In this document: one piece after another, positions 1-64,000 of the stretch | How the letters are laid out: each line of letters opens with the position of its first letter | Numbering within the stretch: the stretch's first letter is position 1 | Source: Escherichia phage vB_EcoM_TH18 | Length of the DNA stretch: 64,000 nucleotides | Direction: 5' to 3' (one strand) | Sequence record: ON075799 | Program-made: the position numbers and the translations under genes | Notes under the pieces: model-generated | The model's input: the letters and a program-made list of their open reading frames with translations, nothing else | Told to the model about the DNA's origin: nothing | The model's database searches: none

Positions 1-17
1 ACCAATCTGCAATAATT

Positions 18-94
18 TGGTGTGACGGACAGGATTCGAACCTGTGACCACCTAGTCTTCAGCAAGGCACTCTACCAACTGAGTTACCGTCACA
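18..94 (-). tRNA. tRNA-Phe (anticodon GAA)
   Basis: Hand-folded cloverleaf on minus strand: 7-bp acceptor, D-stem actc/gagt, anticodon loop CTGAAGA, T-loop GGTTCGAATCC, CCA encoded. Confidence 0.75.
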
Positions 95-98
95 TAAT

Positions 99-175
99 TG
101 GTGGGCGATGAGGGACTCGAACCCCCAAAATTCAGGTTCTAAGCCTGACATGTATACCAATTCCATCAATCGCCC
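99..175 (-). tRNA. tRNA, anticodon UAG (Leu-like decoding) but short variable loop; atypical
   Basis: Minus strand: acceptor gggcgat/atcgccc, anticodon stem tcagg/cctga with loop CTTAGAA, T-arm with TTCGAGT loop, CCA encoded; type-I length (77 nt) despite Leu-type anticodon. Confidence 0.55.
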
Positions 176-189
176 ATCTATATTAACAG

Positions 190-381
190 TTATGGTTTTC
201 CACGATACACAGAAATAGTTTTCCCATTAGCATTGATAACATAAGCGGTCTGATCCTCAGACAAAAACACTTTTTGATCAATGCCGGAAATAGCTATAGA
301 CTTTTGATGAGCACAATACCCAACAATTTTCCCACAAAAAATTTGTTCATCATTTGGAGAGACGACTTTAACTGTTAACAT
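190..381 (-). CDS. hypothetical small protein (63 aa; ORF 190-462 trimmed to internal ATG)
   Basis: Internal ATG at 381 preceded by AGAGGA; the longer ORF would overlap tRNA-Pro. Confidence 0.4.
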   Translation of the reverse strand: MLTVKVVSPNDEQIFCGKIVGYCAHQKSIAISGIDQKVFLSEDQTAYVINANGKTISVYRGKP

Positions 382-423
382 GGTATCCTCTGTACATTTC
401 TGCTTTGATATGTTTATGTTTGT

Positions 424-501
424 TGGTCTGTCCGGTTGGATTTGAACCAACGACCTGGTCATCCCAAGTGACCCGCGCTACCCAAGCTGCGCTACGGACA
501 G
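424..501 (-). tRNA. tRNA-Pro (anticodon UGG)
   Basis: Minus strand: acceptor ctgtccg/cggacag, D-stem gcgc/gcgc, anticodon stem ggtca/tgacc loop CTTGGGA, T-loop TTCAAAT, CCA encoded. Confidence 0.75.
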
Positions 502-585
502 AGAAATGTAGATTTTAATTGTCCCAGAATCTACTAACTGGTATCGCTGGCTAGGTGATATCTGTGACTTGATTAAGTCAAGAAT

Positions 586-677
586 TGGCGGTTCCTGAAG
601 GATTCGAACCTTCGGTGGGGAGATTCATTCCCAACGGCTTAACAGGCCGTCACCATCGACCACTCGGTCAAAGAACC
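586..677 (-). tRNA. tRNA, type II-like (long variable arm), anticodon loop CTGTTAA (GUU?); identity uncertain
   Basis: Minus strand: acceptor ggttctt/aggaacc, anticodon stem acggc/gccgt, extra stem-loop ggga-atgaatc-tccc, T-arm gaagg-TTCGAAT-ccttc, CCA encoded; 92 nt. Confidence 0.5.
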
Positions 678-686
678 TGAATATTT

Positions 687-763
687 TGGTGGATCTGGTT
701 GGGGTCGAACCAACAATCTCTCGATTAAAAGTCGAGTGACTTAAACCATTTGGCTACAAATCC
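687..763 (-). tRNA. tRNA-Lys (anticodon UUU)
   Basis: Minus strand: acceptor ggatttg/cagatcc, anticodon stem ctcga/tcgag loop CTTTTAA, T-arm gttgg-TTCGACC-ccaac, CCA encoded. Confidence 0.7.
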
Positions 764-780
764 GTTAAATTATCTTTAAA

Positions 781-810
781 ATAGCTAATTACTCGCACAT
801 AATTAGCTAT
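781..810. repeat. perfect 10-bp-stem hairpin (atagctaatt / aattagctat) in inter-tRNA spacer
   Basis: Exact inverted repeat with 10-nt loop read directly from sequence. Confidence 0.6.
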
Positions 811-996
811 ACGCAACAACTCTCCAAGGAGAGCACACTAATGATCGATTACGATTATATGACTAAATTTAGACCATCATAAGTGTTTGGCTTACGCCAG
901 TAAAGAGCGGACTGCTCTGGGGTATCGGTAAGATGGTTGCAGCCATCTACCGAAAAATCACACCAAGCAACTAAACAAGCTACATTAAAGATAACT

Positions 997-1085
997 TGGA
1001 GGAGGCTGACAGAATCGAACTGTCACCATATCTCTACAGCGGGACTGGGTTCAAACCAGCTTGTGCACCATGCACCCCAGCCTCC
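997..1085 (-). tRNA. tRNA-Ser (anticodon UGA)
   Basis: Minus strand: acceptor ggaggct/agcctcc, anticodon loop TTTGAAC, long variable arm, T-arm gacag-TTCGATT-ctgtc, CCA encoded; 89 nt. Confidence 0.7.
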
Positions 1086-1156
1086 AAAGATAGCCTCTGC
1101 CGAGGATATACACCCAACAAAGGAGGCGCTCAGGTCAGAAGAAATCTGAGCCTTAA

Positions 1157-1250
1157 TGGAGGAAGATGCCAGACTTGAACTGGCACACCCATTTCTGGGT
1201 TACTATCTCCTTAGCAGGGAGATCCCTTACCAAATTAGGGTTAATCTTCC
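1157..1250 (-). tRNA. tRNA-Ser (anticodon GCU)
   Basis: Minus strand: acceptor ggaagat/atcttcc, anticodon stem tctcc/ggaga loop CTGCTAA, long variable arm, T-arm gccag-TTCAAGT-ctggc, CCA encoded. Confidence 0.7.
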
Positions 1251-1271
1251 AATACCTTAGTAATTAAAAAC

Positions 1272-1361
1272 TGGTGGAGAAGGAGAGAATCGAACTCTCA
1301 AGCCGTTTTACCAGTCAGCACATTTCCAATGTGCTTTCGTCGCCAATCGATTTGCTTCTCC
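1272..1361 (-). tRNA. tRNA-Ser (anticodon GGA)
   Basis: Minus strand: acceptor ggagaag/cttctcc, anticodon stem gcaca/tgtgc loop TTGGAAA, long variable arm, T-arm gagag-TTCGATT-ctctc, CCA encoded. Confidence 0.65.
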
Positions 1362-1370
1362 GTTTTAACT

Positions 1371-1446
1371 TGGCAGGGGATGGTTGATTCGAACAACCGA
1401 TCACGGGGTCAAAGCCCGTTGCATTAGGCCACTATGCTAATCCCCT
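1371..1446 (-). tRNA. tRNA-Gln (anticodon UUG)
   Basis: Minus strand: acceptor aggggat/atcccct, D-stem gcat/atgc, anticodon stem acggg/cccgt loop CTTTGAC, T-loop TTCGAAT, CCA encoded. Confidence 0.7.
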
Positions 1447-1452
1447 TTTGCA

Positions 1453-1527
1453 CGAGAGTGAGGAATAGAACCTCTTAGTCACTGGTTTTGGAGGCCAGCC
1501 TTCACCCAGTGAAGTTACGCTACTCTC
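1453..1527 (-). tRNA. tRNA-Trp (anticodon CCA)
   Basis: Minus strand: anticodon loop CTCCAAA, T-arm with TTCTATT loop, acceptor gagagt/actctc; CCA not encoded. Confidence 0.6.
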
Positions 1528-1535
1528 ATTAAAAA

Positions 1536-2093
1536 CTATTTTCGAAAAGGACTTATGAAAAATGCCAACATCACTCTCTCTCTTGAAAAAGCTCTGTCTT
1601 CAGGAACCACACTCTTCAGTTTCCAACCGACATAAATTCGCCAGTAAAATTGTTTTCCAAACAATCTAAAAGACGGGACAAACGCGAATACACCCCACGC
1701 ATTGTCATTCCACATCAACAAATAGCCTTGTTGGTTATCCTCCACATCAGAGCTTACATGGAGGTTTCCTTTCCACTTTGTCACAGATGTGATTTCACGT
1801 CCAAGTACGTGATAGGAGAAATTGTAGGCTTTATTTCTCCACAACCAAGCAACTCGTTGTAGGTAAACACCAAAACTTCCTATTTTACGGACTTCTTCCC
1901 ATCTCTCTATGTGTCCTCTATCACCGTCTATAGGATTATCATATGTCTCCATCCACCTGAAAATATAAGGCAGATGCCCTGTCTTCTCATTATAGAACGG
2001 AACAACAAAAGGAGCCAGAATAACACAGAGAACCGACATAACTGGGTCAAGAGGTGCTAACAGGATCCACGATAAATATTTTAAGTATCTCAT
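1536..2093 (-). CDS. hypothetical protein (185 aa, aromatic-rich, hydrophobic N-terminus)
   Basis: Long ORF between tRNA sub-clusters; no recognisable motif. Confidence 0.5.
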   Translation of the reverse strand: MRYLKYLSWILLAPLDPVMSVLCVILAPFVVPFYNEKTGHLPYIFRWMETYDNPIDGDRGHIERWEEVRKIGSFGVYLQRVAWLWRNKAYNFSYHVLGREITSVTKWKGNLHVSSDVEDNQQGYLLMWNDNAWGVFAFVPSFRLFGKQFYWRIYVGWKLKSVVPEDRAFSRERVMLAFFISPFRK

Positions 2094-2320
2094 GCAGGAT
2101 CAAGCCTAGATATAATGTACTGGTTTAAATCTGAATATGGGAAGATACTTTCAAAGATAACCTGTTTAAATCTGAAGCCGCACAAACCGAAAAGTACCTT
2201 CTGACACTCACCAAAAGAGCAATCTTTACCAACTTTTATCACAACCGTATCGGCAATCTGCACACTTTCTATCTCTTTAGATTCATGATGCCGTACTATG
2301 ATTACTTTAGAAACCATCAT
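2090..2320 (-). CDS. hypothetical protein (76 aa)
   Basis: ORF whose stop overlaps the start of the downstream gene by 4 bp (translational coupling pattern). Confidence 0.4.
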   Translation of the reverse strand: MMVSKVIIVRHHESKEIESVQIADTVVIKVGKDCSFGECQKVLFGLCGFRFKQVIFESIFPYSDLNQYIISRLDPA

Positions 2321-2445
2321 ACTCGTCCATATTAAAGCCTTCTACTAAAGATAGTAGATGTCTAGGGTTGGACCGCAAACGCAACCCCATGGAATTTGTT
2401 ACGGTCTTCAGTTGACCCAAGCGGATTTCATTGACATCTTTTAAC

Positions 2446-2520
2446 TGGAGCATCCAGAGGGTATCGAACCCTCGACTTCAGCTTGGAAGGCTGTAGTTTT
2501 CCCAATTAAACTATGGATGC
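2446..2520 (-). tRNA. tRNA-Gly (anticodon UCC)
   Basis: Minus strand: acceptor gcatcca/tggatgc, D-stem gttt/aaac, anticodon loop CTTCCAA, T-arm gaggg-TTCGATA-ccctc, CCA encoded. Confidence 0.7.
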
Positions 2521-2525
2521 ATATT

Positions 2526-2601
2526 TGGTGGGAGTGGTAGGCTCTGCCCCTACGTCCTCTCGATTATCGGTCGAGCGATCTACTAACTGATCTACACTCC
2601 C
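2526..2601 (-). tRNA. tRNA-Ile-like (anticodon GAU), atypical T-loop
   Basis: Minus strand: acceptor gggagtg/cactccc, D-stem gatc/gatc, anticodon stem ctcga/tcgag loop CCGATAA, T-stem gtagg/cctac but loop GGCAGAG lacks TTC; CCA encoded. Confidence 0.5.
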
Positions 2602-2665
2602 AAACTGTACTGGCCCAACAACCACGATTGGAGGGTATCGTCACACATCAAAGCCAGTACAGTTT
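2602..2665. repeat. 13-bp-stem hairpin (aaactgtactggc / gccagtacagttt, 38-nt loop) filling the spacer between two tRNAs
   Basis: Exact inverted repeat read from sequence; no T-loop, so not a tRNA. Confidence 0.55.
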
Positions 2666-2669
2666 TAGT

Positions 2670-2759
2670 TGGTGTGCCGTGATAGAGTCGAACTACCCGA
2701 GTCCCTTTCGAGACAGGAGATTTACAGTCTCCCCCGCTACCCCTACGGTCTAACGACAC
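2670..2759 (-). tRNA. tRNA-Tyr (anticodon GUA), type II
   Basis: Minus strand: acceptor gtgtcgt/acggcac (one G-U), anticodon stem ggaga/tctcc loop CTGTAAA, long variable region, T-arm ggtag-TTCGACT-ctatc, CCA encoded; D-arm irregular. Confidence 0.6.
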
Positions 2760-2760
2760 A

Positions 2761-3108
2761 TTAACCTTGTTTGAATTGAACAATATCCGTCGAGAACGGT
2801 TTAGCTGCCTTAATAGGTGCTTTTTCTGAGTTATCTTTTTCGAGTAACTCTTCGTTTTCCTCATCAAAGTAATCAGAAAGCATCTGCTCACCTTTCTCAA
2901 TAACATAACGAGCTATATTTTCTCTGATATTGTCTTTTGTATTCACATTCTTCATCAAATCCCTAAGAACCTGATGAGCTTCAGGAATCATTGCAATCAG
3001 ATTCGTTTTTAAATCTAGGATATTTTTCTCTAACTGAATTGCATTAGATTCCTCTTTCAGAGGACGACCTTTTCCTCTTCTACGTTTTGTAAGCTGCTTA
3101 GTAGCCAT
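2761..3108 (-). CDS. hypothetical protein (115 aa from internal ATG; acidic C-terminal half)
   Basis: ORF 2761-3333 trimmed to the Met at 3108 because the upstream part overlaps tRNA-Cys. Confidence 0.45.
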   Translation of the reverse strand: MATKQLTKRRRGKGRPLKEESNAIQLEKNILDLKTNLIAMIPEAHQVLRDLMKNVNTKDNIRENIARYVIEKGEQMLSDYFDEENEELLEKDNSEKAPIKAAKPFSTDIVQFKQG

Positions 3109-3193
3109 TTTAAAACCCCACTTAATGATATTATCAAATAAAAACATATCTGTCAAGTGGTATTTTAACATATTTACCAAGAAATTGAAAGTT

Positions 3194-3270
3194 TGGAGCA
3201 CGGTGTCGGACTTGAACCGACATATATCTGTTTTGCAGACAGATCCGTAACCAAATTCCAGCAACCGTGC
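3194..3270 (-). tRNA. tRNA-Cys (anticodon GCA)
   Basis: Minus strand: acceptor gcacggt/accgtgc, anticodon stem tctgt/acaga loop CTGCAAA, T-arm with TTCAAGT loop, CCA encoded. Confidence 0.7.
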
Positions 3271-3356
3271 AATAAGTACCCCAGGTAGAGAACCTATAGA
3301 GTGGGTCTTACGAGCCGCGCTGACGATTCTCAAGTTGGGGTTAATCTGGTCGAGGA

Positions 3357-3433
3357 GACAGGATTCGAACCTGTGACCTACGGCTTAGAAGGCCGCTGCT
3401 CTATCCAACTGAGCTACACCCCGAAAATAAGAA
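3357..3433 (-). tRNA. tRNA-Arg (anticodon UCU)
   Basis: Minus strand: canonical D-arm tagctcagttggatagagc, anticodon stem gcggc/gccgt loop CTTCTAA, T-arm acagg-TTCGAAT-cctgt, CCA encoded. Confidence 0.7.
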
Positions 3434-3623
3434 TGCTTTATAGTGTATGGTTACTCAACCTCACTCCAACTTCCACAGTTGGTGCTCTACGAGCATGACT
3501 ACGTTTGAAATCAACGTTGCGCACCGATAGCTTTCTCACGCATTGTATGCCTCATTCCCAACAAATGCTGATCAGACATTTATATCGAATAATATAAGCT
3601 AATACACTATAAAACAAACTTGT

Positions 3624-3720
3624 GGCTGGGTGATGGAATCGAACCACCTATGTATTCAACGGCTTCCCCGTCTATTTTCAGGATTATAAATCCTCGCCCT
3701 TGCCAAAGGGCTTACCCAGC
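3624..3720 (-). tRNA. tRNA-like gene, unusually long (about 97 nt); anticodon loop TTTATAA (UAU?) with about 30-nt insertion before the T-arm
   Basis: Minus strand: acceptor gctgggt/acccagc, D-stem gccc/gggc, 4-bp anticodon stem agga/tcct, extra hairpin acgg-ggaag-ccgt, T-arm ggtgg-TTCGATT-ccatc; CCA not encoded. Confidence 0.4.
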
Positions 3721-3722
3721 AT

Positions 3723-3797
3723 TGGTGCTCGCAGCAGGTTTCGAACCTGCAACCCCCTGCTTACAAGGCAGGTGCTCTACCGTTGAGCTATACGAGC
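3723..3797 (-). tRNA. tRNA-Thr (anticodon UGU)
   Basis: Minus strand: acceptor gctcgta/tgcgagc, D-stem gctc/gagc, anticodon stem cctgc/gcagg loop CTTGTAA, T-arm gcagg-TTCGAAA-cctgc, CCA encoded. Confidence 0.75.
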
Positions 3798-4162
3798 AAT
3801 AAGACATTGCTTCCGATTAACAGCCTTGAGGCTTTACAGACCATATCTTGTGAGCCATAACCTGTGCCAAGGATTTCAGATGATAAACGAAATTTTATCT
3901 TTCAAGAGTCAACTTTCAAGTTTCATCTTTTACATTTAACCATTGACCTTTATTGTATGAACTTTTACTTAGTGGAAACAACAAGGCATCTTCGTGTGCC
4001 TCGCTGCATCTATGTCCTGTATTATCCTCATACATATACGATACATGGTGGGGGATATTTAACCTCCAACCCCCAGGAGGCAAGATGATGTAAACTTCGT
4101 TAATCAAAAGCAATGTTTTAAATTTCAAAACAAAGGAACGATAATGATATTATCAGAGCCTT

Positions 4163-4810
4163 TTAGAGAGAGTGCTCAATCTCAATTTCTGTCTTAGCGT
4201 TTGACTCAGACAACGCAAAATCAACGTTAGACAAGAAATCTTCAATCTCTTCTTCAAGAGAACGAATCTTAGAAGCCAGTTCAAGAGGATCCACAACCGA
4301 TGGTGTGTTCATCATTCGAATAGGAGCTTCCACAGTCTTAATCTGCTCTGCATCTGGCGCTTTATCACGTTGGATATATGGCGCTCTTGCATTTTCAAGT
4401 TTATCTTCCAGAGATTTTTCTTCTTTTGCCAGAAGAAGCTGTGCAGAAGCACGCTGTGCACAAAGTTTGTTTAACAACTCTTGTTTAAAGCAAATCGTCC
4501 GTTTGCGTTCGATTGCCTCAGCAACTGTCATAGACACATTACCAATTTTGACAATTGTCTCAGCATTAGACTTAACAATTTTTGCTTTCAGTTCATCACG
4601 CACTGCCAAGAGGTCTTGCAGACTTTGATAGTCGTTGATCGCAGATTTCTTAAAATCATCAACAGAGCCGATATAACCCGGAATCTTACAATTATTCTCA
4701 GTTCCTTTTGCAATCTTAATACAATCAAGATTGTAGATACGCTTATTGATCTTATCTTCAATTTTAGAGATAGAAGCAAGTGCACGAGTTACGGAAATCT
4801 TAGTAGACAT
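4163..4810 (-). CDS. hypothetical protein (215 aa, predicted coiled-coil, K/E-rich)
   Basis: Long ORF; composition only. Confidence 0.55.
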   Translation of the reverse strand: MSTKISVTRALASISKIEDKINKRIYNLDCIKIAKGTENNCKIPGYIGSVDDFKKSAINDYQSLQDLLAVRDELKAKIVKSNAETIVKIGNVSMTVAEAIERKRTICFKQELLNKLCAQRASAQLLLAKEEKSLEDKLENARAPYIQRDKAPDAEQIKTVEAPIRMMNTPSVVDPLELASKIRSLEEEIEDFLSNVDFALSESNAKTEIEIEHSL

Positions 4811-4883
4811 GCGATCTCTCCTATGTAAATCAGCTTTGATAAAGTAACTATCCAGAAAAACAAAAACTATGTCAAGAAAAATT

Positions 4884-5075
4884 TTAATCTTTTACAGCAT
4901 CTTTTATAGAATCACAAAGATCTTGAACAACATCAGATGTCGGTGACAAAATCATCTCGTCGGCTGCTGCTATAGCATCTGATGCTAAATCAACAAACGG
5001 AGTTGTTACCGCAGAAGTCACTTCAACAGCCGTTATTGTTACTTCGCTTGCAATCTTAAGCAAAGATCCTATCAT
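4884..5075 (-). CDS. hypothetical protein (63 aa)
   Basis: Small ORF downstream of the tRNA-Met gene. Confidence 0.3.
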   Translation of the reverse strand: MIGSLLKIASEVTITAVEVTSAVTTPFVDLASDAIAAADEMILSPTSDVVQDLCDSIKDAVKD

Positions 5076-5151
5076 AATCTCAACCCTCCTGAATATCCGT
5101 GATTCCCTTTATTTAACGACGCTGGCTCACGGTGGCACTCTCGTCAATAAA

Positions 5152-5475
5152 CTATTTTTTAGTTTTCTTACCGTTTTCTACAGAAATGCTTGTTTTCTGT
5201 TTCGCTTCTCGTTCGCGCTTTGTTTTCCCAGTGCGAATACGATATGAAGCAGAAATAACTTCACCACCAATGACACGAGACACAGATTCGTAATACATTT
5301 CAGTATTACCGTCTTCATCTTTGCGTTTTTTCAGAACTGCTACAGTTTGCGTTTTACCACCAAGGCGCACATCGTGCGGTGCAGAATGTGTCTGCGTGGA
5401 TTTTGATCCAAACTGAAAAGGTTGCTTTATCGCCTCGATAGCTGACACCTTTTTAGCAGACTGTTTCTTAGCCAT
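5152..5475 (-). CDS. hypothetical basic protein (107 aa from internal ATG, Lys-rich)
   Basis: Internal ATG at 5475 preceded by GGAGG; Lys-rich termini. Confidence 0.45.
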   Translation of the reverse strand: MAKKQSAKKVSAIEAIKQPFQFGSKSTQTHSAPHDVRLGGKTQTVAVLKKRKDEDGNTEMYYESVSRVIGGEVISASYRIRTGKTKREREAKQKTSISVENGKKTKK

Positions 5476-5527
5476 TAAGTTTTCTCCTCCGAAAACAATA
5501 AACATAGTTTATTTCGTGTGCCACATT

Positions 5528-5604
5528 TGGTGGCCCCTGCTGGACTTGAACCAGCGACCAAGCGATTATGAGTCACCTGCTCTATCCAACTGAGCTAAGG
5601 GGCC
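5528..5604 (-). tRNA. tRNA-Met (anticodon CAU; elongator-type or Ile2-type)
   Basis: Minus strand: acceptor ggcccct/aggggcc (G1-C72 paired), canonical D-arm, anticodon loop CTCATAA, T-arm gctgg-TTCAAGT-ccagc, CCA encoded. Confidence 0.7.
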
Positions 5605-5936
5605 GAATCTCTTAATATGAGATGATATTATCCTGTATGATCTACATTGTCAAGAGATATTTTAAAATTTTATACATCCCAGTTTTCTTCTTGATAACAA
5701 CCTTCCCCGAATCCAACTTCTTTTTCAAAATCAATACCTTTTTTCATACATTCCTCACATTAACAGATATTGTTTTCAAACTCAAAACGTAAAATACGAA
5801 CTCTGTCAATACACTGCTGTAATCTACAAAGCAACAACTCAACTTGTTTATGCGTCTCTTCAGTATACGTTTTGGTCATCTTGCTTTTCTCCGTGATCTT
5901 TTCATTGCAGCTTCTGCACGTCTTTGTTTACGATTT

Positions 5937-6185
5937 TTAGATGGTTGTTCTAAGGATCCTGATAACGTACTTTGTTGTGCTAATCCCTTCGATGGGGTAG
6001 AAATAATATAATCCCCCTTCTTCACCGAACGATGCAATATATTTCCAGGATTCAATTCCAAAACCAGTTGTAGAAAAAGCGACATCATCCGCTTCTTCAA
6101 GCGCATCATCATGTGTTTTATGGAAAGACTCATGTTCTACGTACTCCCCGTTATCAGACTTAAGAACCATTTTTAATTTAAACAT
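5937..6185 (-). CDS. hypothetical acidic protein (82 aa); overlaps an alternative-frame ORF 5876-6133
   Basis: Two overlapping minus-strand ORFs in different frames; the true product is unclear. Confidence 0.3.
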   Translation of the reverse strand: MFKLKMVLKSDNGEYVEHESFHKTHDDALEEADDVAFSTTGFGIESWKYIASFGEEGGLYYFYPIEGISTTKYVIRILRTTI

Positions 6186-6253
6186 AACAAATCACCACTA
6201 ATTTTATTTTTATCTTGTTATTAGATCTTATCAGTGGTGTTTATTTTTGTCAA

Positions 6254-6460
6254 TTAAACTATTCCAAAAGCCTTGACACCACGCTCGTATTCTGCTACTG
6301 CAAGCTCATGAGGAGAAAGGTCACATGAGGCATCCTTGCAAAGACCGACTTCGATGTAATGTTCTTCTAGTCCATCAAGGATATCTGGCTCCCACGCTTT
6401 TTTCATGTCTGGATGGACTGATGCACGATTTCTATCGTACTTCGCTACGAGATTTCTCAA
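6254..6460 (-). CDS. hypothetical protein (68 aa)
   Basis: Small ORF just downstream of the NAMPT gene on the same strand. Confidence 0.35.
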   Translation of the reverse strand: MRNLVAKYDRNRASVHPDMKKAWEPDILDGLEEHYIEVGLCKDASCDLSPHELAVAEYERGVKAFGIV

Positions 6461-6513
6461 AACATTCTCCTCAAAATAAAAACCCCTCCATGTGGAGGGG
6501 AATGATTATGGTG

Positions 6514-8229
6514 TTAAAGCTGTGATAAGGCTCTTTGGCGAATTTCTTCAAGATCCTCATCCACAAGCAGCTTACCATTAACAAAAACTGTTCTAAGCTC
6601 GTTATCATGGTCAGATACTTGGTTAATACCAAGATTATCTACCAGCTTCAACTCGCCATCATCACCACGAATAACTTTAACAAAACCTTTCGCAGATTTC
6701 TTCCCAAGATCAGTCTTAGGCTCTTTTACGACCATTACTTGTCTGCCATCAATCACAGCACCAGTAGCTTTTACAGCCATCCCAAGAGAATCACGGGTTG
6801 TATATTGCGTTGTATAAGACCCTACACCAAACACAATGTTACTGGAAGCAAACCCTCGTTCTTCAAGGCGCTCAAAGATCTCTTTAGCACGGGAGATTGT
6901 GATAGAGTCTCCGTAGATTAAACCAACATGGCTATCAAGAACTTTGTAACCCAAAGAGTTTACACTACCACCAAAGATTTCCCACAAGCATTGTACAGCA
7001 CCCTTAACTTCCTCTTTTGTCAGATAATTTGTAAATTCATCACCTGTCAAAGATTTCCAATCTACGAGGTTGCCTTCCGAATCTCGCATCCATGAAGTGT
7101 CTCTGGACATCTCGTATAAAGTGACATATTTGCCATTTTTAAACAGCACAGCATCCATGTCACAGCACTGCCCCGTTGCCCATTCTTCCTGAGAGCACAC
7201 GCGATAACCAGCAATGATGTGCTCTGGGATCCCACTGTCAGGTCGGAAGACCAGCTTGCCATCACGAGACATAATCTCATCTTTCAGGATTTTTGCTGCC
7301 TGTGTAATGATTGCCCAAAAATCATAGCTGTCAGCGACGTATGAAGCATAACCTGATGGGAAAATCTCTGTCACATAACGCTTTAAGAACTCAACTTCAG
7401 CACGAAAACGTGCTTCATCAAGCGGCATATCAGGATTTTCCTGCTGGATACGCTCAACAATAAAACCAATGTTCGTTGTCGCTACGCTATGCTCAGATGC
7501 GGGAATAGACCCAGCAACAAAGCGACCTTTCATGTTGTAATAGCGATTTGCGTAAACAATCGCTGGAATTGTATCTGTGCCCATTGAGCTAATCAGTTGC
7601 CCAAATTCGCTCTGTGCTGCGTCATGTGTTCCAGCTTCACCACGGTATGCAAAACAATGGTTCTGGAAAGGAACATGATCGTTGTTATCACATGTTTTCT
7701 TTGCCCACAGTTCTGATAGTTTACGGTATTGCCAGAAAGTCGTTGCCGTGGTAATTGTCTTCCAAGTCTCCGATGAGATCACGCTCTCAAGGAAGTTCGG
7801 CAGCCAGTAAAAATCAGGATGCGTGTTCTGAATCGTGAACATGGGAACCTGAACAGGAACAAGAGTTCCTTCAGGCAAAGCCCTAATTTCAATTGGGAGA
7901 TAACCAAGGTCATGCAATTTCTCAAAACCCCAAGTTTCAACAGCATCCTTCCCAATGCTCAAATCACAAATCTCTTTGTAATCCTGAATCGCCTTTTCTT
8001 TCGGTAAAGCGAAGAAATTATTATTAAACATGTCGATCAGGAACCACTTGATAAATCCCTGAAGACCTGCAAACATCACACGATGGTCATCATCTGCAAA
8101 GTGTACAAAGTGTTTCACATTGCGTGGGGTCATGTTGTCTTGAACAAACTGTGAACGTCTATCGTACATCGAGATGTGACTTGGTTTATAAAAATCTGCG
8201 AACAGCAATGGACTTTCTTTGTGAAGCAT
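6514..8229 (-). CDS. nadV: nicotinamide phosphoribosyltransferase (NAMPT/NadV-like)
   Basis: 571-aa ORF; remembered NAMPT-family signatures including the RPDSG motif and GSYT segment. Confidence 0.8.
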   Translation of the reverse strand: MLHKESPLLFADFYKPSHISMYDRRSQFVQDNMTPRNVKHFVHFADDDHRVMFAGLQGFIKWFLIDMFNNNFFALPKEKAIQDYKEICDLSIGKDAVETWGFEKLHDLGYLPIEIRALPEGTLVPVQVPMFTIQNTHPDFYWLPNFLESVISSETWKTITTATTFWQYRKLSELWAKKTCDNNDHVPFQNHCFAYRGEAGTHDAAQSEFGQLISSMGTDTIPAIVYANRYYNMKGRFVAGSIPASEHSVATTNIGFIVERIQQENPDMPLDEARFRAEVEFLKRYVTEIFPSGYASYVADSYDFWAIITQAAKILKDEIMSRDGKLVFRPDSGIPEHIIAGYRVCSQEEWATGQCCDMDAVLFKNGKYVTLYEMSRDTSWMRDSEGNLVDWKSLTGDEFTNYLTKEEVKGAVQCLWEIFGGSVNSLGYKVLDSHVGLIYGDSITISRAKEIFERLEERGFASSNIVFGVGSYTTQYTTRDSLGMAVKATGAVIDGRQVMVVKEPKTDLGKKSAKGFVKVIRGDDGELKLVDNLGINQVSDHDNELRTVFVNGKLLVDEDLEEIRQRALSQL

Positions 8230-8292
8230 GATCTCAACCCTCCAACCTAAAAGCGTATTTTTTCACTAAAACGTATCTTTGTCAAGATGTAA

Positions 8293-9102
8293 TTAAAAAT
8301 TTTCTGTCCAGTCGTAGTACGCATAGATTTCGTCAACGCCACCGTTGAGAATAAATTCTTTCCCACGAGAGAAAATCCCATGCGTGACATACAAGATAAC
8401 ACGTTTAGCACCAGCAGCTTTCAAGGCTTGAGCTAAGTTTGTAAACGTAAACCCACCATCGCAGATATCATCAACAATCAGGCACATCTTCCCATCGACA
8501 TCACCAAACACTGTTGTGCCTGTGATTGCCCCTGTTCCCACATCACGGATTTTACCAGCTTCAACCACAGATAGTTCCAAGGCATCAGCTACCTTCTGGG
8601 TCTTCTTGCGTGCACCTGCATCTGGAGCAACCAACACAAGCGATTCGTCCGTAAGCAGATCAAAATCAAACTTCATGTTCAAGAACAATTCAGTCTGAGA
8701 ACGAATTTTCACGTTATCAAGCAGTGCTGCGGATACGTCACTGTGTGGGTCATCGACGATGACTTTGTGGAAACCCAGCGAGTTAATCATTGTGGCAAAG
8801 ACTTTCACCGACAGAGCTTCACCAGGGTTCATAACTCGGTCTTGTCGAGCATACGGGATGTACGGCAGGTGTAAAACCTTTTCCACACCAACATCCAAAT
8901 TGCCAAGACGATTGACTGCATCAACAAGCAACGCAAGACACATCACATCTTGGGAGTGCTTAATGCGAGCGAAGATATCCACAAAACCAATCGAACCCTT
9001 AGGGATATAGTGCATATCGATCTTCACCTGCTCCTCACCACCACTGAAGGTAAAATGGTCAACTGGAACATGCAACTTGTTCAAACTCAAACGAATATTC
9101 AT
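8293..9102 (-). CDS. prs: ribose-phosphate pyrophosphokinase-like (PRPP synthetase)
   Basis: 269 aa; PRPP-binding loop VDDICDGGFTF (type I phosphoribosyltransferase fold); next to NAMPT. Confidence 0.75.
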   Translation of the reverse strand: MNIRLSLNKLHVPVDHFTFSGGEEQVKIDMHYIPKGSIGFVDIFARIKHSQDVMCLALLVDAVNRLGNLDVGVEKVLHLPYIPYARQDRVMNPGEALSVKVFATMINSLGFHKVIVDDPHSDVSAALLDNVKIRSQTELFLNMKFDFDLLTDESLVLVAPDAGARKKTQKVADALELSVVEAGKIRDVGTGAITGTTVFGDVDGKMCLIVDDICDGGFTFTNLAQALKAAGAKRVILYVTHGIFSRGKEFILNGGVDEIYAYYDWTENF

Positions 9103-9500
9103 GATTTATCTCCTCTAGCACGATTGACGATAATATAATTTCTTGGTTTCACGTTACCATCAGAATCCTGAAATCCTGATCTGACACGCCTGACATAACC
9201 AAAGCTCTCCATCCGAGACAGAAATTCAGACACTTTGGTTCGTGAGTTTTCGTTCCACCCCAACAGACCACACAAGGATTGCTGTGACGGAAAGAATACC
9301 AGTTCCCCACCCAAGGGGTTCCGACTCTTGAAATACTCGTATCTCCACAACAAGCGTATCAGTCTTTGCAGATCGCTTGGTGATAACCGTTCATCAAAAA
9401 CCCACTCTGTCGGCACAGCGATGTACGACCCAGCTTTCGGATTTACATGGAAACCCCCAACATTCGATTTCAAGGCAAACTCCGGTGTGTAATTCAACAC
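9099..9500 (-). CDS. hypothetical protein (133 aa), first gene of the leftward operon
   Basis: ORF whose stop overlaps the prs start by 4 bp; sits immediately left of the AT-rich control region. Confidence 0.5.
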   Translation of the reverse strand: MLNYTPEFALKSNVGGFHVNPKAGSYIAVPTEWVFDERLSPSDLQRLIRLLWRYEYFKSRNPLGGELVFFPSQQSLCGLLGWNENSRTKVSEFLSRMESFGYVRRVRSGFQDSDGNVKPRNYIIVNRARGDKS

Positions 9501-9540
9501 CGAGAATGCTACTCATAACACCACACAATGTCAACCCCTC

Positions 9541-9859
9541 CCATATGTCCCCATTTCAGGGACATTATGATCTAATATAATATATATTATATAATATAAT
9601 TTAATATAATACTACGTATTATATATATTATAATATATATATATAATTTATATAAAATACACTAAGTCTTGAAGAATGTCAAGACTTGATTTTAAATATT
9701 TTTGTTGATATGATTCGATTGAGTCGAATCGTATGGTTCGATGATTTCGAATCATAGAGTTCATGTTGTTTTGCCTGAAATCGTGAGTCGATGAGACTCT
9801 TCAGGCAATACGTGAGTGTGTAAGATGCTCACTGCGCTGATAGCTTGTGATCATCTAAC
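9541..9859. promoter_or_regulatory. divergent intergenic control region: about 80-bp near-pure A/T tract (9585-9660) plus short palindromes and TCGA-containing repeats
   Basis: Composition and repeats read directly; lies between the leftward (tRNA/NAD) and rightward (small-gene) transcription units. Confidence 0.5.
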
Positions 9860-9978
9860 CCTCATGAGCCATTCTGAGATAAACCCACATCAACAAACCC
9901 CACAGGTTTGTCTCTGTGTGTTAATCTCAATCATGGATTCGGGTTGTCACAAGTCACTATGTGACTCTGTGTGGGGAT
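9860..9978. repeat. 119-bp inverted repeat, copy A (identical to the reverse complement of 63882-64000)
   Basis: Base-by-base comparison of the reverse complement of the window end with 9860-9978: 119/119 identical. Confidence 0.9.
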
Positions 9979-10094
9979 TTCGAATGTGTACCGGAGCATG
10001 GCGCACAGGACTGGTTCATCTGTCCGTCTCAACTGGGGCGCGGCGGGGGTTAAGGTTTAGTTTTACGTTTTGTGTGGGTGTGGAGGAGAGTTTT

Positions 10095-10373
10095 ATGGCC
10101 TACGATGAAAATTCTATCCGGGTGCTGTCACCTGATGATATCAAACAACGATTTGACTGGGTACGCATCGGGGATTTGGTTCACGAATATAACTTACCTG
10201 TGGATTGGGTCAGACGTGGCTTTGAAGCGTGCTGGAGGTTAAACATCGAGCCTGATTATTTTATCAACAAGTACATCCTCAAGCAGGATGTTGAACCTGT
10301 ACCTGATTTCGAGGTTGTTTTTAAAGAGATTGTTATGGAGTCTCGATTCAAGGATCAGGTATGCTCCAGGTAG
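10095..10373 (+). CDS. hypothetical protein (92 aa)
   Basis: ATG at 10095 preceded by GGAGGAGAG; the upstream part of ORF 9816-10373 is the repeated non-coding sequence. Confidence 0.45.
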   Translation: MAYDENSIRVLSPDDIKQRFDWVRIGDLVHEYNLPVDWVRRGFEACWRLNIEPDYFINKYILKQDVEPVPDFEVVFKEIVMESRFKDQVCSR

Positions 10374-10491
10374 TCTCAAAAACGCACCTGTGAATCAGAT
10401 TTGCAAATGTAGTCCACAGATAGGTAAAAACATCAACGCAAATCGATTCTCCGCTGGATCTACAGAGTAAATTTTCAATTTTCGGAGAAAA

Positions 10492-10866
10492 ATGATGAAA
10501 CGTACCATGACAGACAAAGAGCGCGAAATTGCCCTCCAGTTAGCAAGAGAAAAAAGAGAGCAACAAAAGCGAGAATGGGCTGCGCTGGCAGAAGCGGGAA
10601 AAATACGCCAACATTTCGCTGACGCTAATCACTGGGCAAGGCTCCGTAGTCAATACGGGATTACATCTCCGTACAAATTAGCTCCGGCAGAAAGTGATCA
10701 TGGCATGAAAATTCTTAGACGAACGATCAGACTGACCGGAGGATTCGAGTGGTTCAATGAGTCTTTCGGTATGGACATCAAGCAGTTTGTCAGAATGAAC
10801 CCTACGTGGTCTGCATACGCTATTCAGGGGGTAATCCTTGAAGAGTGGGATGATTATCAGAATTGA
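10492..10866 (+). CDS. hypothetical protein (124 aa)
   Basis: ORF with GGAGA ribosome-binding site; followed by hairpin and T-run. Confidence 0.5.
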   Translation: MMKRTMTDKEREIALQLAREKREQQKREWAALAEAGKIRQHFADANHWARLRSQYGITSPYKLAPAESDHGMKILRRTIRLTGGFEWFNESFGMDIKQFVRMNPTWSAYAIQGVILEEWDDYQN

Positions 10867-10908
10867 TTTTTGTTGTGTTTCTGGTAATCAACTGGTATGT
10901 TTATTACA

Positions 10909-10944
10909 GGGAGTGATAACCACTCCCGTGTTACTTGTTTTATA
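10909..10944 (+). terminator. hairpin gggagtg-ataac-cactccc followed by T-rich tract
   Basis: Stem-loop and downstream T-rich sequence read from the sequence. Confidence 0.45.
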
Positions 10945-10959
10945 CAGGAGTATTAATAT

Positions 10960-11583
10960 ATGTCTTGGCCTTTTTTGATTTATCTTATTGATGTTCTTAG
11001 CACAGACGGGAAGTATGAAGGTTGGGGATTCTTGTTGTTTCTGTGTGTTATTGTATACATGCTGATGCGTATTCTTCCAAAGATCCTCGAAGAACCTAAG
11101 CTGGATATCTATCCAGGACAAAACCTTGTTTTAGCACAAGACTGGTCACGATTTAAAGCCGGAGATGTTCTTGTTGTGAAGGATACTGCGGGTGGTGATG
11201 TTCTTCTTCGCCACGGGGAGGAATCACTTGGTTCTTGGGTGAGTAAGAGCATTTTACGAAAAGTGTGTAAACTTGATGAAAAACAAGGATATATCCCACA
11301 GCAAGATGCGATGGAAACACCGCGAAAGTTAACTGTGATTGCTATGGTTGTCTGTGTGATGGGTATTCTATACGCCAACTTCATGCCGCAGAAAGAGACT
11401 TCTTACAAGATGCTTGCTGCGTATGTTGGTCAAAACATTGTAGAATCTCCAAGGACTCAACAACTTGCGGATAGCACAATCAAGTATCTGGATGCCCAAA
11501 TCAAGAAGTACACTCAAGAATTAGGTGATACTTCAGGAGTGGCGAGTAAGGATTCTAAGCCTGGTGAGAAGGTGAAAGAGTGA
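10960..11583 (+). CDS. membrane protein (207 aa, two hydrophobic segments)
   Basis: AGGAG ribosome-binding site; hydrophobic stretches at the N-terminus and mid-protein. Confidence 0.55.
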   Translation: MSWPFLIYLIDVLSTDGKYEGWGFLLFLCVIVYMLMRILPKILEEPKLDIYPGQNLVLAQDWSRFKAGDVLVVKDTAGGDVLLRHGEESLGSWVSKSILRKVCKLDEKQGYIPQQDAMETPRKLTVIAMVVCVMGILYANFMPQKETSYKMLAAYVGQNIVESPRTQQLADSTIKYLDAQIKKYTQELGDTSGVASKDSKPGEKVKE

Positions 11584-11945
11584 TGGGAAAGTCATTTGAA
11601 ACAAAACGAATAGCGTTGGACTTTGATGATACTTTCACGCTAGAGCCTGAGAGATGGTCACAATTTGTTGCTCTATTTGCAGCAAAGGATTCAGGTTGGT
11701 GTGTTAAATTTGTTACTTATCGCTTCGATTCAGATGATAACTCTGATATCCAGTTTTGGGCTGAAAAACTAGGTATCGGAATAATTTATTGCAATGGTGT
11801 CCAGAAAGCACAAGTTTGTGCGGAACTTGGCTGGATCCCAGATGTGTGGATAGACGATTTTCCTGTTCTCATCCCTGTGAAACAACAACTACAGGGTATG
11901 CTTTTAGGGATAGAAAATAACGAAGAAAAACATAATGTTAAGTAG
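11580..11945 (+). CDS. HAD-superfamily hydrolase-like small protein (121 aa)
   Basis: DxDxT motif (ALDFDDTFT) and late WIDD motif; 4-bp overlap with the upstream gene. Confidence 0.45.
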   Translation: MMGKSFETKRIALDFDDTFTLEPERWSQFVALFAAKDSGWCVKFVTYRFDSDDNSDIQFWAEKLGIGIIYCNGVQKAQVCAELGWIPDVWIDDFPVLIPVKQQLQGMLLGIENNEEKHNVK

Positions 11946-12130
11946 TTTAAGGGGGAGTGTTGAGAAGCATTGCGTATTACAAATTCAAATGTTGGGAGAA
12001 ACTCTATGATTTGAGCTACCTTATTTTTGGGAATCTCCCTGTCACTGAAGACATTAAACACAAAATGTATCTTTCATACATGAAATACCGTCTCCACGAA
12101 AGAAAGAGTGGTTGATGAGAATGTTATAAT

Positions 12131-12160
12131 GCCCTGTAGAGAGTGTCTACAGGGCTTTAA
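12131..12160 (+). terminator. hairpin gccctgtag-agagtgt-ctacagggc
   Basis: 9-bp perfect stem; only a weak T-run follows. Confidence 0.35.
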
Positions 12161-12182
12161 TGCTTAATCACAGGACTTACCA

Positions 12183-13013
12183 ATGACAAGTATTTTACAC
12201 ACGACAGGTATTTTACCACACTATCAGAAGGAATATTCTTTCCCTGATTTATCTGGGGATATGTTGCAAATATACGACAAAGTGCAAGGCGAAGTGTCGG
12301 AGCTACAATTTAGTTCAGACCCTGATGATGAGCAAGAGTTTGATAAACAGATTTGTCGTGTAGAAAACGAGCTTATAGAGCTACAATCATTAGCCAAATC
12401 AACAGATATCGAAGACTTAAGGCGACACGTTGAGAATCTTGAAAATTTAGTGTTCGGGCTTTCGCAAGCTATTATAAACATTGGTGAAATTGCTAAAATT
12501 GCCTCTGACAAGTTGCCAGACAACACAGAAGATATTGAAGAAGCGTTGCAGAATATCTGCTATGAAGGAAGTTCTGCTCTCGGTTGTGAATGTAATCTAG
12601 GAAATGCTCTTGAAGAGCGTGGGTGGAACCTGTTCCAAAAAACTTTTGTTTATCGTGTTATTGGTGGTGAGTTTCCTCGGCTCATACAACTTAATGCCCT
12701 TTTTGGAAACAGCCAGGGTGATAATATTGCATTAGGTATTGATGGCTGGTTCTGTTTAAGAGGTAAAGAATTAGCATTTTGTTGTGGCGATGATGTGTTA
12801 ATTCTCAATGCTTATAAACCAGGTGTTGAAATAACAACAAAATTAAATGGTAAGTCCACTAAATTTCACACCAGAGAGTTGGAAGATATTTTCATGGACA
12901 TATTTGATCCTACAGAAGACGAAATTCTTATGTATGAAATGACCAGTGGAAAAAGATATGATATTTTGTCGTGGAGAAATATTTTTGGCAAGAAGAGAAA
13001 GCCTGTAGCGTGA
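12183..13013 (+). CDS. hypothetical protein (276 aa)
   Basis: Long ORF, no recognisable motif. Confidence 0.55.
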   Translation: MTSILHTTGILPHYQKEYSFPDLSGDMLQIYDKVQGEVSELQFSSDPDDEQEFDKQICRVENELIELQSLAKSTDIEDLRRHVENLENLVFGLSQAIINIGEIAKIASDKLPDNTEDIEEALQNICYEGSSALGCECNLGNALEERGWNLFQKTFVYRVIGGEFPRLIQLNALFGNSQGDNIALGIDGWFCLRGKELAFCCGDDVLILNAYKPGVEITTKLNGKSTKFHTRELEDIFMDIFDPTEDEILMYEMTSGKRYDILSWRNIFGKKRKPVA

Positions 13014-13036
13014 TATTTTATCACTGATATTTGTTT

Positions 13037-13064
13037 TCCCTGTGATATTTTTGTCACAGGGAAA
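13037..13064. repeat. 10-bp-stem hairpin ttccctgtga / tcacagggaa
   Basis: Perfect inverted repeat immediately after the 12183-13013 gene. Confidence 0.5.
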
Positions 13065-13273
13065 GTTTCAATAGTGGATATTTTCTTGATACTTTAAATT
13101 CCTACCAGAAATTTAAATTCTGTAAATTTAGAAAACTATTACTTATAGGCGTTTCGACACAATTTTGTTATGAAAGCCTTGTTTTTATATAAAAACCTGT
13201 TTTAGCATGGGTGGTAGGATCACACTCCATACTACCTTTATTCCTACAGATGAGCATCTCCATGTTCGAAAAC

Positions 13274-13458
13274 TCGGTTCTCGATCGAAAATTCATTTTC
13301 CAGATCGTATTTGCTCCTTACGGAGAAAATTTTTTAGGGCTACAAGTTTCAGTTCTCGATCGGTTTTTCGATTTCAAAATCGTATTTGTTTTTTCTTGCG
13401 AAATTTTTCGCACGCTCAGTTCTCGATCGAGTTTTCAAAATCGAAATCGTATTTGCTC
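13274..13458. repeat. iteron-like direct repeats (three units of about 42 bp containing GTTCTCGATCG ... ATCGTATTTG)
   Basis: Three imperfect direct repeats at about 13274, 13350 and 13417, plus a tgcgaaa/tttcgca palindrome between the second and third. Confidence 0.6.
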
Positions 13459-13860
13459 TATAGTGCGAAAAAATTTTTATGGGTATCATAATTCTATCAC
13501 ACACTTAAACGCAAAGCAACATAAAAATTTTTGTTGAATGATAATCATTCTCATTTGCAGAATGACAGGTAGGATCAGTGTCTTATCCTCCCCCGTTGAC
13601 CATCGTCGCCGTAGTTTGAAGTTTATAGCCGTTCTCGGCTTATCTCTTTGTTAGAGATAGATTACCATAATTGATAAAGAAAGCAAGCGTTAATTGTAAT
13701 CTTTACGTTTCTTTACAAATTTATTTTAGACAAACTACCGGCGATCGACCTTCCAACCAGCGCCCTGGTATGTTAGCCCCGCCTTTACGCCGTGGGGATG
13801 GCGTTGCCTCTTCTGTATGTTAGGCATTATAAGCCCAATCCCTGGGCTTGTCAAACATTT

Positions 13861-14124
13861 TTATTTATTTTCTTGCCAGGTTAGGACACCTAACCAGAAA
13901 TGGCAATCACCTTTCGCCCATTGTGGTATATTGCTTTCTTTCCCACCTTCCCGCGCCCAGGAATAACCGCCCGTGTAACTTTGTAATTGATAACTATCCT
14001 CGACCTTATAATCTGACAGGTTGAGAACTGTTTCTACCTTTAAGCCTGTTGCGCTCGCTACCTGGTGGATAGTTCCCCCTTGCCAGCCTAACGCGTGCAT
14101 AAGGTGCATTGTGGTAGTGGTCAT
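13861..14124 (-). CDS. hypothetical protein (87 aa), possible helix-turn-helix regulator, divergently transcribed
   Basis: AGAGGA ribosome-binding site; own sigma70-like promoter; segment GTIHQVASATGLKVETV weakly resembles a helix-turn-helix. Confidence 0.35.
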   Translation of the reverse strand: MTTTTMHLMHALGWQGGTIHQVASATGLKVETVLNLSDYKVEDSYQLQSYTGGYSWAREGGKESNIPQWAKGDCHFWLGVLTWQENK

Positions 14125-14156
14125 TTTTTCTATTCCTCTGTTAGTTGGTTGTCAGA

Positions 14157-14185
14157 ATTGTATCTATAACCAACCAGGTTAGCAA
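14157..14185 (-). promoter_or_regulatory. sigma70-like promoter (TTGCTA-17-TACAAT) for gene 13861-14124
   Basis: -35 and -10 hexamers with 17-bp spacer on the minus strand. Confidence 0.5.
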
Positions 14186-14220
14186 GATAAATAAAAGAGA
14201 AAAATTTTTTAAAAATACTA

Positions 14221-14249
14221 TTGACAGCTAGATAGTATAGGTCTACTAT
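14221..14249 (+). promoter_or_regulatory. sigma70 promoter (TTGACA-17-TACTAT) with AT-rich upstream element
   Basis: Consensus -35, 17-bp spacer; the upstream A/T tract is nearly identical to the one at 19246-19263. Confidence 0.6.
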
Positions 14250-14303
14250 GTGCACATCAAGGCGATACACCGCCACCAACCAACCTAAAAGGGGTAAATC
14301 AAT

Positions 14304-14927
14304 ATGAAAACCATTGTTAACGCTGAGAATGTATCTTTCGATAAGTTGAACGACGCACAAAAAGAAAAAGCCATTGATCTTATTCGTGAGCGTGAAAGAG
14401 AAAGCGCCGATAATTTCTTTGCGGATAGTGTCATTGAAGACTATAAGAATGACATTTTACCAGAGTACGGGATCGATGACGCGGTTATCTATTGGTCAGG
14501 ATTCTGGTCGCAAGGCGACGGCGCATCTATCAGCACTGATCGCGTGGATATTGAAAAATTTTTAAGAAAAGTTAAATCTTTAACAAAATTTAGAGGTATC
14601 CGCAAACTATTTGATCTTGGTGAATATAGTCAGTTATACGCAAGCATTGAGCGGGATAATTACAGCCGCTACCATCATGAAAATACTGTTTCCGGTTACG
14701 TTGAAACTATGTATTGTGGTGATTTAACGGCAAAACAGGAAGATCTAGCCAATCAGCTTGAAAACTTGTTAACTGAAACGATCCGCGATCTGTCTTGTAA
14801 ACTTTACAGAGATTTAGAATCAGCCTATGATGACCAGTTTACAGATGAAGCCATCACCGAATCAATTGAAGCCAATGATTATCGTTTTGATATTGATGAA
14901 GATGGAGAAGTTTACGCTATCGCTTAA
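14304..14927 (+). CDS. hypothetical acidic protein (207 aa)
   Basis: Ribosome-binding site AAAGGGGTAAAT; strongly D/E-rich. Confidence 0.6.
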   Translation: MKTIVNAENVSFDKLNDAQKEKAIDLIRERERESADNFFADSVIEDYKNDILPEYGIDDAVIYWSGFWSQGDGASISTDRVDIEKFLRKVKSLTKFRGIRKLFDLGEYSQLYASIERDNYSRYHHENTVSGYVETMYCGDLTAKQEDLANQLENLLTETIRDLSCKLYRDLESAYDDQFTDEAITESIEANDYRFDIDEDGEVYAIA

Positions 14928-15014
14928 AAGTACTTGCATTCAGTTTTAAAATAGTATTATACTACTAAAACAGGACGGGGAACTGCTCCCCGTCACATTC
15001 AGGAGATCATCAAA

Positions 15015-15227
15015 ATGGCTAATATTCGCACCTTGTTAAAAAATGCAAAGCAAGTTTTATTTTCCGATCACGATTATTTCAATAAAGACATTACAGGCGT
15101 AAAGAATATCAAAGACGTAAAAAATGTCATGGGTATCTATTGCAATATGAAGCGAGTAGGCACATTTGGCAATAAAGTATTATATCAGGCAGGTGACTAT
15201 AATTTTACTTTGACAATTATTTCATAA
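15015..15227 (+). CDS. hypothetical protein (70 aa)
   Basis: AGGAG ribosome-binding site; preceded by hairpin gacgggga-actgc-tccccgtc. Confidence 0.5.
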   Translation: MANIRTLLKNAKQVLFSDHDYFNKDITGVKNIKDVKNVMGIYCNMKRVGTFGNKVLYQAGDYNFTLTIIS

Positions 15228-15292
15228 AACCACTTGCAAAGTTATATAGCTCTGTTATACTACCAACATTGACAAACGAGAGGTAAATAAAA

Positions 15293-15649
15293 ATGGCAAT
15301 CCAGGCAATCATGTTAGAACTTACAGATTTCCGTAATACTGTAAAAAATTTATCTAAGAAACAGGTTGACAATATCATCAACGGATACCGTAGCAAGATT
15401 AAAGATCTTCCGCTTAAACGCGATCAACATGCGGCTAATATGATGTTTAATGCTATGATTAAAAAGATGATCCAATGTGATCTTTCTCTGGCTTATGAAT
15501 ACGCTGGCGATCTCTTTGCAACGTATAACAAGCCCGTGCTAGGTATGAGCACCACGGAAGAATTACACGCCTTAAATCTGCGGCAAGATGCTTGGGATAA
15601 TATGCACCGCGTTATGGTGTGGGTAGAAAGCGGTAAAATTTATCAATAA
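15293..15649 (+). CDS. hypothetical protein (118 aa)
   Basis: Promoter TTGCAA-16-TATACT at 15235-15262 and ribosome-binding site GAGAGGTAAAT. Confidence 0.55.
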   Translation: MAIQAIMLELTDFRNTVKNLSKKQVDNIINGYRSKIKDLPLKRDQHAANMMFNAMIKKMIQCDLSLAYEYAGDLFATYNKPVLGMSTTEELHALNLRQDAWDNMHRVMVWVESGKIYQ

Positions 15650-15703
15650 AAGTAGTTGACTTTTAGTTATGCCGTGATAGAATACACGGCATAGATAAGA
15701 GAA
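15650..15703 (+). promoter_or_regulatory. 54-bp repeated promoter/operator element, copy 1 (TTGACT ... TAGAAT with the -10 inside an 8-bp-stem palindrome)
   Basis: Direct repeat of 19883-19936 with one mismatch. Confidence 0.6.
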
Positions 15704-15725
15704 ACTACTTATCAGAGTTTAAAAG

Positions 15726-15944
15726 ATGAAAAATATTACGGGTAAAACCGAACTATTAAAGGCGCTTTCTGTTGGTGAGTCAGCTTTATGGGTATGTGAA
15801 AAAGATCGCCTACCATCGCGAGAGATGGCCTTATTTAAGGCTTTATCTCTGAAGCTGAAAATTAAATTATCCCAAAAATTAGCGGTTGTTGCCGCACCGA
15901 GGGAAACCGCTTTCAGTGTTGTAATGGTTAAACGGTTGGAGTAG
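15726..15944 (+). CDS. hypothetical protein (72 aa)
   Basis: Small ORF immediately downstream of repeated promoter copy 1. Confidence 0.5.
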   Translation: MKNITGKTELLKALSVGESALWVCEKDRLPSREMALFKALSLKLKIKLSQKLAVVAAPRETAFSVVMVKRLE

Positions 15945-16030
15945 AAAAAAATTAAAAATTATCTTGACAAGCAAAACAGCAAAAATTAAACTTACACACA
16001 GTTAAACAAACAATATTGACGAGGTAAATC

Positions 16031-16402
16031 ATGAAACAGTTAACCGCTTCCCAAAAAACAATGATCCGTGAGTATGTTTTAAATTCTCTTTCTTTTGATC
16101 TTGAATCTGATCTCAAACAAGATCAGATTCAAGAATTAAAAAACCGCTTTGAATCTGAATACTGGTACGATAGCAACAAGAAACGCTATCAAAATGATAA
16201 AGTACAAGGCCTTAAAAACTGGCTACAAGGCTTGCCAAGCGGTGTTGATATTGATTTCACTTATTACGATATTGAGCAACGCCTTAAGGATTTTGGAATC
16301 ATCACCGACACGACCAGAGAAAGCACCATTGAAAAATATGTTTCTGAGTGGTGGGATCTAGTAGCGCCGTTTTATGTGGGTCTGATCGTAAACTTAAAAT
16401 AA
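16031..16402 (+). CDS. hypothetical protein (123 aa)
   Basis: Promoter TTGACA-17-TAAACT at 15964-15992; ribosome-binding site GAGGTAAAT. Confidence 0.55.
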   Translation: MKQLTASQKTMIREYVLNSLSFDLESDLKQDQIQELKNRFESEYWYDSNKKRYQNDKVQGLKNWLQGLPSGVDIDFTYYDIEQRLKDFGIITDTTRESTIEKYVSEWWDLVAPFYVGLIVNLK

Positions 16403-16479
16403 TTCTTGAAAACTGTTTTAAATTGGCTTAAATTAAAGGGGTGAATTTAATCACCCCCAACATGAAAGAGGTTAATCAA

Positions 16480-16791
16480 ATGAATACTTATTTTTCTACT
16501 CGTTCACTTGCACGCATTGCAGCGAAAGAAACAGGCGGTAAAGTTTTAGACAATGGCAAAGATTCACCGATCGGTAAACGTTGGCAGGTTATCCCCGGTT
16601 ATGTTGTCGAAGCCTCCCAGGATACAGCAAAACAACGCGCGGAGATGGAAAATAAACCAGTAGTTACCTTATCCATCGGCAAGCGTAGCAATGTAGCGAA
16701 TAAAGCCCGTAAGGCGCTTTATTACGCCATCAATTACGCAAGAAATAATAAAACTGTACCAGTTTATCATAAGCGTTCATTTAAGAAATAA
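16480..16791 (+). CDS. hypothetical basic protein (103 aa)
   Basis: Ribosome-binding site AAAGAGGTTAAT before the ATG at 16480. Confidence 0.55.
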   Translation: MNTYFSTRSLARIAAKETGGKVLDNGKDSPIGKRWQVIPGYVVEASQDTAKQRAEMENKPVVTLSIGKRSNVANKARKALYYAINYARNNKTVPVYHKRSFKK

Positions 16792-16861
16792 TTTTTAATT
16801 AGATAAAAAAGCGCCCTAGGAAATGGGCGCTAAACAAAAACACTTAAAGAGGTAAATTATT

Positions 16862-17212
16862 ATGACTAATATTGCAGAAGCTTTTCAAAAAGCTATCGAA
16901 AATAAAAACGCTGAGTTGTCTTTAACTTCTCTGGATTTTACGGATGTGTACGGTAACACTTATTTTGTTTATGAGCTTGCTTTTACTTGTCCTGAGTTAA
17001 AAACATGGGAAACGTTGCATAAATCTCGCGAGCTGCAATATGGTTATGGCGATCATGTTCTTCATGTTGCAATGAAAGACCTTTCAACTATCGCCGAGGT
17101 AAAATCTGAGGCCGCATATATTACCCGTTGGGCGCATGACAACGGCTTAAAAATTAGTGTCAACAAGCGCACCAATTGCCGGAAAAAAGATTTAAAACAG
17201 TTTATCGCTTGA
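16862..17212 (+). CDS. hypothetical protein (116 aa)
   Basis: Ribosome-binding site AAGAGGTAAAT. Confidence 0.55.
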
Positions 17213-17237
17213 TCCTGTTAATCATCTTGGTGGTTGT

Positions 17238-17588
17238 ATGATTCAGTTTTATATAATCATCGCGGCGCTTGCAATTTACTTAGGATTGCACAAAAAAGTA
17301 TTCAGGTTAATTCTCTGGTTTTATTACGAGTACAGGATCAGAATGGTTTTCCATTATATTGAATACTCTTTCCACGGTGAGAGATACCACACAAGGAGAT
17401 CCGGCCCATTAAATGATCTTGAGGGAAACGGTTTAATCTGTGAGGTTAAAAAGCGTGGCGGGAAAATTCTTTACCACAAAGAGGGCACTTTTGATTATAT
17501 TGATGAGGTGATTAATTTTAGGCAACAAGCCGTAAAAGATCACGCAAGCAAAATAATCAACGGCAGCTATAAACGCAAAGCGGGGTAA
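17238..17588 (+). CDS. hypothetical protein with N-terminal transmembrane segment (116 aa)
   Basis: Hydrophobic N-terminus IIIAALAIYLGL. Confidence 0.5.
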   Translation: MIQFYIIIAALAIYLGLHKKVFRLILWFYYEYRIRMVFHYIEYSFHGERYHTRRSGPLNDLEGNGLICEVKKRGGKILYHKEGTFDYIDEVINFRQQAVKDHASKIINGSYKRKAG

Positions 17589-17589
17589 T

Positions 17590-17772
17590 ATGCGGAATTT
17601 TGAAAAAATTGTTAAAGCTAATCGCCTGGAATACGGGGAAACAGACGAAAAACGGGAACGGGTAGGCAAACGCCACAAGCCTAAAAAGGTTCCTAAATTG
17701 TGGTGCCCTGATAAATACGACCACAAATTAAAACAACGCATCGCTGAAAAACAGCGATTAAATGCAAGATAA
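17590..17772 (+). CDS. hypothetical basic protein (60 aa)
   Basis: Lys/Arg-rich ORF followed directly by a terminator. Confidence 0.45.
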   Translation: MRNFEKIVKANRLEYGETDEKRERVGKRHKPKKVPKLWCPDKYDHKLKQRIAEKQRLNAR

Positions 17773-17779
17773 CAGACAA

Positions 17780-17803
17780 GGCCGGAACTATCCGGCCTTT
17801 TTA
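17780..17803 (+). terminator. rho-independent terminator (ggccggaactatccggcc + TTTTT)
   Basis: GC-rich hairpin immediately followed by a T-run. Confidence 0.7.
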
Positions 17804-17991
17804 GCACCTAGTAGCGCCTGTAACGATTAAAAAGGCCAACGGTGGCATGATGCACCACAAAATAAAATAGCTCGTTAGAGAGTGTTTTAGAGGCCTTAAA
17901 ATCGATCCGAAAAATATCTATAAAAATGCTTGCAATGCTTTCCCGCTATCGTTATAGTGTTCCCAACAAGCAAGCAAACGAGGTAACGGCA

Positions 17992-18129
17992 ATGATTGAG
18001 ATTCTTAAAAATCCTATTTTGTGTGGTATGGTTGTTTCTGTGTCACTTCCGATCGTGCTGTTAGTCGTTAGCGAAATAGATGATTTTATTTTCAATAAAA
18101 GACTTGCCAACAAGTCAAAAACAAATTAA
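17992..18129 (+). CDS. small membrane protein (45 aa)
   Basis: Promoter TTGCAA-17-TATAGT upstream; ribosome-binding site CGAGGTAA; hydrophobic core. Confidence 0.35.
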   Translation: MIEILKNPILCGMVVSVSLPIVLLVVSEIDDFIFNKRLANKSKTN

Positions 18130-18166
18130 TATAGTACCAACATACTAACTAGCGAGGTGATTTAAT

Positions 18167-18385
18167 ATGTTTGGTTTTATTGTTCTATCTTGTTCTCTTT
18201 CTGTTACTGCTGCAAAGGTAGAATGTAACTACACTGTAAAAGAGACTTTTAATGATGAAAAGTCTTGCAATGTATACGAAAATAATTATAAACTAGGAGA
18301 CGGGGAGCAGTTCGGGATCTGTGATGAATTAAAGGACGGTATCAAGAAAGGCGATAAGCGCCCGATCTTGGTCCTGAAAAAATAA
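18167..18385 (+). CDS. small secreted or periplasmic protein (72 aa, signal-peptide-like N-terminus, 4 Cys)
   Basis: N-terminal hydrophobic segment ending in AAK; ribosome-binding site GCGAGGTGAT. Confidence 0.5.
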   Translation: MFGFIVLSCSLSVTAAKVECNYTVKETFNDEKSCNVYENNYKLGDGEQFGICDELKDGIKKGDKRPILVLKK

Positions 18386-18426
18386 TTTTTCTAATCATGT
18401 TGATCAATTTTTAAGAGGTGAATAAA

Positions 18427-18714
18427 ATGTTTGAAGTTTTCGCGGGTATGTGTTTTTATACAGCTTTGGCAATTCGTCAGTGTGATGATTATATCGTTGA
18501 ATCATACGATGATCAGCTGACTTGCGAAATAGTCGCTAATGACTACGGCAAAAAAGATCGCTGGATTAATCCGGCTTGCATACCATCCCCAGAGGTAGAA
18601 GCCATGCCGGAAGGGGAAGAGGTATCAGATCCAGTTGTGGCGGTATCCTCCTTTTTCGTTGACAACCTGGACGCCCAAGAATTGATCGACATGTATGTAA
18701 AAAATCAAAAATAA
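18427..18714 (+). CDS. hypothetical protein (95 aa)
   Basis: Ribosome-binding site AAGAGGTGAAT before the ATG at 18427. Confidence 0.5.
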   Translation: MFEVFAGMCFYTALAIRQCDDYIVESYDDQLTCEIVANDYGKKDRWINPACIPSPEVEAMPEGEEVSDPVVAVSSFFVDNLDAQELIDMYVKNQK

Positions 18715-18716
18715 CG

Positions 18717-18754
18717 CTTGACGTTGATTTGTGCCGCTTTATAATAGGCGGCAT
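18717..18754 (+). promoter_or_regulatory. sigma70 promoter TTGACG-17-(T)ATAAT with the -10 inside the palindrome tgccgc...gcggca
   Basis: Hexamers plus a 6-bp inverted repeat flanking the -10. Confidence 0.5.
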
Positions 18755-18804
18755 AGGCAAGCGAAAGCGGATATAAATCTTAAACAAGTTAAGAGAGGTA
18801 AATC

Positions 18805-19125
18805 ATGGAACAAGCGAATAAATTTTTCTTTCTGGCTGGGATCGTGGATAATGTGAAATGTGATTTCAAGCGTGAAAATGATAAGACGTTACTCACTTTC
18901 TGCGATATGCTTGATCATGAGAATGCCGACACGTTACGAATCGAGATCCGCACGATAACCAATATCGACAATTTAAGCCGTTTAATTTATAAATCTCATT
19001 CTATAGCCTACAACCTGGAAACATCAACAAGCTGCCTCCAACAAGGAGAGAGCTTGCCCATTCTAAATAGTGCCGATGTATTTGGCGCGGTTGTTGCAAT
19101 TGTAAATGATGTTTTTTCTCGTTGA
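18805..19125 (+). CDS. hypothetical protein (106 aa)
   Basis: Ribosome-binding site AGAGAGGTAAAT. Confidence 0.5.
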   Translation: MEQANKFFFLAGIVDNVKCDFKRENDKTLLTFCDMLDHENADTLRIEIRTITNIDNLSRLIYKSHSIAYNLETSTSCLQQGESLPILNSADVFGAVVAIVNDVFSR

Positions 19126-19263
19126 TTGGTGTTAATATTATGTTAGAGAATATTGTGTTCTTGTGTGGTGTCGTTCTTGCTGTTGTGGTTGGCCTCCTGG
19201 CGACGATGGCGAATATTGTGATCTCAAACAACCTGGCAGGGTAAAAATTTTTAAAAATAGTAT

Positions 19264-19291
19264 TGACATACTTGCGGCATATGGTATTATT
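19264..19291 (+). promoter_or_regulatory. sigma70 promoter (TTGACA-16/17-TATTAT) with repeated AT-rich upstream element
   Basis: The upstream A/T tract plus -35 nearly duplicates 14199-14226. Confidence 0.6.
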
Positions 19292-19341
19292 TACCACATG
19301 AAGGGGCAAGATTGACTTGCCTCACTAACGAAAGGTAAATA

Positions 19342-19611
19342 ATGATGAACATTTCTAAAACTACTTTTAACTTTGCTAAAAAGCGCGGTATTGAGCTTGA
19401 GCTGATCGAAGCGGATGATCGCTTGGTCCTGGCTTTTTATGAGGCTAAAAATGAATGTGAATGGATGTTCTCTTATAATGTTAATCATGATTGCCTAACA
19501 TGGCGCGGCAATATCTATCTTTCAAACGAAGTAAAAGAGGAGTTACCCGCCACGATCACGACTGAGAAAAAACTACGTGAGGTTATTGATTTCATCTCTA
19601 AAAATATCTAA
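19342..19611 (+). CDS. hypothetical protein (89 aa)
   Basis: Ribosome-binding site GAAAGGTAAAT. Confidence 0.5.
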   Translation: MMNISKTTFNFAKKRGIELELIEADDRLVLAFYEAKNECEWMFSYNVNHDCLTWRGNIYLSNEVKEELPATITTEKKLREVIDFISKNI

Positions 19612-19658
19612 GATTACATGAAAAGGGGCGAAAGCCCCTACCGAAGAAGGTAATAAAA

Positions 19659-19883
19659 ATGGATAAAGTAACAAAGATTGAGCATGAGGTAATTGACTTG
19701 GCACGGGCCAACAAGCCATTTGATAAGATTTATTCTAAGGAGAATAAAGAGATCTTGAAAGACCTAACGCAAGGTCAAAAAGATGGCTTGCGCCGCTTAT
19801 ATCGTGAGGCGTATGACTATTTTCGTTGGTGGGAAATAGAAGAGGCTAACGCGAAAATAGAAGGCCTAGAAAATTTAGTATAA
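19659..19883 (+). CDS. hypothetical protein (74 aa)
   Basis: Ribosome-binding site GAAGGTAAT; preceded by hairpin gggcgaaagcccc. Confidence 0.5.
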   Translation: MDKVTKIEHEVIDLARANKPFDKIYSKENKEILKDLTQGQKDGLRRLYREAYDYFRWWEIEEANAKIEGLENLV

Positions 19884-19936
19884 AAGTAGTTGACTTTTAG
19901 TTATGCCGTGATAGAATGCACGGCATAGATAAGAGA
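19883..19936 (+). promoter_or_regulatory. 54-bp repeated promoter/operator element, copy 2
   Basis: Direct repeat of 15650-15703 with one mismatch. Confidence 0.6.
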
Positions 19937-19978
19937 GACGGCACAAGCCATTGATTAAACTTAAAGAGGTAAATTATT

Positions 19979-20380
19979 ATGAATACTTACAAAACTGTTT
20001 TTAATTTCGACAATTTCAAAGCTATCTGCGACGACCAGATCGGCAAGTGCCGTAAAGAAAAAGGATTCTATAAATCTTATAAGTTGATTGCGGTTGTTGA
20101 TGAAGAGATCACCGAAGTGGCAACGCTCAACCTGTACCACACTAACGCTACTAATTACGCTTGCTTATGGATGCACTGGGCCAATATTAAAGGTTGGGAT
20201 CATGGCTATGTTGGCGGGAAAGCAAGCGGATACGGTTACAACAGGGAGGAGGCCGCGATCCATGTCGCAGCTAATAAACTCGGTATCACTGGCAACTGGT
20301 TTAACGGTGAACAATTGTTAGATGCAATGGCACGTAATTTTGATATGAAAGGCGCGAAGGTTATCTGCTGCAACGCGTGA
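19979..20380 (+). CDS. hypothetical protein (133 aa)
   Basis: Ribosome-binding site AAAGAGGTAAAT. Confidence 0.55.
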   Translation: MNTYKTVFNFDNFKAICDDQIGKCRKEKGFYKSYKLIAVVDEEITEVATLNLYHTNATNYACLWMHWANIKGWDHGYVGGKASGYGYNREEAAIHVAANKLGITGNWFNGEQLLDAMARNFDMKGAKVICCNA

Positions 20381-20427
20381 TCACTCAATAGCGGGGAATA
20401 TTCCCCGCTTATAGATAGGGCATAATC

Positions 20428-20886
20428 ATGATTTACGATCTTAAATATTACGACGAATTGAGTATTGCAGCACAATTAACCGCCCGTGTCAATATTATAG
20501 CAGACCTGGAAAATCACCATAGAAAGCGCATAGTCCAGACTATAGCCAGTTTTAAAAATGATCCTCATAAAGTGATTAATGACACGAAGCACATTCAACG
20601 CCTCATAAACGGCGCAAAGACGCTTTATAGTGTACGTCATTACGGGGATGATTACCTTATAAAGTTTATTCGTGATAATCGTTTGATCTTTACCCCTGGT
20701 GGTAGCTATATAACCTATAGCGACGGCTTTATGATGATTATTGGAGGTAAGGAATACACCCCCACGGCCTCACAACAAAAAGCATTGAGAGAGCTTTATA
20801 TAGCCATTAATGAGCGTGGTCAATCATATCATGATTGGTTATATAGAATGCACCACAAAATAAAAATTTTTATGATTCCCGCTTGA
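20428..20886 (+). CDS. hypothetical protein (152 aa)
   Basis: ORF preceded by hairpin ggggaatattcccc. Confidence 0.55.
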   Translation: MIYDLKYYDELSIAAQLTARVNIIADLENHHRKRIVQTIASFKNDPHKVINDTKHIQRLINGAKTLYSVRHYGDDYLIKFIRDNRLIFTPGGSYITYSDGFMMIIGGKEYTPTASQQKALRELYIAINERGQSYHDWLYRMHHKIKIFMIPA

Positions 20887-20964
20887 CACCTACATAAAAA
20901 CGCCTTATTATCTATCTCATAAGGCGGGGAGCGGTTCCCCGCCACACTTAAGAGGTAAATAATC

Positions 20965-21354
20965 ATGCGTAACCTGGTTCATGTTTCCAACGTTGAAAAA
21001 TTCCAATCTTTACAGGCTATCGTAAACGATACAGCGCCTTTTATCGTTAAAGGCTTGATTGCCAGAATGCAACAGAAAAAACCTGAAATCTGGGCTAATT
21101 ATTGCCTTGATAATGATGATCAGGCTGCCGCTTTCATGGTTGGCGAACTGCTGGGAAGTGTAGGGAACATGCTACCGGAAAACATCGCAGAAGAGATCAC
21201 CTACCGTTATAATATGGCGATAACTTATCAGGAAGTCGCACAATTTAACCTGATGGATGACGACGAACAACAGGATCAGGAAATTTTCTGGGAGTATGCC
21301 GACCGCCAAGCCGTTTTTGATGAGCGGTTAGAGATGTACTATAACGAATGGTAA
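20965..21354 (+). CDS. hypothetical acidic protein (129 aa)
   Basis: Promoter TTGACA-17-TATTAT at 20883-20911; ribosome-binding site TAAGAGGTAAAT. Confidence 0.55.
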   Translation: MRNLVHVSNVEKFQSLQAIVNDTAPFIVKGLIARMQQKKPEIWANYCLDNDDQAAAFMVGELLGSVGNMLPENIAEEITYRYNMAITYQEVAQFNLMDDDEQQDQEIFWEYADRQAVFDERLEMYYNEW

Positions 21355-21359
21355 TAAAC

Positions 21360-21389
21360 AGGCCGCTAATATGCGGCCTTTAATTTTTC
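21360..21389 (+). terminator. rho-independent terminator (aggccgc-taatat-gcggcct + T-run)
   Basis: Hairpin followed by TTTAATTTTT. Confidence 0.65.
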
Positions 21390-21450
21390 TATTGACAATA
21401 TCGCACTAACCTTTAAAATGTTCTTTGTTAAGTATCTTTAAAGGTGTAAC

Positions 21451-21630
21451 ATGTTCCAATCAATCATTGATATTCTATCAGTCGCTAATAACGTGATGAA
21501 CGTAATTACAATGATTAAACTTGTTGCGTGGTTTGTTTCCGGGGATTATCGCTATATTAAATGGCGCAAGCCAACCATAAAAGACGTAGTGAAGATCTCA
21601 TTTGAAGCAATGACAGAATATTATCTATAA
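21451..21630 (+). CDS. hypothetical small protein (59 aa; below the ORF-track cutoff)
   Basis: Promoter TTGACA-16-TAAAAT at 21393-21420, ribosome-binding site AAAGGTG, and an open frame translated by hand. Confidence 0.35.
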   Translation: MFQSIIDILSVANNVMNVITMIKLVAWFVSGDYRYIKWRKPTIKDVVKISFEAMTEYYL

Positions 21631-21986
21631 CGATTATTTTTTGTTGACATCCAAAAGATTTTTCAATACCATTGATCACATAAGGGCGGCAATGATGCTG
21701 CCCACAACTGAAAGAGAAATCACCATGGCGCTTAAAAAACTAACAAGTAATACACGTTGGGATGAAATCGGCGGGGAAGTATACATTTTTACCCGTAAAC
21801 CAGGTGACCAAAAATGATCAAAGGCTTTTACTTGCCACCCTGCAACCATAGACCTGATAAAAAGGGAAGGTTTACGCGAAGCAGTAGCAAGAAGTTTACT
21901 GATCCCTTATAAAAAATAGTTTGAAATTAATTTCACTATTGATAAAATATTATATAAAACTTTAACCTAAAAAGGGGTAAATTAAT

Positions 21987-22187
21987 ATGAAACGTTTTAC
22001 TTATGGTGTGGTTGATGGTTATGTATCTAACCGTTTTTACAATACCGAGCGTGGTGCTAAAAATGCGGCTACCCGTGAACATGGCAATAGTGTAAATTTA
22101 CAAGTTGGCTATATTAGCAAAATTAGCGGTATGTTTATTCCGGTTGCTCAACGCGGCATGTATTGCATAAACTGGATGCCAATGTAA
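21987..22187 (+). CDS. hypothetical protein (66 aa)
   Basis: Ribosome-binding site AAAAGGGGTAAAT. Confidence 0.5.
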   Translation: MKRFTYGVVDGYVSNRFYNTERGAKNAATREHGNSVNLQVGYISKISGMFIPVAQRGMYCINWMPM

Positions 22188-22202
22188 AAAGGAGTAATAA
22201 AA

Positions 22203-22394
22203 ATGGATGTATCACAAGTTAGAAAGGTATTAGCAGCGTTACGCTATCACAATCATAGCAAGGTGAAGAATGATCCTGATTATGTTGATTCAAGTCTGGA
22301 GGAAGACACCTTGCAAGCTATAAGCCATATGCAGGAATTGCTTAAGCGTATGACAGAGAAGAACAGATCTGACTATATAGGTGACGAGATCTAA
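22203..22394 (+). CDS. hypothetical protein (63 aa)
   Basis: Ribosome-binding site AAAGGAGTAAT. Confidence 0.5.
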   Translation: MDVSQVRKVLAALRYHNHSKVKNDPDYVDSSLEEDTLQAISHMQELLKRMTEKNRSDYIGDEI

Positions 22395-22490
22395 TCTTTA
22401 CAATCTCGCCTATTGACACCGGATCACGCTTACATTATTATCTATCTTGTAGGGCAAGCAATACCGCAAGCCCACAAAGAGGACAATAAA

Positions 22491-22859
22491 ATGAGCAAAT
22501 CAGCAATTAAAGCACTTGAAAAAGCGCAAAAAGTGATCGCTACTTCCACCACTGGCGCAAGTATTAATCTGATCGCTTACTTGGAAGATGAAACTATCCG
22601 TAAAAATTGGCGTAATACTGATTTGCTGGCTTGCTTATTGATTAATAGTGTTGCTAATGCTTTCCAGTGTGAAACAGCCGAGAGCCTGGAAGAAAACTTG
22701 TTTGACAATATGGATCAAGCCATTGAAACCTATATCCAATCAAATCTGGATAGCTGGAACAGTAAAACATGGCCCGACAGCTTACGCGATACAACTGACC
22801 AACTGATCCGCCTTGCGGTGATGGTTGAACGCGATAACGTTTACAGCCGCACAAAGTAA
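22491..22859 (+). CDS. hypothetical protein (122 aa from internal ATG)
   Basis: Promoter TTGACA-17-TATTAT at 22415-22443; ribosome-binding site AAGAGGA before the ATG at 22491. Confidence 0.55.
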   Translation: MSKSAIKALEKAQKVIATSTTGASINLIAYLEDETIRKNWRNTDLLACLLINSVANAFQCETAESLEENLFDNMDQAIETYIQSNLDSWNSKTWPDSLRDTTDQLIRLAVMVERDNVYSRTK

Positions 22860-22867
22860 GATAGTAC

Positions 22868-22897
22868 AAAGGGCGCTTAATGCGCCCTTTCTTTTTG
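22868..22897 (+). terminator. rho-independent terminator (aagggcgc-ttaa-tgcgccctt + T-run); end of the plus-strand module
   Basis: Hairpin followed by TCTTTTTG. Confidence 0.7.
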
Positions 22898-22929
22898 CCC
22901 TAACAAACATGATAAGTTTTATCTATCAA

Positions 22930-23230
22930 AACACCACACAGAAAGAAAGTGAATAAAACGCGGTATCGAGCTAAACGAGGGTGGGCAATACAACGGCAAG
23001 GCTAAACAATTAAGGCTGTTATAACGCGATTTAGGCCGCTTAAAATCGATCCCCACCACAAACAACACCCACAAAATGACCAAAACGACACAACATGACT
23101 TAAATGATAACCATTCCCAACAACATAAGCATTTTTATGCAATTTGAGTGAATATCTATTTAAATGATAATGACTCTCAACAACAAACTAACACGACCGA
23201 AGCGATTCAATCGCCTACCACAAAATTAAT
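22930..23230. repeat. C/A-rich, G-poor tract with repeated CACCACA(C)A motifs and a 28-bp imperfect direct repeat (about 23098 and 23158)
   Basis: Motifs read from sequence; reverse-complement orientation of the TGTGTGG motifs at 24044-25283. Confidence 0.5.
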
Positions 23231-23284
23231 CACTTGTAAAGAGTAATTTGAAAAAAGCTGCGTAGGTGGCGCGACCGTAGGGAG

Positions 23285-23361
23285 CGACACAATAACGCAG
23301 TAGTAGCCCCTCACCCCTCCTTCCAGTCGCCCCCGGTATCGGGGCAGCGTTATTGTGTCGC
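23285..23361. repeat. 15-bp perfect inverted repeat (gcgacacaataacgc / gcgttattgtgtcgc) around a 47-nt C-rich loop
   Basis: Exact reverse-complement match read from the sequence. Confidence 0.8.
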
Positions 23362-23373
23362 TAAGCGACAACG

Positions 23374-23437
23374 CGTTAACAATTTTGCAAGATTTTATTA
23401 ATACTTTAACTGTTATAATTTTATTGCAAAATTGTTA
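23374..23437. repeat. 16-bp perfect inverted repeat (gttaacaattttgcaa / ttgcaaaattgttaac), 32-bp spacer
   Basis: Exact reverse-complement match read from the sequence. Confidence 0.8.
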
Positions 23438-23444
23438 ACCTACT

Positions 23445-23555
23445 GCGTTATTGTGTCACGTAGTGATTAGTTACATATGTAACTAACAGCTATCACTGCA
23501 AAATTGTGTCACGTAGTGATTAGCTGAGAATCAGCTAACCCGTAAAACGGGCTAA
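23445..23555. repeat. direct repeat ATTGTGTCACGTAGTGATTAG (two copies), each followed by a palindrome (ttagttacatatgtaactaa; agctgagaatcagct), then cccgtaaaacggg
   Basis: Exact repeats and palindromes read from the sequence. Confidence 0.75.
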
Positions 23556-23799
23556 ATTGTGTCCGGTACGGATGAGATAATCTCTCATTAATCCCCGATT
23601 ATTACGCAGTAAATCACCATGAATCACCTGTTTTTAACCCTGTTATTGTGTTCTTGCCCAGGGATAACCGCTTACTATGCGGTTAAATGCTGTATAGTCG
23701 CTACGCGATTAAGCGCGATGCGCTTAACCTGCAAAGCAGGCTTCTAAGTGCCTGAAATGCCAGATCAATTTGGTCACTGCGTGATCATGATTGCGACAA

Positions 23800-23995
23800 T
23801 AATTTGCTTATGATTTGCTATTTATTTGTTTGTAGTTGGTTATAGTTGTTATGGTTTGTTTGTTAATAGTTGCTATAATTTTGCTTTATTTGATTTTATT
23901 TGTTAAACACCCTTTTATCATTCCTCTTACATTTTCGCAATATTTATTTTTGTTATCGTTTTCCCTCATTTCATTTCGTTATTGAAAACAAGAAT
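23800..23995. repeat. AT-rich tract of short phased T/G-rich repeats (GTTAT, TTTGTT)
   Basis: Composition; possible DNA-unwinding or bending element. Confidence 0.4.
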
Positions 23996-24043
23996 TATTA
24001 TCAATGCGCCTTAACAGGCTGACAGGTCTGTTAGTGGGCTAGC

Positions 24044-25283
24044 TCTCTGTGTGGTTATGTGTCGGCTGTTATTGTTAGCTTGCTTATTGTTGTGTGGTGT
24101 ATGTACCAGTTAACTAGTACATTGTGTGGTGCGCATAACGTGTATTATGTTAAATCGCTAAGCCCACAAATCAGGTGACTTGTCAATAACAATAAGTGCT
24201 GTGTGCGGTAGGTCTGACCTATCAGTGTGCCCCTTTGTTGTGTGGTGCTTCCAATGGCTGGTCTGCCTGCTGTCTGTGCTGCGTCAGGAATCGAGGGGAC
24301 TCGATCGCAATAGCTGTAAGATATTTTGTAAAGATTCGTAGTTTTTCTTGACACCCACAATCGTCTGCCTAACCCTTCAGAGATAAATACTTCAGAGATT
24401 TATCTGGGCTTTTTACCCTTCAGGTATAGAGACGTGTGTTTTATCCCTCACTTCTGAGATAAAGCCGTAGATATTTTCACTCTTCACATCATGTGCAAGT
24501 TAATACATGTATGTCTTTACAGACGGGGTGGGGTAACAATCAGGAAGTGGTCTGGCAGTGATAACGCACTGGATAAAAGCTCTGTGTGGATTGTCGATGA
24601 TATTTGTGTGTGTGGGAAATGCTGATAGGCAAGAGATAAGACACTTGTCTCCGGCAGGGGTGGGGTGTGGAAAAGAAATGGGCCTGTCCGACCCATTGTG
24701 TTACAGAGATGAAACGCCTATCTCACCATTGACCAGGTAAGCCAATATCAAGGCCAAATTCGTGACATTCATCCCAGTCAAGACTTTGATTCCAGTTTGT
24801 AACTGTTTGCTCTGTGTGGTGGGTGTGTGATGCTCTCTGTGACTGCTTGGGCATCTTTTTTGTCTGGGATTTCCCGAAGAGAGGTGTGTTGTCATTAAGT
24901 CTTCCGGCAGCCTTTTCACCCTTTTTGACTTGTCTCCCACGGGCATTCCACTGCTCCAGTGTCCTGTAACACATAAAATGATTCTCCTGTAATATCTGGT
25001 GTGGGAATGATAGTGGAGAATGTCAGTCGTGTCAAGTAGGTTGCTCAGAGGCGCTATTATAAAAATTTTTTGGTGGCTTTCTGGGGCTTGTTGTGGGACT
25101 GTAAACAAGCTGTGGAGCCAGATGTGACGGGGCTTTCAGCCATGTTGTGTGTTGATAGCAAATAAGGATAAAATAATCAATATAAATGCGGATAAATGTT
25201 GTTTTATTGCGGTTGTGTGACTAGTGTGTCAATTCTTGATAGGCTATGTCTTGTACATATTTTGTACAATTGTGTGGTGTGTG
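24044..25283. repeat. dispersed same-orientation TGTGTGG(T)(G) motif, at least 7 copies
   Basis: Copies at about 24044, 24087, 24121, 24235, 24580, 24810 and 25268; no convincing ORFs in the region. Confidence 0.6.
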
Positions 25284-25365
25284 GAGTTTGGGTGGCAATT
25301 CCCCAGACGGGGTAGGGTAGGTTATGGTGGGGAGCAGGGGCATGGTTAGCCCCATATGATCAGGG

Positions 25366-25683
25366 TTATGCGTCTGTTTGTTTGAACTGGTCTTTTGAAC
25401 GTATTATATAGCTGCATCCGTATTTTCTTAGCCAGACAAGTTCCCATGGACTATCACTCAGGTTCTTCCTGTTTATCTCTTTTAGCTGGGCAACCGCATC
25501 GTCCCATGATGTGACTTCGAGATAACCGATAAGACAGTCCTCTCCAAAATCTCCGTAATCAAATGTGCATCTGACCTTGGCGATAAACTCTGTTTGTGGG
25601 CTTGTTGGTTTTACAAAAGCCCGGTGAAAGATTTGTTCTGTGCAGTGCTCATTAACCCATCTGATTTGTGTGGTCATAATCAC
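25366..25683 (-). CDS. hypothetical protein (105 aa); last gene of the leftward block
   Basis: ORF; hairpin ggggctaaccatgcccc downstream. Confidence 0.5.
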   Translation of the reverse strand: MIMTTQIRWVNEHCTEQIFHRAFVKPTSPQTEFIAKVRCTFDYGDFGEDCLIGYLEVTSWDDAVAQLKEINRKNLSDSPWELVWLRKYGCSYIIRSKDQFKQTDA

Positions 25684-25686
25684 CCC

Positions 25687-26310
25687 TCATCGTATAATTT
25701 CGCCTCGGAAAACTGTCTCTTGCTCCTGAAGATGCCTTGTCATGTAGTCTTTGATCCGATCATCAACCCATTTAATACGTTCTGGGTTGGTGTGGCAATT
25801 AGCGTTGGTACTTTCCAACCAGTAAGCCGCCTGGTCCGTGGCGAATGGAAAATTCAATGGACGACCCGCAGCTACGAATTGTGCTTGCATCTCCCGAAGT
25901 AAGTTATCCCTTTCTCGCCATGACCAGCGCCATTCTGCATAAGCCTTCAGATTGTTTTTCAGGCCTGTCTGTGTTGAAAACTTATACCCTAAATATTTGT
26001 CAGGGTCATTAAGCCATTTCTGGTAAGCCGTGTAAAACTCATACAGTTTTTCACTTGAAACTTTTATCTTTGTTGCCTGTGTGGGTGGCAGAGGCAGATA
26101 TCTCCAGTGTGTTGGTTCACACACAATACGCGTGTCATCGTGGTAAGCATACTGAAACACACCTTGCCCAATATGAGCACCAACAAACATTTCTTTAGTG
26201 TCTGAACAGAACACCAGAACATCTACAAAATCTTGTGGTAACTTATCGGAACACATTGCCCATGTATCTTGATGATAGGTTTTTAATTCCGCAAAAAATT
26301 TATTTTCCAT
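25687..26310 (-). CDS. hypothetical protein (207 aa from internal ATG)
   Basis: Internal ATG at 26310 with GAGGG ribosome-binding site; avoids overlap with the upstream gene. Confidence 0.5.
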   Translation of the reverse strand: MENKFFAELKTYHQDTWAMCSDKLPQDFVDVLVFCSDTKEMFVGAHIGQGVFQYAYHDDTRIVCEPTHWRYLPLPPTQATKIKVSSEKLYEFYTAYQKWLNDPDKYLGYKFSTQTGLKNNLKAYAEWRWSWRERDNLLREMQAQFVAAGRPLNFPFATDQAAYWLESTNANCHTNPERIKWVDDRIKDYMTRHLQEQETVFRGEIIR

Positions 26311-26312
26311 AC

Positions 26313-26558
26313 CTACACCCTCAAAAATAAGGAAAACAGACAGGCAATCCCACCGAATACACTGACGCAACTTAGAAGAATACCCCTGAGCCTTTTCCAA
26401 CCTTTAACAGAGGCACTTTCCCAGAGTCCACTGACTGCCAATACGAAATTGGCAATCCCAAGAAAGGCTAGTAGTAAATTTAATAGTATATCCATTATCG
26501 GCATCACCCAAACCACATTACTATCCCCAGTACCACGAAAAGAAACCCAAGTAAACAA
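26313..26558 (-). CDS. small membrane protein (81 aa or shorter)
   Basis: Two hydrophobic segments. Confidence 0.4.
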   Translation of the reverse strand: MFTWVSFRGTGDSNVVWVMPIMDILLNLLLAFLGIANFVLAVSGLWESASVKGWKRLRGILLSCVSVFGGIACLFSLFLRV

Positions 26559-26860
26559 AAGGAGGTCATTCTCTCTTTCTTTTTAAACTCTTTTGTTGGG
26601 TTGTAATTTTCCTGTTTTAATACAAGGTTCTCATCATACCAAGTAATCCGTTGCCCGTTCAGGTTATAATACCGCTTATGAAGCTGCACAGCTTTTTTGG
26701 CAATATCTCCTGTTGGGTATGGGTTTGAGTACATGGCATCGCCATCATCTGAAACTACTGTTTGATTTATCGCATTACCATCGTAGTACACTTCCCAGCA
26801 GGATTTAGTTATAACCCCATCAACCATGTCTTCTATGTGGTATATATTGTACTTGCTCAT
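26504..26860 (-). CDS. hypothetical protein with C-terminal transmembrane anchor (118 aa)
   Basis: Hydrophobic C-terminus. Confidence 0.45.
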   Translation of the reverse strand: MSKYNIYHIEDMVDGVITKSCWEVYYDGNAINQTVVSDDGDAMYSNPYPTGDIAKKAVQLHKRYYNLNGQRITWYDENLVLKQENYNPTKEFKKKERMTSFCLLGFLFVVLGIVMWFG

Positions 26861-27210
26861 ACGTACTCTTTTATCTCCTGGATTGCATCTTTCGATAGCC
26901 AGTTATCAACAGGAATACTACTGAAATCCTTGTGCCCCTCCCTATGGTCAAGGGGACATATATCCTCTGGCACTTTAAAATGAATGCCTTCGATATCGTA
27001 ATAGTTTCCGTCTATAAGGGTATAGACGTGTCCTTGTATCCTGCTATAGCATATTTGTGCTTGTGGAAAAATGTGTTTAAGTACTAATGCCACCTGGTAG
27101 CACTTTCCATTCTGACCAACCCACACACTATCTACTTGTGGTGGGAAAATATCTCTGATTTTTCTTATCAAAGATGTTATATGGTTCTCTACACAACCTG
27201 CCATACTCAT
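26857..27210 (-). CDS. hypothetical protein (117 aa)
   Basis: ORF with 4-bp overlap coupling to the downstream gene. Confidence 0.5.
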   Translation of the reverse strand: MSMAGCVENHITSLIRKIRDIFPPQVDSVWVGQNGKCYQVALVLKHIFPQAQICYSRIQGHVYTLIDGNYYDIEGIHFKVPEDICPLDHREGHKDFSSIPVDNWLSKDAIQEIKEYV

Positions 27211-27503
27211 CGCCTTGTTTTTAGCAGTGCCTTGAAAAATTTTCTCGCTGCTTTTTCTGCTTGCCCCTTACGAGAAAACTCATTCTCTCTGAATCTCCAT
27301 TTCCCAGTGTCCTCGTCCTTCCAGACTTCTGTGTCAAGGAAATCAAGGATAGTCATCTTGTCTATGTACATAGTGCTTGGAATCATTCCAATATCCTCAT
27401 CTGTAAACCAGTATTTTATAACTCCGTTATAGACTTCTCGGAGGTACTCTCTACGATCATTACCAGAAATCATATTTTTCCCTGATAGCTGCTCCCAGTC
27501 CAA
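27207..27503 (-). CDS. hypothetical protein (98 aa)
   Basis: ORF only. Confidence 0.45.
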   Translation of the reverse strand: MDWEQLSGKNMISGNDRREYLREVYNGVIKYWFTDEDIGMIPSTMYIDKMTILDFLDTEVWKDEDTGKWRFRENEFSRKGQAEKAARKFFKALLKTRR

Positions 27504-27645
27504 TACCGATAGCTAATAATACTGCCACAGTGATCAACCAAAAGAGATAAGCATTGCCAAAAATGGTTGTTGGAAACACAACAATGAACAAAACAAGCAG
27601 TACGACAGGAACCCCGATACACAAATTCTTCAGCACTTCCTTCAT
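27460..27645 (-). CDS. small membrane protein (61 aa)
   Basis: Two hydrophobic segments. Confidence 0.4.
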   Translation of the reverse strand: MKEVLKNLCIGVPVVLLVLFIVVFPTTIFGNAYLFWLITVAVLLAIGIGLGAAIREKYDFW

Positions 27646-27647
27646 AA

Positions 27648-27968
27648 TTACAAACTATCCTCTTTCTTTGGTAAAGGTTTAAAGCATGGCGGTAATTCAC
27701 CACCTAACGACCAACGTAGAAGATAATTATATCCTGGAAGTCTCTTGATACCGCCTTCTCCTTTATACACCCACGGAACAAGCGTAGATTCAAATTTTCT
27801 CTTGCCTGTCTTTGACTCATACAATAGCCACATACCTTTGGTATTGGTTCCTGTATCCGTCCAGTTTATCTGCCACTCTGATGTTCCCACTAATTCGAAA
27901 TTGTCTGTTTCTTTCTTTTTCTTAAACCATCCAAACATTACTCTATCCTTACTGATACATATCGCCAT
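27648..27968 (-). CDS. hypothetical protein (106 aa)
   Basis: ORF only. Confidence 0.45.
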   Translation of the reverse strand: MAICISKDRVMFGWFKKKKETDNFELVGTSEWQINWTDTGTNTKGMWLLYESKTGKRKFESTLVPWVYKGEGGIKRLPGYNYLLRWSLGGELPPCFKPLPKKEDSL

Positions 27969-28095
27969 GTTCTTTTGTAATATTCTACAGTTTCCTTCAG
28001 TTTGTCAAGAGGTACTTTGGTTTTCAACACCCACCAGTTTCCCAAGTATTCGGCAGAACATGCACTCATCCTGCCACATATGGTATACGTTGCCA

Positions 28096-28296
28096 CTACA
28101 TCCTCCACGTTAGTTTCTGAGCGATCTCTAACAAGGCATCTATCTTGTGCATATACTCTTTCCTTTTCTCACTACCAGGAGGGAATTGGTCTCTCGTTTG
28201 CATCAAGGTTTTTATCTCTTCAGACAGATGATTAAGGATTTCAACGCGCTCACGTTTTCGACCTAGTTGCTCAATTTCTTTATCACGACAATTCAT
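28096..28296 (-). CDS. hypothetical protein (66 aa)
   Basis: ORF, divergent from the plus-strand gene at 28376. Confidence 0.4.
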   Translation of the reverse strand: MNCRDKEIEQLGRKRERVEILNHLSEEIKTLMQTRDQFPPGSEKRKEYMHKIDALLEIAQKLTWRM

Positions 28297-28375
28297 AATA
28301 CACCCTACAGTGTTGTCAAACTATGAGAGTATGATAATATATGGTGCAACAACTTACAATAGCAGGAGACGATTT

Positions 28376-28657
28376 ATGACTGTAAAAATCCCTAAAGGTG
28401 GCAGACCAGATAGAAATGCATGTGACATGCGTGTAAGGGTAGGGAGAATGTGTCTAATTTATGGAATAACTTATCCACCAATGGTGCGACTTAATGGTAA
28501 AATATGTAAGGTCATCGACATACCAAAAGATAACACAACACGCTTCTTGTGCAAGGTCAAAGATGAAGAGAAGGTTTTTAACATCCCACACAAAAACCTA
28601 ACAGTTTTGGATCTTAATGACAACATTGTTATCTCTAAATACCGTTGTATAAGCTAA
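28376..28657 (+). CDS. hypothetical protein (93 aa); lone plus-strand gene inside the minus-strand block
   Basis: Own promoter TTGTCA-16-TAATAT (about 28312-28345), AGGAG ribosome-binding site, and a bidirectional terminator downstream. Confidence 0.45.
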   Translation: MTVKIPKGGRPDRNACDMRVRVGRMCLIYGITYPPMVRLNGKICKVIDIPKDNTTRFLCKVKDEEKVFNIPHKNLTVLDLNDNIVISKYRCIS

Positions 28658-28660
28658 CAT

Positions 28661-28684
28661 AAAAGCCCCGCATGGGGCTTTTAT
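28661..28684. terminator. bidirectional rho-independent terminator (AAAA-gcccc-gcat-ggggc-TTTT)
   Basis: Hairpin flanked by an A-run and a T-run, between convergent genes. Confidence 0.7.
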
Positions 28685-28686
28685 GT

Positions 28687-29490
28687 TTATTCAAAATCAT
28701 CAACACCACTATCGGTAAGGTTTTCTCTGCTTGAAGGTTTTGTCGAAAGAACTTGCTCAAGCAGAGAGGAAAATTTCTGCAAATTACTTACAGAAGAAGT
28801 ACCTGCTGCCATGGCAAGCATATCCACTTCTTTTTCGGTAGGTTGAGCCCAGTCTAGAAACATCTCTTTCATGTACAACGTTGATGACCCTATTGGTGTG
28901 GCGAGGTCAACCCTATCAGCATAGATCCAGAAAAGAACCTCTTTCTCTATACATACACACAAAGCAGCACCCAACGAGTATCCTGTAACGATGGATGGAT
29001 ATCTTGCAACGAGGATCTCGACATTCAGGTCATCCCAGTGAAATACAACACCCAAATACTTCATACCCACAATGTCTTCCACTGCGGGTTTTAGCTCCTC
29101 ATGGGAAGAAAGGGAGTCATAGTTAATATTCTTTATGAATTTAAGAACGTCTTGGCGGTTGTAGGCACAATCGTTATCACCTTGCTTCCAATAACCCCAA
29201 AATGAAGTCGATAAATTCAACCAAAAACTTGCAGTTGTCCCTAATGTCTCAGCCAGTTTTTCAGCCACATCTTCTGATACTTCTTCCATGTTATAAAGGA
29301 TGGTTCTCAACTTATTTACCGGTATACCAGATTTGTCGGCAAGATCATCCACACACCAACCTAATGGATCTAGATATTCGTGGATAATAACCTCACCTGG
29401 TGATACTGGTGCTCTTTCTTTTAACATTCTTGCTCCTCTATCTATATCAGAAAACCCTGCAAAGCAGCAGGGTTCTGTCACTCTTAACAC
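28687..29490 (-). CDS. HigA/XRE-type helix-turn-helix domain protein with about 170-aa C-terminal domain of unknown function
   Basis: N-terminal segment SPGEVIIHEYLDPLGW...IPVNKLRTILYN...AEKLAETLGTTASFWLNLST matches the remembered HigA-antitoxin helix-turn-helix pattern. Confidence 0.55.
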   Translation of the reverse strand: MLRVTEPCCFAGFSDIDRGARMLKERAPVSPGEVIIHEYLDPLGWCVDDLADKSGIPVNKLRTILYNMEEVSEDVAEKLAETLGTTASFWLNLSTSFWGYWKQGDNDCAYNRQDVLKFIKNINYDSLSSHEELKPAVEDIVGMKYLGVVFHWDDLNVEILVARYPSIVTGYSLGAALCVCIEKEVLFWIYADRVDLATPIGSSTLYMKEMFLDWAQPTEKEVDMLAMAAGTSSVSNLQKFSSLLEQVLSTKPSSRENLTDSGVDDFE

Positions 29491-29687
29491 TTAGGTGAGC
29501 ATTTATCGCACGAACATGAAATTCCGTGGAAACACAATCCTGTCCCGTCTTTCTTGACCCCTGTTCCACCACACTGGGGACAACTATCGTGTAAACATTT
29601 TGTTTTTGTTGTCTCCTCTTTATCTTTATTAAAGAGGTTTTTCATAATCATTTTCTGTTGTTCAATCGTAAACATTTGCGTCCCCAA
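29484..29687 (-). CDS. Cys-rich small protein (67 aa, zinc-finger-like)
   Basis: C-x2-C and repeated Cys pairs (CPQCGG ... CFHGISCSCDKCSPKC). Confidence 0.45.
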   Translation of the reverse strand: MGTQMFTIEQQKMIMKNLFNKDKEETTKTKCLHDSCPQCGGTGVKKDGTGLCFHGISCSCDKCSPKC

Positions 29688-29968
29688 AATCTTTCAAGTG
29701 CTTCTGCCTCTTCCATGTTCGGGAAGATACCGTAGAAACAGAACTTACCTTTAGAGAAGTACGGAATAAATACCCGCCCATCACTGGTTTCAAACATCTT
29801 ATCAAAATTTGGTAGCTTCAGGTGTGATTTTATAGCCTCTTTAATACTTTTATCCCATTGATGCTGCCATTTACAGGCTTTTAGGTATTCACTAATATTG
29901 TAAGAACCTACTCTCCTCAAAATACTGGTGAGAAACTTTTTGTTTTTACGAATAATCTTCTTTTTCAC
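29648..29968 (-). CDS. hypothetical protein (106 aa); paralog of 29946-30251
   Basis: Shares N-terminal MKKK(I/L)xRxNKxFL(T/S) with the adjacent gene. Confidence 0.5.
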   Translation of the reverse strand: MKKKIIRKNKKFLTSILRRVGSYNISEYLKACKWQHQWDKSIKEAIKSHLKLPNFDKMFETSDGRVFIPYFSKGKFCFYGIFPNMEEAEALERFWGRKCLRLNNRK

Positions 29969-30251
29969 TCAAAAGCCTCATTTCTTCAAACTGCTCTGGT
30001 GTCAATAAACTTGTTCCTACACGACTGCCATTACCACACATAAGAGGTACGGCAATCATATGGCTATCCTTTTCTGCATTACCTAAATCAAGGTACTCCC
30101 CATAACGTTTGATAAGTCGAATGCTCATTTTTGAATTAGCTAAAGCCCTTGTGTTATAGAGATAATCCTCAAGGTACAAATGTAGATCGTTTGCCACCTT
30201 TAAAGATTTTGATAAGAATAATTTATTACGCCGTGCCAGTTTTTTCTTCAT
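29946..30251 (-). CDS. hypothetical protein (101 aa); paralog of 29648-29968
   Basis: Tandem duplicate by N-terminal similarity. Confidence 0.5.
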   Translation of the reverse strand: MKKKLARRNKLFLSKSLKVANDLHLYLEDYLYNTRALANSKMSIRLIKRYGEYLDLGNAEKDSHMIAVPLMCGNGSRVGTSLLTPEQFEEMRLLSEKEDYS

Positions 30252-30444
30252 ACACCCCTCGCTTGTGCCTGTACATTGCCAGAGGCCATACAGAACTCAC
30301 TATAAAGCATTTCCATGCCCAACCCCATGCAGTTTTTGGTGCATAGACCTGTTCAAGTGTTTTACTATTCTCCATCTCTGCGGTATGCACAAACCATACC
30401 GCAATATACAATGTAACTGTAATGTAGATAAAGCTATTAATCAT
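30226..30444 (-). CDS. small membrane protein (72 aa)
   Basis: Hydrophobic segments. Confidence 0.4.
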   Translation of the reverse strand: MINSFIYITVTLYIAVWFVHTAEMENSKTLEQVYAPKTAWGWAWKCFIVSSVWPLAMYRHKRGVYEEKTGTA

Positions 30445-31498
30445 TCATCTTATCCCAACACATTTGTTGCGCTGTCATCAAGACGTCAGCAGCAAAATCA
30501 AGGTCTGTTGACTTCGGTAAATGCGTGCTCTTGTACAGAGTGTTACGAATATAATCATCCTTCTCTTCTGCCCAAGCCAAGAGCTTCTCCAAAGACCATG
30601 CACCATTCCTGATTGCAAGAAGCTCCTGAGCATCAGGTCTTTTTACTAAGACTTTACCTTCTGCTAGGATCTCCTCAGCCATACGCATCAATCTTACCAA
30701 ATGGAGAGCATGTTTGCAATCGTACCCGTACTTTTCTTCTAAGTCATGCCGAACCAGATTTCTGTTTTTAACCCATGCCCAGTAGTTCTTATGTTTTTCC
30801 TTTGCTTGTTTATGCTCCTCTGCCAGATATTTAACAATTAAAATTGGCTTACGTCTCTTATCCTCGTCAGAGAACTGCTCGTAAGGAACTTTACGAATAG
30901 AACCATCAGAGTTAAACAAGCCAGCATTGTCGTGTGTTCCGATCACGCCATAGATATTATCACCCATGGGTAAAAAGACACACAACTTGTTAAGATCATC
31001 CAACATTTTCTGGAAGTCTTTGTGTTTTGTAAGATTATCATCCATCCACGAGTGTGTCAAGCGCATGAACTCTTTTTGTGTTGGTTGCTCTTTAGGTTGC
31101 GGGTTATTAATCCATTTATTATGGCCTTTGATACGCTTAAGTTGCGCCATCGCATACCCAGAAAAAGTAAAAGCAACTTTGCTGGATAGGAGTTTTGGCG
31201 CTTGCTCGCGTAGGTACTCGTAAACATCTGAAGTTTGCAGAATGTCACCTCTATCAACAAACATAAGCTCGATGATGTTTGGGTTCATATCAACGAACAA
31301 CTTCATGTAGTTTGTTAGCTCATACAGCTTACCATCCTCTTCATCAATAAGGGTCATTTCTCTGTCAACGAAAAATGGGGTAAGAATGCTTTTAGGCTCT
31401 GCACAATAAATTCCGCGAATATCCACATCGGATGTTGGTAAGTTAGTTCCATATGCAATGCTGCCGGAGTAACAGCGCATTAGTTCTAGTTTCTTCAT
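30437..31498 (-). CDS. nucleotidyltransferase-fold protein (Pol-beta superfamily, GS...DxD motif), 353 aa
   Basis: N-terminal YSGSIAYGTNLPTSDVDIRGIY matches the minimal nucleotidyltransferase signature; substrate unknown. Confidence 0.5.
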   Translation of the reverse strand: MKKLELMRCYSGSIAYGTNLPTSDVDIRGIYCAEPKSILTPFFVDREMTLIDEEDGKLYELTNYMKLFVDMNPNIIELMFVDRGDILQTSDVYEYLREQAPKLLSSKVAFTFSGYAMAQLKRIKGHNKWINNPQPKEQPTQKEFMRLTHSWMDDNLTKHKDFQKMLDDLNKLCVFLPMGDNIYGVIGTHDNAGLFNSDGSIRKVPYEQFSDEDKRRKPILIVKYLAEEHKQAKEKHKNYWAWVKNRNLVRHDLEEKYGYDCKHALHLVRLMRMAEEILAEGKVLVKRPDAQELLAIRNGAWSLEKLLAWAEEKDDYIRNTLYKSTHLPKSTDLDFAADVLMTAQQMCWDKMND

Positions 31499-31857
31499 TC
31501 TCGTACCTTTGTGCTTTTTCTTACATTATCCCAAAAATCAAGGATATTTTGGTATCGGATCTTGTCTTCCATATATTCAGCCTCATCACGAAGATCGCAT
31601 ACATGGTCTATTAAGGCACACACTTCATTATAGTGTTCTGTATCACTTGTGATGTGCTTAATCATACAAGATCCTGCTTTCCACTTTGAAAGTGAGTATC
31701 TCAGATTATCATCTTTCTCTGTGGGGGACGCGTCAACTAATATTTTTGCCTTATTGCCTTTTATCTTTTGTACCACCCCTCTGCGCAATTCATTATTACC
31801 CCAATAGATAAATACTGTATCGCCAACAAACAGTTTTGTTCCGCTTGCGTCTCTCAT
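31495..31857 (-). CDS. hypothetical protein (120 aa)
   Basis: ORF coupled to the downstream gene. Confidence 0.5.
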   Translation of the reverse strand: MRDASGTKLFVGDTVFIYWGNNELRRGVVQKIKGNKAKILVDASPTEKDDNLRYSLSKWKAGSCMIKHITSDTEHYNEVCALIDHVCDLRDEAEYMEDKIRYQNILDFWDNVRKSTKVRE

Positions 31858-31858
31858 T

Positions 31859-32203
31859 TTAAGACCCTAGTAAGAAGAAATAATAAATGGTTATTGCTGC
31901 AAAGTAAGTAATCCCGCTCAATAACCCAAACCAACATTGCTTGGCAGTATAAACTTTCTCTGACAAAAGATTATTCCCTGCTACAATATGCCTACACAAC
32001 CAAACTCCCATCAAGAATCCACCTATTAAGCCACCCGTCGGAGGTGTTAACATGGTGATCATTGCAAGACCTTCAAGCAAAGAGAATATTAAAAAACATG
32101 GGAATGCTTTTCTTTTACATTTAAAACCTTTTCCATCGACACAAACTTTGGCTAGGCTTGCTATGCAAAAGACCGTCCAAAGCACATACAATGTATAAAC
32201 CAT
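31859..32203 (-). CDS. membrane protein (114 aa)
   Basis: Multiple hydrophobic segments. Confidence 0.5.
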   Translation of the reverse strand: MVYTLYVLWTVFCIASLAKVCVDGKGFKCKRKAFPCFLIFSLLEGLAMITMLTPPTGGLIGGFLMGVWLCRHIVAGNNLLSEKVYTAKQCWFGLLSGITYFAAITIYYFFLLGS

Positions 32204-32267
32204 AATCCACTTAACCTTCGAATGTTAACCTCTCCTATTCTATCAGAGAGGTTTCAAAAATGATCTA

Positions 32268-32765
32268 CTACTCACCTTTTAGCTTAAAACTTTTCAACGT
32301 TTTGATAAAGTCTTTCTCTGCTGGTGTGTAAGTGTGAACTAAACCTGTTTCTTCACAGGTGTAGGTATCATTAACCTCCATTGCATGTTGAGGGATAAAT
32401 GTACCTTCAGGAACAGGCTTATATTCTGGGTTGTAGATAAACTCCGGCAGCACAACAGCCACAGCAGTCATTGCTCCATTCAAGGCTTCCTCTTCTTCAC
32501 GCCACCAAGCATATGGATAAGTTTTGAGAGGCATAAGTTGAGCAAGAAAATCTTGGAGTACTGACTGATAACCACCATTTAAAATAATGATGGTCTTATC
32601 TTTTTCTCTCCAACATTTCAACCAGTGGTGTGCGGTTAACTCCTCTGGCGCTCCTGCTGGTTGGTCATACCATGTCATGAGTTCCGCAATAGCATGTGCC
32701 GATTGGATACCTGCATGGATACCGGAGATATACTGATTAACAACACAATACATTCTTGTTTTCAT
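32268..32765 (-). CDS. hypothetical protein, possible PTH2-like peptidyl-tRNA hydrolase fold (165 aa)
   Basis: Weak motif resemblance (GIHAGIQSAHAIAE versus remembered PTH2 GKxAAQCSHAA); needs a profile search. Confidence 0.35.
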   Translation of the reverse strand: MKTRMYCVVNQYISGIHAGIQSAHAIAELMTWYDQPAGAPEELTAHHWLKCWREKDKTIIILNGGYQSVLQDFLAQLMPLKTYPYAWWREEEEALNGAMTAVAVVLPEFIYNPEYKPVPEGTFIPQHAMEVNDTYTCEETGLVHTYTPAEKDFIKTLKSFKLKGE

Positions 32766-33043
32766 TTTTCTTTCTTCCTAAAGATTATTCTATCTTCACT
32801 AAAAATTTCCTGTAACCCAGCAGCTATCAGTGCAAATATTGCTACCCACCATACAACTAACAGGAGTACCCCAACAAGCAAATCTCTACCTGTGATCTGT
32901 TGCTCAACCCTGTAGGTAATAATAAAGAAAGCTACGGATACTAAAGCACCAACAAAGAAGTAGATAAACACTTCAGTCATTATCTCTTTTCTCCAAGTAC
33001 CTTTTTTACCATAAGGGCCACAACGTAAATTCCCACAAGACAA
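32762..33043 (-). CDS. membrane protein (93 aa)
   Basis: Hydrophobic segments. Confidence 0.45.
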   Translation of the reverse strand: MSCGNLRCGPYGKKGTWRKEIMTEVFIYFFVGALVSVAFFIITYRVEQQITGRDLLVGVLLLVVWWVAIFALIAAGLQEIFSEDRIIFRKKEK

Positions 33044-33291
33044 ATCCAGAATGTGAAAATAATAGGTAAAAGCATTACCGCAAGCGTTATAAACAGTGGT
33101 CCTGCAACAGTGACGAATGCTGTTCCAAGCAACAACAAAAATACTACATATCTAACCGTTTCATCCACCTTCTTAAGATACACACCTAAACACACAGAAG
33201 ACAATAGGAATGATAGAATGGACAGCAACAGATACCAATTATCAATGAAAATGACAATTGGACTAGCAACATTTTCTAACCACCACATCAT
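32980..33291 (-). CDS. membrane protein (103 aa)
   Basis: Hydrophobic segments. Confidence 0.45.
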   Translation of the reverse strand: MMWWLENVASPIVIFIDNWYLLLSILSFLLSSVCLGVYLKKVDETVRYVVFLLLLGTAFVTVAGPLFITLAVMLLPIIFTFWICLVGIYVVALMVKKVLGEKR

Positions 33292-33305
33292 ATATTCATA
33301 CCTCT

Positions 33306-34562
33306 TTAGAATAACATATCCCTGCTAATTGCTTTACGAATAGCATCAATACGGGCTACTCGCACAGCTTCACCAATCTCTTTACCCTTCTTACCTTTTT
33401 CCAGAAGAGGGTTTGTGATAGCTTTAGAATCAACTTTTGTCATAGCGTCATAGGCTTCCAACAAAATATGACCTTGAAGGTAAGGTTTATGCCTAAAATC
33501 ACCACCTCTTCCTTTAGCATCACAATAACATGCATCTGCAAGTGTGTAAACCTTCATTTTCTGATCAGCTTGTCCAGCAGCTTCAAATATTTTCATGATG
33601 CTTTTTGGTTTCAAACCGTTGTTACCATCTGTGGGAGAGATGGCGTGCACTTTTGTGTGATTTTCTGCAACATATTTTGCCGTGTCACGATAGATATTAT
33701 AAATCTTTAACCTTTCGCACAAAGATTGGATAACATCCGCACCAGCTTTTTCATGACCATGCAAATTACCATTGTTCTTGTAAGTTACAGCTTTGCCAAA
33801 ATCATGGCAAAGCACAGCAAACTTGGTCAGTGGATCAGCTTCTAATTCATCGGCAACCCGTAACGCTAGAATTGTATGAGTGTAAGCATCCCCTTCTGGG
33901 TGGTGTTCTTTAGGTTGTTGTACACGACGCAGGGCTTCCAGTTCAGGAAGCTCGCCAATACGTCCCATATTGACAGCAAAAGATCTGAAATAATCACTCT
34001 TTAAGGCTTTCAACATTTCATTCCATTTACGCTCGGCGCTTATTTCTGCCAAAGAGTGTCGGTTGTCATAAGCCAGTTTAAAAGTCTCTGGGTGGATATG
34101 CCATTCTTCCCCAAGCTGGGCTTTAAATCTAAACAGGCGTAGAATACGTAACGGGTCTTCAATAAATGCCTGTGATGTATGACGTAATGTTTTAAGTCCT
34201 AAATCAACCTGGCCACCAAAAGGATCAATAATCTCACCACTGTCAACATCCATCGCCATGGAGTTGATGGTTAGATCTCTACGTGCCAAATCCTCTTCCA
34301 GAGTTACATCTGGGCTAAAGCATACCTCAAATCCTTTATGGCCTTCGCCTGTTTTTCTTTCTGTGCGTGCAAGAGCGTACTCTTCTTTTGTTTCTGGGTG
34401 AAGATAAACTGGAAAAGATGCGCCAACTTGTGTGAACCCTCTTTTCAACATCTCTTCATGCGTAGCTCCAACAACAACATAATCACGGTCTGATAATTCA
34501 CGACCCAATAATTTATCTCTAACCGCCCCACCTACCAAATATACCTTCATTTCTTCACCCAC
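33306..34562 (-). CDS. cca: tRNA nucleotidyltransferase (CCA-adding enzyme) with HD domain
   Basis: YLVGGAVRD and RRDLTINS motifs of class II nucleotidyltransferases; C-terminal HD-like histidines; 418 aa. Confidence 0.85.
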   Translation of the reverse strand: MGEEMKVYLVGGAVRDKLLGRELSDRDYVVVGATHEEMLKRGFTQVGASFPVYLHPETKEEYALARTERKTGEGHKGFEVCFSPDVTLEEDLARRDLTINSMAMDVDSGEIIDPFGGQVDLGLKTLRHTSQAFIEDPLRILRLFRFKAQLGEEWHIHPETFKLAYDNRHSLAEISAERKWNEMLKALKSDYFRSFAVNMGRIGELPELEALRRVQQPKEHHPEGDAYTHTILALRVADELEADPLTKFAVLCHDFGKAVTYKNNGNLHGHEKAGADVIQSLCERLKIYNIYRDTAKYVAENHTKVHAISPTDGNNGLKPKSIMKIFEAAGQADQKMKVYTLADACYCDAKGRGGDFRHKPYLQGHILLEAYDAMTKVDSKAITNPLLEKGKKGKEIGEAVRVARIDAIRKAISRDMLF

Positions 34563-34873
34563 ATGTTCATATAATTAACAATATCTTTTATGGTTCTCTT
34601 GCCGTCCAGTGGATAAACCATGTCATCGCTCATCCCACCGTGTTTTAGCATTGCTACCAGCCTAGTATATACCCCTTTTGGTCTTTTGCAAGTTCTTTTC
34701 TTCCATTTATGACCGTCTGGGGAGTACTCCTTATCTTCAAGAGAGATATGAAGTATATCTCCTATAAACTCTTTTGCCTGTGTGCTGTAAAGTGGACGGT
34801 AGAATATGTAGAATTTCATCGCTTGCTCCTTTGTTGTAATAACAATACCAGTGCAAGCCACCTGTGTCAACAC
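34547..34873 (-). CDS. hypothetical protein (108 aa or shorter)
   Basis: ORF only. Confidence 0.45.
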   Translation of the reverse strand: MLTQVACTGIVITTKEQAMKFYIFYRPLYSTQAKEFIGDILHISLEDKEYSPDGHKWKKRTCKRPKGVYTRLVAMLKHGGMSDDMVYPLDGKRTIKDIVNYMNMWVKK

Positions 34874-34908
34874 ATAAAGAAAAACCCGCTAAAAAGCGGG
34901 TTAATCTC

Positions 34909-35190
34909 TTACCATGTTACAAATATGTTTATAGATGTGCCTTGTTTTGTTGGTTGATAGCTAATAATATCCACCATGAAACCACCACCACGAAGATCGC
35001 CAACAATATGAGGCAGGTAATCACCCATTTCCTCCGGGAACTGTAGTGACATACCCATTCCAAATAGACCTTTCTTTGCACATTGGCTTATCCCGTTTAC
35101 TATCTGGTCGTACAGTTCCACCAGAGATTTTGGGGTATCCTTCTTTGACTTGTTCGCTATCTCTCTCATTTTGCTGGCGACATTTGCCAT
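34909..35190 (-). CDS. hypothetical protein (93 aa)
   Basis: AAGAGG ribosome-binding site; overlaps the 3' end of the methyltransferase ORF in another frame. Confidence 0.45.
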   Translation of the reverse strand: MANVASKMREIANKSKKDTPKSLVELYDQIVNGISQCAKKGLFGMGMSLQFPEEMGDYLPHIVGDLRGGGFMVDIISYQPTKQGTSINIFVTW

Positions 35191-35701
35191 CTTTACCTCT
35201 TAAAAAATAGAAAGGCTTCAAATTAAGGGTGTTCTTTTTGTCCCACACATACCATGCATACCCGCTTCCATCTGTCTTACCATCCTCTGTAAAAGATGGT
35301 CTTTGAGAAAGTACAAGCAGAGATGTTGGGGGATTATCTTGCCACCACTCCCACCTTTTCATACTTTCAAGAAAACCAAGACGTAGAAGCATGATAACGA
35401 CATCAGCATCACGTAGAGCTTTCTCAACAAACTCTTGAGCCAGTGAGTATGGAGGGTTAGAGATTATGATGTCTGTGTGATTATACTCTGTTGTCAGATA
35501 ATCAACACCTTGGCGTATTTCTCCCCAAGCACTTCCGATTGGTAGAAAATTATAAATCCTACCGGAAGCTCTGCACGGCTCCATATATTTCTTTTTCATA
35601 TCTATGGGGATGACTTCCAACAGGGCTTCAACAGCCCATACTGGGGTTTCATACGTGTCGTACTCTCTCCGATCACCCTTCCTTTTCAGAGGTGCTACCA
35701 T
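35021..35701 (-). CDS. DNA amino-methyltransferase (N6-adenine or N4-cytosine), NPPY motif
   Basis: IISNPPY catalytic motif and upstream SAM-binding-like segment; C-terminal 50 aa low-complexity, possible frameshift. Confidence 0.6.
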   Translation of the reverse strand: MVAPLKRKGDRREYDTYETPVWAVEALLEVIPIDMKKKYMEPCRASGRIYNFLPIGSAWGEIRQGVDYLTTEYNHTDIIISNPPYSLAQEFVEKALRDADVVIMLLRLGFLESMKRWEWWQDNPPTSLLVLSQRPSFTEDGKTDGSGYAWYVWDKKNTLNLKPFYFLRGKDGKCRQQNERDSEQVKEGYPKISGGTVRPDSKRDKPMCKERSIWNGYVTTVPGGNG

Positions 35702-36648
35702 CAGTTACCAACCTTTTCGATAGTTTCTTTCAAAATATCTTCGGAAACACTAAGAATTTGATTCAGTAGAATGTCTCTTTTGTGTGGTATTACTCTGGTC
35801 TCATTCTCACCATATTGCAGGTTGTTTAATTGCGCAAGAATTTCTTTTAGCTCGTCAACGTTAAAACCATCAAAATCACGGTCGTTCAAAGTTGACATAT
35901 TGAAACTAAAATTCTCGCCACCAACGGTAATGTTCATAAGCATTTCTTGTACCTCACCCTTAGGAACGGCATCTATGTTTTTGGGTGTGACATTCTTAAC
36001 CACTGTTGTTTTTGTGGTTTTTAGGCCAGTTACATACCGCAAACCTTGCTGTTCTCTTCGGATATTCTCTTTATCCAGTAAAGCGGCTTCAGTGCGTACC
36101 AAAATATCTTCTTCTGTCAGCCAAACTTCCCCACCACCTTTAATGGTTTCCATTTCTTCAGGTGTTAGCACATCCTTATAGAAATGATCGAAGACACGAT
36201 CAAAGTAGTCTTTTTGGAACACAGCTTGGCGGTAAATGTTGGATCCGTCCCCGCCTATCCAACCCTGATAGTTATGGAACATAAAAATTGTCAATGGTGA
36301 GACAGTTCTGCGCTCACATGCCAACCATAATACTGTTCCTGCTGAACACACTTGGCCTTCTGCATGAACAATAACCATGGCCTGACTTTCTCGGATGGCG
36401 CTAACGTATGCCATAGCAATAGCAACATCCCCACCCAATGTATTTATAATAATGCGTACTGTATCCTCTGGATTGGCTGCACGAATTGTTTGTAATCGCT
36501 CTTGGTGGTCTTCCAACCAATGCATCTCATTAACGTATATGACATGATTATTAGCATGAGCACGATATGTAAAAACGTTAGCAGTCTCTACACGGTTAAC
36601 ATTAAAACCATTATTCAGTTTTTGCATTACAACCTTCTCCGTTTTCAA
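35701..36648 (-). CDS. ClpP/S14-like serine protease family protein (315 aa)
   Basis: INTLGGDV and GQVCSAGT segments resemble ClpP active-site regions. Confidence 0.5.
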   Translation of the reverse strand: MKTEKVVMQKLNNGFNVNRVETANVFTYRAHANNHVIYVNEMHWLEDHQERLQTIRAANPEDTVRIIINTLGGDVAIAMAYVSAIRESQAMVIVHAEGQVCSAGTVLWLACERRTVSPLTIFMFHNYQGWIGGDGSNIYRQAVFQKDYFDRVFDHFYKDVLTPEEMETIKGGGEVWLTEEDILVRTEAALLDKENIRREQQGLRYVTGLKTTKTTVVKNVTPKNIDAVPKGEVQEMLMNITVGGENFSFNMSTLNDRDFDGFNVDELKEILAQLNNLQYGENETRVIPHKRDILLNQILSVSEDILKETIEKVGN

Positions 36649-37108
36649 TGAGGATGCCCCTCAAAATATGACTATTACTCAAAAGCCAATCTATGTTTAT
36701 GCCACACTCCTCATCAACAATAACTTTGTCGCTGTACATGGAGCACCGGATAACTCTACGGGCATATTCAGCCGCTATAGCTGCTTGGTGTATAATTGTA
36801 AACCTATCGAGATCTTTTTTAGCAAGATAAATGAACTTAGATTTGCCATTCATACAGATAAGGTGCTCTAGCAACTCAATTCTGTTAGAGAACATCAATT
36901 CGGCATCCCTCTTAGCAGCACTTTCAGAATAAAACATACTAGCCAAGAAGCCTTTATTAACAATTCTCAAAGAATTAGCTACTGTGATCATATATCTATT
37001 ATAAAGCTCAGTAGCCATCTCTTCAAACACGTCAGGCTCTACAACCCCACAATTCTGTAACTTTACCAAGGTATCGTTTGTTAAGACACTGTAGACAGTA
37101 CTTTTCAT
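36611..37108 (-). CDS. hypothetical protein (165 aa)
   Basis: ORF only. Confidence 0.5.
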   Translation of the reverse strand: MKSTVYSVLTNDTLVKLQNCGVVEPDVFEEMATELYNRYMITVANSLRIVNKGFLASMFYSESAAKRDAELMFSNRIELLEHLICMNGKSKFIYLAKKDLDRFTIIHQAAIAAEYARRVIRCSMYSDKVIVDEECGINIDWLLSNSHILRGILIENGEGCNAKTE

Positions 37109-37114
37109 TGTCCC

Positions 37115-37444
37115 CTACCTAGCAATTAAATATCGTATCTTTCCGTCATCTTCCTGATACCCGACATCTACAACATAGTATTCTCCAACATCAGGAATCA
37201 ACAACTTATCCCCAACTTCATACTCTTTTTGGGTATGATACACCATTGACTCTGTAAAATATTTGTACTTATTTGTATCGTTAATGTTGCATGAAACTTC
37301 CATTTCTCCGCTCTTGTTGAGGATAAGAATATCCTCACCATTCTTTTTTCCAACCACATAACCGCCAGCCAATGTCTTGACCAAGCACAGTGTTTTATTG
37401 AGTTTGTCTTGGAACTTTGGCAAAAGAGTCCTCCATCTTGTCAA
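37115..37444 (-). CDS. hypothetical protein (109 aa)
   Basis: ORF only. Confidence 0.5.
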   Translation of the reverse strand: MTRWRTLLPKFQDKLNKTLCLVKTLAGGYVVGKKNGEDILILNKSGEMEVSCNINDTNKYKYFTESMVYHTQKEYEVGDKLLIPDVGEYYVVDVGYQEDDGKIRYLIAR

Positions 37445-38039
37445 GGAAAGTTTTTAGGAGTTTTATTCTTTCTGGTGTGTTAAGATTAAGAGTTTTAATC
37501 CCTTTCATTTTGGCAAGGTTGACAGCAGTGGCTGTACCTCCTTTCGGGTTTCCGTTCTTATCTTCTTTTGCAAAGTAAAGCACAAAGGAAGATGGCTTTG
37601 GGTTGTTAATATTCACTCCCAATACTTGATGCACATTCCTGGAATGTAGAGCAAATGCTGCTCTGTTTCTCAGCAATGCTTGTGGGTTTGGATGCACCTT
37701 TTGTACTAACTCATTTCGGTATTCCATTTGCTCGATATACAGATGGTTAATATATTGTAAGTCATAATCCCAGTTATCGTACAAATCAGCTTCTTTATCA
37801 CCAAAACCTTTCCATGGTATGTAAATTTCTGCGAGTCTGTTACCATACAACATCTTTGTTTTATCGTCAAGGCTATTGAAATATCGCTGCATCCCTCTCT
37901 GGAACGCTGCATCGGCTCCTTCTGCCTTACCGCTCCGCAATGTAAACCCTAACCCAGCCAGTCTAAAAGCAGCGTCTTCCATGACGCTGATAACTTCTGG
38001 GGGTGTTTCACGAGAACCTACCCCAGTATAATAACGCAT
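37395..38039 (-). CDS. DprA/Smf-like Rossmann (SLOG) domain protein (214 aa)
   Basis: GVGSRETP ... SGKAEGADAAFQRG resembles the remembered DprA GSR...SGxAxGxDxAAH pattern. Confidence 0.45.
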   Translation of the reverse strand: MRYYTGVGSRETPPEVISVMEDAAFRLAGLGFTLRSGKAEGADAAFQRGMQRYFNSLDDKTKMLYGNRLAEIYIPWKGFGDKEADLYDNWDYDLQYINHLYIEQMEYRNELVQKVHPNPQALLRNRAAFALHSRNVHQVLGVNINNPKPSSFVLYFAKEDKNGNPKGGTATAVNLAKMKGIKTLNLNTPERIKLLKTFLDKMEDSFAKVPRQTQ

Positions 38040-38047
38040 AAACCCCC

Positions 38048-38833
38048 TTATGATGCCATTGGTGTGTAAATACCTTTATCTCTGTCTTTCAACAATCCCT
38101 TGGCGATCTCCTTGACAACACCACCACGGACTACATCCTGTAGTTGATTAAATTGAACAATACCCACACCAGAAATATTATGTCTGTGGAGAAAATCTTC
38201 AACCCATTCCAAACCAGAGACACCACGTATATCTTTTTGACTTTCATCCCCCATGATGACAAGAGTGCAATTATCTGAAATGCGAGTTACAATACTCAGC
38301 ATTTCTTCTGGAGTGCTTTGTTGTGCCTCGTCAATCAGCAGGAAGCTGTTTTCATCAAACGATCTTCCTCTAATACTTTCCAACTCTTGCACCTCGATAC
38401 GTCCATGCAATCCATCTTTCAATGAATTGTAATACGCCCCATCACCCATTCTTTTACGAATTGTGTCGAGCATATTTCTTACGTAAGGATATAGTTTCTC
38501 CAGAGTAGAACCAGGTTTGAAGCCTGAGGTCTTTCCCGTTTGCACATATGGTCTTGCCACAATGATTTTATCTATCTCATTTTTCCTGAGAAGATCAGCA
38601 GCATATGCAGAGGCGAGATATGTCTTTCCTGTTCCAAAGATCCCTTTTGCTATAATGATGTTACAGGTCTTAAGTTTTTGGAGGTAATCTTGTTGCTTTC
38701 TATTCATGGCAACAAGTGCTGGGGCGCTGTTTCTATCTTCATCAAACTTAGGATTGTATTTCATCTTTCTTTCAGCGCGTGCTTTCTTCCTTGCGGCAAG
38801 TTTCAAAGCACGCGTCTCTTTACTTCTTCCCAT
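38048..38833 (-). CDS. phoH: PhoH-like ATPase
   Basis: Walker A GTGKTYLA and overall PhoH-like layout; 261 aa. Confidence 0.8.
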   Translation of the reverse strand: MGRSKETRALKLAARKKARAERKMKYNPKFDEDRNSAPALVAMNRKQQDYLQKLKTCNIIIAKGIFGTGKTYLASAYAADLLRKNEIDKIIVARPYVQTGKTSGFKPGSTLEKLYPYVRNMLDTIRKRMGDGAYYNSLKDGLHGRIEVQELESIRGRSFDENSFLLIDEAQQSTPEEMLSIVTRISDNCTLVIMGDESQKDIRGVSGLEWVEDFLHRHNISGVGIVQFNQLQDVVRGGVVKEIAKGLLKDRDKGIYTPMAS

Positions 38834-38845
38834 CAGAGGGTCTCC

Positions 38846-39550
38846 TTAAGAGTTCAGAACAGATTTAGCTTTATTATAGTATGCAGTTCTTTCAGACAGA
38901 TGGTTTGTCCCACCATTCACAAGTTTTGTTATTTTTACAATATCATCAGCATCACAAGCTGCATTAATATTCCTAGATTGCCAGTACCAACCAGCACTTA
39001 ATACAGCATATTCCGGCTGCTCAAGAAGCTCTGGGTGATTAATCAAATCTATGCCTAGAGCTTTGCCACAATCTCTGTAATTGGCATAACCTGTAATCTG
39101 GATAAGGCCTCTTCCTTTATACTTTGCCCCATCACCATCTTTTTCCGGTGTATTGCCGAGTTTTTTTGCTAGGCTACCTGTGTCATACTTGTCAAAATAG
39201 GAATCATTCCCAAGTTCCCTAACATATTTAAATTCAGCAGATTCAACCCCTATCTGGGATAGGAAACCAGCTATCCTGTTTGTGGTGTTTATATTTGTCT
39301 TTGAGAATAGCTCATTCAGAGGCTCAAGAAATTTAGAATTTCTGTTGGCTTTCGCACCTGTAGGAAAGATCTTATCTAGTTGCGATTGTGTTAGTAGTGT
39401 ATTCCCCCCGTTTGTTGAGTTAGCTTTCTGTATGCATTTTTCCAATGCGGATTTAGTGGCGGGGCCATATATTCCATCAGCCCCTGATTTTCCTACACTA
39501 AAACCACCATTTATCAGCATACGTTGAATTTCGGCTATCGCAGAGTTCAT
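38846..39550 (-). CDS. endolysin: peptidoglycan-binding domain plus GH19 (chitinase-like) catalytic domain
   Basis: N-terminal peptidoglycan-binding repeat (GADGIYGPATKSAL); GRGLIQITGYANY GH19-like motif. Confidence 0.7.
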   Translation of the reverse strand: MNSAIAEIQRMLINGGFSVGKSGADGIYGPATKSALEKCIQKANSTNGGNTLLTQSQLDKIFPTGAKANRNSKFLEPLNELFSKTNINTTNRIAGFLSQIGVESAEFKYVRELGNDSYFDKYDTGSLAKKLGNTPEKDGDGAKYKGRGLIQITGYANYRDCGKALGIDLINHPELLEQPEYAVLSAGWYWQSRNINAACDADDIVKITKLVNGGTNHLSERTAYYNKAKSVLNS

Positions 39551-39565
39551 TTTCCCTCTTCTGTG

Positions 39566-40024
39566 TTAGCCCTCTCCAATTGCCTCACTAAAAGCTGTTT
39601 GAAAACTGGAAGCAACTCCAGCAAGTTTAATCGTAATTCTTTCTTGATAAATTGCATACGCTAGCTCATCTGGCGAGAGAGCTTCTTTCAAATGACCAGC
39701 CATTACACCCATTACTTTCTCAAGTGTATCTTCAGATAACATCTTCTTGAGCCGTTTCTGGGCTGTGTTTAACTCTTTCTCAAGAGTTGGATTAGAGTCT
39801 TTCTTAGCTTGCGCTTTCATCATCTTCATGGAATCAATCATTAACTGAGTGTCCTCAGTCACCTGATTAATCAATCTTGGGAAGATCAATTCTGCGAAAA
39901 TATAGGCCAACTCTTGATGAGTTTTAAGGAGTAAACTATCAATCGCTAGTTTTGGTGCGTACAAGTTTTCTTCATTAATGATATCTGCCATGATATTATC
40001 CTCTACGGGTTGCTCGTGCTGCAT
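39566..40024 (-). CDS. hypothetical protein (152 aa)
   Basis: ORF only. Confidence 0.5.
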   Translation of the reverse strand: MQHEQPVEDNIMADIINEENLYAPKLAIDSLLLKTHQELAYIFAELIFPRLINQVTEDTQLMIDSMKMMKAQAKKDSNPTLEKELNTAQKRLKKMLSEDTLEKVMGVMAGHLKEALSPDELAYAIYQERITIKLAGVASSFQTAFSEAIGEG

Positions 40025-40142
40025 TATCAGCCATTACCTGAAACAATTCCTCTTCGGTAATTTTTCTTTTCTTGCGTTTTCCACTGCGCAGCGCCAGCGC
40101 AAGCTCTTTTTCATATGCTTTTCGTAGAGTTTTCTTACTCAT

Positions 40143-40616
40143 TTAAATCTCCTCTTTCCACAAACCATCTTTTTTAACCCACATTTTTTGGTTATCAGAA
40201 CCCCTGAACCTTTTGGTTGTAGGCTTAGACATATCATACTTACCATCTATAACAATGTCAACAAGATTTTTAATACTTTCAGGTATTTCTTCAAATAAAT
40301 ATCCTGTCCACAGCCAAATGTCTTTATCATCTCCGTAAACTGACCGTACCTTTAAAATAATCTTTATAACACCATCAATATTTTGTGGATCAAGTGGTTC
40401 CCCACCTAAAATTGAGAGTCCTTTTATTTGCTTACGTGCCAAATCCTTTATAATTCTATCTAAGTGTTCGTCTGTAAACATTTCACCATAGCTATATGAC
40501 CAAGCTCTTTGGTTAAAGCATCCGCGACAACAATGACCACATCCGCTAACCCAGAGGGAGCATCGCACTCCCTCCCCGTTGATCATATCTGTTGGTTCAT
40601 AACCGCAGAAATTCAT
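40143..40616 (-). CDS. nrdG: anaerobic ribonucleotide reductase activating protein (radical SAM)
   Basis: CxxxCxxC-type cluster (CGHCCRGC) near the N-terminus; 157 aa; adjacent to nrdD. Confidence 0.8.
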   Translation of the reverse strand: MNFCGYEPTDMINGEGVRCSLWVSGCGHCCRGCFNQRAWSYSYGEMFTDEHLDRIIKDLARKQIKGLSILGGEPLDPQNIDGVIKIILKVRSVYGDDKDIWLWTGYLFEEIPESIKNLVDIVIDGKYDMSKPTTKRFRGSDNQKMWVKKDGLWKEEI

Positions 40617-40993
40617 GTATGTTTCACTCTCTCTACAACTTCTTGCATCTTACCCTTGTTATAAGGACGGCTGTTTGGAGCAGACAAATATCCAGACACA
40701 CGTCTAATCACACTTATTGTTTCTTCATCATGATTGCCACAAGAAGGGCACTCGAATCCCTTAGCTGTGGCCTTGAACTCACCAGAGAAACCACACTCGT
40801 AACATCTATCTACAGGCTGATTTATACCAAAATAAGGGATGTGTTCATATCCATAATCCACTAAGGCTTCCAACGCTTGCATGTTGTTTCTTAGATTAGG
40901 AACTTCCACATAACCTATGTTACCACCATTGCTTATCTCAGCAAACCCACATTCATAATCCCATTTGGAGAATGGATCAGACGTTTTCCACAC
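40613..40993 (-). CDS. nrdD: anaerobic ribonucleoside-triphosphate reductase NrdD, C-terminal segment (exon 3; frame open upstream to about 41116)
   Basis: Zn ribbon CYECGF...CPSCG and glycyl-radical motif RRVSGYL; upstream in-frame YLTNSFH. Confidence 0.75.
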   Translation of the reverse strand: MWKTSDPFSKWDYECGFAEISNGGNIGYVEVPNLRNNMQALEALVDYGYEHIPYFGINQPVDRCYECGFSGEFKATAKGFECPSCGNHDEETISVIRRVSGYLSAPNSRPYNKGKMQEVVERVKHT

Positions 40994-41092
40994 TGGTTGA
41001 TGAAACGAGTTTGTCAGATAATCTCTTTCGATTAATCCTGGGTATGCTTCTTTAAGTTTTGTGGCAAATTTATAACACAGAGATTCTGCCGA

Positions 41093-41379
41093 TGTACCGC
41101 TGCTTTCGCAGTATTTTCACGGACTAGACTATATCACGATCTTGTGACCACTCACAAGACCCTCCACATTTCGCCATTCAAGGCTACTCTACTCGCTTCT
41201 TCACATCAGGTGAAGCTGATGCTATGCTTTCGATAGTCGTTAGAGACAATCTCTTGCCTACGGGGTTAGCTCTGCCCCAACAGGGTTTAGCCTTTCTTAC
41301 CAGCTTATTGTTTATTCAGCTATGCCCGTTTAGTGGAGTTATTCGACAACCATCACTGGTTGAAGGCCCAATTGTGTTT
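41093..41379 (-). other. intervening sequence B in nrdD (about 290 nt, no ORF); candidate group I intron
   Basis: Conserved NrdD motifs FSLYGTP and SAESLC...YLTNSFH are separated by non-coding sequence with stops in frame; boundaries approximate. Confidence 0.45.
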
Positions 41380-41871
41380 AGGCGTGCCATATAGGCTAAA
41401 TGCTAAACCACTTCGCTCTTTAAAATCAGCACAAATATCCTTCATATATTTCAAGATATTCATTGCCATCTCTTTACGAACTGGTTCGCCATACAAAATT
41501 TCAACTGCTTCATAAAGACCCACATAGCCAATACTGATTGATGCGTAGCCATTAAAGAAGAGTTTACTAATCTTTTCATCAGGTCCGAGCCGTGCAATAG
41601 CCCCCTCCATAAACATTGTGGGATTCTGGGATGCTTTTACATCCATCAATCTACCGACTCTAACCATGTGCGCTTTATACGCCATTTCCATGTGCTTTTC
41701 AAGCAATTCGGTAAACAGAGTTTTCTTAGATTTTGCTTCTGCTGCAATCATAGGTAAGTTTAGAGAGACAACACCAAGATTGAATCTACCATCATATTTC
41801 TCACCATGTTCTGTTGCATAATAAGATAAGAAACTTCTACACATTATGTTCGAAGTGGTTCGCAAGGCCAC
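41353..41871 (-). CDS. nrdD: NrdD, middle segment (exon 2)
   Basis: Contains MCRSFL and NLGVVSLNLP motifs as remembered from class III RNR. Confidence 0.7.
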   Translation of the reverse strand: MALRTTSNIMCRSFLSYYATEHGEKYDGRFNLGVVSLNLPMIAAEAKSKKTLFTELLEKHMEMAYKAHMVRVGRLMDVKASQNPTMFMEGAIARLGPDEKISKLFFNGYASISIGYVGLYEAVEILYGEPVRKEMAMNILKYMKDICADFKERSGLAFSLYGTPKHNWAFNQ

Positions 41872-42120
41872 TCCCGCACCACTACGTGCTGCTGCATGTC
41901 ACCATGCAGACCAGACCATATCTTCATGCTTAAAGCATGTCTGCCGTTTGGGGTGTCATCAGCTTACACTCTACATCCCTACATTCATCAGGATTGGTCG
42001 TTAGGCATTTACGGTTGATACCGATTTAGCACGGGATTCCCTCCATAGAGGATTCCCCCGTTTAGGCAGATTTTACATGAGCAGTTATAGTTTACCCATG
42101 CTTGTAACACGCCCGTCTGA
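41845..42120 (-). other. intervening sequence A in nrdD (about 275 nt, no ORF); candidate group I intron
   Basis: Lies between the motifs GDPNYD...KKVTGS (exon 1) and MCRSFL (exon 2); stops in all frames; boundaries approximate. Confidence 0.45.
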
Positions 42121-43260
42121 AGAACCTGTTACCTTTTTATTCAACGGTACAGATATGAAATCTGGATAAATCCTTTCAACACAACACTCCATGGCTAATT
42201 GCTTTAAGTCGTAGTTGGGATCGCCAGGTTTCATGTTTACACCATCTTCCAAGAAGAAGATAACTTTTGGAAAAACAGGTGTGACTTTGTCTTTGCCAAG
42301 TCCGTTTTTGTGAACAAGAAGATAATTCTTTGTAATCATTCTCCCAAAATAGGAAGTATCAAGCCCAAGACTCAAGGTGATAAATGGGCATTGACCGTTA
42401 GCACTCATCAAGGTATTTACCTGATAAAGCAATGTCTGCATAGCATCGTAAACATCTTTTTCCGTCATCTGCATAGCTACACCTTCTGGGTCTGGCAGCC
42501 ATTGCTCCTGACAAAATTTTAGATTTTTATCGTAACTTGCCTTGGCATATTGTTTTAATCCTTCATCAATATGGGTGTATGACTGACCACCATATTGAAC
42601 CGAAGAAACTGATTGGGATATCTGGCTAAGAATGGTACAGGCAACACCTATCGATTTCGGCTTTTCTATTTTTGCATTGCCAATTTTAAAACCGTTCTCC
42701 AACATATCCCTATAATTTACAAGACTGCAATTAGTTAATGGGCTTATCAAATAATCTAAGTCATGTATATGACCATAACCATTTGTATGCCATTCAGCCA
42801 ATTCTTTTGGTAGAATTTGAGTTAGTGAGACGTGCTTGCTAAGGATACCCGCGAGAAGATCACGATGGCTACTAACCACCCCACTTGGTTTATTAGCGTT
42901 TTCTTTAGTAAATTCATCGGCAGTTTGTTCTAAGAATCCCGTAATATCTGCAAACAGTTTTCCTTTACCTTCCCTAACGTTATCACGCGTTTTACGATAT
43001 TCAATATACGCCCGTGCAGCGTTCTTGAGGTCAAGATCCATTAGTGAATCTTCCACAATGCGGTGAATATCACAAACAGCCACTTTCTCTTGCGGTGGTT
43101 CTGATTTTTCCAGAGTTTCATAGGCTTGCTCGCCAACTGCACACGCCAGAGGATATGATTTCTCACCATAACCAGCAGCAATTAAAGCGGCTTCTGCCGC
43201 TTTAATAACTTTCACACCATCATAATCTTCTTCACGCCCATCACGTTTAACAACTTTCAT
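42085..43260 (-). CDS. nrdD: NrdD, N-terminal segment (exon 1, ATP-cone plus catalytic core start)
   Basis: N-terminal MKVVKRDGREEDYD ATP-cone-like start; GDPNYD motif near the end. Confidence 0.75.
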   Translation of the reverse strand: MKVVKRDGREEDYDGVKVIKAAEAALIAAGYGEKSYPLACAVGEQAYETLEKSEPPQEKVAVCDIHRIVEDSLMDLDLKNAARAYIEYRKTRDNVREGKGKLFADITGFLEQTADEFTKENANKPSGVVSSHRDLLAGILSKHVSLTQILPKELAEWHTNGYGHIHDLDYLISPLTNCSLVNYRDMLENGFKIGNAKIEKPKSIGVACTILSQISQSVSSVQYGGQSYTHIDEGLKQYAKASYDKNLKFCQEQWLPDPEGVAMQMTEKDVYDAMQTLLYQVNTLMSANGQCPFITLSLGLDTSYFGRMITKNYLLVHKNGLGKDKVTPVFPKVIFFLEDGVNMKPGDPNYDLKQLAMECCVERIYPDFISVPLNKKVTGSSDGRVTSMGKL

Positions 43261-43263
43261 TGT

Positions 43264-43566
43264 TTATTCCCCCAGTTCAGTATTAATAAACGCAATAAAT
43301 TCATCTGCCGTGCCAACATATACAGTATCGACACCGCACTCATAAAAAATCCGTGGGACTGTTTTTGGGATAACAGGAGAGCATTTTAAGACCAATTCCT
43401 CTTTGGTGAAATCTTCTCCTAATTTCTTATAGATAAAGTTAAGTCCTTTTTGTTTTGCAAACTCTTTTGCTCTTACACAATGAGGGCAATTATCTTTCCC
43501 ATAAATTACAAACGTGCATTCTTTAAAGTTCATCTTAAAAATCCCAGATTTCTTCTTCTGCATCAT
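43264..43566 (-). CDS. glutaredoxin/NrdH-like redoxin (CPHC active site)
   Basis: CPHC dithiol motif near the N-terminus; 100 aa; between nrdB and nrdD. Confidence 0.7.
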   Translation of the reverse strand: MMQKKKSGIFKMNFKECTFVIYGKDNCPHCVRAKEFAKQKGLNFIYKKLGEDFTKEELVLKCSPVIPKTVPRIFYECGVDTVYVGTADEFIAFINTELGE

Positions 43567-44623
43567 TCACCGTTGTGTTAACACGATAGTCTGTGTTGGA
43601 CATTTCTTGGTTAGCCGTCTGCTGCAATGCAGGATTCATCCATACTTGCATTAACGGTAAAGGGTCTTTGGAAGGAGGGTTGAAGTCCCTATCAAATCCA
43701 AAATGGTCATAGATAGGAGCACAATTATAATCAACCCACTCTTTCAGCAATGATTCGTTAAGGCCAATGATTGCCCTACCATCACTGAAGATATAGTGAC
43801 TCCAACTATACTCTTTAAATCTAACTTCGTCAAGAATTTCTTTCAATTCATGTTTGATGGCATTAAAGCTGTTCAACCATACAGGATCTTCTAACAGAAT
43901 TTCAATAATTGCAAAGTCGTTTTTTGTATGGAGAATCTCATCAAGCATTATTTTTTGCACAAGCTGTGCAACTTGAACAAAAATCCCCTGTTCCGCTAGA
44001 GCAAATGTGCACGCAAAACTGGATATGAACTCTATGGCCTCTAGGCCAAGCAGAGCAAACATAGCTCTCAGAATACCTCTACGGATATCTTCTTTATCTA
44101 TAGAAGCAGGATCCAGTCTGTATTTAGCACCAAGAACTTCTAGTTCACGCATATATTTGACAATGACACCAGATCTGTTTAAAACTTCTTGGTTGTTTTG
44201 TACTTCTTCAATAATTTCTCGTGCATTTGGCAAACACTGTCTGACAATTTCTGAGTATGTCAAAGCATGAAGCACTTCGATTTCTGCCTGTTTCATCATC
44301 AAAGCGTATAATTCACTGTTTGTGATGAATGGGGCAAATAAACAGATAATTGATTGCGCTGCAACACTATCAGCTTCCCATTGCCACATCAAAGTTTGCA
44401 CCATAACATCATAGGTTGATTTACTGCATGTAGCAAAATCTGAAATTGATTGTACTAAATCAACTTCGTCTTCTGACCAGTCTTGCTCTTTTTGTTTTTT
44501 ATACAAATCGAAAAGTTTTGGGTATTTTTTATTAATGGAGTCATACATCCCCATCTGCTGACCAAGAAACAGAGGGTAATCCCCAGTTTTATGTGCTGTG
44601 TTTTCTGTATTGAATAATGCCAT
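43535..44623 (-). CDS. nrdB: ribonucleotide reductase small subunit (class Ia beta)
   Basis: 362 aa, immediately downstream of nrdA, with Glu/His-containing helices typical of a di-iron site. Confidence 0.8.
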   Translation of the reverse strand: MALFNTENTAHKTGDYPLFLGQQMGMYDSINKKYPKLFDLYKKQKEQDWSEDEVDLVQSISDFATCSKSTYDVMVQTLMWQWEADSVAAQSIICLFAPFITNSELYALMMKQAEIEVLHALTYSEIVRQCLPNAREIIEEVQNNQEVLNRSGVIVKYMRELEVLGAKYRLDPASIDKEDIRRGILRAMFALLGLEAIEFISSFACTFALAEQGIFVQVAQLVQKIMLDEILHTKNDFAIIEILLEDPVWLNSFNAIKHELKEILDEVRFKEYSWSHYIFSDGRAIIGLNESLLKEWVDYNCAPIYDHFGFDRDFNPPSKDPLPLMQVWMNPALQQTANQEMSNTDYRVNTTVNDAEEEIWDF

Positions 44624-44663
44624 TTAAACCTCGATGAAAAAGGGGCTTTCGCCCCTTAATAAA

Positions 44664-46979
44664 TTACAATGCACAACTCTCGCAGTACGGATCTTCAACT
44701 GAACTGTCTGCAATCAAAGGATAGTTCTTTTTAGTTTCTTCCTCAGCTTGTCTCTTCGCGTGAAGTTCCGCTGTCAAGGAATCACCAGCACCAACCTTAG
44801 AATTTAGATAGTACCACGTTTTCATACCCACTTTTGTTGCTTTGATAAGATACCCTAGCTGCTCTTTCATAGAAATCTTACCATCTTTTTGTTTGGTGTA
44901 ATCAAGGTAGAGATCTGCACTGATCGTCTGCCCAGTAAATTTCTGGAATAGAGCATAGATATCTATCATGTCATTTGTTGGTGTATCCCAAGCAGATGTG
45001 TAGTAATCTTTTAATTCTTCATAATCAGGGACAATAAAAAGAACCTGACCTTGAGGTGATTTTTTAAAGATCACATGATCACGAACAGGGTATATACCAT
45101 TTGTTGTGTTTGTTGCCAAAGACGAACTTTCGTTCGGCATGTAGGCTTCCAGCACACTGTTCCTTATTCCACCAAAATCAATAATCTCCTTGCGTAATGA
45201 CTCCCAATCCTGTTTGAGTGTGGGATCCTCCACCACACTATCAATCGCCTTATTATAGGTATCGATCGGTAGCCAGCCAGACGGGTATTTTGTTTTACCA
45301 ATCCACTCACAAACACCACGTTCTTTAGCTAACCGCAGACTTGCCTTATGAAGGCTGTAGCTGTGCAATTCAGCTAAATCATGTACCAACTGTTTGCTCT
45401 CAGGAGAACCATAAGGAACTCTATGTGTCGCAATATAATGTGCCACGTTTGTGATGCCAACACCAATAGACCTGCGTTTTTTAACTGTACTCTCCATATT
45501 TTCATACGGATAGGTCATGATATCCATCACGTTGTCAATCATGAGTACGGTATAGTATGCCACATCTTCATATTCTTCTGGTTTAACTCTGCCAGCAACC
45601 AACGAGGCCAAGAAGCACAAAGCAACTTCACCATCTTCAGCATCATACTTGAAGAGGTTACGCATATCTGAATAACCTTTTGTTGGGAGTGATATCTCAC
45701 AACACAGATTGCTTGAATAAATAATTTCCTTAAATGGGGTGTGTCTATTCATCTCGTCAGTCCAGTAAACATAAAGTCTACCAGTTTCTGTACGCTGGGT
45801 AATTATCTCTATTGCCAAATCTCTTGCCTTAATCCAAGTTTTTGGAATAGAAGCATCTTTGGCAATCTTATCAACTTCAGAGTCAAACTCCTCCATTGTC
45901 ATAGTGAACATCCCATCATGGAGTTGTGGGGCATCTTTATAAGATACCAGCATCCAATCCAAGTTTTTCGCAACACGATTGACAAAAGATTTGTTAATAC
46001 CAACGGAATAATCCATTGTGTTAATTCGCTTAGATGTCACAGTCATAGGGTTACGTAAGCGAATTAATTCATCAATTTGTGGATCAAGAGCTAAGAAAGA
46101 AACTGTTGCTGAACCACCTCTGGACTGTTGCCTATTCTCTTTTACCCCAGCATCAATACCACGATAGTAAGGTAGTTTGCCCATATGCTTGATTGTGTTC
46201 CCTCTAACACCATCACCAATAGAGCGAGATGCTAGATAATAACCAATACCAGCTTGATTAACAGTCATCGTATATGCAACTTCTCGTGCAACACCGATGG
46301 ATTTAGCTGTATCGTCTGCCTTGATTACACAACATGAAGCATATCCTGTTTTTCCGGTACGAAGCCCGTTAAGGTATGGTGTCGGGGCGTTAATCTTAAG
46401 ATCAGACAAATATGTGTACAATTTTGTCACATCTTTAATACGACGAGCCTTGGGCATATTCTTCATAACTGCCATTGCCATCCCCATAAACATCATCTGC
46501 GGGGATTCAAAAAGGATGTCATTAACAGCGTCCTTAATACCGTACTTATCACGGAACTGTTTCAATACAGCATACCCATAAGACAGGTCTTTACTATGGT
46601 CGATAACAGCTTCTAATGCTGTTAGTTCCAAACCTGTGTATTTCATATCTTCCCAATAGCCTGAATCAACCATACGGTGATAGAAATTTGGCAAACTAGG
46701 AATTTTTGTGAACCCACCAAAGGCTTCTTTATAAATCTGCCCGACTAAAACTCTACCAGCCATCCGTGCATGTGCTTCATCTTTACGGCTAATACACGCA
46801 TCTATAATAGCTTGGTTAACTTCTTTTGTTGTGCAACCATCATATAATCTTCTATATGCGTCAAGAGCAATGTGTGACCAGTTGCCGTTGCCATCATCAC
46901 CAAAAATGGCAGCTTTGTTAAGACGCTCAGGATCGAACACTACCTCTGACCCATCGCTTTTAATAACTTTAGTAATCAA
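44664..46979 (-). CDS. nrdA: ribonucleotide reductase large subunit (class Ia alpha)
   Basis: 771 aa; N-terminal ATP-cone-like start (VIKSDGSEVVFDPERL), NxCxE-like active-site segment (SNLCCEIS). Confidence 0.85.
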   Translation of the reverse strand: MITKVIKSDGSEVVFDPERLNKAAIFGDDGNGNWSHIALDAYRRLYDGCTTKEVNQAIIDACISRKDEAHARMAGRVLVGQIYKEAFGGFTKIPSLPNFYHRMVDSGYWEDMKYTGLELTALEAVIDHSKDLSYGYAVLKQFRDKYGIKDAVNDILFESPQMMFMGMAMAVMKNMPKARRIKDVTKLYTYLSDLKINAPTPYLNGLRTGKTGYASCCVIKADDTAKSIGVAREVAYTMTVNQAGIGYYLASRSIGDGVRGNTIKHMGKLPYYRGIDAGVKENRQQSRGGSATVSFLALDPQIDELIRLRNPMTVTSKRINTMDYSVGINKSFVNRVAKNLDWMLVSYKDAPQLHDGMFTMTMEEFDSEVDKIAKDASIPKTWIKARDLAIEIITQRTETGRLYVYWTDEMNRHTPFKEIIYSSNLCCEISLPTKGYSDMRNLFKYDAEDGEVALCFLASLVAGRVKPEEYEDVAYYTVLMIDNVMDIMTYPYENMESTVKKRRSIGVGITNVAHYIATHRVPYGSPESKQLVHDLAELHSYSLHKASLRLAKERGVCEWIGKTKYPSGWLPIDTYNKAIDSVVEDPTLKQDWESLRKEIIDFGGIRNSVLEAYMPNESSSLATNTTNGIYPVRDHVIFKKSPQGQVLFIVPDYEELKDYYTSAWDTPTNDMIDIYALFQKFTGQTISADLYLDYTKQKDGKISMKEQLGYLIKATKVGMKTWYYLNSKVGAGDSLTAELHAKRQAEEETKKNYPLIADSSVEDPYCESCAL

Positions 46980-47254
46980 ACATTCTCCTTCTCTTCTACA
47001 TCATATCTAGCCAAAAATAAAGCAGCTTCATCATTAAGATCTTCTTTTAAAGAGTCTCTATCATCTGCAAGGATATTAATTACTTTTCCTGTGTATGCGT
47101 CATAATAAACATCATCATACATCTTGCTATCATCTGTAAGATCATTAAAATATAACCACCCAGCATAATGATATTTATCATCAAAACCGCGATCTTTCCA
47201 TTTGGTCTTTTCTCGTGCCATTAATCCCCCAGACCAAACATATCGCCAAGCCAT
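46976..47254 (-). CDS. hypothetical protein (92 aa)
   Basis: ORF coupled to nrdA. Confidence 0.45.
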   Translation of the reverse strand: MAWRYVWSGGLMAREKTKWKDRGFDDKYHYAGWLYFNDLTDDSKMYDDVYYDAYTGKVINILADDRDSLKEDLNDEAALFLARYDVEEKENV

Positions 47255-47697
47255 GATTCATCTTTAGAATCAAAGTTAATATCTAAACTCTGCTTTCTTT
47301 CTCCACGCTTTGTGTATTTTCTGACATTGACTTTTTCTGTCACAGGAAGATCATACGGAAGATCAATAACAAATTCCATATCCTTTTCTGAATACATTTC
47401 TACATCAAGAATATCTATGCCATTATAAATTCCTGCGTATGGATAATCATTCCTCATATCACCTACAAAAATTGTTGTTTTTCTATAGGTTGATGGGTAG
47501 TTGGCACAACGAACATTCTTGTTGTGTAGCATTGTAATATGTTTAGGAAGTCCATCAGCATCACTGACTTGGAATCCAATAGCATACAACGCAGCACGAA
47601 GTTGATTTTCTTCTTTAATATTAAAACCGGGGATTGTGCGAAGAAAGTCCAGCGTCACAGAAATATGCTGTGTAGGTTTACGTTTTGTTTTTTTCAT
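47221..47697 (-). CDS. hypothetical protein (158 aa)
   Basis: ORF; promoter-like TTGACA-17-TATTAT upstream at about 47750-47785 on the minus strand. Confidence 0.5.
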   Translation of the reverse strand: MKKTKRKPTQHISVTLDFLRTIPGFNIKEENQLRAALYAIGFQVSDADGLPKHITMLHNKNVRCANYPSTYRKTTIFVGDMRNDYPYAGIYNGIDILDVEMYSEKDMEFVIDLPYDLPVTEKVNVRKYTKRGERKQSLDINFDSKDESWLGDMFGLGD

Positions 47698-47781
47698 ATA
47701 TTCTCCACCACATTTGCAAACTAGGGGACAAATAGCCCCCTATACATCATGCAAACATAATATGTATTTTTATTAAATTTG

Positions 47782-49671
47782 TCAACCTGCCACAACATTG
47801 TTGGGAACTAGTTGGCGGTATTGTACCCACCCACGTAGATTTCCTGACCACATGTTTCCCTTTCTATCCATATGCGTCACGCCGTCACTTGCCTGTCCAT
47901 CCCACCACAATGAAGCCTCATTCTCCAACATAGGTGTTGCAACATGCTCAAAAGGAGAGGCGTGTACCTTATCACCACTTGTTAACTTTTTATAGATATC
48001 AAGGGCTTTATCCTTAGTGTTGTTAAGCACGCGATAAGAGACTTGTGCACAACAAGACACAGAAATAGCAATTGCCTCATCAACACGTAGCATCACAGGT
48101 TCGTTGTTTTCGTCTAAAACACAATACCCCTGAAATTCTCCAACACCCTCACCAACCTCAACTGTGTAGAGGTGCGCTACATATGGGGTGTGCCACTGCC
48201 CAGGTTCTAATGGTTCAGGTACAGACTCATCCACAGCTTGTTTCATGAGAGATGCTAGTTTATGGATCGTCGGGTCCGCATCTCCATCTTCGCGCAGATG
48301 GAAAAAATTATTCCAATCCGTAGCAGTAACAACAGTTTTCATCCTCTGGAACGGTTCCAGTAAGCGATTTGCCACCTGCTTGTGGTATCCAGCTTGTGAG
48401 TATGCTTCGGCAAAACGTGATGCACTTAAAGCCGCCAATTGCCACCAATCCTCTGGGGAATATCCAGCATCTATTTCAGCATTGTGATTACCATCATCTT
48501 GCATACCAGGTTTATTCTTACCAAATTGAACAGGCATGGCAGGATTTTTTCGTACTTGCTCAATCATCTTAGAGATTGGAATTGCTCTGCTACTCATGGC
48601 ATTCCTGCTAAACAGTCTATGCGTCATAAGTTCACAGTTCCCACTGATAAATACGACACCTTCCCTTCGAACAACCACGTAGGAGGTGTCTACACTTACA
48701 CAATACACCTTCCCTACATAGTCCTCATACTCGAAGATATCTTTATCCTGCCTTAGACTAATGTAGTTCGTAACTTTAAATGAGCATTTATACAGAGAGC
48801 CATACTTACGAATATTCACAGAGTCACCATTCAGGTGAGCTAACACCTGAATTTGGTTAATCAGTGTTTTGGATGTGGTGTTATACTCCATGTTGTCAAT
48901 ATTGCCGTCTGAGAGTAGCAATGCTCTCTTAAATAAGCGGTACTGCTCCTTATTTAACCCTCTGATATATTTTGGTAATTTTTTCTCCCCTTCTCCAGTG
49001 TAACATGCTTCTGTTAATGGGTTTTTATTAAAACTGATAACTATATCGTCCCCATATATAGAGGTGCTATATTCGTATCCACACTCTTCAAGGATACGTG
49101 TAACTTCCTGTACCTTCCGAGACTTTTTAAAGTGGAAGTTTGCCTTATTCCCCTTTTCTGGGGTATGCCCATCAGCAGCAAACCAAACACAAAATTCAAT
49201 CTCCGCATCAGAAAGGTCACACTTTGCATCCATTACCCCAGACTGCTCGATACGTAATGTTCCATAGTCTCCTACAAGTTCCTCAGCAAGAATCGTCTTA
49301 CTTACAAATTTACCCCCAGTGGTCCTTTTTTTTTTCGTAAGGACTCGATGCTTGTCTGTAACAAGCATGGGGAACTTCTTCTTGTTCAGAGATACCATCC
49401 GATGACGACCTTCGTTCTCTATGTGTGCGGATGGGGTTACAAAGCTAATAGCTCCTGTTGTATCATCATACTGTGCTACCTTAGCATTGAGTGCAAATAC
49501 TTCCCTGAAAGATCTGAACTCTGGCAATTCCGAGTTAATCTGACTGAGTATCTCTGTCTTCTCGTCAAAGCAGTGAATAATGCGAGGGTATTCCAACTCA
49601 AAAGTGGTAATTCTGATACCTTGTGGGGAAATACTGTCAGCTACGATATGTACAGAAATCTGATTATTCAT
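47782..49671 (-). CDS. thyX: flavin-dependent thymidylate synthase (ThyX)-like protein interrupted by an intein
   Basis: C-extein begins CELMTHRLFSRNAMSSR, matching the ThyX HRxxSxNxxSxR signature; 629-aa precursor. Confidence 0.55.
   Translation of the reverse strand: MNNQISVHIVADSISPQGIRITTFELEYPRIIHCFDEKTEILSQINSELPEFRSFREVFALNAKVAQYDDTTGAISFVTPSAHIENEGRHRMVSLNKKKFPMLVTDKHRVLTKKKRTTGGKFVSKTILAEELVGDYGTLRIEQSGVMDAKCDLSDAEIEFCVWFAADGHTPEKGNKANFHFKKSRKVQEVTRILEECGYEYSTSIYGDDIVISFNKNPLTEACYTGEGEKKLPKYIRGLNKEQYRLFKRALLLSDGNIDNMEYNTTSKTLINQIQVLAHLNGDSVNIRKYGSLYKCSFKVTNYISLRQDKDIFEYEDYVGKVYCVSVDTSYVVVRREGVVFISGNCELMTHRLFSRNAMSSRAIPISKMIEQVRKNPAMPVQFGKNKPGMQDDGNHNAEIDAGYSPEDWWQLAALSASRFAEAYSQAGYHKQVANRLLEPFQRMKTVVTATDWNNFFHLREDGDADPTIHKLASLMKQAVDESVPEPLEPGQWHTPYVAHLYTVEVGEGVGEFQGYCVLDENNEPVMLRVDEAIAISVSCCAQVSYRVLNNTKDKALDIYKKLTSGDKVHASPFEHVATPMLENEASLWWDGQASDGVTHMDRKGNMWSGNLRGWVQYRQLVPNNVVAG
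48637..49572 (-). mobile_element. intein with LAGLIDADG homing-endonuclease domain (about 312 aa) inside the thyX-like gene
   Basis: N-terminal Cys (CFDEKTEIL), TxxH block (LVTDKHRVLT), two LAGLIDADG-like motifs (FCVWFAADGHT; RALLLSDGNID), C-terminal ...FISGN then Cys. Confidence 0.6.
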
Positions 49672-49991
49672 TATAAAGCCCCTTCCAGTTTCTTTAGAAA
49701 GTCATCTTTAAAACTATCTACCAGTTTCATATATTCTTCTGCAATCATATCCTCAATAATCCCACGGCGTTCAGAATATTTTTTATCGAAGGAGATCATT
49801 TCTTCGATTTCTTCTGCGGTGAAGATTTTTAAGTGCATATCGTTAATAATTTTAGTAACAAATTCCTCTGTGATACCCAGATCTTCAATTGTGATCCCTG
49901 TTCCTTCAAGGCCAAGGATAGGGATGATTTTACCTGCACGAGCAATCATTTCAGTCTTAAGGTATTCAAAAGATTCTTTTTTCAACATCAT
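49671..49991 (-). CDS. hypothetical protein (106 aa)
   Basis: ORF only. Confidence 0.45.
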   Translation of the reverse strand: MMLKKESFEYLKTEMIARAGKIIPILGLEGTGITIEDLGITEEFVTKIINDMHLKIFTAEEIEEMISFDKKYSERRGIIEDMIAEEYMKLVDSFKDDFLKKLEGAL

Positions 49992-50185
49992 CTTCCTCTC
50001 TTTTTTATCTTGAACTTTGTTTGTGGATCCATGCCAGCTTTAAAAACAAGATATCTTGTAAGAATATCGTTACACATATCGCTGGTAGCTTTAAAAGATA
50101 TTAAGAAGTCTCCACTCTCTGTGAAAACTTCTACCCAATCTCCATATTTTACTACAAAATCACCTTTTGTGCATCGTCTAATCAT
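49988..50185 (-). CDS. hypothetical protein (65 aa)
   Basis: ORF only. Confidence 0.4.
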   Translation of the reverse strand: MIRRCTKGDFVVKYGDWVEVFTESGDFLISFKATSDMCNDILTRYLVFKAGMDPQTKFKIKKRGR

Positions 50186-50787
50186 GCTATATCTAAAACA
50201 AAATCACGTATTGTATACCAATCATCTGTTTCAAGGTCTAGGGATGTCTTTAATTCTTCAGACTGATCGTAAGGTGTTTTAAATTTAATTTTAATAACCT
50301 CTGGACCAAACTGATTAAGGAACTCATTCCTATCATCAATAATAACATCAACATCTACCCCAGCTTTATGCTTTGTTGCATAGAAAGCATGACCGGAACC
50401 AGGCTCTAGGCTGAAAAACTCTTCTGTTTCTCTTTTTAGAAAGCGCACTTTAGATGAAAAATGACCTTTCATGCAATAAGAGACAAAATGATTAAAATGA
50501 CCAGCTTTAGCCCATGCAGCCACGGCTTCCACTGCACCGGGGAGAGGTTTCAACTTATCGTAAAGATAAGGATCCTCCCAAAATTCATAAGGACTAAGCT
50601 GATGCACCTTCGCAGGTGGGAAATACTTAGAAACATTGTAATACAGCATACCTTGTGGATTAGGTGGTGGTAATGATAAATCCATTTTAACACCATAAAC
50701 CTTTTCCAACCACTCAATCCAAGGTGTTCCAGAGTCAACAAATGTCAAATCCACATCAATTCCGATCTTAAGCCTGTTCATCCTCAC
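50182..50787 (-). CDS. HAD-family 5'(3')-deoxyribonucleotidase-like hydrolase
   Basis: N-terminal DxDxT motif (IGIDVDLTF); 201 aa. Confidence 0.55.
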   Translation of the reverse strand: MRMNRLKIGIDVDLTFVDSGTPWIEWLEKVYGVKMDLSLPPPNPQGMLYYNVSKYFPPAKVHQLSPYEFWEDPYLYDKLKPLPGAVEAVAAWAKAGHFNHFVSYCMKGHFSSKVRFLKRETEEFFSLEPGSGHAFYATKHKAGVDVDVIIDDRNEFLNQFGPEVIKIKFKTPYDQSEELKTSLDLETDDWYTIRDFVLDIA

Positions 50788-51392
50788 TTCACCTCACCAA
50801 GACCAGTTACTGAAAAAACGAACCACTTATGGATTGATTTGGCACACTCTTCCATCTTACCATCAATATTCTCGAAATCTCTTTCGTACCCTCGGATCCC
50901 GTCTAAACAGAGCCAATTACGACTATCATTGCCCCAGTCGCAACCTTCTCTGTGAATACGTGCCAAGAAGAATTTACCGCCAGTTTCATAGGCATAGTTG
51001 GAAAGCTCAAGAATCTCTTCTTTAAAACCACCATCTGAAAAAACAACCAACCACGCTTCTTGATAATTTTTCTTTAAGTTCTCTACAGCAGCTTTGCCAA
51101 ATGCATTCTCACCGAAAATTGGTTTAATCACATTCTCTGAACAATGGATCATCCATTCTCGTGGTGAAACATGCTTTCCATCAATTTGCAGGTAAGGGCA
51201 CGGTTTTTCTTTGTATCTACGGTCATAAAGACTGTTCCATAAATCTTTTGAAACTCCAGAAGACCTAACAGCAACTTCAAAAAGCAATTTCTTCACTTCT
51301 TCGTGAAAAACACCAGAAATATTCTCACACAAATAAGAGCAAATAGCGTCTTTTCCAGCACCAGGTGGTGCATTTAAAACAAGAATATGCAT
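50784..51392 (-). CDS. P-loop nucleotide kinase (dNMP kinase-like)
   Basis: Walker A NAPPGAGKD at the N-terminus; 202 aa; nucleotide-metabolism context. Confidence 0.55.
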   Translation of the reverse strand: MHILVLNAPPGAGKDAICSYLCENISGVFHEEVKKLLFEVAVRSSGVSKDLWNSLYDRRYKEKPCPYLQIDGKHVSPREWMIHCSENVIKPIFGENAFGKAAVENLKKNYQEAWLVVFSDGGFKEEILELSNYAYETGGKFFLARIHREGCDWGNDSRNWLCLDGIRGYERDFENIDGKMEECAKSIHKWFVFSVTGLGEVK

Positions 51393-51406
51393 TCAATCTC
51401 CAACAA

Positions 51407-52381
51407 TCAGATGATATTGACAAGAGTATTAGCCATCTCTTCTTTGGTGCGGATATTACGTCTATCACGCATAACAGATCCGCAACATTCGCAACGGTAA
51501 GCCTGGAATTTTGATAAATATGTTGTCCCTACCTTACCATCCATAACTGACAAATTATCAGAATTGCATCTTACGCAACGAAGCCCCACATTATCATCCG
51601 GCTCATTAAAAAGCGTAACGTTAGGATGTTTTTTCATAAAAGGTCTTACTTTAAGGTAAATACCTTCCAGTGTTGGAATATCACCAATATTATAGTACTC
51701 CATTTCCTCAAACGCCTTAACATCTCCGTGGCAGCATCGTTTCCACAAAGAGATCCCTTCGTGGTGTCTTTTACGAGCTTCCAGTTGAAAGTAGTTACAC
51801 GCAGCTTCTAAGGAGTTAGAAGGTAATGAAAAAGCATTCTTTAACTCAGCAAGAGTATCAATAACAATATATGGCGAGGGGGGGTTCATACCATGAAAAG
51901 CAAATCTTTGGTTTGCCCAACCCTTATCAAATTTAGCATTATGTGCAATAAAAATATCACACTCATCCAGAATATGCCACAAATCTTCCACAAGCTCTCT
52001 GTCATTATGGATATCTGTTTTAAATGTTTCGTAGTCAGGTAATTTACGACTTAATATTGCGGGGTTGTCTAACCACTTTCCTGCCCATGTTAACATATAT
52101 GGTTCGCTCTCTACGTGGGACGGAGAGATGTTTTCTTTAACTCTTCTAAAAACCCAAGCCAATGTTGGTGCTACTTCCACATCACCAAGAAAAATCTTTG
52201 CCCCTGGTTTTTTAGTTAGGACTTCGACAATCTGTTTTGATGCCCCAGCATTCTGAGCGTGAGCTTTAAGAACTAACCTGATATGGGACTCTTTGCTTTC
52301 TTTTCCCAGATACCGACGAGCTATTTCTCTGTTGCTCAAGCCTTTAGATTTTAACTCTAGAATTTCTTCTGCACTAAGCAT
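51407..52381 (-). CDS. DEDD-family 3'-5' exonuclease (DnaQ-like) with N-terminal helix-turn-helix and C-terminal zinc ribbon
   Basis: FLGDVEV (Exo I-like), IAHNAKFDKGW (Exo II-like), C-terminal CxxC...CxxC; N-terminal GLSNREIARRYLG. Confidence 0.55.
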   Translation of the reverse strand: MLSAEEILELKSKGLSNREIARRYLGKESKESHIRLVLKAHAQNAGASKQIVEVLTKKPGAKIFLGDVEVAPTLAWVFRRVKENISPSHVESEPYMLTWAGKWLDNPAILSRKLPDYETFKTDIHNDRELVEDLWHILDECDIFIAHNAKFDKGWANQRFAFHGMNPPSPYIVIDTLAELKNAFSLPSNSLEAACNYFQLEARKRHHEGISLWKRCCHGDVKAFEEMEYYNIGDIPTLEGIYLKVRPFMKKHPNVTLFNEPDDNVGLRCVRCNSDNLSVMDGKVGTTYLSKFQAYRCECCGSVMRDRRNIRTKEEMANTLVNII

Positions 52382-52593
52382 TACACCTCTCTAACAAACT
52401 CGATGATATCGTTAACAGCAAAATCACGGACATCACCCTTGTCGATATCGTATGCCCTCATTAACCATTGGGGTTTTTTGTGATAAGGGGTCGTTCCAAA
52501 CCACAATTTTGGGTCTAAAACATTCCTGTACCCACACTTACCTTTCCAGTTTTTATAATAAAAACGTAGAGGGTTATTCAAATCTTCAGCCAA
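52381..52593 (-). CDS. hypothetical protein (70 aa)
   Basis: ORF only. Confidence 0.4.
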   Translation of the reverse strand: MAEDLNNPLRFYYKNWKGKCGYRNVLDPKLWFGTTPYHKKPQWLMRAYDIDKGDVRDFAVNDIIEFVREV

Positions 52594-52873
52594 ACTTCTC
52601 CTCCGTCTGCCTCACAAATTCCTTCAAATACAAGATGATACTATCCTGCTTCTTAGCAGTTGAAGGAATGTCTAATCCAAGGTCTTGTTTTGCTCTTTCG
52701 ATAATCTTTTCATTAGAGCATCTTCTTAAGAATTTTAGCATGTCATCCTTATATGAGGGATGTAATGGGTAACTGCTAAAATCCCTCTCAAGATAATCTG
52801 CAAGGTTTCTTAATGCTGTAGACAAAGATGTTTCTGTGTGAAGTGACACATACTTCATCCAAGCCTTCAACAC
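52586..52873 (-). CDS. hypothetical protein (95 aa)
   Basis: ORF only. Confidence 0.4.
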   Translation of the reverse strand: MLKAWMKYVSLHTETSLSTALRNLADYLERDFSSYPLHPSYKDDMLKFLRRCSNEKIIERAKQDLGLDIPSTAKKQDSIILYLKEFVRQTEEKFG

Positions 52874-53097
52874 GTAACCTTCGAAAGTGTTAACACACTG
52901 ACTAAGGACTCCACGGCATTTTCCTTCAAAATGGTCATGATCAAGACAAGGGTTGCGAAGTGGCTCACCTAAAACAGGATCAAGACCATTCTGGTCTAAG
53001 ATCAGATATTCTCTAAACTCAGCTATTTGCTTAGGATTTTTTAACCAGAGACTATCGTTGAGAGGGACGCTTACTGCTTTCTTCCTTGGCTTACGTT

Positions 53098-53727
53098 TTA
53101 CTTTCTGTTGTTTTTGTCTTTTTCTTGGGATAATTCCTCCAAGAATTTTTTACCTATTAGGTAAGCATCAGCATAATCGGATTTACCAGCAGCCAATGTA
53201 ATACCATCTAACCAACCAGGACAAACACAATCAACAGCTCGTATCATGTGTGATTTTTCCATCTTTACTTTACGAGATGAGTATACCTTTTTCCCAGTCT
53301 TTTTGTCAAGTCTTTCTTTAACTATTTCTCTATCTTTTTCTGGGAGTAAGTTTCTGGCAAAAGACTTTAGAGAAGTTGGTGGTATTTTATGTATATTATC
53401 AAGCCACTCAGGTGATTTATCACATAAGGCATAGACAATGCAATGGAACAAACCTGCCAAATCACGCGTCGCATTCCCTACAGATCCGAAACTCAAATCC
53501 TCCATCACATACTTATCTATCTTGTACTTATCAACTAATTCCAAGATCTTTTGAACTATGTGTCTGATTTGTTCGTAGACTGTATCGTAATAAACGACAT
53601 CTTTATTTTTCTTAGACCTGCTGGAGTTAGATCCTGTTCTAATCATCTCTCTATATATGGGAACACCATGCTCCCATATAACAACAGCGCAGTGGGAGAT
53701 TGACTGGTCAACCGACATCAGTCGCAT
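53098..53727 (-). CDS. hypothetical protein, possible RuvC-like (RNase H fold) nuclease
   Basis: Weak resemblance only (acidic residues spaced as in RuvC-like resolvases); needs a profile search. Confidence 0.3.
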   Translation of the reverse strand: MRLMSVDQSISHCAVVIWEHGVPIYREMIRTGSNSSRSKKNKDVVYYDTVYEQIRHIVQKILELVDKYKIDKYVMEDLSFGSVGNATRDLAGLFHCIVYALCDKSPEWLDNIHKIPPTSLKSFARNLLPEKDREIVKERLDKKTGKKVYSSRKVKMEKSHMIRAVDCVCPGWLDGITLAAGKSDYADAYLIGKKFLEELSQEKDKNNRK

Positions 53728-54037
53728 CTAAACCCCCGCCAAAATCTTCAACAGCCTGATCTTTAAATAAAACTAAACCACATTCTAAATCACCATGCAA
53801 CACACTTGTCAGAAGAACTAGTCTTTCTCCTTCTACCAACTCACAATCTTCTAAAATCTGTGCAGCAAACATTTTATCCTTGTTTATAAAATCATCCTTA
53901 AAAAGGATATGATCACCATTCTCATCTTCTACTAATTTCCACTGCCCTGTACCAACCAAGAACTTCGGTTTCAAAGACGATACAGAAAGTGCTTGGGAGT
54001 CCCTCATCACAGCTTCTATAATCATCACATCTATCAT
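53708..54037 (-). CDS. hypothetical protein (109 aa)
   Basis: ORF only. Confidence 0.4.
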   Translation of the reverse strand: MIDVMIIEAVMRDSQALSVSSLKPKFLVGTGQWKLVEDENGDHILFKDDFINKDKMFAAQILEDCELVEGERLVLLTSVLHGDLECGLVLFKDQAVEDFGGGLDATDVG

Positions 54038-55167
54038 AGTACCCCTACCCTTTTCAATTCTGTTGCTAGTGTTGTTTTATCATTGGGGTGTCTTTTCATG
54101 TAAACCATCTGGAAAATTACAGATGCCCATTGACCAGCACTCATCTTTTTAAGGCTTCCATCCCAAGATGTAAATTCAACCCCGTTTGGAAACCATGCCT
54201 TATACTGGTCAACAATTGCTTCCCACATCTCTTTTTCTGTTCCAAGATGCCCGATCAAATTGAAAGCCGCAGTATCCCCAAATCTTCCGTTTATATCAAA
54301 GCACTGGTATGGCTTAATATTGTCAGAAATATCACCACAAAGCATCTGATAACCGAAGAACTTTTTGCCCCAGCCTTTAATCTTACTACCTTCCATCCAT
54401 ATTTCACCCATTGAGTCATCAATCAGCATTGGGGTTGGATGTTTCCACTGCTTCTCCCCGTTATCGCGCATCGTATCAAATAGCAGACCTGGTGTTCCTT
54501 TCTGATCCTTATCGAAGGATGCTATCAAGAAATTAAACTTACCTGTCTTCTTATAATTTTCCCACCCTGTGTACATTAGTACGGATAAGTAATCATCTGC
54601 TTCAACACCATTGATGACTTTTGCATTGTACTTCTTCTTAACGTAATCTCGCGTTTCCTGTAAAAGCAACGGCCTGAGTAGATCTTCCCTATTACCTTTA
54701 TATCTTTCTGGGGCAGGAAGCATAAGACGGAAATTATTCTCGCCACCAAGAACACCAACACCTTGCTTGCTGCTAATTTCAAGATGATCAAAAATAGCAT
54801 TAATCTTCATTTTTAGGAGATGCAAGCAATTCTCAACAGGCTCTGGTGTTTGGATATCCTCAACAAGGAAGTCTTCCCTCGTCCATGGTGTAAATGATTT
54901 TCCTGCGGCCTTCGCTTTCATTTCCATATTAGCATTTTGGTCTTTTAGCCAACCGCCTACAACTTTTTTTGTTGATCCCCAAAACTCTGTGCGATTACGA
55001 AACTCTTTAGATTTCCCAGATTTAATATGCGTCGCTCGGATGGTTCTTTTTTCAGAGCCAGCAGCCGATACGTAACATGTTTGATCTAAATCCAAGACAA
55101 TTACACAATCATTTGTGATTTTATCTTTCCAGTTTTTATCGTATGGATACCCCACAACACCTCTCAA
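54034..55167 (-). CDS. 5'-3' exonuclease / flap endonuclease (FEN-like)
   Basis: GVEADDYLS and LCGDISDNIKPY motifs as remembered from 5' nuclease domains; 377 aa. Confidence 0.65.
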   Translation of the reverse strand: MRGVVGYPYDKNWKDKITNDCVIVLDLDQTCYVSAAGSEKRTIRATHIKSGKSKEFRNRTEFWGSTKKVVGGWLKDQNANMEMKAKAAGKSFTPWTREDFLVEDIQTPEPVENCLHLLKMKINAIFDHLEISSKQGVGVLGGENNFRLMLPAPERYKGNREDLLRPLLLQETRDYVKKKYNAKVINGVEADDYLSVLMYTGWENYKKTGKFNFLIASFDKDQKGTPGLLFDTMRDNGEKQWKHPTPMLIDDSMGEIWMEGSKIKGWGKKFFGYQMLCGDISDNIKPYQCFDINGRFGDTAAFNLIGHLGTEKEMWEAIVDQYKAWFPNGVEFTSWDGSLKKMSAGQWASVIFQMVYMKRHPNDKTTLATELKRVGVL

Positions 55168-55601
55168 GTATTACCTAAATAATCTTTCAAATAGCTAACG
55201 TCAAGTTCCCATTCCTGACGCTTACTTCTCTCACGATACAAAGCAAATGCATCTTCAACATATTTTTCGGCTACATGTTGGGGGATGTTGTTGACTTTCA
55301 TGAAATGCTTCAAAGCTATATGCCCTCTACCTCGTAAACTAGCCAAACCGATATGTTTAACTTCGTGACACGATGGACATAGTGCAATAAGACCTTTCAG
55401 GGTGATCTTACCATCTTCAAAATCCCACACCTCGTGGCATTCAACAGGGTGTTTATGCCCTTTCCCTCCGCAGATTTCACATTTGTAACCTGCCTCTACA
55501 TAACATTTCTTTCTTACCTTGTCCCATTCTGATTTTGATAAGTAAGAACGTAGATTGTTGAACCATGCCGTTTTAGGTACTAGCTCAATAGTTAATTTCA
55601 T
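55164..55601 (-). CDS. HNH endonuclease
   Basis: CEICGG...H...CPSCHEVKH: paired CxxC zinc ligands with His-Me finger pattern. Confidence 0.55.
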   Translation of the reverse strand: MKLTIELVPKTAWFNNLRSYLSKSEWDKVRKKCYVEAGYKCEICGGKGHKHPVECHEVWDFEDGKITLKGLIALCPSCHEVKHIGLASLRGRGHIALKHFMKVNNIPQHVAEKYVEDAFALYRERSKRQEWELDVSYLKDYLGNT

Positions 55602-55779
55602 TCTTATTTCTCCCGAAGTACATATGCAAAATTCTCATCCAACTAGGCATTGGTAAAAGAGCCAGTAGAGAACATATCATTAATGCCTTCAAATCATAAT
55701 CTTGGCAAACAAGCCATCCAATGCTTACCAAACATAAAGACAGGATAAAACTTAACAACATTATTAACATATTTTTCAT
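55585..55779 (-). CDS. small membrane protein (64 aa)
   Basis: Hydrophobic segments. Confidence 0.35.
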   Translation of the reverse strand: MKNMLIMLLSFILSLCLVSIGWLVCQDYDLKALMICSLLALLPMPSWMRILHMYFGRNKNEINY

Positions 55780-55799
55780 AACAATCTATGTTCTATGTT

Positions 55800-56033
55800 T
55801 TAATGAAAGGTTCTTTTTGATGGGCAGCTTCCAGCACCTTCTTTAACCACTGCTTCTGTTCTATGCCCGTCGCTATAGATACAGACTTTGGAATCACCAT
55901 CACGATATTCTGCCTCAAGGCTCAAGGTGTTTGTGGTAGAAATTGCTAGAGGACTAAACAGAAGTGATGAGAAGAGGATAATGTTTTTAGCTTTCATTTT
56001 TACCACCTTTGAAAAAGCCCGATGAAAGCTCAT
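55800..56033 (-). CDS. small secreted protein (77 aa, signal peptide)
   Basis: N-terminal signal-like segment KNIILFSSLLFSPLAIS. Confidence 0.4.
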   Translation of the reverse strand: MSFHRAFSKVVKMKAKNIILFSSLLFSPLAISTTNTLSLEAEYRDGDSKVCIYSDGHRTEAVVKEGAGSCPSKRTFH

Positions 56034-56051
56034 CGGGCATACGGTATATTA

Positions 56052-56942
56052 TTACTTACCTGTAGGTAATGTTACAAACGGGGCTTGTGCTCCACTAGTC
56101 ATATACACAGGTGTTACACCATTCCATTTATTAATTGCTTCAAGCTGCATAATCTCTGGATTTTTACGCAGGGCAGCACCACGTAATTCAATAGACTCTG
56201 CATCACCTTTGGCAATCAGAATTTTGGCATCTGCCTCGCCTTGTGCCTGTAGACGTTTAGACTCAGCCTCACCACGAGCAGCCTCGATACGTTTCTGAGC
56301 TTCAGCTTTCACTTGCTGAATTTCGTTTTCACGAAGCAGTGCTTTTTGGGTTGCTTCGATCTTAGCATTGATGGAAGCCGTCACCTGTGGTGGATACACC
56401 AGATCGTCTGTATAAGACAGCTTCACAAGCACAATACCAACAGGATCAAGTTTTTGTTTCAGATGCTTGGTTACACGCTCAAGCAGTTGTGTTTTTCCAT
56501 CTCCAGCTAGTGTACCGATATCCATTGAACCAGCTTCCTTGATCAAGGCATCAGAGATATTCTGGCGAATATTTACCTCTGTAATTTCTTGCACACCTTT
56601 ACGGTACGTCTGGAAAATAGTTGTTACTTTAGAACGATCAACATAATATTCAACACCAATTTTCGCAGAAACTGTCATAGAGTCTTTTGTCTGGAAATTG
56701 AATGGTTGATCATAGTTATGCAACTGGTTAAAAGTCGGGAACTGATAAATCTCTTCGTTCCAAGTCAGCCAGTATTTACCTACCCCAACTTCTTGTTGTT
56801 GGACACCTTTTTCATCGCCGTACAGGTCAACTTTAACGCCAACGTAACCTGCTGGAACGGTTGCACGCTCACAACCTGTCAGACCAATTGCAGAGACTGC
56901 AAGAATACCTGCAAAAATAACTCGTTTAATAGATTTAAACAT
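56052..56942 (-). CDS. SPFH/band-7 domain lipoprotein (HflC/HflK-like)
   Basis: Lipobox LTGC after a signal peptide; Ala/Glu-rich coiled-coil tail typical of SPFH proteins. Confidence 0.7.
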   Translation of the reverse strand: MFKSIKRVIFAGILAVSAIGLTGCERATVPAGYVGVKVDLYGDEKGVQQQEVGVGKYWLTWNEEIYQFPTFNQLHNYDQPFNFQTKDSMTVSAKIGVEYYVDRSKVTTIFQTYRKGVQEITEVNIRQNISDALIKEAGSMDIGTLAGDGKTQLLERVTKHLKQKLDPVGIVLVKLSYTDDLVYPPQVTASINAKIEATQKALLRENEIQQVKAEAQKRIEAARGEAESKRLQAQGEADAKILIAKGDAESIELRGAALRKNPEIMQLEAINKWNGVTPVYMTSGAQAPFVTLPTGK

Positions 56943-56955
56943 TAAAACAATCTCC

Positions 56956-57168
56956 TTACTTTTTACGTTTCCCAGTCTTCTTCTTAGAAGACTTGCCTAA
57001 GAATACCTTACGCCCCCAGACAAAAATAATCATCGGAGACACAAGCAACATTGCAAATCCACACACTACCATCAGTGTGTCTTTTGCAGACAGCATTGTT
57101 GGCACTACAAATCCAATAATGACACAGATAAAAACAAGAATACCAACGCAATTTAAATACGTCTTCAC
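56956..57168 (-). CDS. small membrane protein, possible NfeD-like partner of the SPFH protein
   Basis: 70 aa, two transmembrane segments, Lys-rich tail; immediately upstream of the SPFH gene. Confidence 0.4.
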   Translation of the reverse strand: MKTYLNCVGILVFICVIIGFVVPTMLSAKDTLMVVCGFAMLLVSPMIIFVWGRKVFLGKSSKKKTGKRKK

Positions 57169-57170
57169 AA

Positions 57171-57488
57171 TTATCCCTCACTACCAAACAAAATATCCAC
57201 CTCAGCCATTTGTTCGATCTTCTCTTCAAGATCTTTACGTTTCTTTCCTGCTTGGTATTGTCGATCAAACAGAGCATTGATCATGGCATTAATAAATTTA
57301 GGATCGTAGCCGTGACTTTCTTTTTCTACTGAAACGATATCTTTAAGCATGTCACCTGCGTCTTTTTGCATGATGCGAGCTTCAACACCTTCCAAGATAA
57401 CTTTTTTCAGTCGATCGCACTCGACAGGATCAGAAGGTAAAGTATTTTTCAGTTCAATTTTTGTTTTAGGCATACGTGGCATTTTCAT
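57171..57488 (-). CDS. hypothetical protein (105 aa)
   Basis: ORF with strong upstream promoter. Confidence 0.5.
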   Translation of the reverse strand: MKMPRMPKTKIELKNTLPSDPVECDRLKKVILEGVEARIMQKDAGDMLKDIVSVEKESHGYDPKFINAMINALFDRQYQAGKKRKDLEEKIEQMAEVDILFGSEG

Positions 57489-57512
57489 CTCCTCTGTCTA
57501 CGTATAAATTTA

Positions 57513-57540
57513 ATTATAAAATTTTTATATGGTTTGTCAA
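57513..57540 (-). promoter_or_regulatory. sigma70 promoter (TTGACA-16-TATAAT) on the minus strand
   Basis: Consensus hexamers read on the reverse complement. Confidence 0.6.
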
Positions 57541-57546
57541 GGGGTG

Positions 57547-57753
57547 TTAAAGAAAATCTACACCAACCAAATCACCATCACAACGAGCAATATTATCTGC
57601 CACACTGCTAAGTTCATAGACATAGCAAGTATGAGCATATTTCTTAGCTCCACCCCAACGACGCTTCACAACAAAGCGTACAACACACTTCTGAAACAGT
57701 GTTTCTGTACCACCGCGTTGTTCTATCTTCTTGATAATATCTTCGATATTCAC
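57547..57753 (-). CDS. hypothetical protein (68 aa)
   Basis: ORF only. Confidence 0.4.
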   Translation of the reverse strand: MNIEDIIKKIEQRGGTETLFQKCVVRFVVKRRWGGAKKYAHTCYVYELSSVADNIARCDGDLVGVDFL

Positions 57754-57808
57754 TTTTCACCACACTTCCAAAACAAGCCCCTCATAAGGGGCTATTGTTA
57801 TAGATTGA

Positions 57809-58498
57809 TTATACTTTAATAATTGGTTCAACAAAGGTAATTGGTTTCATAATTTTACCATTGCCATCCATAAAAGCAACACGTTCACCGACCTGAGCAT
57901 GGATTACAGAATTATAACGCCCTTTTGAACGGCGTTCAATCTCTTTACATTCAAACTCCAACATCTCAAGTTCTTTATCCTTGTAGTCAGGATATTTAAC
58001 AAGTAGTTGTGTGATTGTTGGGAATTTAGAGTCGTTGGAATTAAGAACCTCTTCCATATTGTATCCAAGATTGATATCCAAATTATAGCATAAAGCCACA
58101 ACTTGTTTCAAAATCTCTGCATAATCAGAGATCGTCAACTTATCTTTGTGCACCAGGTCAAGTAAGCTGCCAATTTTCAACTCAACCATGTCTGATGGGA
58201 CCATACATGACTCCCATTTTTCAGTGTCCCATTGCACCAAACGCAAAGCGTAAGAGCTTACGACAAAAAGATCACATGCTGCATCAATAACCCCTGCCTT
58301 GTCGGATGAGGATAAGGCCTCAATAAGCTCAGAAAGCTCCTCTTTAATAAGATTTGTTTGTAGTTTAATATCTGTTGACATTCCTCCACGCCCAATCCTT
58401 GCCACCTCATTCCATTGGGCAACACGATGACCATATGCAATCATGTTATCAGGCTTGCTCATGGCTTCAAGTGTGGAATACATATTTTTTAAATTCAT
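57809..58498 (-). CDS. MazG-like nucleotide pyrophosphohydrolase (putative)
   Basis: EELSELIEA ... DAACDL spacing resembles the MazG EExxE/D motif pair. Confidence 0.4.
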   Translation of the reverse strand: MNLKNMYSTLEAMSKPDNMIAYGHRVAQWNEVARIGRGGMSTDIKLQTNLIKEELSELIEALSSSDKAGVIDAACDLFVVSSYALRLVQWDTEKWESCMVPSDMVELKIGSLLDLVHKDKLTISDYAEILKQVVALCYNLDINLGYNMEEVLNSNDSKFPTITQLLVKYPDYKDKELEMLEFECKEIERRSKGRYNSVIHAQVGERVAFMDGNGKIMKPITFVEPIIKV

Positions 58499-58507
58499 CT
58501 CTTCTCC

Positions 58508-58879
58508 TTAATTTACTACATCTGATGTATGATCGCCATCTGGTTGATCACGAATTATTCTTAGAGGTAACAAAGAACCATTTTTGCCTGTGAACAGACA
58601 TTTATCTGCATAACTACCATTCTTGTACCAAGAGTATGATGTATTAACTTTATAAGTCATCCCATCAAACTGGCAAGCAACAGTGTTAATTATTGGCCTA
58701 ATAAGACAAAATGTTAAGATACCAATAACAACAAACCATGCGATAATGATCTTACGAATATTTGGTTTTACCCAATCAATAAAATCATCTAATTTATCCC
58801 GTCTGAACCTATAAGCCAGATACACACATACAGCGAACAGTACAGTAGTCAGTAGAACGAACACCCAATACCAAATCAT
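58508..58879 (-). CDS. membrane protein (123 aa)
   Basis: Two or three hydrophobic segments. Confidence 0.45.
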   Translation of the reverse strand: MIWYWVFVLLTTVLFAVCVYLAYRFRRDKLDDFIDWVKPNIRKIIIAWFVVIGILTFCLIRPIINTVACQFDGMTYKVNTSYSWYKNGSYADKCLFTGKNGSLLPLRIIRDQPDGDHTSDVVN

Positions 58880-58891
58880 AATTATTAACCT

Positions 58892-60181
58892 TTAATATAT
58901 AGGGTCCCACGTCAAAGAATCTACCTCACGAACACATTTACCAACAGGGAATTGCGGAACACCGTCATCAGTCCTTGCTTGGTAGGTAAAAGTTATATAT
59001 TTGCCGATAAGTTTTTTCATATTCTCTTGTGAGCGTTCTTCGTGTGTGCCTCTCATCTTACAGTTAAATTGTGTACCATCCTTCTCAGCACACAACAGGA
59101 CACCTTCTCCATTCTTATCCTCAAAAGAATCAATAACTCTGGCCTCACCATCCTGAAACAGTTTCCACTTTTGGAGATCAGAGGATCTTTGCCCGAACTC
59201 ATACTTTCCGTGAAAGTTTCGTATTACAACACCCTCATAACCTGATTCCATAAACTCCTTGATGAGCATTTTAACACGATCCTCACCAGACACTATTGCT
59301 CCGTGCACTACTTTAATTAGGTTATAAGGCCATGTATATTCAGAGACTTTCTGTAAATTATTAAACCTACACCCGTTTGTGTCAGAAGACATCCATGGTG
59401 TGTCATCTTCCGAAGGGATATCGAAAATATGATATTCTAAGTCTAAACTTGAATAACCACAATACTTATTAATATTTTTCTCTGGTTTCTTTGTGATAGG
59501 ATGTTCTAACCCTTCGGAGTCTTTCCAAAATTCATCACCATTGTTAATTGCTTTTTCAAATCGCTTTATGTCTGATTGATAGTCTTTTTCTATCTCAGCT
59601 TCTATCTCTTCTGGGGATCTCCATTTTTTAGCTAAGGAGACTATTTTCTGTAAACTTAATCCATGAATATACAATTCCCCATCAAACATTTTCAATCCTG
59701 TCTTTTTGGCTAGTTTAGACATCTGATCAAGCAATTGGCCTTGTACAGGATATGTTTTATTGCCACGACTATTGAATACAGGCACGCCATCATCACAAAC
59801 CAGAACAAGTGCTCTGACACCATCAAGTTTTGGTTGAACATGCAAAGGATACACTAAAGAACTTTTCCTTTTTATGGCATCATGTGCAAGCATTGGTGAG
59901 AAATCTTGTGTTTTTGTCAGGTCATTCTTGGATACACGATAGCCAAGCCTGACTTGTTTTTCCCACTTAGCTTTTGCTTCTAAAGCAGCTTGTTCTTCAT
60001 CCGTTGTTTCGTTCTTCTTTCCAATATTTTTAGCAAAGCATTTGGTACGTTTATACTGCATTTTACCGTTTTCTTTGCCAAATTCAACTACGATCTCTGA
60101 CCCTTCTGTCCACACATTCCACACTTGGTGTGATCCATCCCTGTTCAGGGCATACAATGTTGGAAGATTATTCTCAGGCAT
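58892..60181 (-). CDS. ATP-dependent DNA ligase
   Basis: Nucleotidyltransferase motifs I (KLDGVR), III (FDGELY), IV (EGVVIR) and V (KWKL). Confidence 0.7.
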   Translation of the reverse strand: MPENNLPTLYALNRDGSHQVWNVWTEGSEIVVEFGKENGKMQYKRTKCFAKNIGKKNETTDEEQAALEAKAKWEKQVRLGYRVSKNDLTKTQDFSPMLAHDAIKRKSSLVYPLHVQPKLDGVRALVLVCDDGVPVFNSRGNKTYPVQGQLLDQMSKLAKKTGLKMFDGELYIHGLSLQKIVSLAKKWRSPEEIEAEIEKDYQSDIKRFEKAINNGDEFWKDSEGLEHPITKKPEKNINKYCGYSSLDLEYHIFDIPSEDDTPWMSSDTNGCRFNNLQKVSEYTWPYNLIKVVHGAIVSGEDRVKMLIKEFMESGYEGVVIRNFHGKYEFGQRSSDLQKWKLFQDGEARVIDSFEDKNGEGVLLCAEKDGTQFNCKMRGTHEERSQENMKKLIGKYITFTYQARTDDGVPQFPVGKCVREVDSLTWDPIY

Positions 60182-60959
60182 TAAAGTCCTCGCTTGTTAC
60201 GACATGTTTTCCTTCAAGGTGATTCTCTACCAACTCAATAAGTTTTGGGTTACTAAATGCTTCAACCGCCCCACAACGCATTTGGTACACACCAAATTTA
60301 TCATACTGCTCTTGCTCAAAGTAATTGATCGCTGGGTTTATCACAACAAGTTTAATACCTCGTTTTGCGATTGCATGTAACAATTCCCAGTTAAAATCAA
60401 TAACTTGGTTAGAGCAGCCAACAAGAAGCACAAGGTCTTGGGTATTAAGGTCATCAAGCATAGTAAACATGTCCTGATAAAGTAGTGCATTCTCACCGAA
60501 GAACACCACATTCGGCTTGCACCACCAGTAATCATCAGGATCAACACTCGTATATCCAACATCCATAACGCGCTTAGGAAATTCTTCACCATTCTGTACG
60601 ACAATCTCTTTTAGGAAACCATGCACATGGAGAATATCTTTCTTTGGGATTCCAGCGCGTTCAAGTAAATCGTCAACGTTAGTTGTAAGATTACGTACTT
60701 GTCCTGGATAACGGTTATACCATTCTGCTACACGCAGATGCGCCATGTTGGGATGTACAGTCTTCAATTCTTCACGACGTTTGTTATAAAACTCGTGTGT
60801 TTTGTGGTAAAAATTACCACGAAATGCATGAATATTACATACTTCTTCAAGATCATATTCTTCCCAGAGGGCTTTACCTGACGAAGTATCTGTACGGAAT
60901 GTGCGGATACCGCTTTCTGTTGACATACCTGCACCACTGATCACAAGTAATCGACGCAT
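60174..60959 (-). CDS. Sir2-family NAD-dependent protein deacylase / ADP-ribosyltransferase (sirtuin-like)
   Basis: GAGMSTESGIRTFR, TTNVDDLLERAG, HG and KPNVVFFGE sirtuin motifs. Confidence 0.75.
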   Translation of the reverse strand: MRRLLVISGAGMSTESGIRTFRTDTSSGKALWEEYDLEEVCNIHAFRGNFYHKTHEFYNKRREELKTVHPNMAHLRVAEWYNRYPGQVRNLTTNVDDLLERAGIPKKDILHVHGFLKEIVVQNGEEFPKRVMDVGYTSVDPDDYWWCKPNVVFFGENALLYQDMFTMLDDLNTQDLVLLVGCSNQVIDFNWELLHAIAKRGIKLVVINPAINYFEQEQYDKFGVYQMRCGAVEAFSNPKLIELVENHLEGKHVVTSEDFNA

Positions 60960-60967
60960 ACAACCAC

Positions 60968-61375
60968 CTATTGTAATTTTAAAGAGTTACGTAAACGTGC
61001 TTCTTGACGGTCACGAATAAACTGCGGAACAGCATGAATGCTTTCGTTGCCATGATAATTTTCCACAACAACAGATGTTACATCATAGCAGTACTTTTCT
61101 GCTAAGTCAAGATAAGGTTTCAACTCTTTCACAGAAGTTGTTGTGTTTGAAACAATAATCTTTTCAACTCCATTTTGCATATGGAGTTCTACCTTGTCAC
61201 GACACCATTGATGAGCTTTGTGGACATTTTCTTCCTTCCACTCATACACACCTTCTTCGGTGTAATGAAATTGGTCAGCTTCACATACAGGCCAACGACC
61301 ATCATCAGACAACTCTTTAGCAAGAGTTGACTTTCCTGACCCAGAGACACCACGTAAAATAAATAACTTTTTCAT
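60968..61375 (-). CDS. P-loop polynucleotide 5'-kinase-like protein (Pnk kinase-domain-like)
   Basis: Walker A GVSGSGKST at the N-terminus; 135 aa; resembles the kinase domain of T4 Pnkp from memory. Confidence 0.5.
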   Translation of the reverse strand: MKKLFILRGVSGSGKSTLAKELSDDGRWPVCEADQFHYTEEGVYEWKEENVHKAHQWCRDKVELHMQNGVEKIIVSNTTTSVKELKPYLDLAEKYCYDVTSVVVENYHGNESIHAVPQFIRDRQEARLRNSLKLQ

Positions 61376-61385
61376 TAGTTTCCCT

Positions 61386-61718
61386 TTAGTATTGGTGACG
61401 ATAAAACTTTATACCTAGAGTGTTTCCAAAATATTCTCTCGCCAACATAAACTTGTTCACGGCAGATGGGTTAGAGCTATGTACGTGAATTTCTTTAAGA
61501 TTCATGAACTTGCCATCGTGCAATTCACGTTCAACATAGAGGAAAGCATCATAACCTTCCTCATCACCACCCAAATCATTATCAAAATGAATGGAATCAA
61601 TGTCACTATCACTCATAAATTTTAGTAATGAGTAGAAGCTGGAGAGATTCTTACACCATATGGCATTAGGGTATCCATAATCTACTGGATTTCGCAGATC
61701 ATCCAACCACAGTCTCAA
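61386..61718 (-). CDS. hypothetical protein (110 aa)
   Basis: ORF between the kinase and ligase genes. Confidence 0.45.
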   Translation of the reverse strand: MRLWLDDLRNPVDYGYPNAIWCKNLSSFYSLLKFMSDSDIDSIHFDNDLGGDEEGYDAFLYVERELHDGKFMNLKEIHVHSSNPSAVNKFMLAREYFGNTLGIKFYRHQY

Positions 61719-62647
61719 ATTGCACCTCCGAAAAAATCCTCAATAATTTCACGACGGAATTGTTCATGCAAACATTCCCAATGTTCTTTAGAATAGTTAT
61801 CACGTAAATAATTTAAAAGGTTATAATACTCTTCATCAACTTTCTTCTTAGCTTCTTCTGGGTTTCCCCAAATCATATCCCACTTGTTCTTACCGCCACG
61901 CATCAAAAATTTCTTCGCCAAATAGTGTGGCGATTTGATCTTCAAGAGAAGATCTTGCTGTCCTGTAGCAGCACGCACAACAAATCCTTCATGTTTGCAT
62001 TCTTTAGACATTTTCAGGATGTCTGAAAAGTGCATATTTATGTAAATCTCTGGTCGTTTAAAACCGAACTCTTTTGCGATAAGATCAAGAGCTTTTTCAC
62101 TAAGCATAGAAGTTAATTTGTCTTTGTGAAATCGAACACCAATCAAATACACACCAGCCTTTTCTGGTACAATGTGTGGATCTGAAGGAGAGCAAATCTC
62201 AAAGATAAATGTTGTCTTTGGTTCTTCCACACATGATAACAACATTGGCAAATTAGTACATTCTGCCATGATCATACCTTTTGCAAGTTTTGCAAAATCG
62301 GAATCTAAAGTTCCTGTTGTTGAAACAATCAGCTCACCATTGTATGAGCTTACTGCTGCCATAAAGCCATTAACTTTACGTGCTGCATTCACAACCATAT
62401 CTTTTGGAAGATCAGTACCGTTCTCTAAATGGTTGAAAATTTTAGTAAAAGGCCACACAATGATGTTGTCATCACTGTCAACAACCATACCACGGCAATC
62501 AAGCAACCGACTATCTTGACACCACAGATTTTCCCAGAAAACTTTATTGCTGTATTTCAAAACAGACAAACCTTTAAACTCACCACTGGTATAAGTCTTC
62601 TTTTTAACAAGACCTTTTGATACTAAATCTTCAACATTGAATTTCAT
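61715..62647 (-). CDS. RNA ligase-like nucleotidyltransferase (putative)
   Basis: Motif I KVNG, motif IV EGFVVR, motif V LLKIKS; 310 aa; distinct from the DNA ligase at 58892. Confidence 0.5.
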   Translation of the reverse strand: MKFNVEDLVSKGLVKKKTYTSGEFKGLSVLKYSNKVFWENLWCQDSRLLDCRGMVVDSDDNIIVWPFTKIFNHLENGTDLPKDMVVNAARKVNGFMAAVSSYNGELIVSTTGTLDSDFAKLAKGMIMAECTNLPMLLSCVEEPKTTFIFEICSPSDPHIVPEKAGVYLIGVRFHKDKLTSMLSEKALDLIAKEFGFKRPEIYINMHFSDILKMSKECKHEGFVVRAATGQQDLLLKIKSPHYLAKKFLMRGGKNKWDMIWGNPEEAKKKVDEEYYNLLNYLRDNYSKEHWECLHEQFRREIIEDFFGGAI

Positions 62648-62844
62648 TTGTTTTCACCGTCACAATTGCAGAATTGTTTATTCAATGACTCTATTATACA
62701 TGTTGATCTTCTTGCGTCAACAGACTGGCTTGTTAAATCTTTAGCAACTAACAGCTTTTCCACATCATCTTTTCTGATGGATCCATAAGCACCAGAATCC
62801 ATCGTGAAAAAGATTTTATCCTCTGTTATCTTGTGTATTTTCAT
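62644..62844 (-). CDS. hypothetical protein (66 aa)
   Basis: ORF only. Confidence 0.4.
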   Translation of the reverse strand: MKIHKITEDKIFFTMDSGAYGSIRKDDVEKLLVAKDLTSQSVDARRSTCIIESLNKQFCNCDGENK

Positions 62845-62865
62845 TCATAAAATCTCAATAATTAT

Positions 62866-63444
62866 TCAATGACCATCAGCAGTGAAAATGTCTTTTTCCA
62901 TGCACATTTGGTATGCTTCTGGTAGATCCAAAATTCTCCCATGTACATCCCAACCCACATCAAGGATCCGCCCTTTCGCACTGTAAGATCCGTGGCAATG
63001 ACCGTGCAAGAATACAGACCCATAGTGAGATTTATTCCACGCGGCAAACGGGTAATGACTCATACAAATTTTTTGTTCATAATCGTTAAATTCGTAATAA
63101 TCGCACACATCATGACCACGTTTTTTGAATGTTTTAATCGCATCAAAATTGTCATGATTGCCTTTGACAAGGACGATATGCCCCACAAGTTCATCAAGAA
63201 TTTCTTCAAGTCTTTTAATAACTTGCTTGCCATGACCGAAACAGAAATCACCAAGCACAAAAGTCACAGTGTCAGCATTTGCGCCGTGGTTAAATTTCAC
63301 TGTGAGGTCTTGGTTCATTTGTTCAACGGTTTTGTACAAATCACCACGAAAACGTTTTGAACTCTCAAAGTTCAGGATGTTTTTATGCCAGTAATGTAAA
63401 TCAGATGTTACACGGTATTTAGTTCCCATTTCTCTCTCCCACAC
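62866..63444 (-). CDS. calcineurin-like metallophosphoesterase (phosphatase)
   Basis: Motifs SDLH, GDFCFGHG, GNHD, HGHCHG. Confidence 0.8.
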   Translation of the reverse strand: MWEREMGTKYRVTSDLHYWHKNILNFESSKRFRGDLYKTVEQMNQDLTVKFNHGANADTVTFVLGDFCFGHGKQVIKRLEEILDELVGHIVLVKGNHDNFDAIKTFKKRGHDVCDYYEFNDYEQKICMSHYPFAAWNKSHYGSVFLHGHCHGSYSAKGRILDVGWDVHGRILDLPEAYQMCMEKDIFTADGH

Positions 63445-63451
63445 ACCAAAA

Positions 63452-63889
63452 TCACTGTCGCTCTAACAAATCTTCTGCTGGATAAGCATACAGCATGTAT
63501 TCCCAACCACGATGATAGTGTCTGTGTTGCCAGTTGATTAATTTTAGACACACAATGTTCACCACGTTCCTGTCCCCATGAATAAAAACACAAGTCTCAA
63601 GGATTGACTTTCCAAACTCAACATGGCTGTCAAGATACAGTTTTGTGTTGTATCTTTTTTCAGCATCCAGCATGATCTGTTTCAGTGCCTGAAATGCCTC
63701 ACAACACACAGATTTTTCATCAGAAATCATTTTGATATTCAAGCATTCACCCCCACCCAGGCAACCACGTAAATCGTGTCTGATCACCACAACATAATCG
63801 GTTTGAAACAAACCTGTTTGACACACAAAACACATCGTCGTAGTGTCATGCCCAAACACAGACAGACATGATACGACGAAGATCCCCAC
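63452..63889 (-). CDS. hypothetical protein (145 aa or shorter); first gene after the right-hand inverted repeat
   Basis: ORF begins at a GTG inside the repeat; the true start is probably an internal ATG. Confidence 0.35.
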   Translation of the reverse strand: MGIFVVSCLSVFGHDTTTMCFVCQTGLFQTDYVVVIRHDLRGCLGGGECLNIKMISDEKSVCCEAFQALKQIMLDAEKRYNTKLYLDSHVEFGKSILETCVFIHGDRNVVNIVCLKLINWQHRHYHRGWEYMLYAYPAEDLLERQ

Positions 63890-64000
63890 ACAGAGTCACA
63901 TAGTGACTTGTGACAACCCGAATCCATGATTGAGATTAACACACAGAGACAAACCTGTGGGGTTTGTTGATGTGGGTTTATCTCAGAATGGCTCATGAGG
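63882..64000. repeat. 119-bp inverted repeat, copy B (reverse complement of 9860-9978); truncated by the window edge
   Basis: 119/119 identity after reverse complementing. Confidence 0.9.

What the first reader, a model, noticed from the sequence alone, without database searches (positions are those of the whole stretch)
9860..9978. 119-bp perfect inverted duplication sitting upstream of two oppositely oriented transcription blocks, 54 kb apart
9860-9978 is identical (119/119) to the reverse complement of 63882-64000, and the match runs into the window edge, so the repeat may be longer. Each copy lies upstream of, and in the same orientation relative to, a major transcription unit: the rightward small-gene module from 10095, and the leftward block from 63889. 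It carries an internal palindrome (agtcac-tat-gtgact) but no obvious sigma70 hexamers. Such exact conservation of non-coding DNA at two loci suggests a duplicated regulatory element (non-sigma70 promoter, 5' leader or regulator-binding site) or a substrate for recombination; in principle the pair could allow inversion of the segment between them.
Basis: seen in the sequence. Interest (0 to 1): 0.7.

Follow-up and report, generated by a model that had tools for sequence, protein, structure and literature searches.

The report
Phage inverted repeat, cut short by assembly
The 119-base repeat is real, but it is only the inner tip of a roughly 550-base inverted repeat that brackets a 54-kb block of early and DNA-metabolism genes in a group of E. 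coli phages, most likely a duplicated promoter-and-leader region; it also breaks nearly every short-read assembly of these phages, including the one this window comes from.

Summary
The 119/119 inverted match is confirmed, but its length is set by a contig end, not by biology. The window joins two GenBank scaffolds of Escherichia phage 18-1-2 (Avunavirus): 1-9565 is the end of OK136180.1 and 9566-64000 is all of OK136181.1. Base 64000 is a contig end inside the repeat.

The true repeat is about 550-563 bp. It runs from window 9538 to 9978, plus about 110 bp lost at the scaffold joint. Five lines of evidence support this: k-mer-sized inverted tips on all contig ends of two sister assemblies; a 99.9%-identical assembly that joins 9612-9978 to the right-hand flank; more than ten metagenome contigs of 51-58 kb that end inside it; four contiguous 131-138 kb genomes, three shown crossing one copy and the fourth both; and private SNPs shared by both copies of a genome, which indicates concerted evolution.

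In all four contiguous genomes the 54-kb block has the opposite orientation to the window, as in PVP-SE1. The window's orientation is arbitrary. Its only other support is Av-05, a chimeric assembly built from 36-nt reads.

The repeat carries conserved back-to-back sigma70-like promoters at a hairpin, an AT-rich core and a hairpin-rich leader of about 260 nt. The 119-mer is the distal part of that leader. Function is inferred, and no inversion isomers were seen.

The parts
9538..9565 (.). Outer tip of the left inverted-repeat (IR) copy. It holds the hairpin ATGTCCC-CATTTCA-GGGACAT. The outer boundary is at 9538.
   Evidence: The same 28 nt occur inverted at OK136180.1 72-99. Sister assemblies show the outer IR part at both ends of their Scaffold1 for exactly 107 nt and 47 nt. 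The flanks diverge left of 9538 (X side versus gp215-like side).
9565..9566 (.). Artificial joint between GenBank scaffolds OK136180.1 and OK136181.1. About 106 bp of the IR is missing here: a second GC hairpin and part of the AT-rich core.
   Evidence: Av-05 has 13622->13729 across this point, and the 24-2-1 scaffold runs 79 nt further.
9566..9660 (.). AT-rich core of the IR. Its length and sequence vary between genomes and between the two copies of one genome.
9663..9688 (.). Invariant 10-bp-stem hairpin AAGTCTTGA-AGAATG-TCAAGACTT with T-runs on both sides. It is terminator-like in both directions and carries or abuts the -35 hexamers of two divergent promoter-like sites.
   Evidence: It is invariant in 13 distinct sequences.
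9686..9714 (+). Inward-pointing sigma70-like promoter TTGATT-17-TGaTATGAT with an extended -10. The predicted transcription start is about 9721.
   Evidence: The -10 hexamer is invariant in 13 sequences; the variable sites fall at the sixth base of the -35 hexamer (TTGATT/TTGATA), in the spacer and at the N of TGN. It lies inside the part shown to be duplicated.
9654..9682 (-). Outward-pointing sigma70-like promoter TTGACA-17-TATTTT. In the copy next to X it would drive the PRPP-synthase/NAMPT/tRNA block.
   Evidence: 10 of 12 matches. The hexamers are invariant.
9721..9859 (+). Proximal part of the shared leader. It holds GATTCGA/TCGAATC dyads (9726-9762), stem-loop 9771-9808 and the stem-loop that starts at 9811 and closes at 9866, inside the 119-mer. 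A hypervariable patch lies at about 9760-9772.
   Evidence: Fold z-scores are -5.5 on the plus strand and -6.4 on the minus strand. This stretch joins directly to the B-right flank in JZOQ01000111.1, OVXI01000030.1 and L016/L032.
9860..9978 (+). The reported 119-mer, left copy. It is the distal part of the shared leader: a long imperfect hairpin at 9869-9936 (apex CCACA about 9898-9902) and a composite hairpin whose stem starts at 9937 and closes just past the repeat at 9985, with apex AGTCAC-TAT-GTGACT at 9952-9966. A (CT)n(GT)n microsatellite lies at 9966-9975.
   Evidence: 2-5-nt indels in the microsatellite rule out coding.
9979..10094 (+). Copy-specific leader in front of the first small early gene.
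10095..10373 (+). First gene (92 aa) of the rightward small-gene (early) module, 10095-22859.
63882..64000 (-). The reported 119-mer, right copy, cut off by the end of scaffold OK136181.1. In the real genome it continues with the reverse complement of about 9538-9859.
   Evidence: The continuation is shown.
63731..63881 (-). Copy-specific leader in front of the gp100-like gene.
63452..63742 (-). First gene of the leftward block (PVP-SE1 gp100-like; called as 92-96 aa). Behind it come metallophosphoesterase, RNA ligase 1, SIR2, DNA ligase, Band_7, exonuclease, ThyX and RNR.
9979..63881 (.). The 53.9-kb segment B bracketed by the IR. It holds two convergent gene blocks that meet in a gene-free zone at 22860-24145.
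   Evidence: It is recovered as a stand-alone 51-58 kb contig in many assemblies.

Best explanation
The 119-mer is the inner end of a genuine inverted repeat (IR) of about 550 bp. One copy sits at each boundary of the 54-kb early/DNA-metabolism segment B of Avunavirus-type phages.

The IR is a duplicated intergenic control region. From outside to inside it contains:
- two GC hairpins;
- a variable AT-rich core;
- an invariant hairpin flanked by back-to-back sigma70-like promoters;
- a leader of about 260 nt made of consecutive stem-loops.

The 119-mer covers about +140 to +258 of that leader. Both copies point inward, so the two convergent gene blocks of B would start from the same promoter and carry the same structured 5' leader. 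That leader could be a processing, stability or regulator-binding signal; the long imperfect hairpin at 9869-9936 resembles an RNase III-type substrate. In the copy next to the tRNA/NAMPT block, the outward promoter would drive that block.

Recombination (gene conversion) keeps the two copies identical.

Shown: the repeat's extent, both sets of flanks, its conservation, concerted evolution, and the artefactual nature of the 119-bp length and of the window's gene order.

Inferred: promoter activity, the transcription start site, the role of the leader, and the idea that co-regulation is what the duplication is for.

The confidence of 0.55 is for the whole statement including the inferred function. 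For the structural part alone (a real internal inverted repeat of about 550 bp, with the window's order an artefact) I would give about 0.95.
For: Extent and reality of the repeat:
- All four contig ends of sister assembly 24-2-1 enter the IR by exactly 107 nt, and those of 19-1-2 by 47 nt. Scaffold1 ends enter at the outer side and B ends at the inner side, which is the graph of a collapsed inverted repeat.
- JZOQ01000111.1 (99.9% identical) has window 9612-9978 joined directly to the right-hand flank.
- OVXI01000030.1 and nine 52-58 kb MEGAHIT/Logan contigs end inside the repeat. OVXI01000030.1 and eight of the nine continue past R' into the reverse complement of 96xx-9859; L024 stops about 60 nt in. 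Contig k141_44713 has 141-nt inverted tips, equal to its k.
- A contiguous 137,934-bp scaffold sequence shows both complete copies, 550 and 563 bp, without Ns. The two junctions were read from scaffolds of the same length in two samples (L032, L053), which I assume are one sequence.
- PVP-SE1 has no such repeat.

Concerted evolution: 18-1-2 has CCCCACAGG, GTTAATC and CTC--TGTG in both copies. Relatives have CCCTACAGG and GTTGATC in both. AUGU21-1 has the private alleles GCTAC and CTCTCTG in both.

Control-region reading:
- Promoter-like sites lie at 9686-9714 (+) and 9682-9654 (-). Their -10 hexamers and the outward -35 are invariant; the only hexamer change is at the sixth base of the inward -35 (TTGATT/TTGATA), and the other variable sites fall in the spacers and at the N of TGN.
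- Both copies lie directly upstream of, and co-oriented with, first genes.
- The leader folds far better than shuffled sequence, z = -5.5.
- Frame-breaking microsatellite indels exclude a coding role.
Against: - There are no transcript data, so promoter calls are consensus matches only. The scan found 6 sites against 3.0 expected by chance in the 800 nt.
- The fold z-score is equally strong on the opposite strand. The dyads could therefore be DNA-level protein-binding sites rather than RNA structure.
- The alignment offers no compensatory changes, 0 of 87 pairs.
- There is no Rfam match.
- The AT-rich core plus repeated GATTCGA dyads would also suit a replication origin.
- The identity of collapsed repeats in de Bruijn assemblies is partly by construction. 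However, contig tips of exactly k nt argue that there are no differences within the inner 119-141 nt.
Confidence: 0.55

Rival explanations
1. Recombination substrate. The IR pair mediates homologous flip-flop inversion of the 54-kb segment, so the phage population holds two genome isomers, as plastid genomes and herpes simplex virus do.
For: - There is about 300 nt of perfect identity in inverted orientation, and concerted evolution proves that the copies exchange sequence.
- Every gene keeps its own IR-borne upstream region in either orientation, so both isomers should be viable.
- Most assemblies break at the IR.
- Large inversions distinguish genera of this subfamily. The rV5 gene numbers quoted in the PVP-SE1 annotation imply a module of roughly 40 kb that is inverted between rV5 and PVP-SE1.
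Against: - All four independently resolved genomes have the same, PVP-SE1-like orientation: 131,744, 135,805, 137,934 and 137,628 bp, from three studies and two assemblers.
- No contig read from the X side or the B-left side shows the other orientation.
- The only records with it are an arbitrary concatenation and Av-05, built from 36-nt reads and chimeric.
- Contig breaks are expected at any 550-bp repeat, with or without isomers.
Confidence: 0.2
2. Twin replication origins. Each IR copy would be an origin, with an AT-rich unwinding element, iteron-like GATTCGA dyads and a priming promoter, duplicated in inverted orientation like oriS in the herpes simplex short-region repeats or the origins in plastid IRs.
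For: - A nearly pure A+T block of 95 nt in the window, longer in complete copies, constrained in composition but not in sequence.
- Four GATTCGA/TCGAATC elements within about 45 nt right next to it, all invariant.
- An adjacent promoter.
- Strong dyad symmetry on both strands.
Against: - No initiator gene is linked to it and no origin has been described for this subfamily.
- GC skew follows transcription polarity only and shows no extra inflection at the co-directional copy.
- The AT block sits exactly where an UP element or curved DNA of a strong promoter is expected.
- PVP-SE1 has no counterpart repeat.
Confidence: 0.12
3. The inner 260 nt encodes a stable non-coding RNA, present in two gene copies, rather than an mRNA leader.
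For: - A very stable modular fold, z = -5.5.
- A core of about 116 nt (roughly 9784-9900) that is almost invariant, while flanking coding DNA differs by 5-7%.
- A promoter lies directly upstream.
Against: - No terminator separates it from the first genes.
- There is no Rfam family match and no covariation.
- The opposite strand folds equally well.
Confidence: 0.08
4. The inverted repeat itself is an assembly artefact, such as a chimeric hairpin contig or a mis-join.
For: - The window is a concatenation whose end lies in the repeat.
- The 119-nt length, like 107, 47 and 141 nt in other assemblies, is set by k-mer size.
- One scaffold containing it is stitched together with 10-N gaps.
Against: - Both copies, with different flanks and copy-specific AT cores, are present in contiguous N-free contigs from unrelated projects and assemblers.
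- Lineage-specific alleles track in both copies.
Confidence: 0.02

Closest known systems
Plastid genome inverted repeats (LSC-IR-SSC architecture); from my own knowledge
   Same: Two identical inverted copies split a circular map into a long (about 80 kb) and a short (about 54 kb) unique region. The copies evolve in concert. Short-read assemblies yield exactly three graph nodes, and the orientation of one region is arbitrary in deposited records.
   Different: Plastid IRs are 10-30 kb, carry rRNA operons, and flip-flop isomers are demonstrably equimolar. This repeat is 0.55 kb and non-coding, and only one orientation has been seen.
Herpes simplex virus inverted repeats flanking UL and US (four isomers; oriS inside the repeat); from my own knowledge
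   Same: A viral dsDNA genome with inverted repeats that bound a large unique segment and carry promoter and possibly origin-type elements. Homologous recombination acts between the copies.
   Different: HSV repeats are kilobases long and encode genes, and the isomers are proven. The system is eukaryotic.
Site-specific invertible segments of phages Mu (G), P1 (C) and p15B; from my own knowledge
   Same: Inverted repeats in a phage genome bound a segment that can in principle invert. The P1 C segment even has about 0.6-kb repeats.
   Different: Those systems have a dedicated serine invertase (Gin/Cin) and an enhancer, a 3-4 kb segment and alternative tail-fibre genes. Here no recombinase lies within 10 kb of either copy, the segment is 54 kb, and no gene is split or switched by inversion.
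Phage T7 early leader (strong promoters followed by an RNase III hairpin before gene 0.3); from my own knowledge
   Same: A sigma70 promoter is followed by a long structured leader with an imperfect hairpin of about 30 bp in front of the first early gene.
   Different: T7 has one copy and its processing is shown experimentally. Here the element is duplicated and nothing has been tested.
Salmonella phage PVP-SE1 (Seunavirus), the X|gp099-gp100 intergenic region
   Same: The genes on both sides are the same and divergent: PRPP synthase/NAMPT/tRNAs on one side and gp100, phosphoesterase, RNA ligase, Sir2 and ligase on the other. The resolved Avunavirus-type genomes have this same order.
   Different: PVP-SE1 has no second, inverted copy and no detectable DNA similarity to the IR.

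Membership tests
Homologous inverted-repeat pair bounding a unique segment (plastid/HSV type) | Two copies in inverted orientation at two internal loci of one molecule, each with distinct flanks | tested here: met
   X-IR-Bright and gp215-IR'-Bleft are both seen in an N-free 137,934-bp scaffold sequence, read from scaffolds of that length in two samples. Three more contigs of 131-138 kb cross the gp215-IR'-Bleft junction.
Homologous inverted-repeat pair bounding a unique segment (plastid/HSV type) | Concerted evolution of the two copies | tested here: met
   Lineage-private alleles are present in both copies of 18-1-2 and of AUGU21-1. Each sequence variant is found with both flank types.
Homologous inverted-repeat pair bounding a unique segment (plastid/HSV type) | Both orientation isomers present in the population | tested here: inconclusive
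   Four of four resolved assemblies share one orientation. The opposite one exists only in a concatenated record and in the chimeric 36-nt-read Av-05 assembly. Read-level data were not available.
Site-specific invertible segment (Gin/Cin/Hin type) | Serine or tyrosine recombinase gene adjacent to the segment | tested here: not met
   No recombinase Pfam hit on any called gene within 10 kb of either copy. None is annotated in 18-1-2 Scaffold1 or in PVP-SE1.
Site-specific invertible segment (Gin/Cin/Hin type) | Inversion swaps alternative coding ends or promoter connections | tested here: not met
   Both repeat boundaries are intergenic, and each block keeps the same upstream sequence in either orientation.
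Terminal redundancy / direct terminal repeats of a phage chromosome | Direct orientation at the two physical ends of the virion DNA | tested here: not met
   The orientation is inverted, and both copies are internal in contiguous 131-138 kb contigs.
Inverted terminal repeats of protein-primed linear genomes (phi29/PRD1 type) | The repeats are the molecule's termini | tested here: not met
   The apparent termini are contig ends whose depth into the repeat equals the assembler's k: 47, 107, 119 and 141 nt. Other contigs read straight through.
Sigma70-type promoter | -35 and -10 hexamers with 16-18 nt spacing, conserved among relatives | tested here: met
   TTGATT-17-TATGAT with a TG extension at 9686-9714. 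The -10 is invariant in 13 sequences and the -35 varies only at its sixth base. This is a consensus match only.
Sigma70-type promoter | Mapped transcription start | not testable with these tools
   No transcriptome data are available.
Described RNA families (Rfam 15) | Covariance-model match | tested here: not met
   No match with E-value up to 1 in 9400-10200 on either strand.
Assembly artefact | The feature disappears or changes in independent contiguous assemblies | tested here: not met
   The repeat persists. Only its 119-nt length and the X-to-small-gene adjacency are artefactual.

The most novel reading that the evidence does not exclude
Avunavirus-type virulent coliphages would have a plastid-like genome. 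Two 0.55-kb inverted repeats, homogenised by gene conversion, would let 40% of the chromosome flip by homologous recombination, so virions carry two genome isomers. Alternatively or additionally, the repeats would be twin replication origins. Either would be a genome architecture not, to my knowledge, described for tailed phages of enterobacteria.
Probability: 0.2. Interest if true: 0.65.

Novelty: new variant of a known kind. Interest (0 to 1): 0.42.

Why it matters
There are three practical consequences and one biological one.

1. The repeat explains why every GenBank record of this genus is fragmentary or wrong. The three marmot phages are deposited as 54-kb plus 79-kb 'partial genomes', and for 18-1-2 those two scaffolds also appear joined as a 133,882-bp sequence with arbitrary orientation. 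The ICTV exemplar Av-05 lacks 26 kb, has a mis-oriented 61-kb segment and contains 11 kb of a T4-like phage.

2. Hundreds of metagenome and E. coli assemblies contain 51-58 kb contigs with inverted tips that could be mistaken for complete linear genomes with inverted terminal repeats.

3. The true genome is about 134-138 kb with PVP-SE1-like order. That is what taxonomy and comparative work should use.

Biologically, this is a clean natural case of a duplicated promoter/leader kept identical by gene conversion in a virulent phage. It gives a direct handle, by long reads or junction PCR, on intragenomic recombination rates in rV5-like phages.

Tried and rejected
- **Av-05 as independent support for the window's gene order.** Rejected. 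It was assembled from 36-nt reads. It has 11 kb that is 100% identical to T4-like phiC120, lacks window 38040-63881, and carries a mis-oriented 61-kb segment.
- **JZOQ01000111.1 junction 20901|63694 as a real rearrangement.** Rejected. It is a 10-N scaffold gap.
- **Coding potential of the repeat** (ORF 9816/9864 in frame with the first gene; ORF 63784-63996). Rejected because of 2-5-nt microsatellite indels among relatives.
- **Rfam** at permissive threshold: nothing.
- **Covariation test of the leader fold:** no informative sites, 0 of 87 pairs.
- **Motif searches.** ACAGGTTTGT has three exact hits (R, R' and the right-hand leader), with 16 hits at up to one mismatch against 5.9 expected; I did not follow this up. 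The GTCAC-NNN-GTGAC hairpin has two weak extra hits at 23.45-23.52 kb, not above chance.
- **GC skew as an origin indicator:** it follows transcription only.
- **Search for the repeat elsewhere.** IMG/VR returns only Av-05, and GTDB genomes return nothing. In PVP-SE1 there is none.
- **Attempts to reach the second junction of a more distant relative** (UViG_2974564184). These failed for tool reasons. A look-up of a 69% homologue of the first gene landed on a Col plasmid and was irrelevant.

Full report
**1. Observation**

Window 9860-9978 is the exact reverse complement of 63882-64000 (119/119), with 53,903 nt between the arms. It is the only long inverted repeat in the window. A chance match of this length is effectively impossible; by my arithmetic the expectation is about 1e-60. 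Both copies point inward:
- The left copy lies 116 nt upstream of the ATG at 10095, the first of a run of small plus-strand genes that ends at 22859.
- The right copy lies about 150 nt upstream of a gp100-like gene (63452-63730/63742, minus strand), which heads the minus-strand block reaching down to 24145.

The small palindrome AGTCAC-TAT-GTGACT is at 9952-9966. No sigma70-like hexamer pair lies inside the 119 nt.

**2. Where the window comes from**

- BLAST against GenBank phages shows that window 1-9565 is the last 9,565 nt of OK136180.1, 'Escherichia phage 18-1-2 clone Scaffold1, partial genome' (79,447 bp).
- Window 9566-64000 is the whole of OK136181.1, Scaffold2 (54,435 bp). Both matches are 100% identical.
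- A 133,882-bp contig (79,447 + 54,435) carrying the same proteins is on record. The window is therefore the tail of a simple concatenation.

Two consequences follow. Base 64000 is a real contig end. The 9565/9566 junction is a joint between scaffolds, where about 106 bp of AT-rich DNA is missing relative to Av-05.

**3. The repeat is about 550 bp, not 119 bp**

Five independent lines agree.

(a) Two sister assemblies from the same laboratory are 100% identical in sequence but were cut differently:
- The 54-kb contig of 24-2-1 spans window 9872-63988, with 107 nt of repeat at each end. That of 19-1-2 spans 9932-63928, with 47 nt at each end.
- The two ends of the 24-2-1 Scaffold1 are reverse complements of each other for exactly 107 nt. 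The 19-1-2 Scaffold1 start enters the outer side of the repeat by 47 nt, the same depth as its B-contig ends; its other end was not read.
- In 18-1-2 itself, Scaffold1 positions 72-99 are the inverted copy of window 9538-9565.
- Tips whose length equals an odd k-mer on all four contig ends are the signature of a collapsed inverted repeat in a de Bruijn graph. Both ends of the long unique region enter the repeat at its outer side, and both ends of the short one enter at its inner side.
- The outer boundary is window 9538 (CTCCCATATGTCCCC...). Left of it the two flanks diverge.

(b) JZOQ01000111.1 is a scaffold in an E. coli assembly and is 99.9% identical to the window. It contains a contig in which window 9612-9978 is joined directly to the right-hand flank (CTTCGTCGTATC...).

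(c) Metagenome contig OVXI01000030.1 (94% identical) reads from the right-hand block through R' and on into the reverse complement of 9626-9859.

(d) A look-up of one exactly conserved B protein returned nine independent 52-58 kb MEGAHIT/Logan contigs (L016-L024):
- All are segment B, and all end inside the repeat.
- Seven stop 128-149 nt in, L024 stops after about 60 nt, and L016 runs 336 nt in.
- All but L024 show sequence beyond the 119-mer.
- Contig k141_44713 has identical inverted tips of 141 nt, equal to its k.
- More B-only contigs of 51-58 kb came from look-ups on the other side.

(e) Four contiguous, N-free, near-complete genomes of relatives about 95% identical cross the repeat:
- They are MUNK18-1 scaffold_44 (131,744 bp), MUNK18-1 scaffold_66 (135,805 bp), AUGU21-1 scaffold_86/96 (137,934 bp) and MEGAHIT k141_9622 (137,628 bp).
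- In the AUGU21-1 genome both copies could be read, 550 and 563 bp. The two junctions came from scaffolds of identical length in two samples, which I assume are the same sequence.

PVP-SE1, in another genus of the subfamily, has no such repeat. DNA searches find the element only in this group.

**4. Gene order**

Call X the tRNA/NAMPT/PRPP-synthase block (window 1-9537, minus strand). Call B the 54-kb segment, with ends Bleft (small genes) and Bright (gp100-like, phosphoesterase, RNA ligase, SIR2, ligase and onward).

- PVP-SE1 and a distant 149-kb UViG have X divergent from Bright.
- In PVP-SE1 the small early genes follow co-directionally after gp218-gp215.
- All four resolved Avunavirus-type genomes have gp218->gp215-like -> IR' -> Bleft. 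The AUGU21-1 genome also shows X <- IR -> Bright.
- The window shows X next to Bleft only because two scaffolds were pasted together. Scaffold2 is IR(partial)-B-IR'(partial) and carries no orientation information.

The only other record with the window's order is Av-05. It cannot count as evidence, for four reasons:
- It was assembled from 36-nt reads.
- Positions 102867-114087 are 100% identical to the T4-like phage phiC120 from the same laboratory.
- It lacks the 26 kb equal to window 38040-63881.
- It has a 61-kb segment mis-oriented relative to 18-1-2 and PVP-SE1.

No contig read from the X side or the Bleft side shows the window's order.

**5. Anatomy of the repeat, outer to inner**

- Two GC hairpins (ATGTCCC...GGGACAT and TGTCCCC-GTTTT-GGGGACA).
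- A nearly pure A+T core that differs in length and sequence between genomes and between the two copies of one genome.
- An invariant 10-bp-stem hairpin at 9663-9688 with T-runs on both sides.
- Two back-to-back sigma70-like sites there: an inward one, TTGATT-17-TGaTATGAT (9686-9714), and an outward one, TTGACA-17-TATTTT (9682-9654).
- About 260 nt of consecutive dyads, at 9726-9762, 9771-9808, 9811-9866, 9869-9936 and 9937-9985.

In 13 distinct sequences the -10 hexamers and the outward -35 do not vary. The inward -35 varies only at its sixth base (TTGATT/TTGATA). The other variable sites fall in the spacers and at the N of TGN.

The 119-mer is the last two modules of the leader. One is a roughly 30-bp imperfect hairpin with its apex at about 9900. 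The other is the hairpin topped by AGTCAC-TAT-GTGACT. Together they lie at about +140 to +258 from the predicted start.

- The leader folds much better than shuffled sequence (z = -5.5), but so does the opposite strand (z = -6.4).
- The sequences are too similar for covariation, 0 of 87 pairs.
- Rfam has no match.
- A (CT)n(GT)n microsatellite at the inner end varies by 2-5 nt, which excludes a coding role for the ORFs that cross the repeat.

**6. Concerted evolution**

- Within the inner 119-141 nt the two copies of a genome must be identical. Otherwise contig tips would run further than k.
- Different lineages nevertheless differ there. 18-1-2 has CCCCACAGG, GTTAATC and CTC--TGTG. Relatives have CCCTACAGG, GTTGATC and CTCTGTGTG. 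AUGU21-1 has the private alleles GCTAC and CTCTCTG in both separately read copies.
- Each variant of the hypervariable patch is also found attached to both flank types.

The copies therefore exchange sequence by gene conversion. This shows recombination between the copies. It does not show reciprocal crossover, which is what inversion requires.

**7. Interpretation**

Best supported: a duplicated intergenic control region. Each convergent arm of the 54-kb segment starts from the same promoter and the same structured leader. In the copy next to X, the outward promoter would serve the NAMPT/tRNA block.

- The structural statements are shown.
- Promoter activity, the start site and the leader's role are inferred. 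Candidate roles are an RNase III-type processing or stability signal, or a regulator-binding site.

Rivals:
- Flip-flop inversion: possible, but unobserved in 4 of 4 resolved genomes.
- Twin origins: the AT core plus GATTCGA dyads fit, but GC skew is uninformative.
- A duplicated sRNA gene.
- A pure assembly artefact: excluded for the repeat itself, true for its apparent length and for the window's gene order.

**8. Comparison and novelty**

The architecture resembles plastid LSC-IR-SSC genomes and the herpesvirus repeats, in having internal inverted copies, concerted evolution and assembly ambiguity. It is not a Gin/Cin-type switch:
- No recombinase lies within 10 kb of either copy.
- The segment is 54 kb.
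- No coding end is swapped by inversion.

It is also neither a terminal redundancy nor a protein-primed inverted terminal repeat.

I found no paper that mentions it. Of the eight papers holding 'Avunavirus', I searched the text of two. Of the four holding 'Vequintavirinae' plus 'inverted repeat', I judged the three listed by title and abstract only. I rate it a new variant of a known kind. Its biological interest is moderate. Its practical value is clear for curating this genus and for recognising 51-58 kb contigs with inverted tips in metagenomes.

Noticed in passing
Av-05 reference genome NC_025830.1 / KM190144.1 (L001-L003), especially 102867-114087 and 41739/41740: The ICTV exemplar of Avunavirus is chimeric and incomplete. 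11 kb is 100% identical to the T4-like phage phiC120 from the same laboratory. The 26 kb equal to window 38040-63881 is absent, and the DprA-like gene is truncated at the break. A 61-kb segment is inverted relative to 18-1-2 and PVP-SE1. The genome was assembled from 36-nt reads.
   Followed up: yes
window 9565/9566 and 64000: The window's source is a 133,882-bp concatenation of two 'partial genome' scaffolds, OK136180.1 and OK136181.1. The joint lies in the AT-rich core of the repeat with about 106 bp missing, and the record ends inside the other copy.
   Followed up: yes
window 41892-42132, minus strand: A group I catalytic intron (Rfam RF00028, 79.8 bits against a gathering score of 50) lies between ORFs 41353-41871 and 42085-43260. 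This suggests a split gene, probably the anaerobic ribonucleotide reductase, judging by its position in PVP-SE1.
   Followed up: no
window 22860-24145: A 1.3-kb gene-free zone lies where the two gene blocks converge. It holds five or six copies of TTATTGTGTC(A/G)C-like motifs, each followed by a hairpin. PVP-SE1 has a comparable 2.2-kb gap (116551-118793). It could be an sRNA array, a regulator-site array or an origin.
   Followed up: no
window 15624-15705, 18686-18767, 19858-19939: A family of early-promoter-like repeats, TTGACT-17-TAGAAT, carries a dyad (ATGCCGTG...CACGGCAT) straddling the -10. It could be an operator or a 5' stem-loop shared by several small early genes.
   Followed up: no
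window 13265-13477: Three tandem, diverged repeats of about 70 nt (TTCTCGATCG core) lie in an 850-bp gene-free gap of the small-gene module.
   Followed up: no
window 10095-10373; L062 (JAJAMD010000076.1): The first small early gene has 56-69% identical homologues in E. coli and Salmonella assemblies. One sits on a 7.3-kb Col-type plasmid contig next to Replicase, MobA, cloacin, immunity and lysis genes.
   Followed up: partly
L015/L027/L041 (GCA_002972075.1 JZOQ01000111.1) and L029 (GCA_002972255.1): Two E. coli 'genome' assemblies contain contigs 99.9% identical to this virulent phage, stitched together with 10-N gaps. This points to contamination or a carrier culture.
   Followed up: partly
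L014 (OVXI01000030.1) 14390-14559: In this metagenome contig the right-hand copy's AT core is followed by unrelated sequence: a terminator hairpin and the 3' end of a gene. It is not followed by the outer hairpins and the gp215-like gene. This is either a variant boundary or a chimeric contig.
   Followed up: partly
L017, L019, L020, L024 (relatives of window 44664-46979): The ribonucleotide reductase large subunit is 771 aa in the window but 907 or 1102 aa in some relatives, with intein and LAGLIDADG domains. This indicates mobile-element polymorphism.
   Followed up: no
PVP-SE1 annotation (L007-L009) compared with the rV5 gene numbers quoted in it: The order of the rV5 homologues implies that a module of roughly 40 kb (rIIA side genes plus the replication genes) is inverted between rV5 and PVP-SE1. 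Large inversions therefore separate genera in this subfamily.
   Followed up: no

Follow-up and report, generated by a model that had tools for sequence, protein, structure and literature searches.

A conserved non-coding locus with consensus-type leftward promoters and a predicted Fur operator in the early gene module of rV5-like and phi92-like phages

The region at approximately 12.96-13.86 kb of the window (the whole stretch of 64,000 nucleotides that was analysed) quite possibly represents a conserved non-coding control locus of the early gene module in rV5-like and phi92-like phages and, as its sequence features suggest, may well be built for host proteins, namely RNA polymerase and Fur, rather than for the neighbouring small gene. 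Leftward promoters of the sigma-70 consensus type, each preceded by an A/T tract, are directed against the module and aim at three bipartite, evenly spaced repeats; the strongest promoter starts at the edge of a conserved structured element (E). A conserved, predicted Fur operator is shown, by sequence and comparison, to lie in the spacer of a rightward promoter-like site. Some relatives have two copies of the promoter-plus-E unit, and some have two of the unit comprising the Fur box and the adjoining segment C, in the manner of small self-contained genes.

Conservation and borders of the locus

The window derives from an Avunavirus phage that is about 94-97% identical to Escherichia phage Av-05. 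Islands of its gene-free stretch (Table 1) are present in about 350 phage records of the Vequintavirinae and Stephanstirmvirinae, with DNA identities of 61-97%, while the flanking protein genes fall to 26-38% amino-acid identity or become undetectable. Against six relatives, identity amounts to 61-74% for the repeats, 75-97% for the P2 and Fur segment and 77-91% for segment D and element E, with the flanking ORFs being either undetectable or 60% identical over one third of their length. The upstream neighbour, coding for a 276-aa protein, retains 38% or 26% protein identity and is unrecognisable in Certrevirus and the Serratia phage. The non-coding gap is nevertheless kept at the same position in every relative examined, and in the rV5 genome paper the region is drawn only as an unexplained 'non-coding' box (PMC3606486). 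No account of the locus, nor of Fur boxes in virulent phages, was found in a literature search. A host origin was sought among 5,426 E. coli genomes without a match to the locus, and no plasmid in PLSDB carries it, so that the predicted plasmid relationship is not supported; the sole PLSDB match is a 40-nt Fur-box segment in a record of 137,565 bp, a size as in an rV5-like genome. Rfam (gathering and permissive thresholds) and tRNA scans returned nothing in the locus, and all matches of the Rfam 15 covariance models across 12950-14350 scored less than half of the gathering score, with E-values of at least 0.39. As the comparison among phages indicates, the locus is no insertion but an ancestral feature of two subfamilies of virulent enterobacterial phages.

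At the left border, the TGATATTT boxes overlap the last part of the 276-aa gene, whose stop codon is at 13011-13013. The 64 kb contain eight such boxes, four of which fall inside 92 bp, and two to four GATATTT boxes occur at the same border in PVP-SE1, KB57, TSP7_1, phi92, rV5 and PhiTE. The hairpin that the original prediction had placed at 13037-13064 is present with a stem of 11 bp. It has a weak T tail, is one pair shorter in Av-05 and was not flagged in a terminator scan; it is probably where plus-strand transcription coming from the upstream genes ends. Conservation of the left spacer is confined to Avunavirus, with similarity undetectable in PVP-SE1, KB57, CR3, the Serratia phage, phi92 and Hena1. 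Both copies of the 10-mer GGTAGGATCA said to bracket the repeats exist (13213 and 13568, 2-4 nt from where they had been placed), although no structural meaning is confirmed for them: at the right-hand site Av-05 carries GACAGGGGCG, which differs by five clustered substitutions, against 97% identity in the rest of the region. A target duplication was rejected on the same ground, Av-05 being the closest distinct relative.

Table 1. Features of the non-coding locus and its right-hand flank in the window
Feature	Position	Strand	Description
Left border	12959..13050	+	Four TGATATTT boxes at 12959, 13011, 13025 and 13043
Gene-free stretch	13014-13860		~850 bases
Perfect hairpin	13035..13064		11 bp, arms 13035-13045 / 13054-13064, 100% complementary; downstream of the 276-aa gene
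Left spacer	13065..13264		AT-rich (31.5% GC); holds first GGTAGGATCA copy (13213-13222)
Three repeat units	13265..13480		Cores 13280-13311, 13355-13386 and 13422-13453: GGTTCTCGATCG-N18-CGTATTTG
Promoter-like site P2(-)	13491..13519	-	TTGCTT-N17-TG-a-TAGAAT, extended -10 type; points into the repeats
Plus-strand promoter-like site	13534..13563	+	TTGAAT (13534-13539)-N18-CAGAAT (13558-13563)
Predicted Fur box	13539-13553		TGATAATCATTCTCA, in the spacer of the plus-strand promoter-like site
Segment C	13570..13699		Variable between lineages
Segment C, hairpin	13571-13589		AGGAT (13571-13575) / ATCCT (13585-13589)
Segment C, terminator-like hairpin	13627-13640	+	T-rich tail
Segment C, weak promoter-like site	13686-13659	-	TTGCTT (13686-13681)-N16-TAATCT (13664-13659), 3/6 per hexamer
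Segment D	13700..13719		Two TCTTTAC boxes 10 bp apart (TCTTTACgttTCTTTACAAA), 21% GC
Element E	13735..13819		Conserved structured element; invariant CTACCGGCGAT..ACCTT
Element E, helices			Bulged hairpin 13754-13772; helix 13777-13782 / 13792-13797
Element E, possible crossing helix			13787-13791 / 13800-13804; would make a pseudoknot
Promoter P_E(-)	13826..13854	-	TTGACA-N17-TATAAT, 12/12 sigma-70 consensus
87-aa protein gene, phrog_19316	13861..14124	-	Motifs LGWQGGT and FWLG
Divergent promoter-like pair	14157..14249		
Left member of the pair	14185-14157	-	TTGCTA-17-TACAAT; serves the 87-aa gene
Right member of the pair	14221-14249	+	TTGACA-17-TACTAT; restarts the plus-strand gene module

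Promoters, structured element E and the predicted Fur box

The promoter P_E(-) is preceded by the A/T tract AAATAAAAATG, its spacer is itself a hairpin (13831-13837 / 13843-13849), and its predicted start at about 13819 coincides exactly with the edge of the conserved block E. Its -35 and -10 hexamers are kept in all relatives, the diverged ones included, while the spacers vary, and it matches the early-promoter class described for Certrevirus (PMC7344957). Conservation of this promoter implies a minus-strand E RNA. A near-invariant G.U pair, on the other hand, favours the plus strand, where the E helices are 91.6% canonical against 85.2% on the minus strand.

Element E corresponds to the GC-richer stretch that had been noted after the repeats (61% GC at 13735-13819, against 40% for the window); the perfect minus-strand promoter and the covarying structure of this stretch had been overlooked. 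A covariance model of E finds 13735-13808 at 84.8 bits as a single copy in the window, with 91.6% of the cells paired and compensatory changes on both sides of six pairs. The covariation score was 0.225, compared with 0.074 in shuffles (0/500) and 0.03-0.09 in slid controls, whose maximum was 0.088, for an alignment that was fitted to the structure and comprises related sequences. On neither strand were the folding energies better than those of shuffled sequences (z -0.61 and +0.36). Coding is ruled out for E, since its hairpin has indels of 2, 4 and 6 nt; E has no match in Rfam, and a scan of 596 Gb of bacterial genomes for its exact pattern gave one match, in a 4-kb MAG contig. Pairing with, or mimicry of, the 3' end of 16S rRNA was rejected, being no better than in shuffles (p 0.3-0.76). 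While E is absent from rV5, a second, diverged copy with its own TTGACA-17-CATAAT promoter is found in P7Pc and Ro1. E represents a new covarying motif for RNA databases. No canonical intrinsic terminator bounding the putative RNAs of the locus was found in the terminator scan.

The second leftward site, P2(-), lies below the scan threshold in this phage because its -35 hexamer matches at just three of six positions. It is preceded by a AAAAATTTTT tract (13523-13532), and its counterparts at the same place are stronger in PVP-SE1 (TTGACA-18-GAAAAT) and KB57 (TTGACT-17-GATACT) and weaker in the Serratia phage. The neighbouring predicted Fur box, which the original prediction had missed, agrees with the 7-1-7 motif TGATAATnATTATCA at 14 of 15 positions and, by reading, with the classical 19-mer GATAATGATAATCATTATC at 15 of 19, for which a motif scan allowing at most three mismatches gave no match. 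In PVP-SE1 this position is occupied by a perfect 9-1-9 palindrome. The promoter-like site around the box agrees with the consensus at 8 of 12 positions, below the scan threshold. The box and both hexamers are kept in PVP-SE1, EspYZU08, CR3, the Serratia phage, Hena1 and rV5; the -10 hexamer reads TAGAAT in Av-05 and CTGAAT in KB57, both of which retain TTGAAT, and GAGAAT in the Stephanstirmvirinae, where the -35 is different. The number of Fur boxes in the relatives ranges from one to five, with two each in KB57, rV5 and Certrevirus, three in TSP7_1 and five in phi92. The box ranks with the best conserved parts of the locus, the P2 and Fur segment showing 90-97% identity to KB57, CR3, the Serratia phage and phi92. 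An ORF starting in the Fur box was discarded as coding, as it ends after seven codons in KB57.

Coding is likewise excluded for segment C. In the relatives this segment carries the motif CGGTG(A/T)TTGTCTC and a good minus-strand promoter, the start of which faces the Fur-box promoter approximately 40 bp away, and in rV5 the Fur-box-plus-C module is duplicated. Segment D is kept in nearly all E-bearing relatives, where it lies directly upstream of the -35 hexamer of the segment C minus-strand promoter, and is degenerate in the Serratia phage.

Proposed regulation and alternative readings

Read as an early non-coding RNA and regulatory hub, the locus would be transcribed early in infection by the host RNA polymerase, giving rise to short leftward non-coding RNAs (E and C). 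In an iron-replete host, Fur-Fe2+ bound to its box would silence the rightward promoter. In an iron-starved host this promoter would be active, its transcript would be antisense to the leftward RNAs and the polymerases would collide, and the balance of sense and antisense would therefore report the iron status of the host. The three repeats may be binding sites for a lineage-specific phage protein that sets the fate of the transcripts or uses them. A further step, which we consider unlikely, would be that virulent phages of two subfamilies read host iron through a Fur-gated promoter facing constitutive early promoters, so that the choice between sense and antisense of structured RNAs couples an early step (possibly origin firing at the repeats) to iron, and that the multiplied boxes might also drain Fur from the host regulon.

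Elements of this arrangement are known from other systems. In ryhB and the Fur-regulated genes of temperate phages (stx1, sitABCD), a Fur box overlaps a sigma-70 promoter, as may be the case here, with a structured non-coding region downstream, whereas here the phage is virulent, the box is multiplied up to five times and no canonical terminator with a U tail is present. We know of no sequence similarity of the locus to RyhB, as judged by eye. The sitABCD genes are Fur-regulated on lambdoid prophages (PMC6969025). The switches of the coliphages 186 (pR-pL) and P2 (Pe-Pc) also comprise convergent promoters a few tens of bp apart, one of which is operator-controlled; they employ a phage repressor in temperate phages, while the operator here is that of a host regulator in a non-temperate phage with no obvious protein-coding output nearby. 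HK022 put shares with E the conserved folded element at the +1 of a strong early promoter (predicted here), although in the locus no genes follow on that strand that could be antiterminated. PhiTE, which belongs to the same subfamily, expresses a functional non-coding pseudo-ToxI RNA (PMC3475682), the ToxI-like repeats of which were not found in its copy of this locus, and E is not a tandem repeat.

Non-coding islands that outlast the proteins of their neighbours mark functions tied to invariant host machinery. With their broad host range, the rV5-like, PVP-SE1-like and phi92/phAPEC8-like phages are candidates for use in therapy and biocontrol, and a conserved Fur operator in a virulent phage would, if true, mean that infection is tuned to iron limitation, the normal state in the infected animal, with a direct bearing on phage efficacy in vivo.

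The three repeats could also be viewed differently. It is possible, though less likely than the reading above, that the locus is a replication origin or replication-control region, in which the repeats would be iterons for a phage initiator and the A/T tracts the unwinding region. By analogy with the T7 primary origin, T4 oriF/oriG and ColE1 RNA II, the leftward promoters would then activate or prime initiation, and the facing Fur-controlled promoter would be an RNA I-like antisense brake tying replication to the iron supply. The three direct repeats, the palindrome tgcgaaa/tttcgca (at about 13398-13413) and the non-CRISPR-like nature of the array had all been predicted correctly, and the array in this non-coding locus is a real iteron-like one. 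The repeats start at 13265, 13340 and 13407, with start-to-start spacings of 75 and 67 bp, and share 65-73% identity over 71 nt. The core CTCGATCG-N18-CGTATT is present in three copies without mismatches (13280, 13355 and 13422), and the only other match in 64 kb has three mismatches, the repeats thus being unique to the locus. An A/T tract of the GAAAAAATTTTT type comes after each unit, and the region as a whole (35% GC) contains phased A6T5 tracts and four GATC sites, an enrichment of 4.6-fold. Three CTCGATC-type copies are also found in Av-05, PVP-SE1, KB57, EspYZU08, CR3, P7Pc, KaOmega and the Serratia phage, while rV5 has two full copies and one partial copy and Hena1 three ACT(C/T)GA-type units. 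In phi92 three units of another sequence occupy the same place at spacings of 67 and 75 bp. Retention of the number and the spacing of ~67-75 bp where the sequence has been replaced is what co-evolution of iterons with their initiator would be expected to produce. RNA-type covariation is absent from the repeats, for which an RNA model offers no explanation; as the units are read in different frames, they are non-coding. The 94-aa and 108-aa ORFs over them were dismissed as an effect of composition, with one or two plus-strand frames open in every relative. A role of the motif as a general phage promoter was rejected because it occurs only at this locus within 64 kb, and so was a likeness to the antitoxin repeats of type III toxin-antitoxin systems (ToxI, ~36 nt head-to-tail), given the spacing and divergence of the units; no 36-mer rotation matching pseudo-ToxI at 24 or more of 36 positions was found in 8.9 kb around the PhiTE copy of the locus.

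The locus resembles iteron-type origins (lambda ori, T4 oriE, P1 oriR and plasmid iteron origins) in having at least three regularly spaced direct repeats at one place, with A/T tracts between or beside them and GATC enrichment, and in a lineage-specific repeat sequence within a retained array architecture. The promoters directed into the repeats, and the non-coding gap that is held in every relative examined and was left unexplained in rV5, are also in keeping with an origin. Against this, the period of 67-75 bp is far longer than that of classical arrays (~20 bp) and the boxes are bipartite; there is no linked initiator-like gene, with Rep, O and DnaA-type domains absent from the flanking genes and a variable ORF next to the repeats; and no DnaA box TTATCCACA occurs within one mismatch in 12951-14260. 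With the T7, T4 and ColE1 transcript-dependent origins the locus shares tandem strong promoters into AT-rich repeats, a putative structured 5' RNA domain and a convergent promoter for a would-be antisense RNA. None of these has an antisense promoter under host Fur, however, and E is just mildly G-rich on the RNA strand (29 G versus 23 C). The behaviour of E and C as duplicable RNA modules, the lack of E in rV5, a GC-skew turn at about 10 kb that tracks gene orientation and the absence of the locus from plasmids further argue against an origin.

The variation in Fur-box number bears on another alternative. Multicopy Fur boxes titrate Fur, which is the logic of the laboratory Fur titration assay, and the boxes might act mainly in trans, with one to five high-affinity sites per genome titrating host Fur as replication raises the genome number to hundreds, thereby derepressing iron uptake and RyhB and feeding the iron-dependent ribonucleotide reductase of the phage. 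Such a decoy is improbable, even though the copy number differs between lineages at a fixed position where a single operator would be enough for promoter control and the segment is so well conserved. In most relatives the promoter hexamers are conserved alongside the box, an indication that it acts in cis, and this window has a single box.

A packaging site is very unlikely. By analogy with the P1 pac site, the GATC-bearing repeats would be binding sites of the small terminase, and since terminal redundancy and circular permutation are reported for PVP-SE1 and PhiTE (PMC3475682), there must be a pac site. Several database records start or stop close to the locus, although this clustering is weak. 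The locus is, moreover, part of the early module, and the flanks that were examined contain no terminase gene. Record ends as physical termini were rejected after one record was checked, in which an 80-bp 'attL/attR' end overlap is probably an assembly artefact in repeated DNA.

The variable gene slot beside element E

The original prediction, which took the iteron-like array beside a lone divergent small gene, with a 10-nt direct repeat on either side, for a small insertion or for an origin of the plasmid type whose initiator or regulator is the 87-aa protein, is hardly credible given that about 350 related phage records carry the locus, better conserved than the surrounding genes and without presence/absence polymorphism among the relatives examined, that the right-hand 10-mer is missing from Av-05, and that no plasmid carries the locus. 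The iteron-like array of that proposal stands, while the 87-aa ORF as its partner does not, since relatives with the repeats either lack this ORF or have unrelated ORFs in its place. Its presumed weak helix-turn-helix resemblance was not borne out either, as no HTH profile or DNA-binding fold matched the protein.

The 87-aa ORF is nonetheless a real gene, given the invariant motifs of its family and an AlphaFold model with a pLDDT of 97. As had been predicted, it is the only minus-strand gene in the plus-strand module, according to the Av-05 annotation, and promoter-like sites diverge upstream of it (Table 1). Comparison of the slot between genomes indicates that the gene is interchangeable cargo at this position: the place is taken by an unrelated 61-aa ORF in PVP-SE1 and KB57 and by two other unrelated ORFs of 69 aa in the Serratia phage and KP13-16, while Certrevirus, Hena1 and rV5 have no ORF there at all. 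The slot beside E constitutes a defined hotspot at which small accessory genes are found. A distant phage encodes the 87-aa protein family in an ordinary co-directional early gene cluster.

Conservation of the locus and variability of its coding slot

The 1.5 kb around the gene-free stretch at 13014-13860 shares 100% identity with three partial Escherichia phage records and ~94% identity with Escherichia phage Av-05 (Avunavirus, Vequintavirinae), with the non-coding part alone reaching 97%, and the Av-05 equivalent of 13014-13860 is annotated without any gene. Pieces of the non-coding stretch were located by distant BLAST in about 350 phage records, which argues against the small inserted element proposed in the original prediction. 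The lineages bearing the locus are Avunavirus, Seunavirus (PVP-SE1), Mydovirus (KB57), Certrevirus (CR3, PhiTE), Henunavirus, Vequintavirus (rV5), a Serratia phage and the Stephanstirmvirinae (phi92, Phapecoctavirus). Per-segment comparison of the window with six relatives gave identities of 61-74% for the repeats, 75-97% for the segment with the promoter-like site P2(-) and the Fur box, and 77-91% for segments D and E (a structured element). In the same six, no similarity was detectable in segment C or the left spacer, and the flanking ORFs gave matches only over short stretches of the upstream one (60% in PVP-SE1 and 69% in KB57). The 276-aa protein encoded upstream shares 38% identity with that of PVP-SE1 and 26% with that of KB57, and the proteins that occupy its place in Certrevirus and the Serratia phage show no recognisable relationship to it. 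This non-coding locus is real and strongly conserved, and it appears not to have been described before. The literature searched yielded no account of it, nor any report of a virulent phage with Fur boxes, and the rV5 paper draws the region merely as a 'non-coding' box (PMC3606486). Its parts are of known kinds; what is new is that a host Fur operator and convergent sigma-70 promoters are combined with a new covarying element and with the array of three repeats.

All features listed in the original prediction exist, including a hairpin with perfect 11-bp arms (13035-13045 and 13054-13064), three direct repeats belonging to one family, a GC-richer stretch (61% at 13735-13819 versus 40% overall) and divergent promoter-like sites flanking 14157-14249; its interpretation as a whole is partly supported. 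The flanking 10-mer GGTAGGATCA is present in two copies (13213 and 13568), but the bracket that they were thought to form is not common even to Av-05, where the right-hand copy reads GACAGGGGCG, with five clustered changes amid otherwise 97% identity. These substitutions (13568-13577, against about 6669-6678 of Av-05) render the site identical to the 10-mer at 13213 and alter its downstream pairing partners, with AGGAT/ATCCT in place of GGGG/CCCC, and the difference looks like a short conversion patch.

The 87-aa ORF (13861-14124) is a lone minus-strand gene, as had been noted, and its Av-05 homologue is the only minus-strand CDS in a long plus-strand run of small genes. It is a member of a real small-protein family with the invariant motifs LGWQGGT and FWLG, and its predicted model is very confident (pLDDT 97). 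An unrelated 61-aa ORF is found at this position in PVP-SE1 and KB57, two further unrelated 69-aa ORFs in the Serratia phage and KP13-16, and no ORF in CR3, KaOmega, P7Pc, Hena1 and rV5, where the non-coding elements are retained. The GWQGGTIHQ family also turns up on the contig of a distant phage, in an ordinary co-directional small-gene cluster. As the slot holds unrelated ORFs or none while the elements persist, the 87-aa protein cannot serve the repeats as a dedicated initiator or regulator, the role proposed for it. The protein-coding slot is interchangeable, and the small gene is cargo.

Border boxes, repeats and promoters

Features of the non-coding locus and its left border
Feature	Position	Strand	Description
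TGATATTT boxes	12959-13050	+	four within 92 bp, half of those in the window
Repeat units	13265, 13340, 13407		three, spaced 75 and 67 bp; A6T5-type tract in each
P2(-)	13519-13491	-	extended -10 promoter-like site, directed into repeats
Fur box TGATAATCATTCTCA	13539-13553		in 18-bp spacer of TTGAAT/CAGAAT; 7-1-7 motif match 14/15
Segment C			varies by lineage; in relatives CGGTG(A/T)TTGTCTC, then good minus-strand promoter at its end
Terminator-like hairpin in C	13627-13640	+	this window
Segment D			two TCTTTAC boxes, 10 bp apart
E hairpin	13754-13772		bulge in 3' arm
E short helix	13777-13782 with 13792-13797		
Further E helix	13787-13791 with 13800-13804		invariant
P_E(-)	13854-13826	-	perfect TTGACA-N17-TATAAT

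The TGATATTT boxes run across the end of the 276-aa gene, its stop codon included, and over the hairpin, and two to four GATATTT boxes occur at the same border in PVP-SE1, KB57, TSP7_1, phi92, rV5 and PhiTE. Every lineage read has two to four boxes of this kind there. The bipartite repeat core, CTCGATCG-N18-CGTATT, is present in three copies with no mismatches, the sole other match in the 64 kb carrying three. Three CTCGATC-type copies are found in Av-05, PVP-SE1, KB57, EspYZU08, CR3, P7Pc, KaOmega and the Serratia phage, and at the corresponding site phi92 contains three units of unrelated sequence with spacings of 67 and 75 bp. The differing reading frames of the repeat boxes, together with the lack of compensatory pairing in the spacer between them, argue for putative protein-binding sites at the DNA level, rather than for a protein or RNA.

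Counterparts of P2(-) are stronger in PVP-SE1 and KB57 and weaker in the Serratia phage. The box for the host iron sensor Fur recurs with both hexamers in PVP-SE1, EspYZU08, CR3, the Serratia phage, Hena1 and rV5; Av-05, KB57 and the Stephanstirmvirinae have the box with altered hexamers. Two copies of the box are present in KB57, rV5 and Certrevirus, three in TSP7_1 and five in phi92, where the Fur-box-like palindromes lie within about 115 bp (2329-2445), the densest arrangement among the relatives. A second 7-1-7 match in the window, TGATAATGATGATCA, is located at 21108-21122 (+), also 14/15. The 40-nt Fur-box segment further shows 90% identity to 17383-17422 of the PLSDB 'plasmid' CP057073.1 (E. 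coli, 137,565 bp); rV5-like genomes give the same match and are equal to this record in size, and the record may be that of a phage, wrongly entered among plasmids. In relatives, the C promoter starts about 40 bp from the Fur-box promoter, face to face with it, and the minus-strand promoter in C of the window is weak. A hairpin-like sequence at 13831-13849 is the spacer of P_E(-), the hexamers of which are retained in relatives, diverged ones included, with varying spacers. The onset of block E coincides with the predicted P_E start (about 13819), and P_E fits the Certrevirus early-promoter class with UP element (PMC7344957).

The structured element E

Indels of 2, 4 and 6 nt in the E hairpin exclude E as a coding sequence. 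Among diverged copies obtained from viral metagenome contigs by a pattern search with the invariant 5' part, compensatory changes were observed in the hairpin and the short helix (CCCC/GGGG, CCAG/CTGG, CCAA/TTGG and CCAG/TTGG). With a covariance model of the hairpin and this helix, exactly one copy was found in the window (13735-13808), none in the rV5 locus, and a second, diverged copy in both P7Pc and Ro1, each adjoining its own minus-strand promoter TTGACA-17-CATAAT. The second copies (1322-1437 in P7Pc and 6302-6420 in Ro1) lack the CACCTTCC segment, and the two copies in Ro1 are separated by an inserted minus-strand ORF that starts at about 7013. In the alignment of E, 91.6% of cells pair and double changes occur in six pairs; the covariation score, for an alignment fitted to the model, is 0.225 versus 0.074 for shuffled (0/500) and <=0.088 for slid controls. 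With the other helices, the invariant one would make an H-type pseudoknot, and the folding energy is unremarkable on both strands. The position of P_E implies a putative minus-strand E RNA. The helices are canonical in 91.6% of cases on the plus strand versus 85.2% on the minus strand, an excess in favour of the plus strand that stems from one near-invariant G.U column. E has no match in Rfam and no significant relation to the 16S rRNA 3' end, and its exact pattern has a single match, in a 4-kb MAG contig, among 596 Gb of bacterial genomes. The equivalent phi92 stretch (Fur boxes, C, D and E) has no BLAST match in E. coli genomes.

Possible roles of the locus and other features of the window

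Sequence and comparison show the conserved parts to be promoters of host type, an operator for a host regulator, a folded element and the putative protein-binding repeats, and the promoter-plus-E and Fur-box-plus-C units behave as self-contained, duplicable modules (rV5, P7Pc, Ro1). The leading, though tentative, interpretation of the locus is an RNA and regulatory hub. Early in infection, host RNA polymerase would transcribe leftward from P_E, the C promoter and P2, producing non-coding RNAs heading to the repeats, with the facing rightward promoter kept off by Fur-Fe2+. In an iron-starved host the rightward promoter would be active and would oppose the leftward units, its polymerases colliding with theirs and its transcript pairing with their RNAs as antisense. 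Similar arrangements are known in iteron origins, Fur-repressed sRNA genes, the face-to-face promoter switches of phages 186 and P2, and transcript-dependent origins with antisense control (ColE1, T7, T4 oriF/oriG). No match to curated RNA families was found, and a ToxI-like identity was ruled out.

The main rival, which shares most of the anatomy and is compatible with a regulatory role, takes the repeats as iterons of an origin whose initiation the transcripts would activate or prime. In its favour, phi92 retains the array architecture though its sequence is replaced, and the origin of these phages could not be defined in the rV5 paper (PMC3606486). A linked initiator, a defining feature of iteron origins, is, however, missing from the flanks, as are DnaA boxes from the locus, the repeat period is long and E is dispensable in rV5, making an origin possible but rather doubtful. 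The one to five copies of the Fur box are consistent with a Fur decoy, which is nevertheless improbable. A pac site is a weak and very unlikely candidate, and the insertion or initiator version is weaker still and scarcely credible.

Elsewhere in the window, a Group I catalytic intron (Rfam RF00028, 79.8 bits) at 41892-42132 (-) presumably interrupts a phage gene; such introns have been reported in the terminase, polymerase and nrd genes of related Certrevirus phages (PMC7344957). Fifteen tRNA genes are clustered at 18-5604 (-); ARAGORN assigns three of them to serine and the remaining 12 to as many different specificities. The virulent Seunavirus-like genome PQ002170.1 carries an 80-bp repeat annotated as attL/attR at its two ends, which is probably an assembly overlap inside the repeat-rich locus, and its filing under Demerecviridae looks like misassigned taxonomy.
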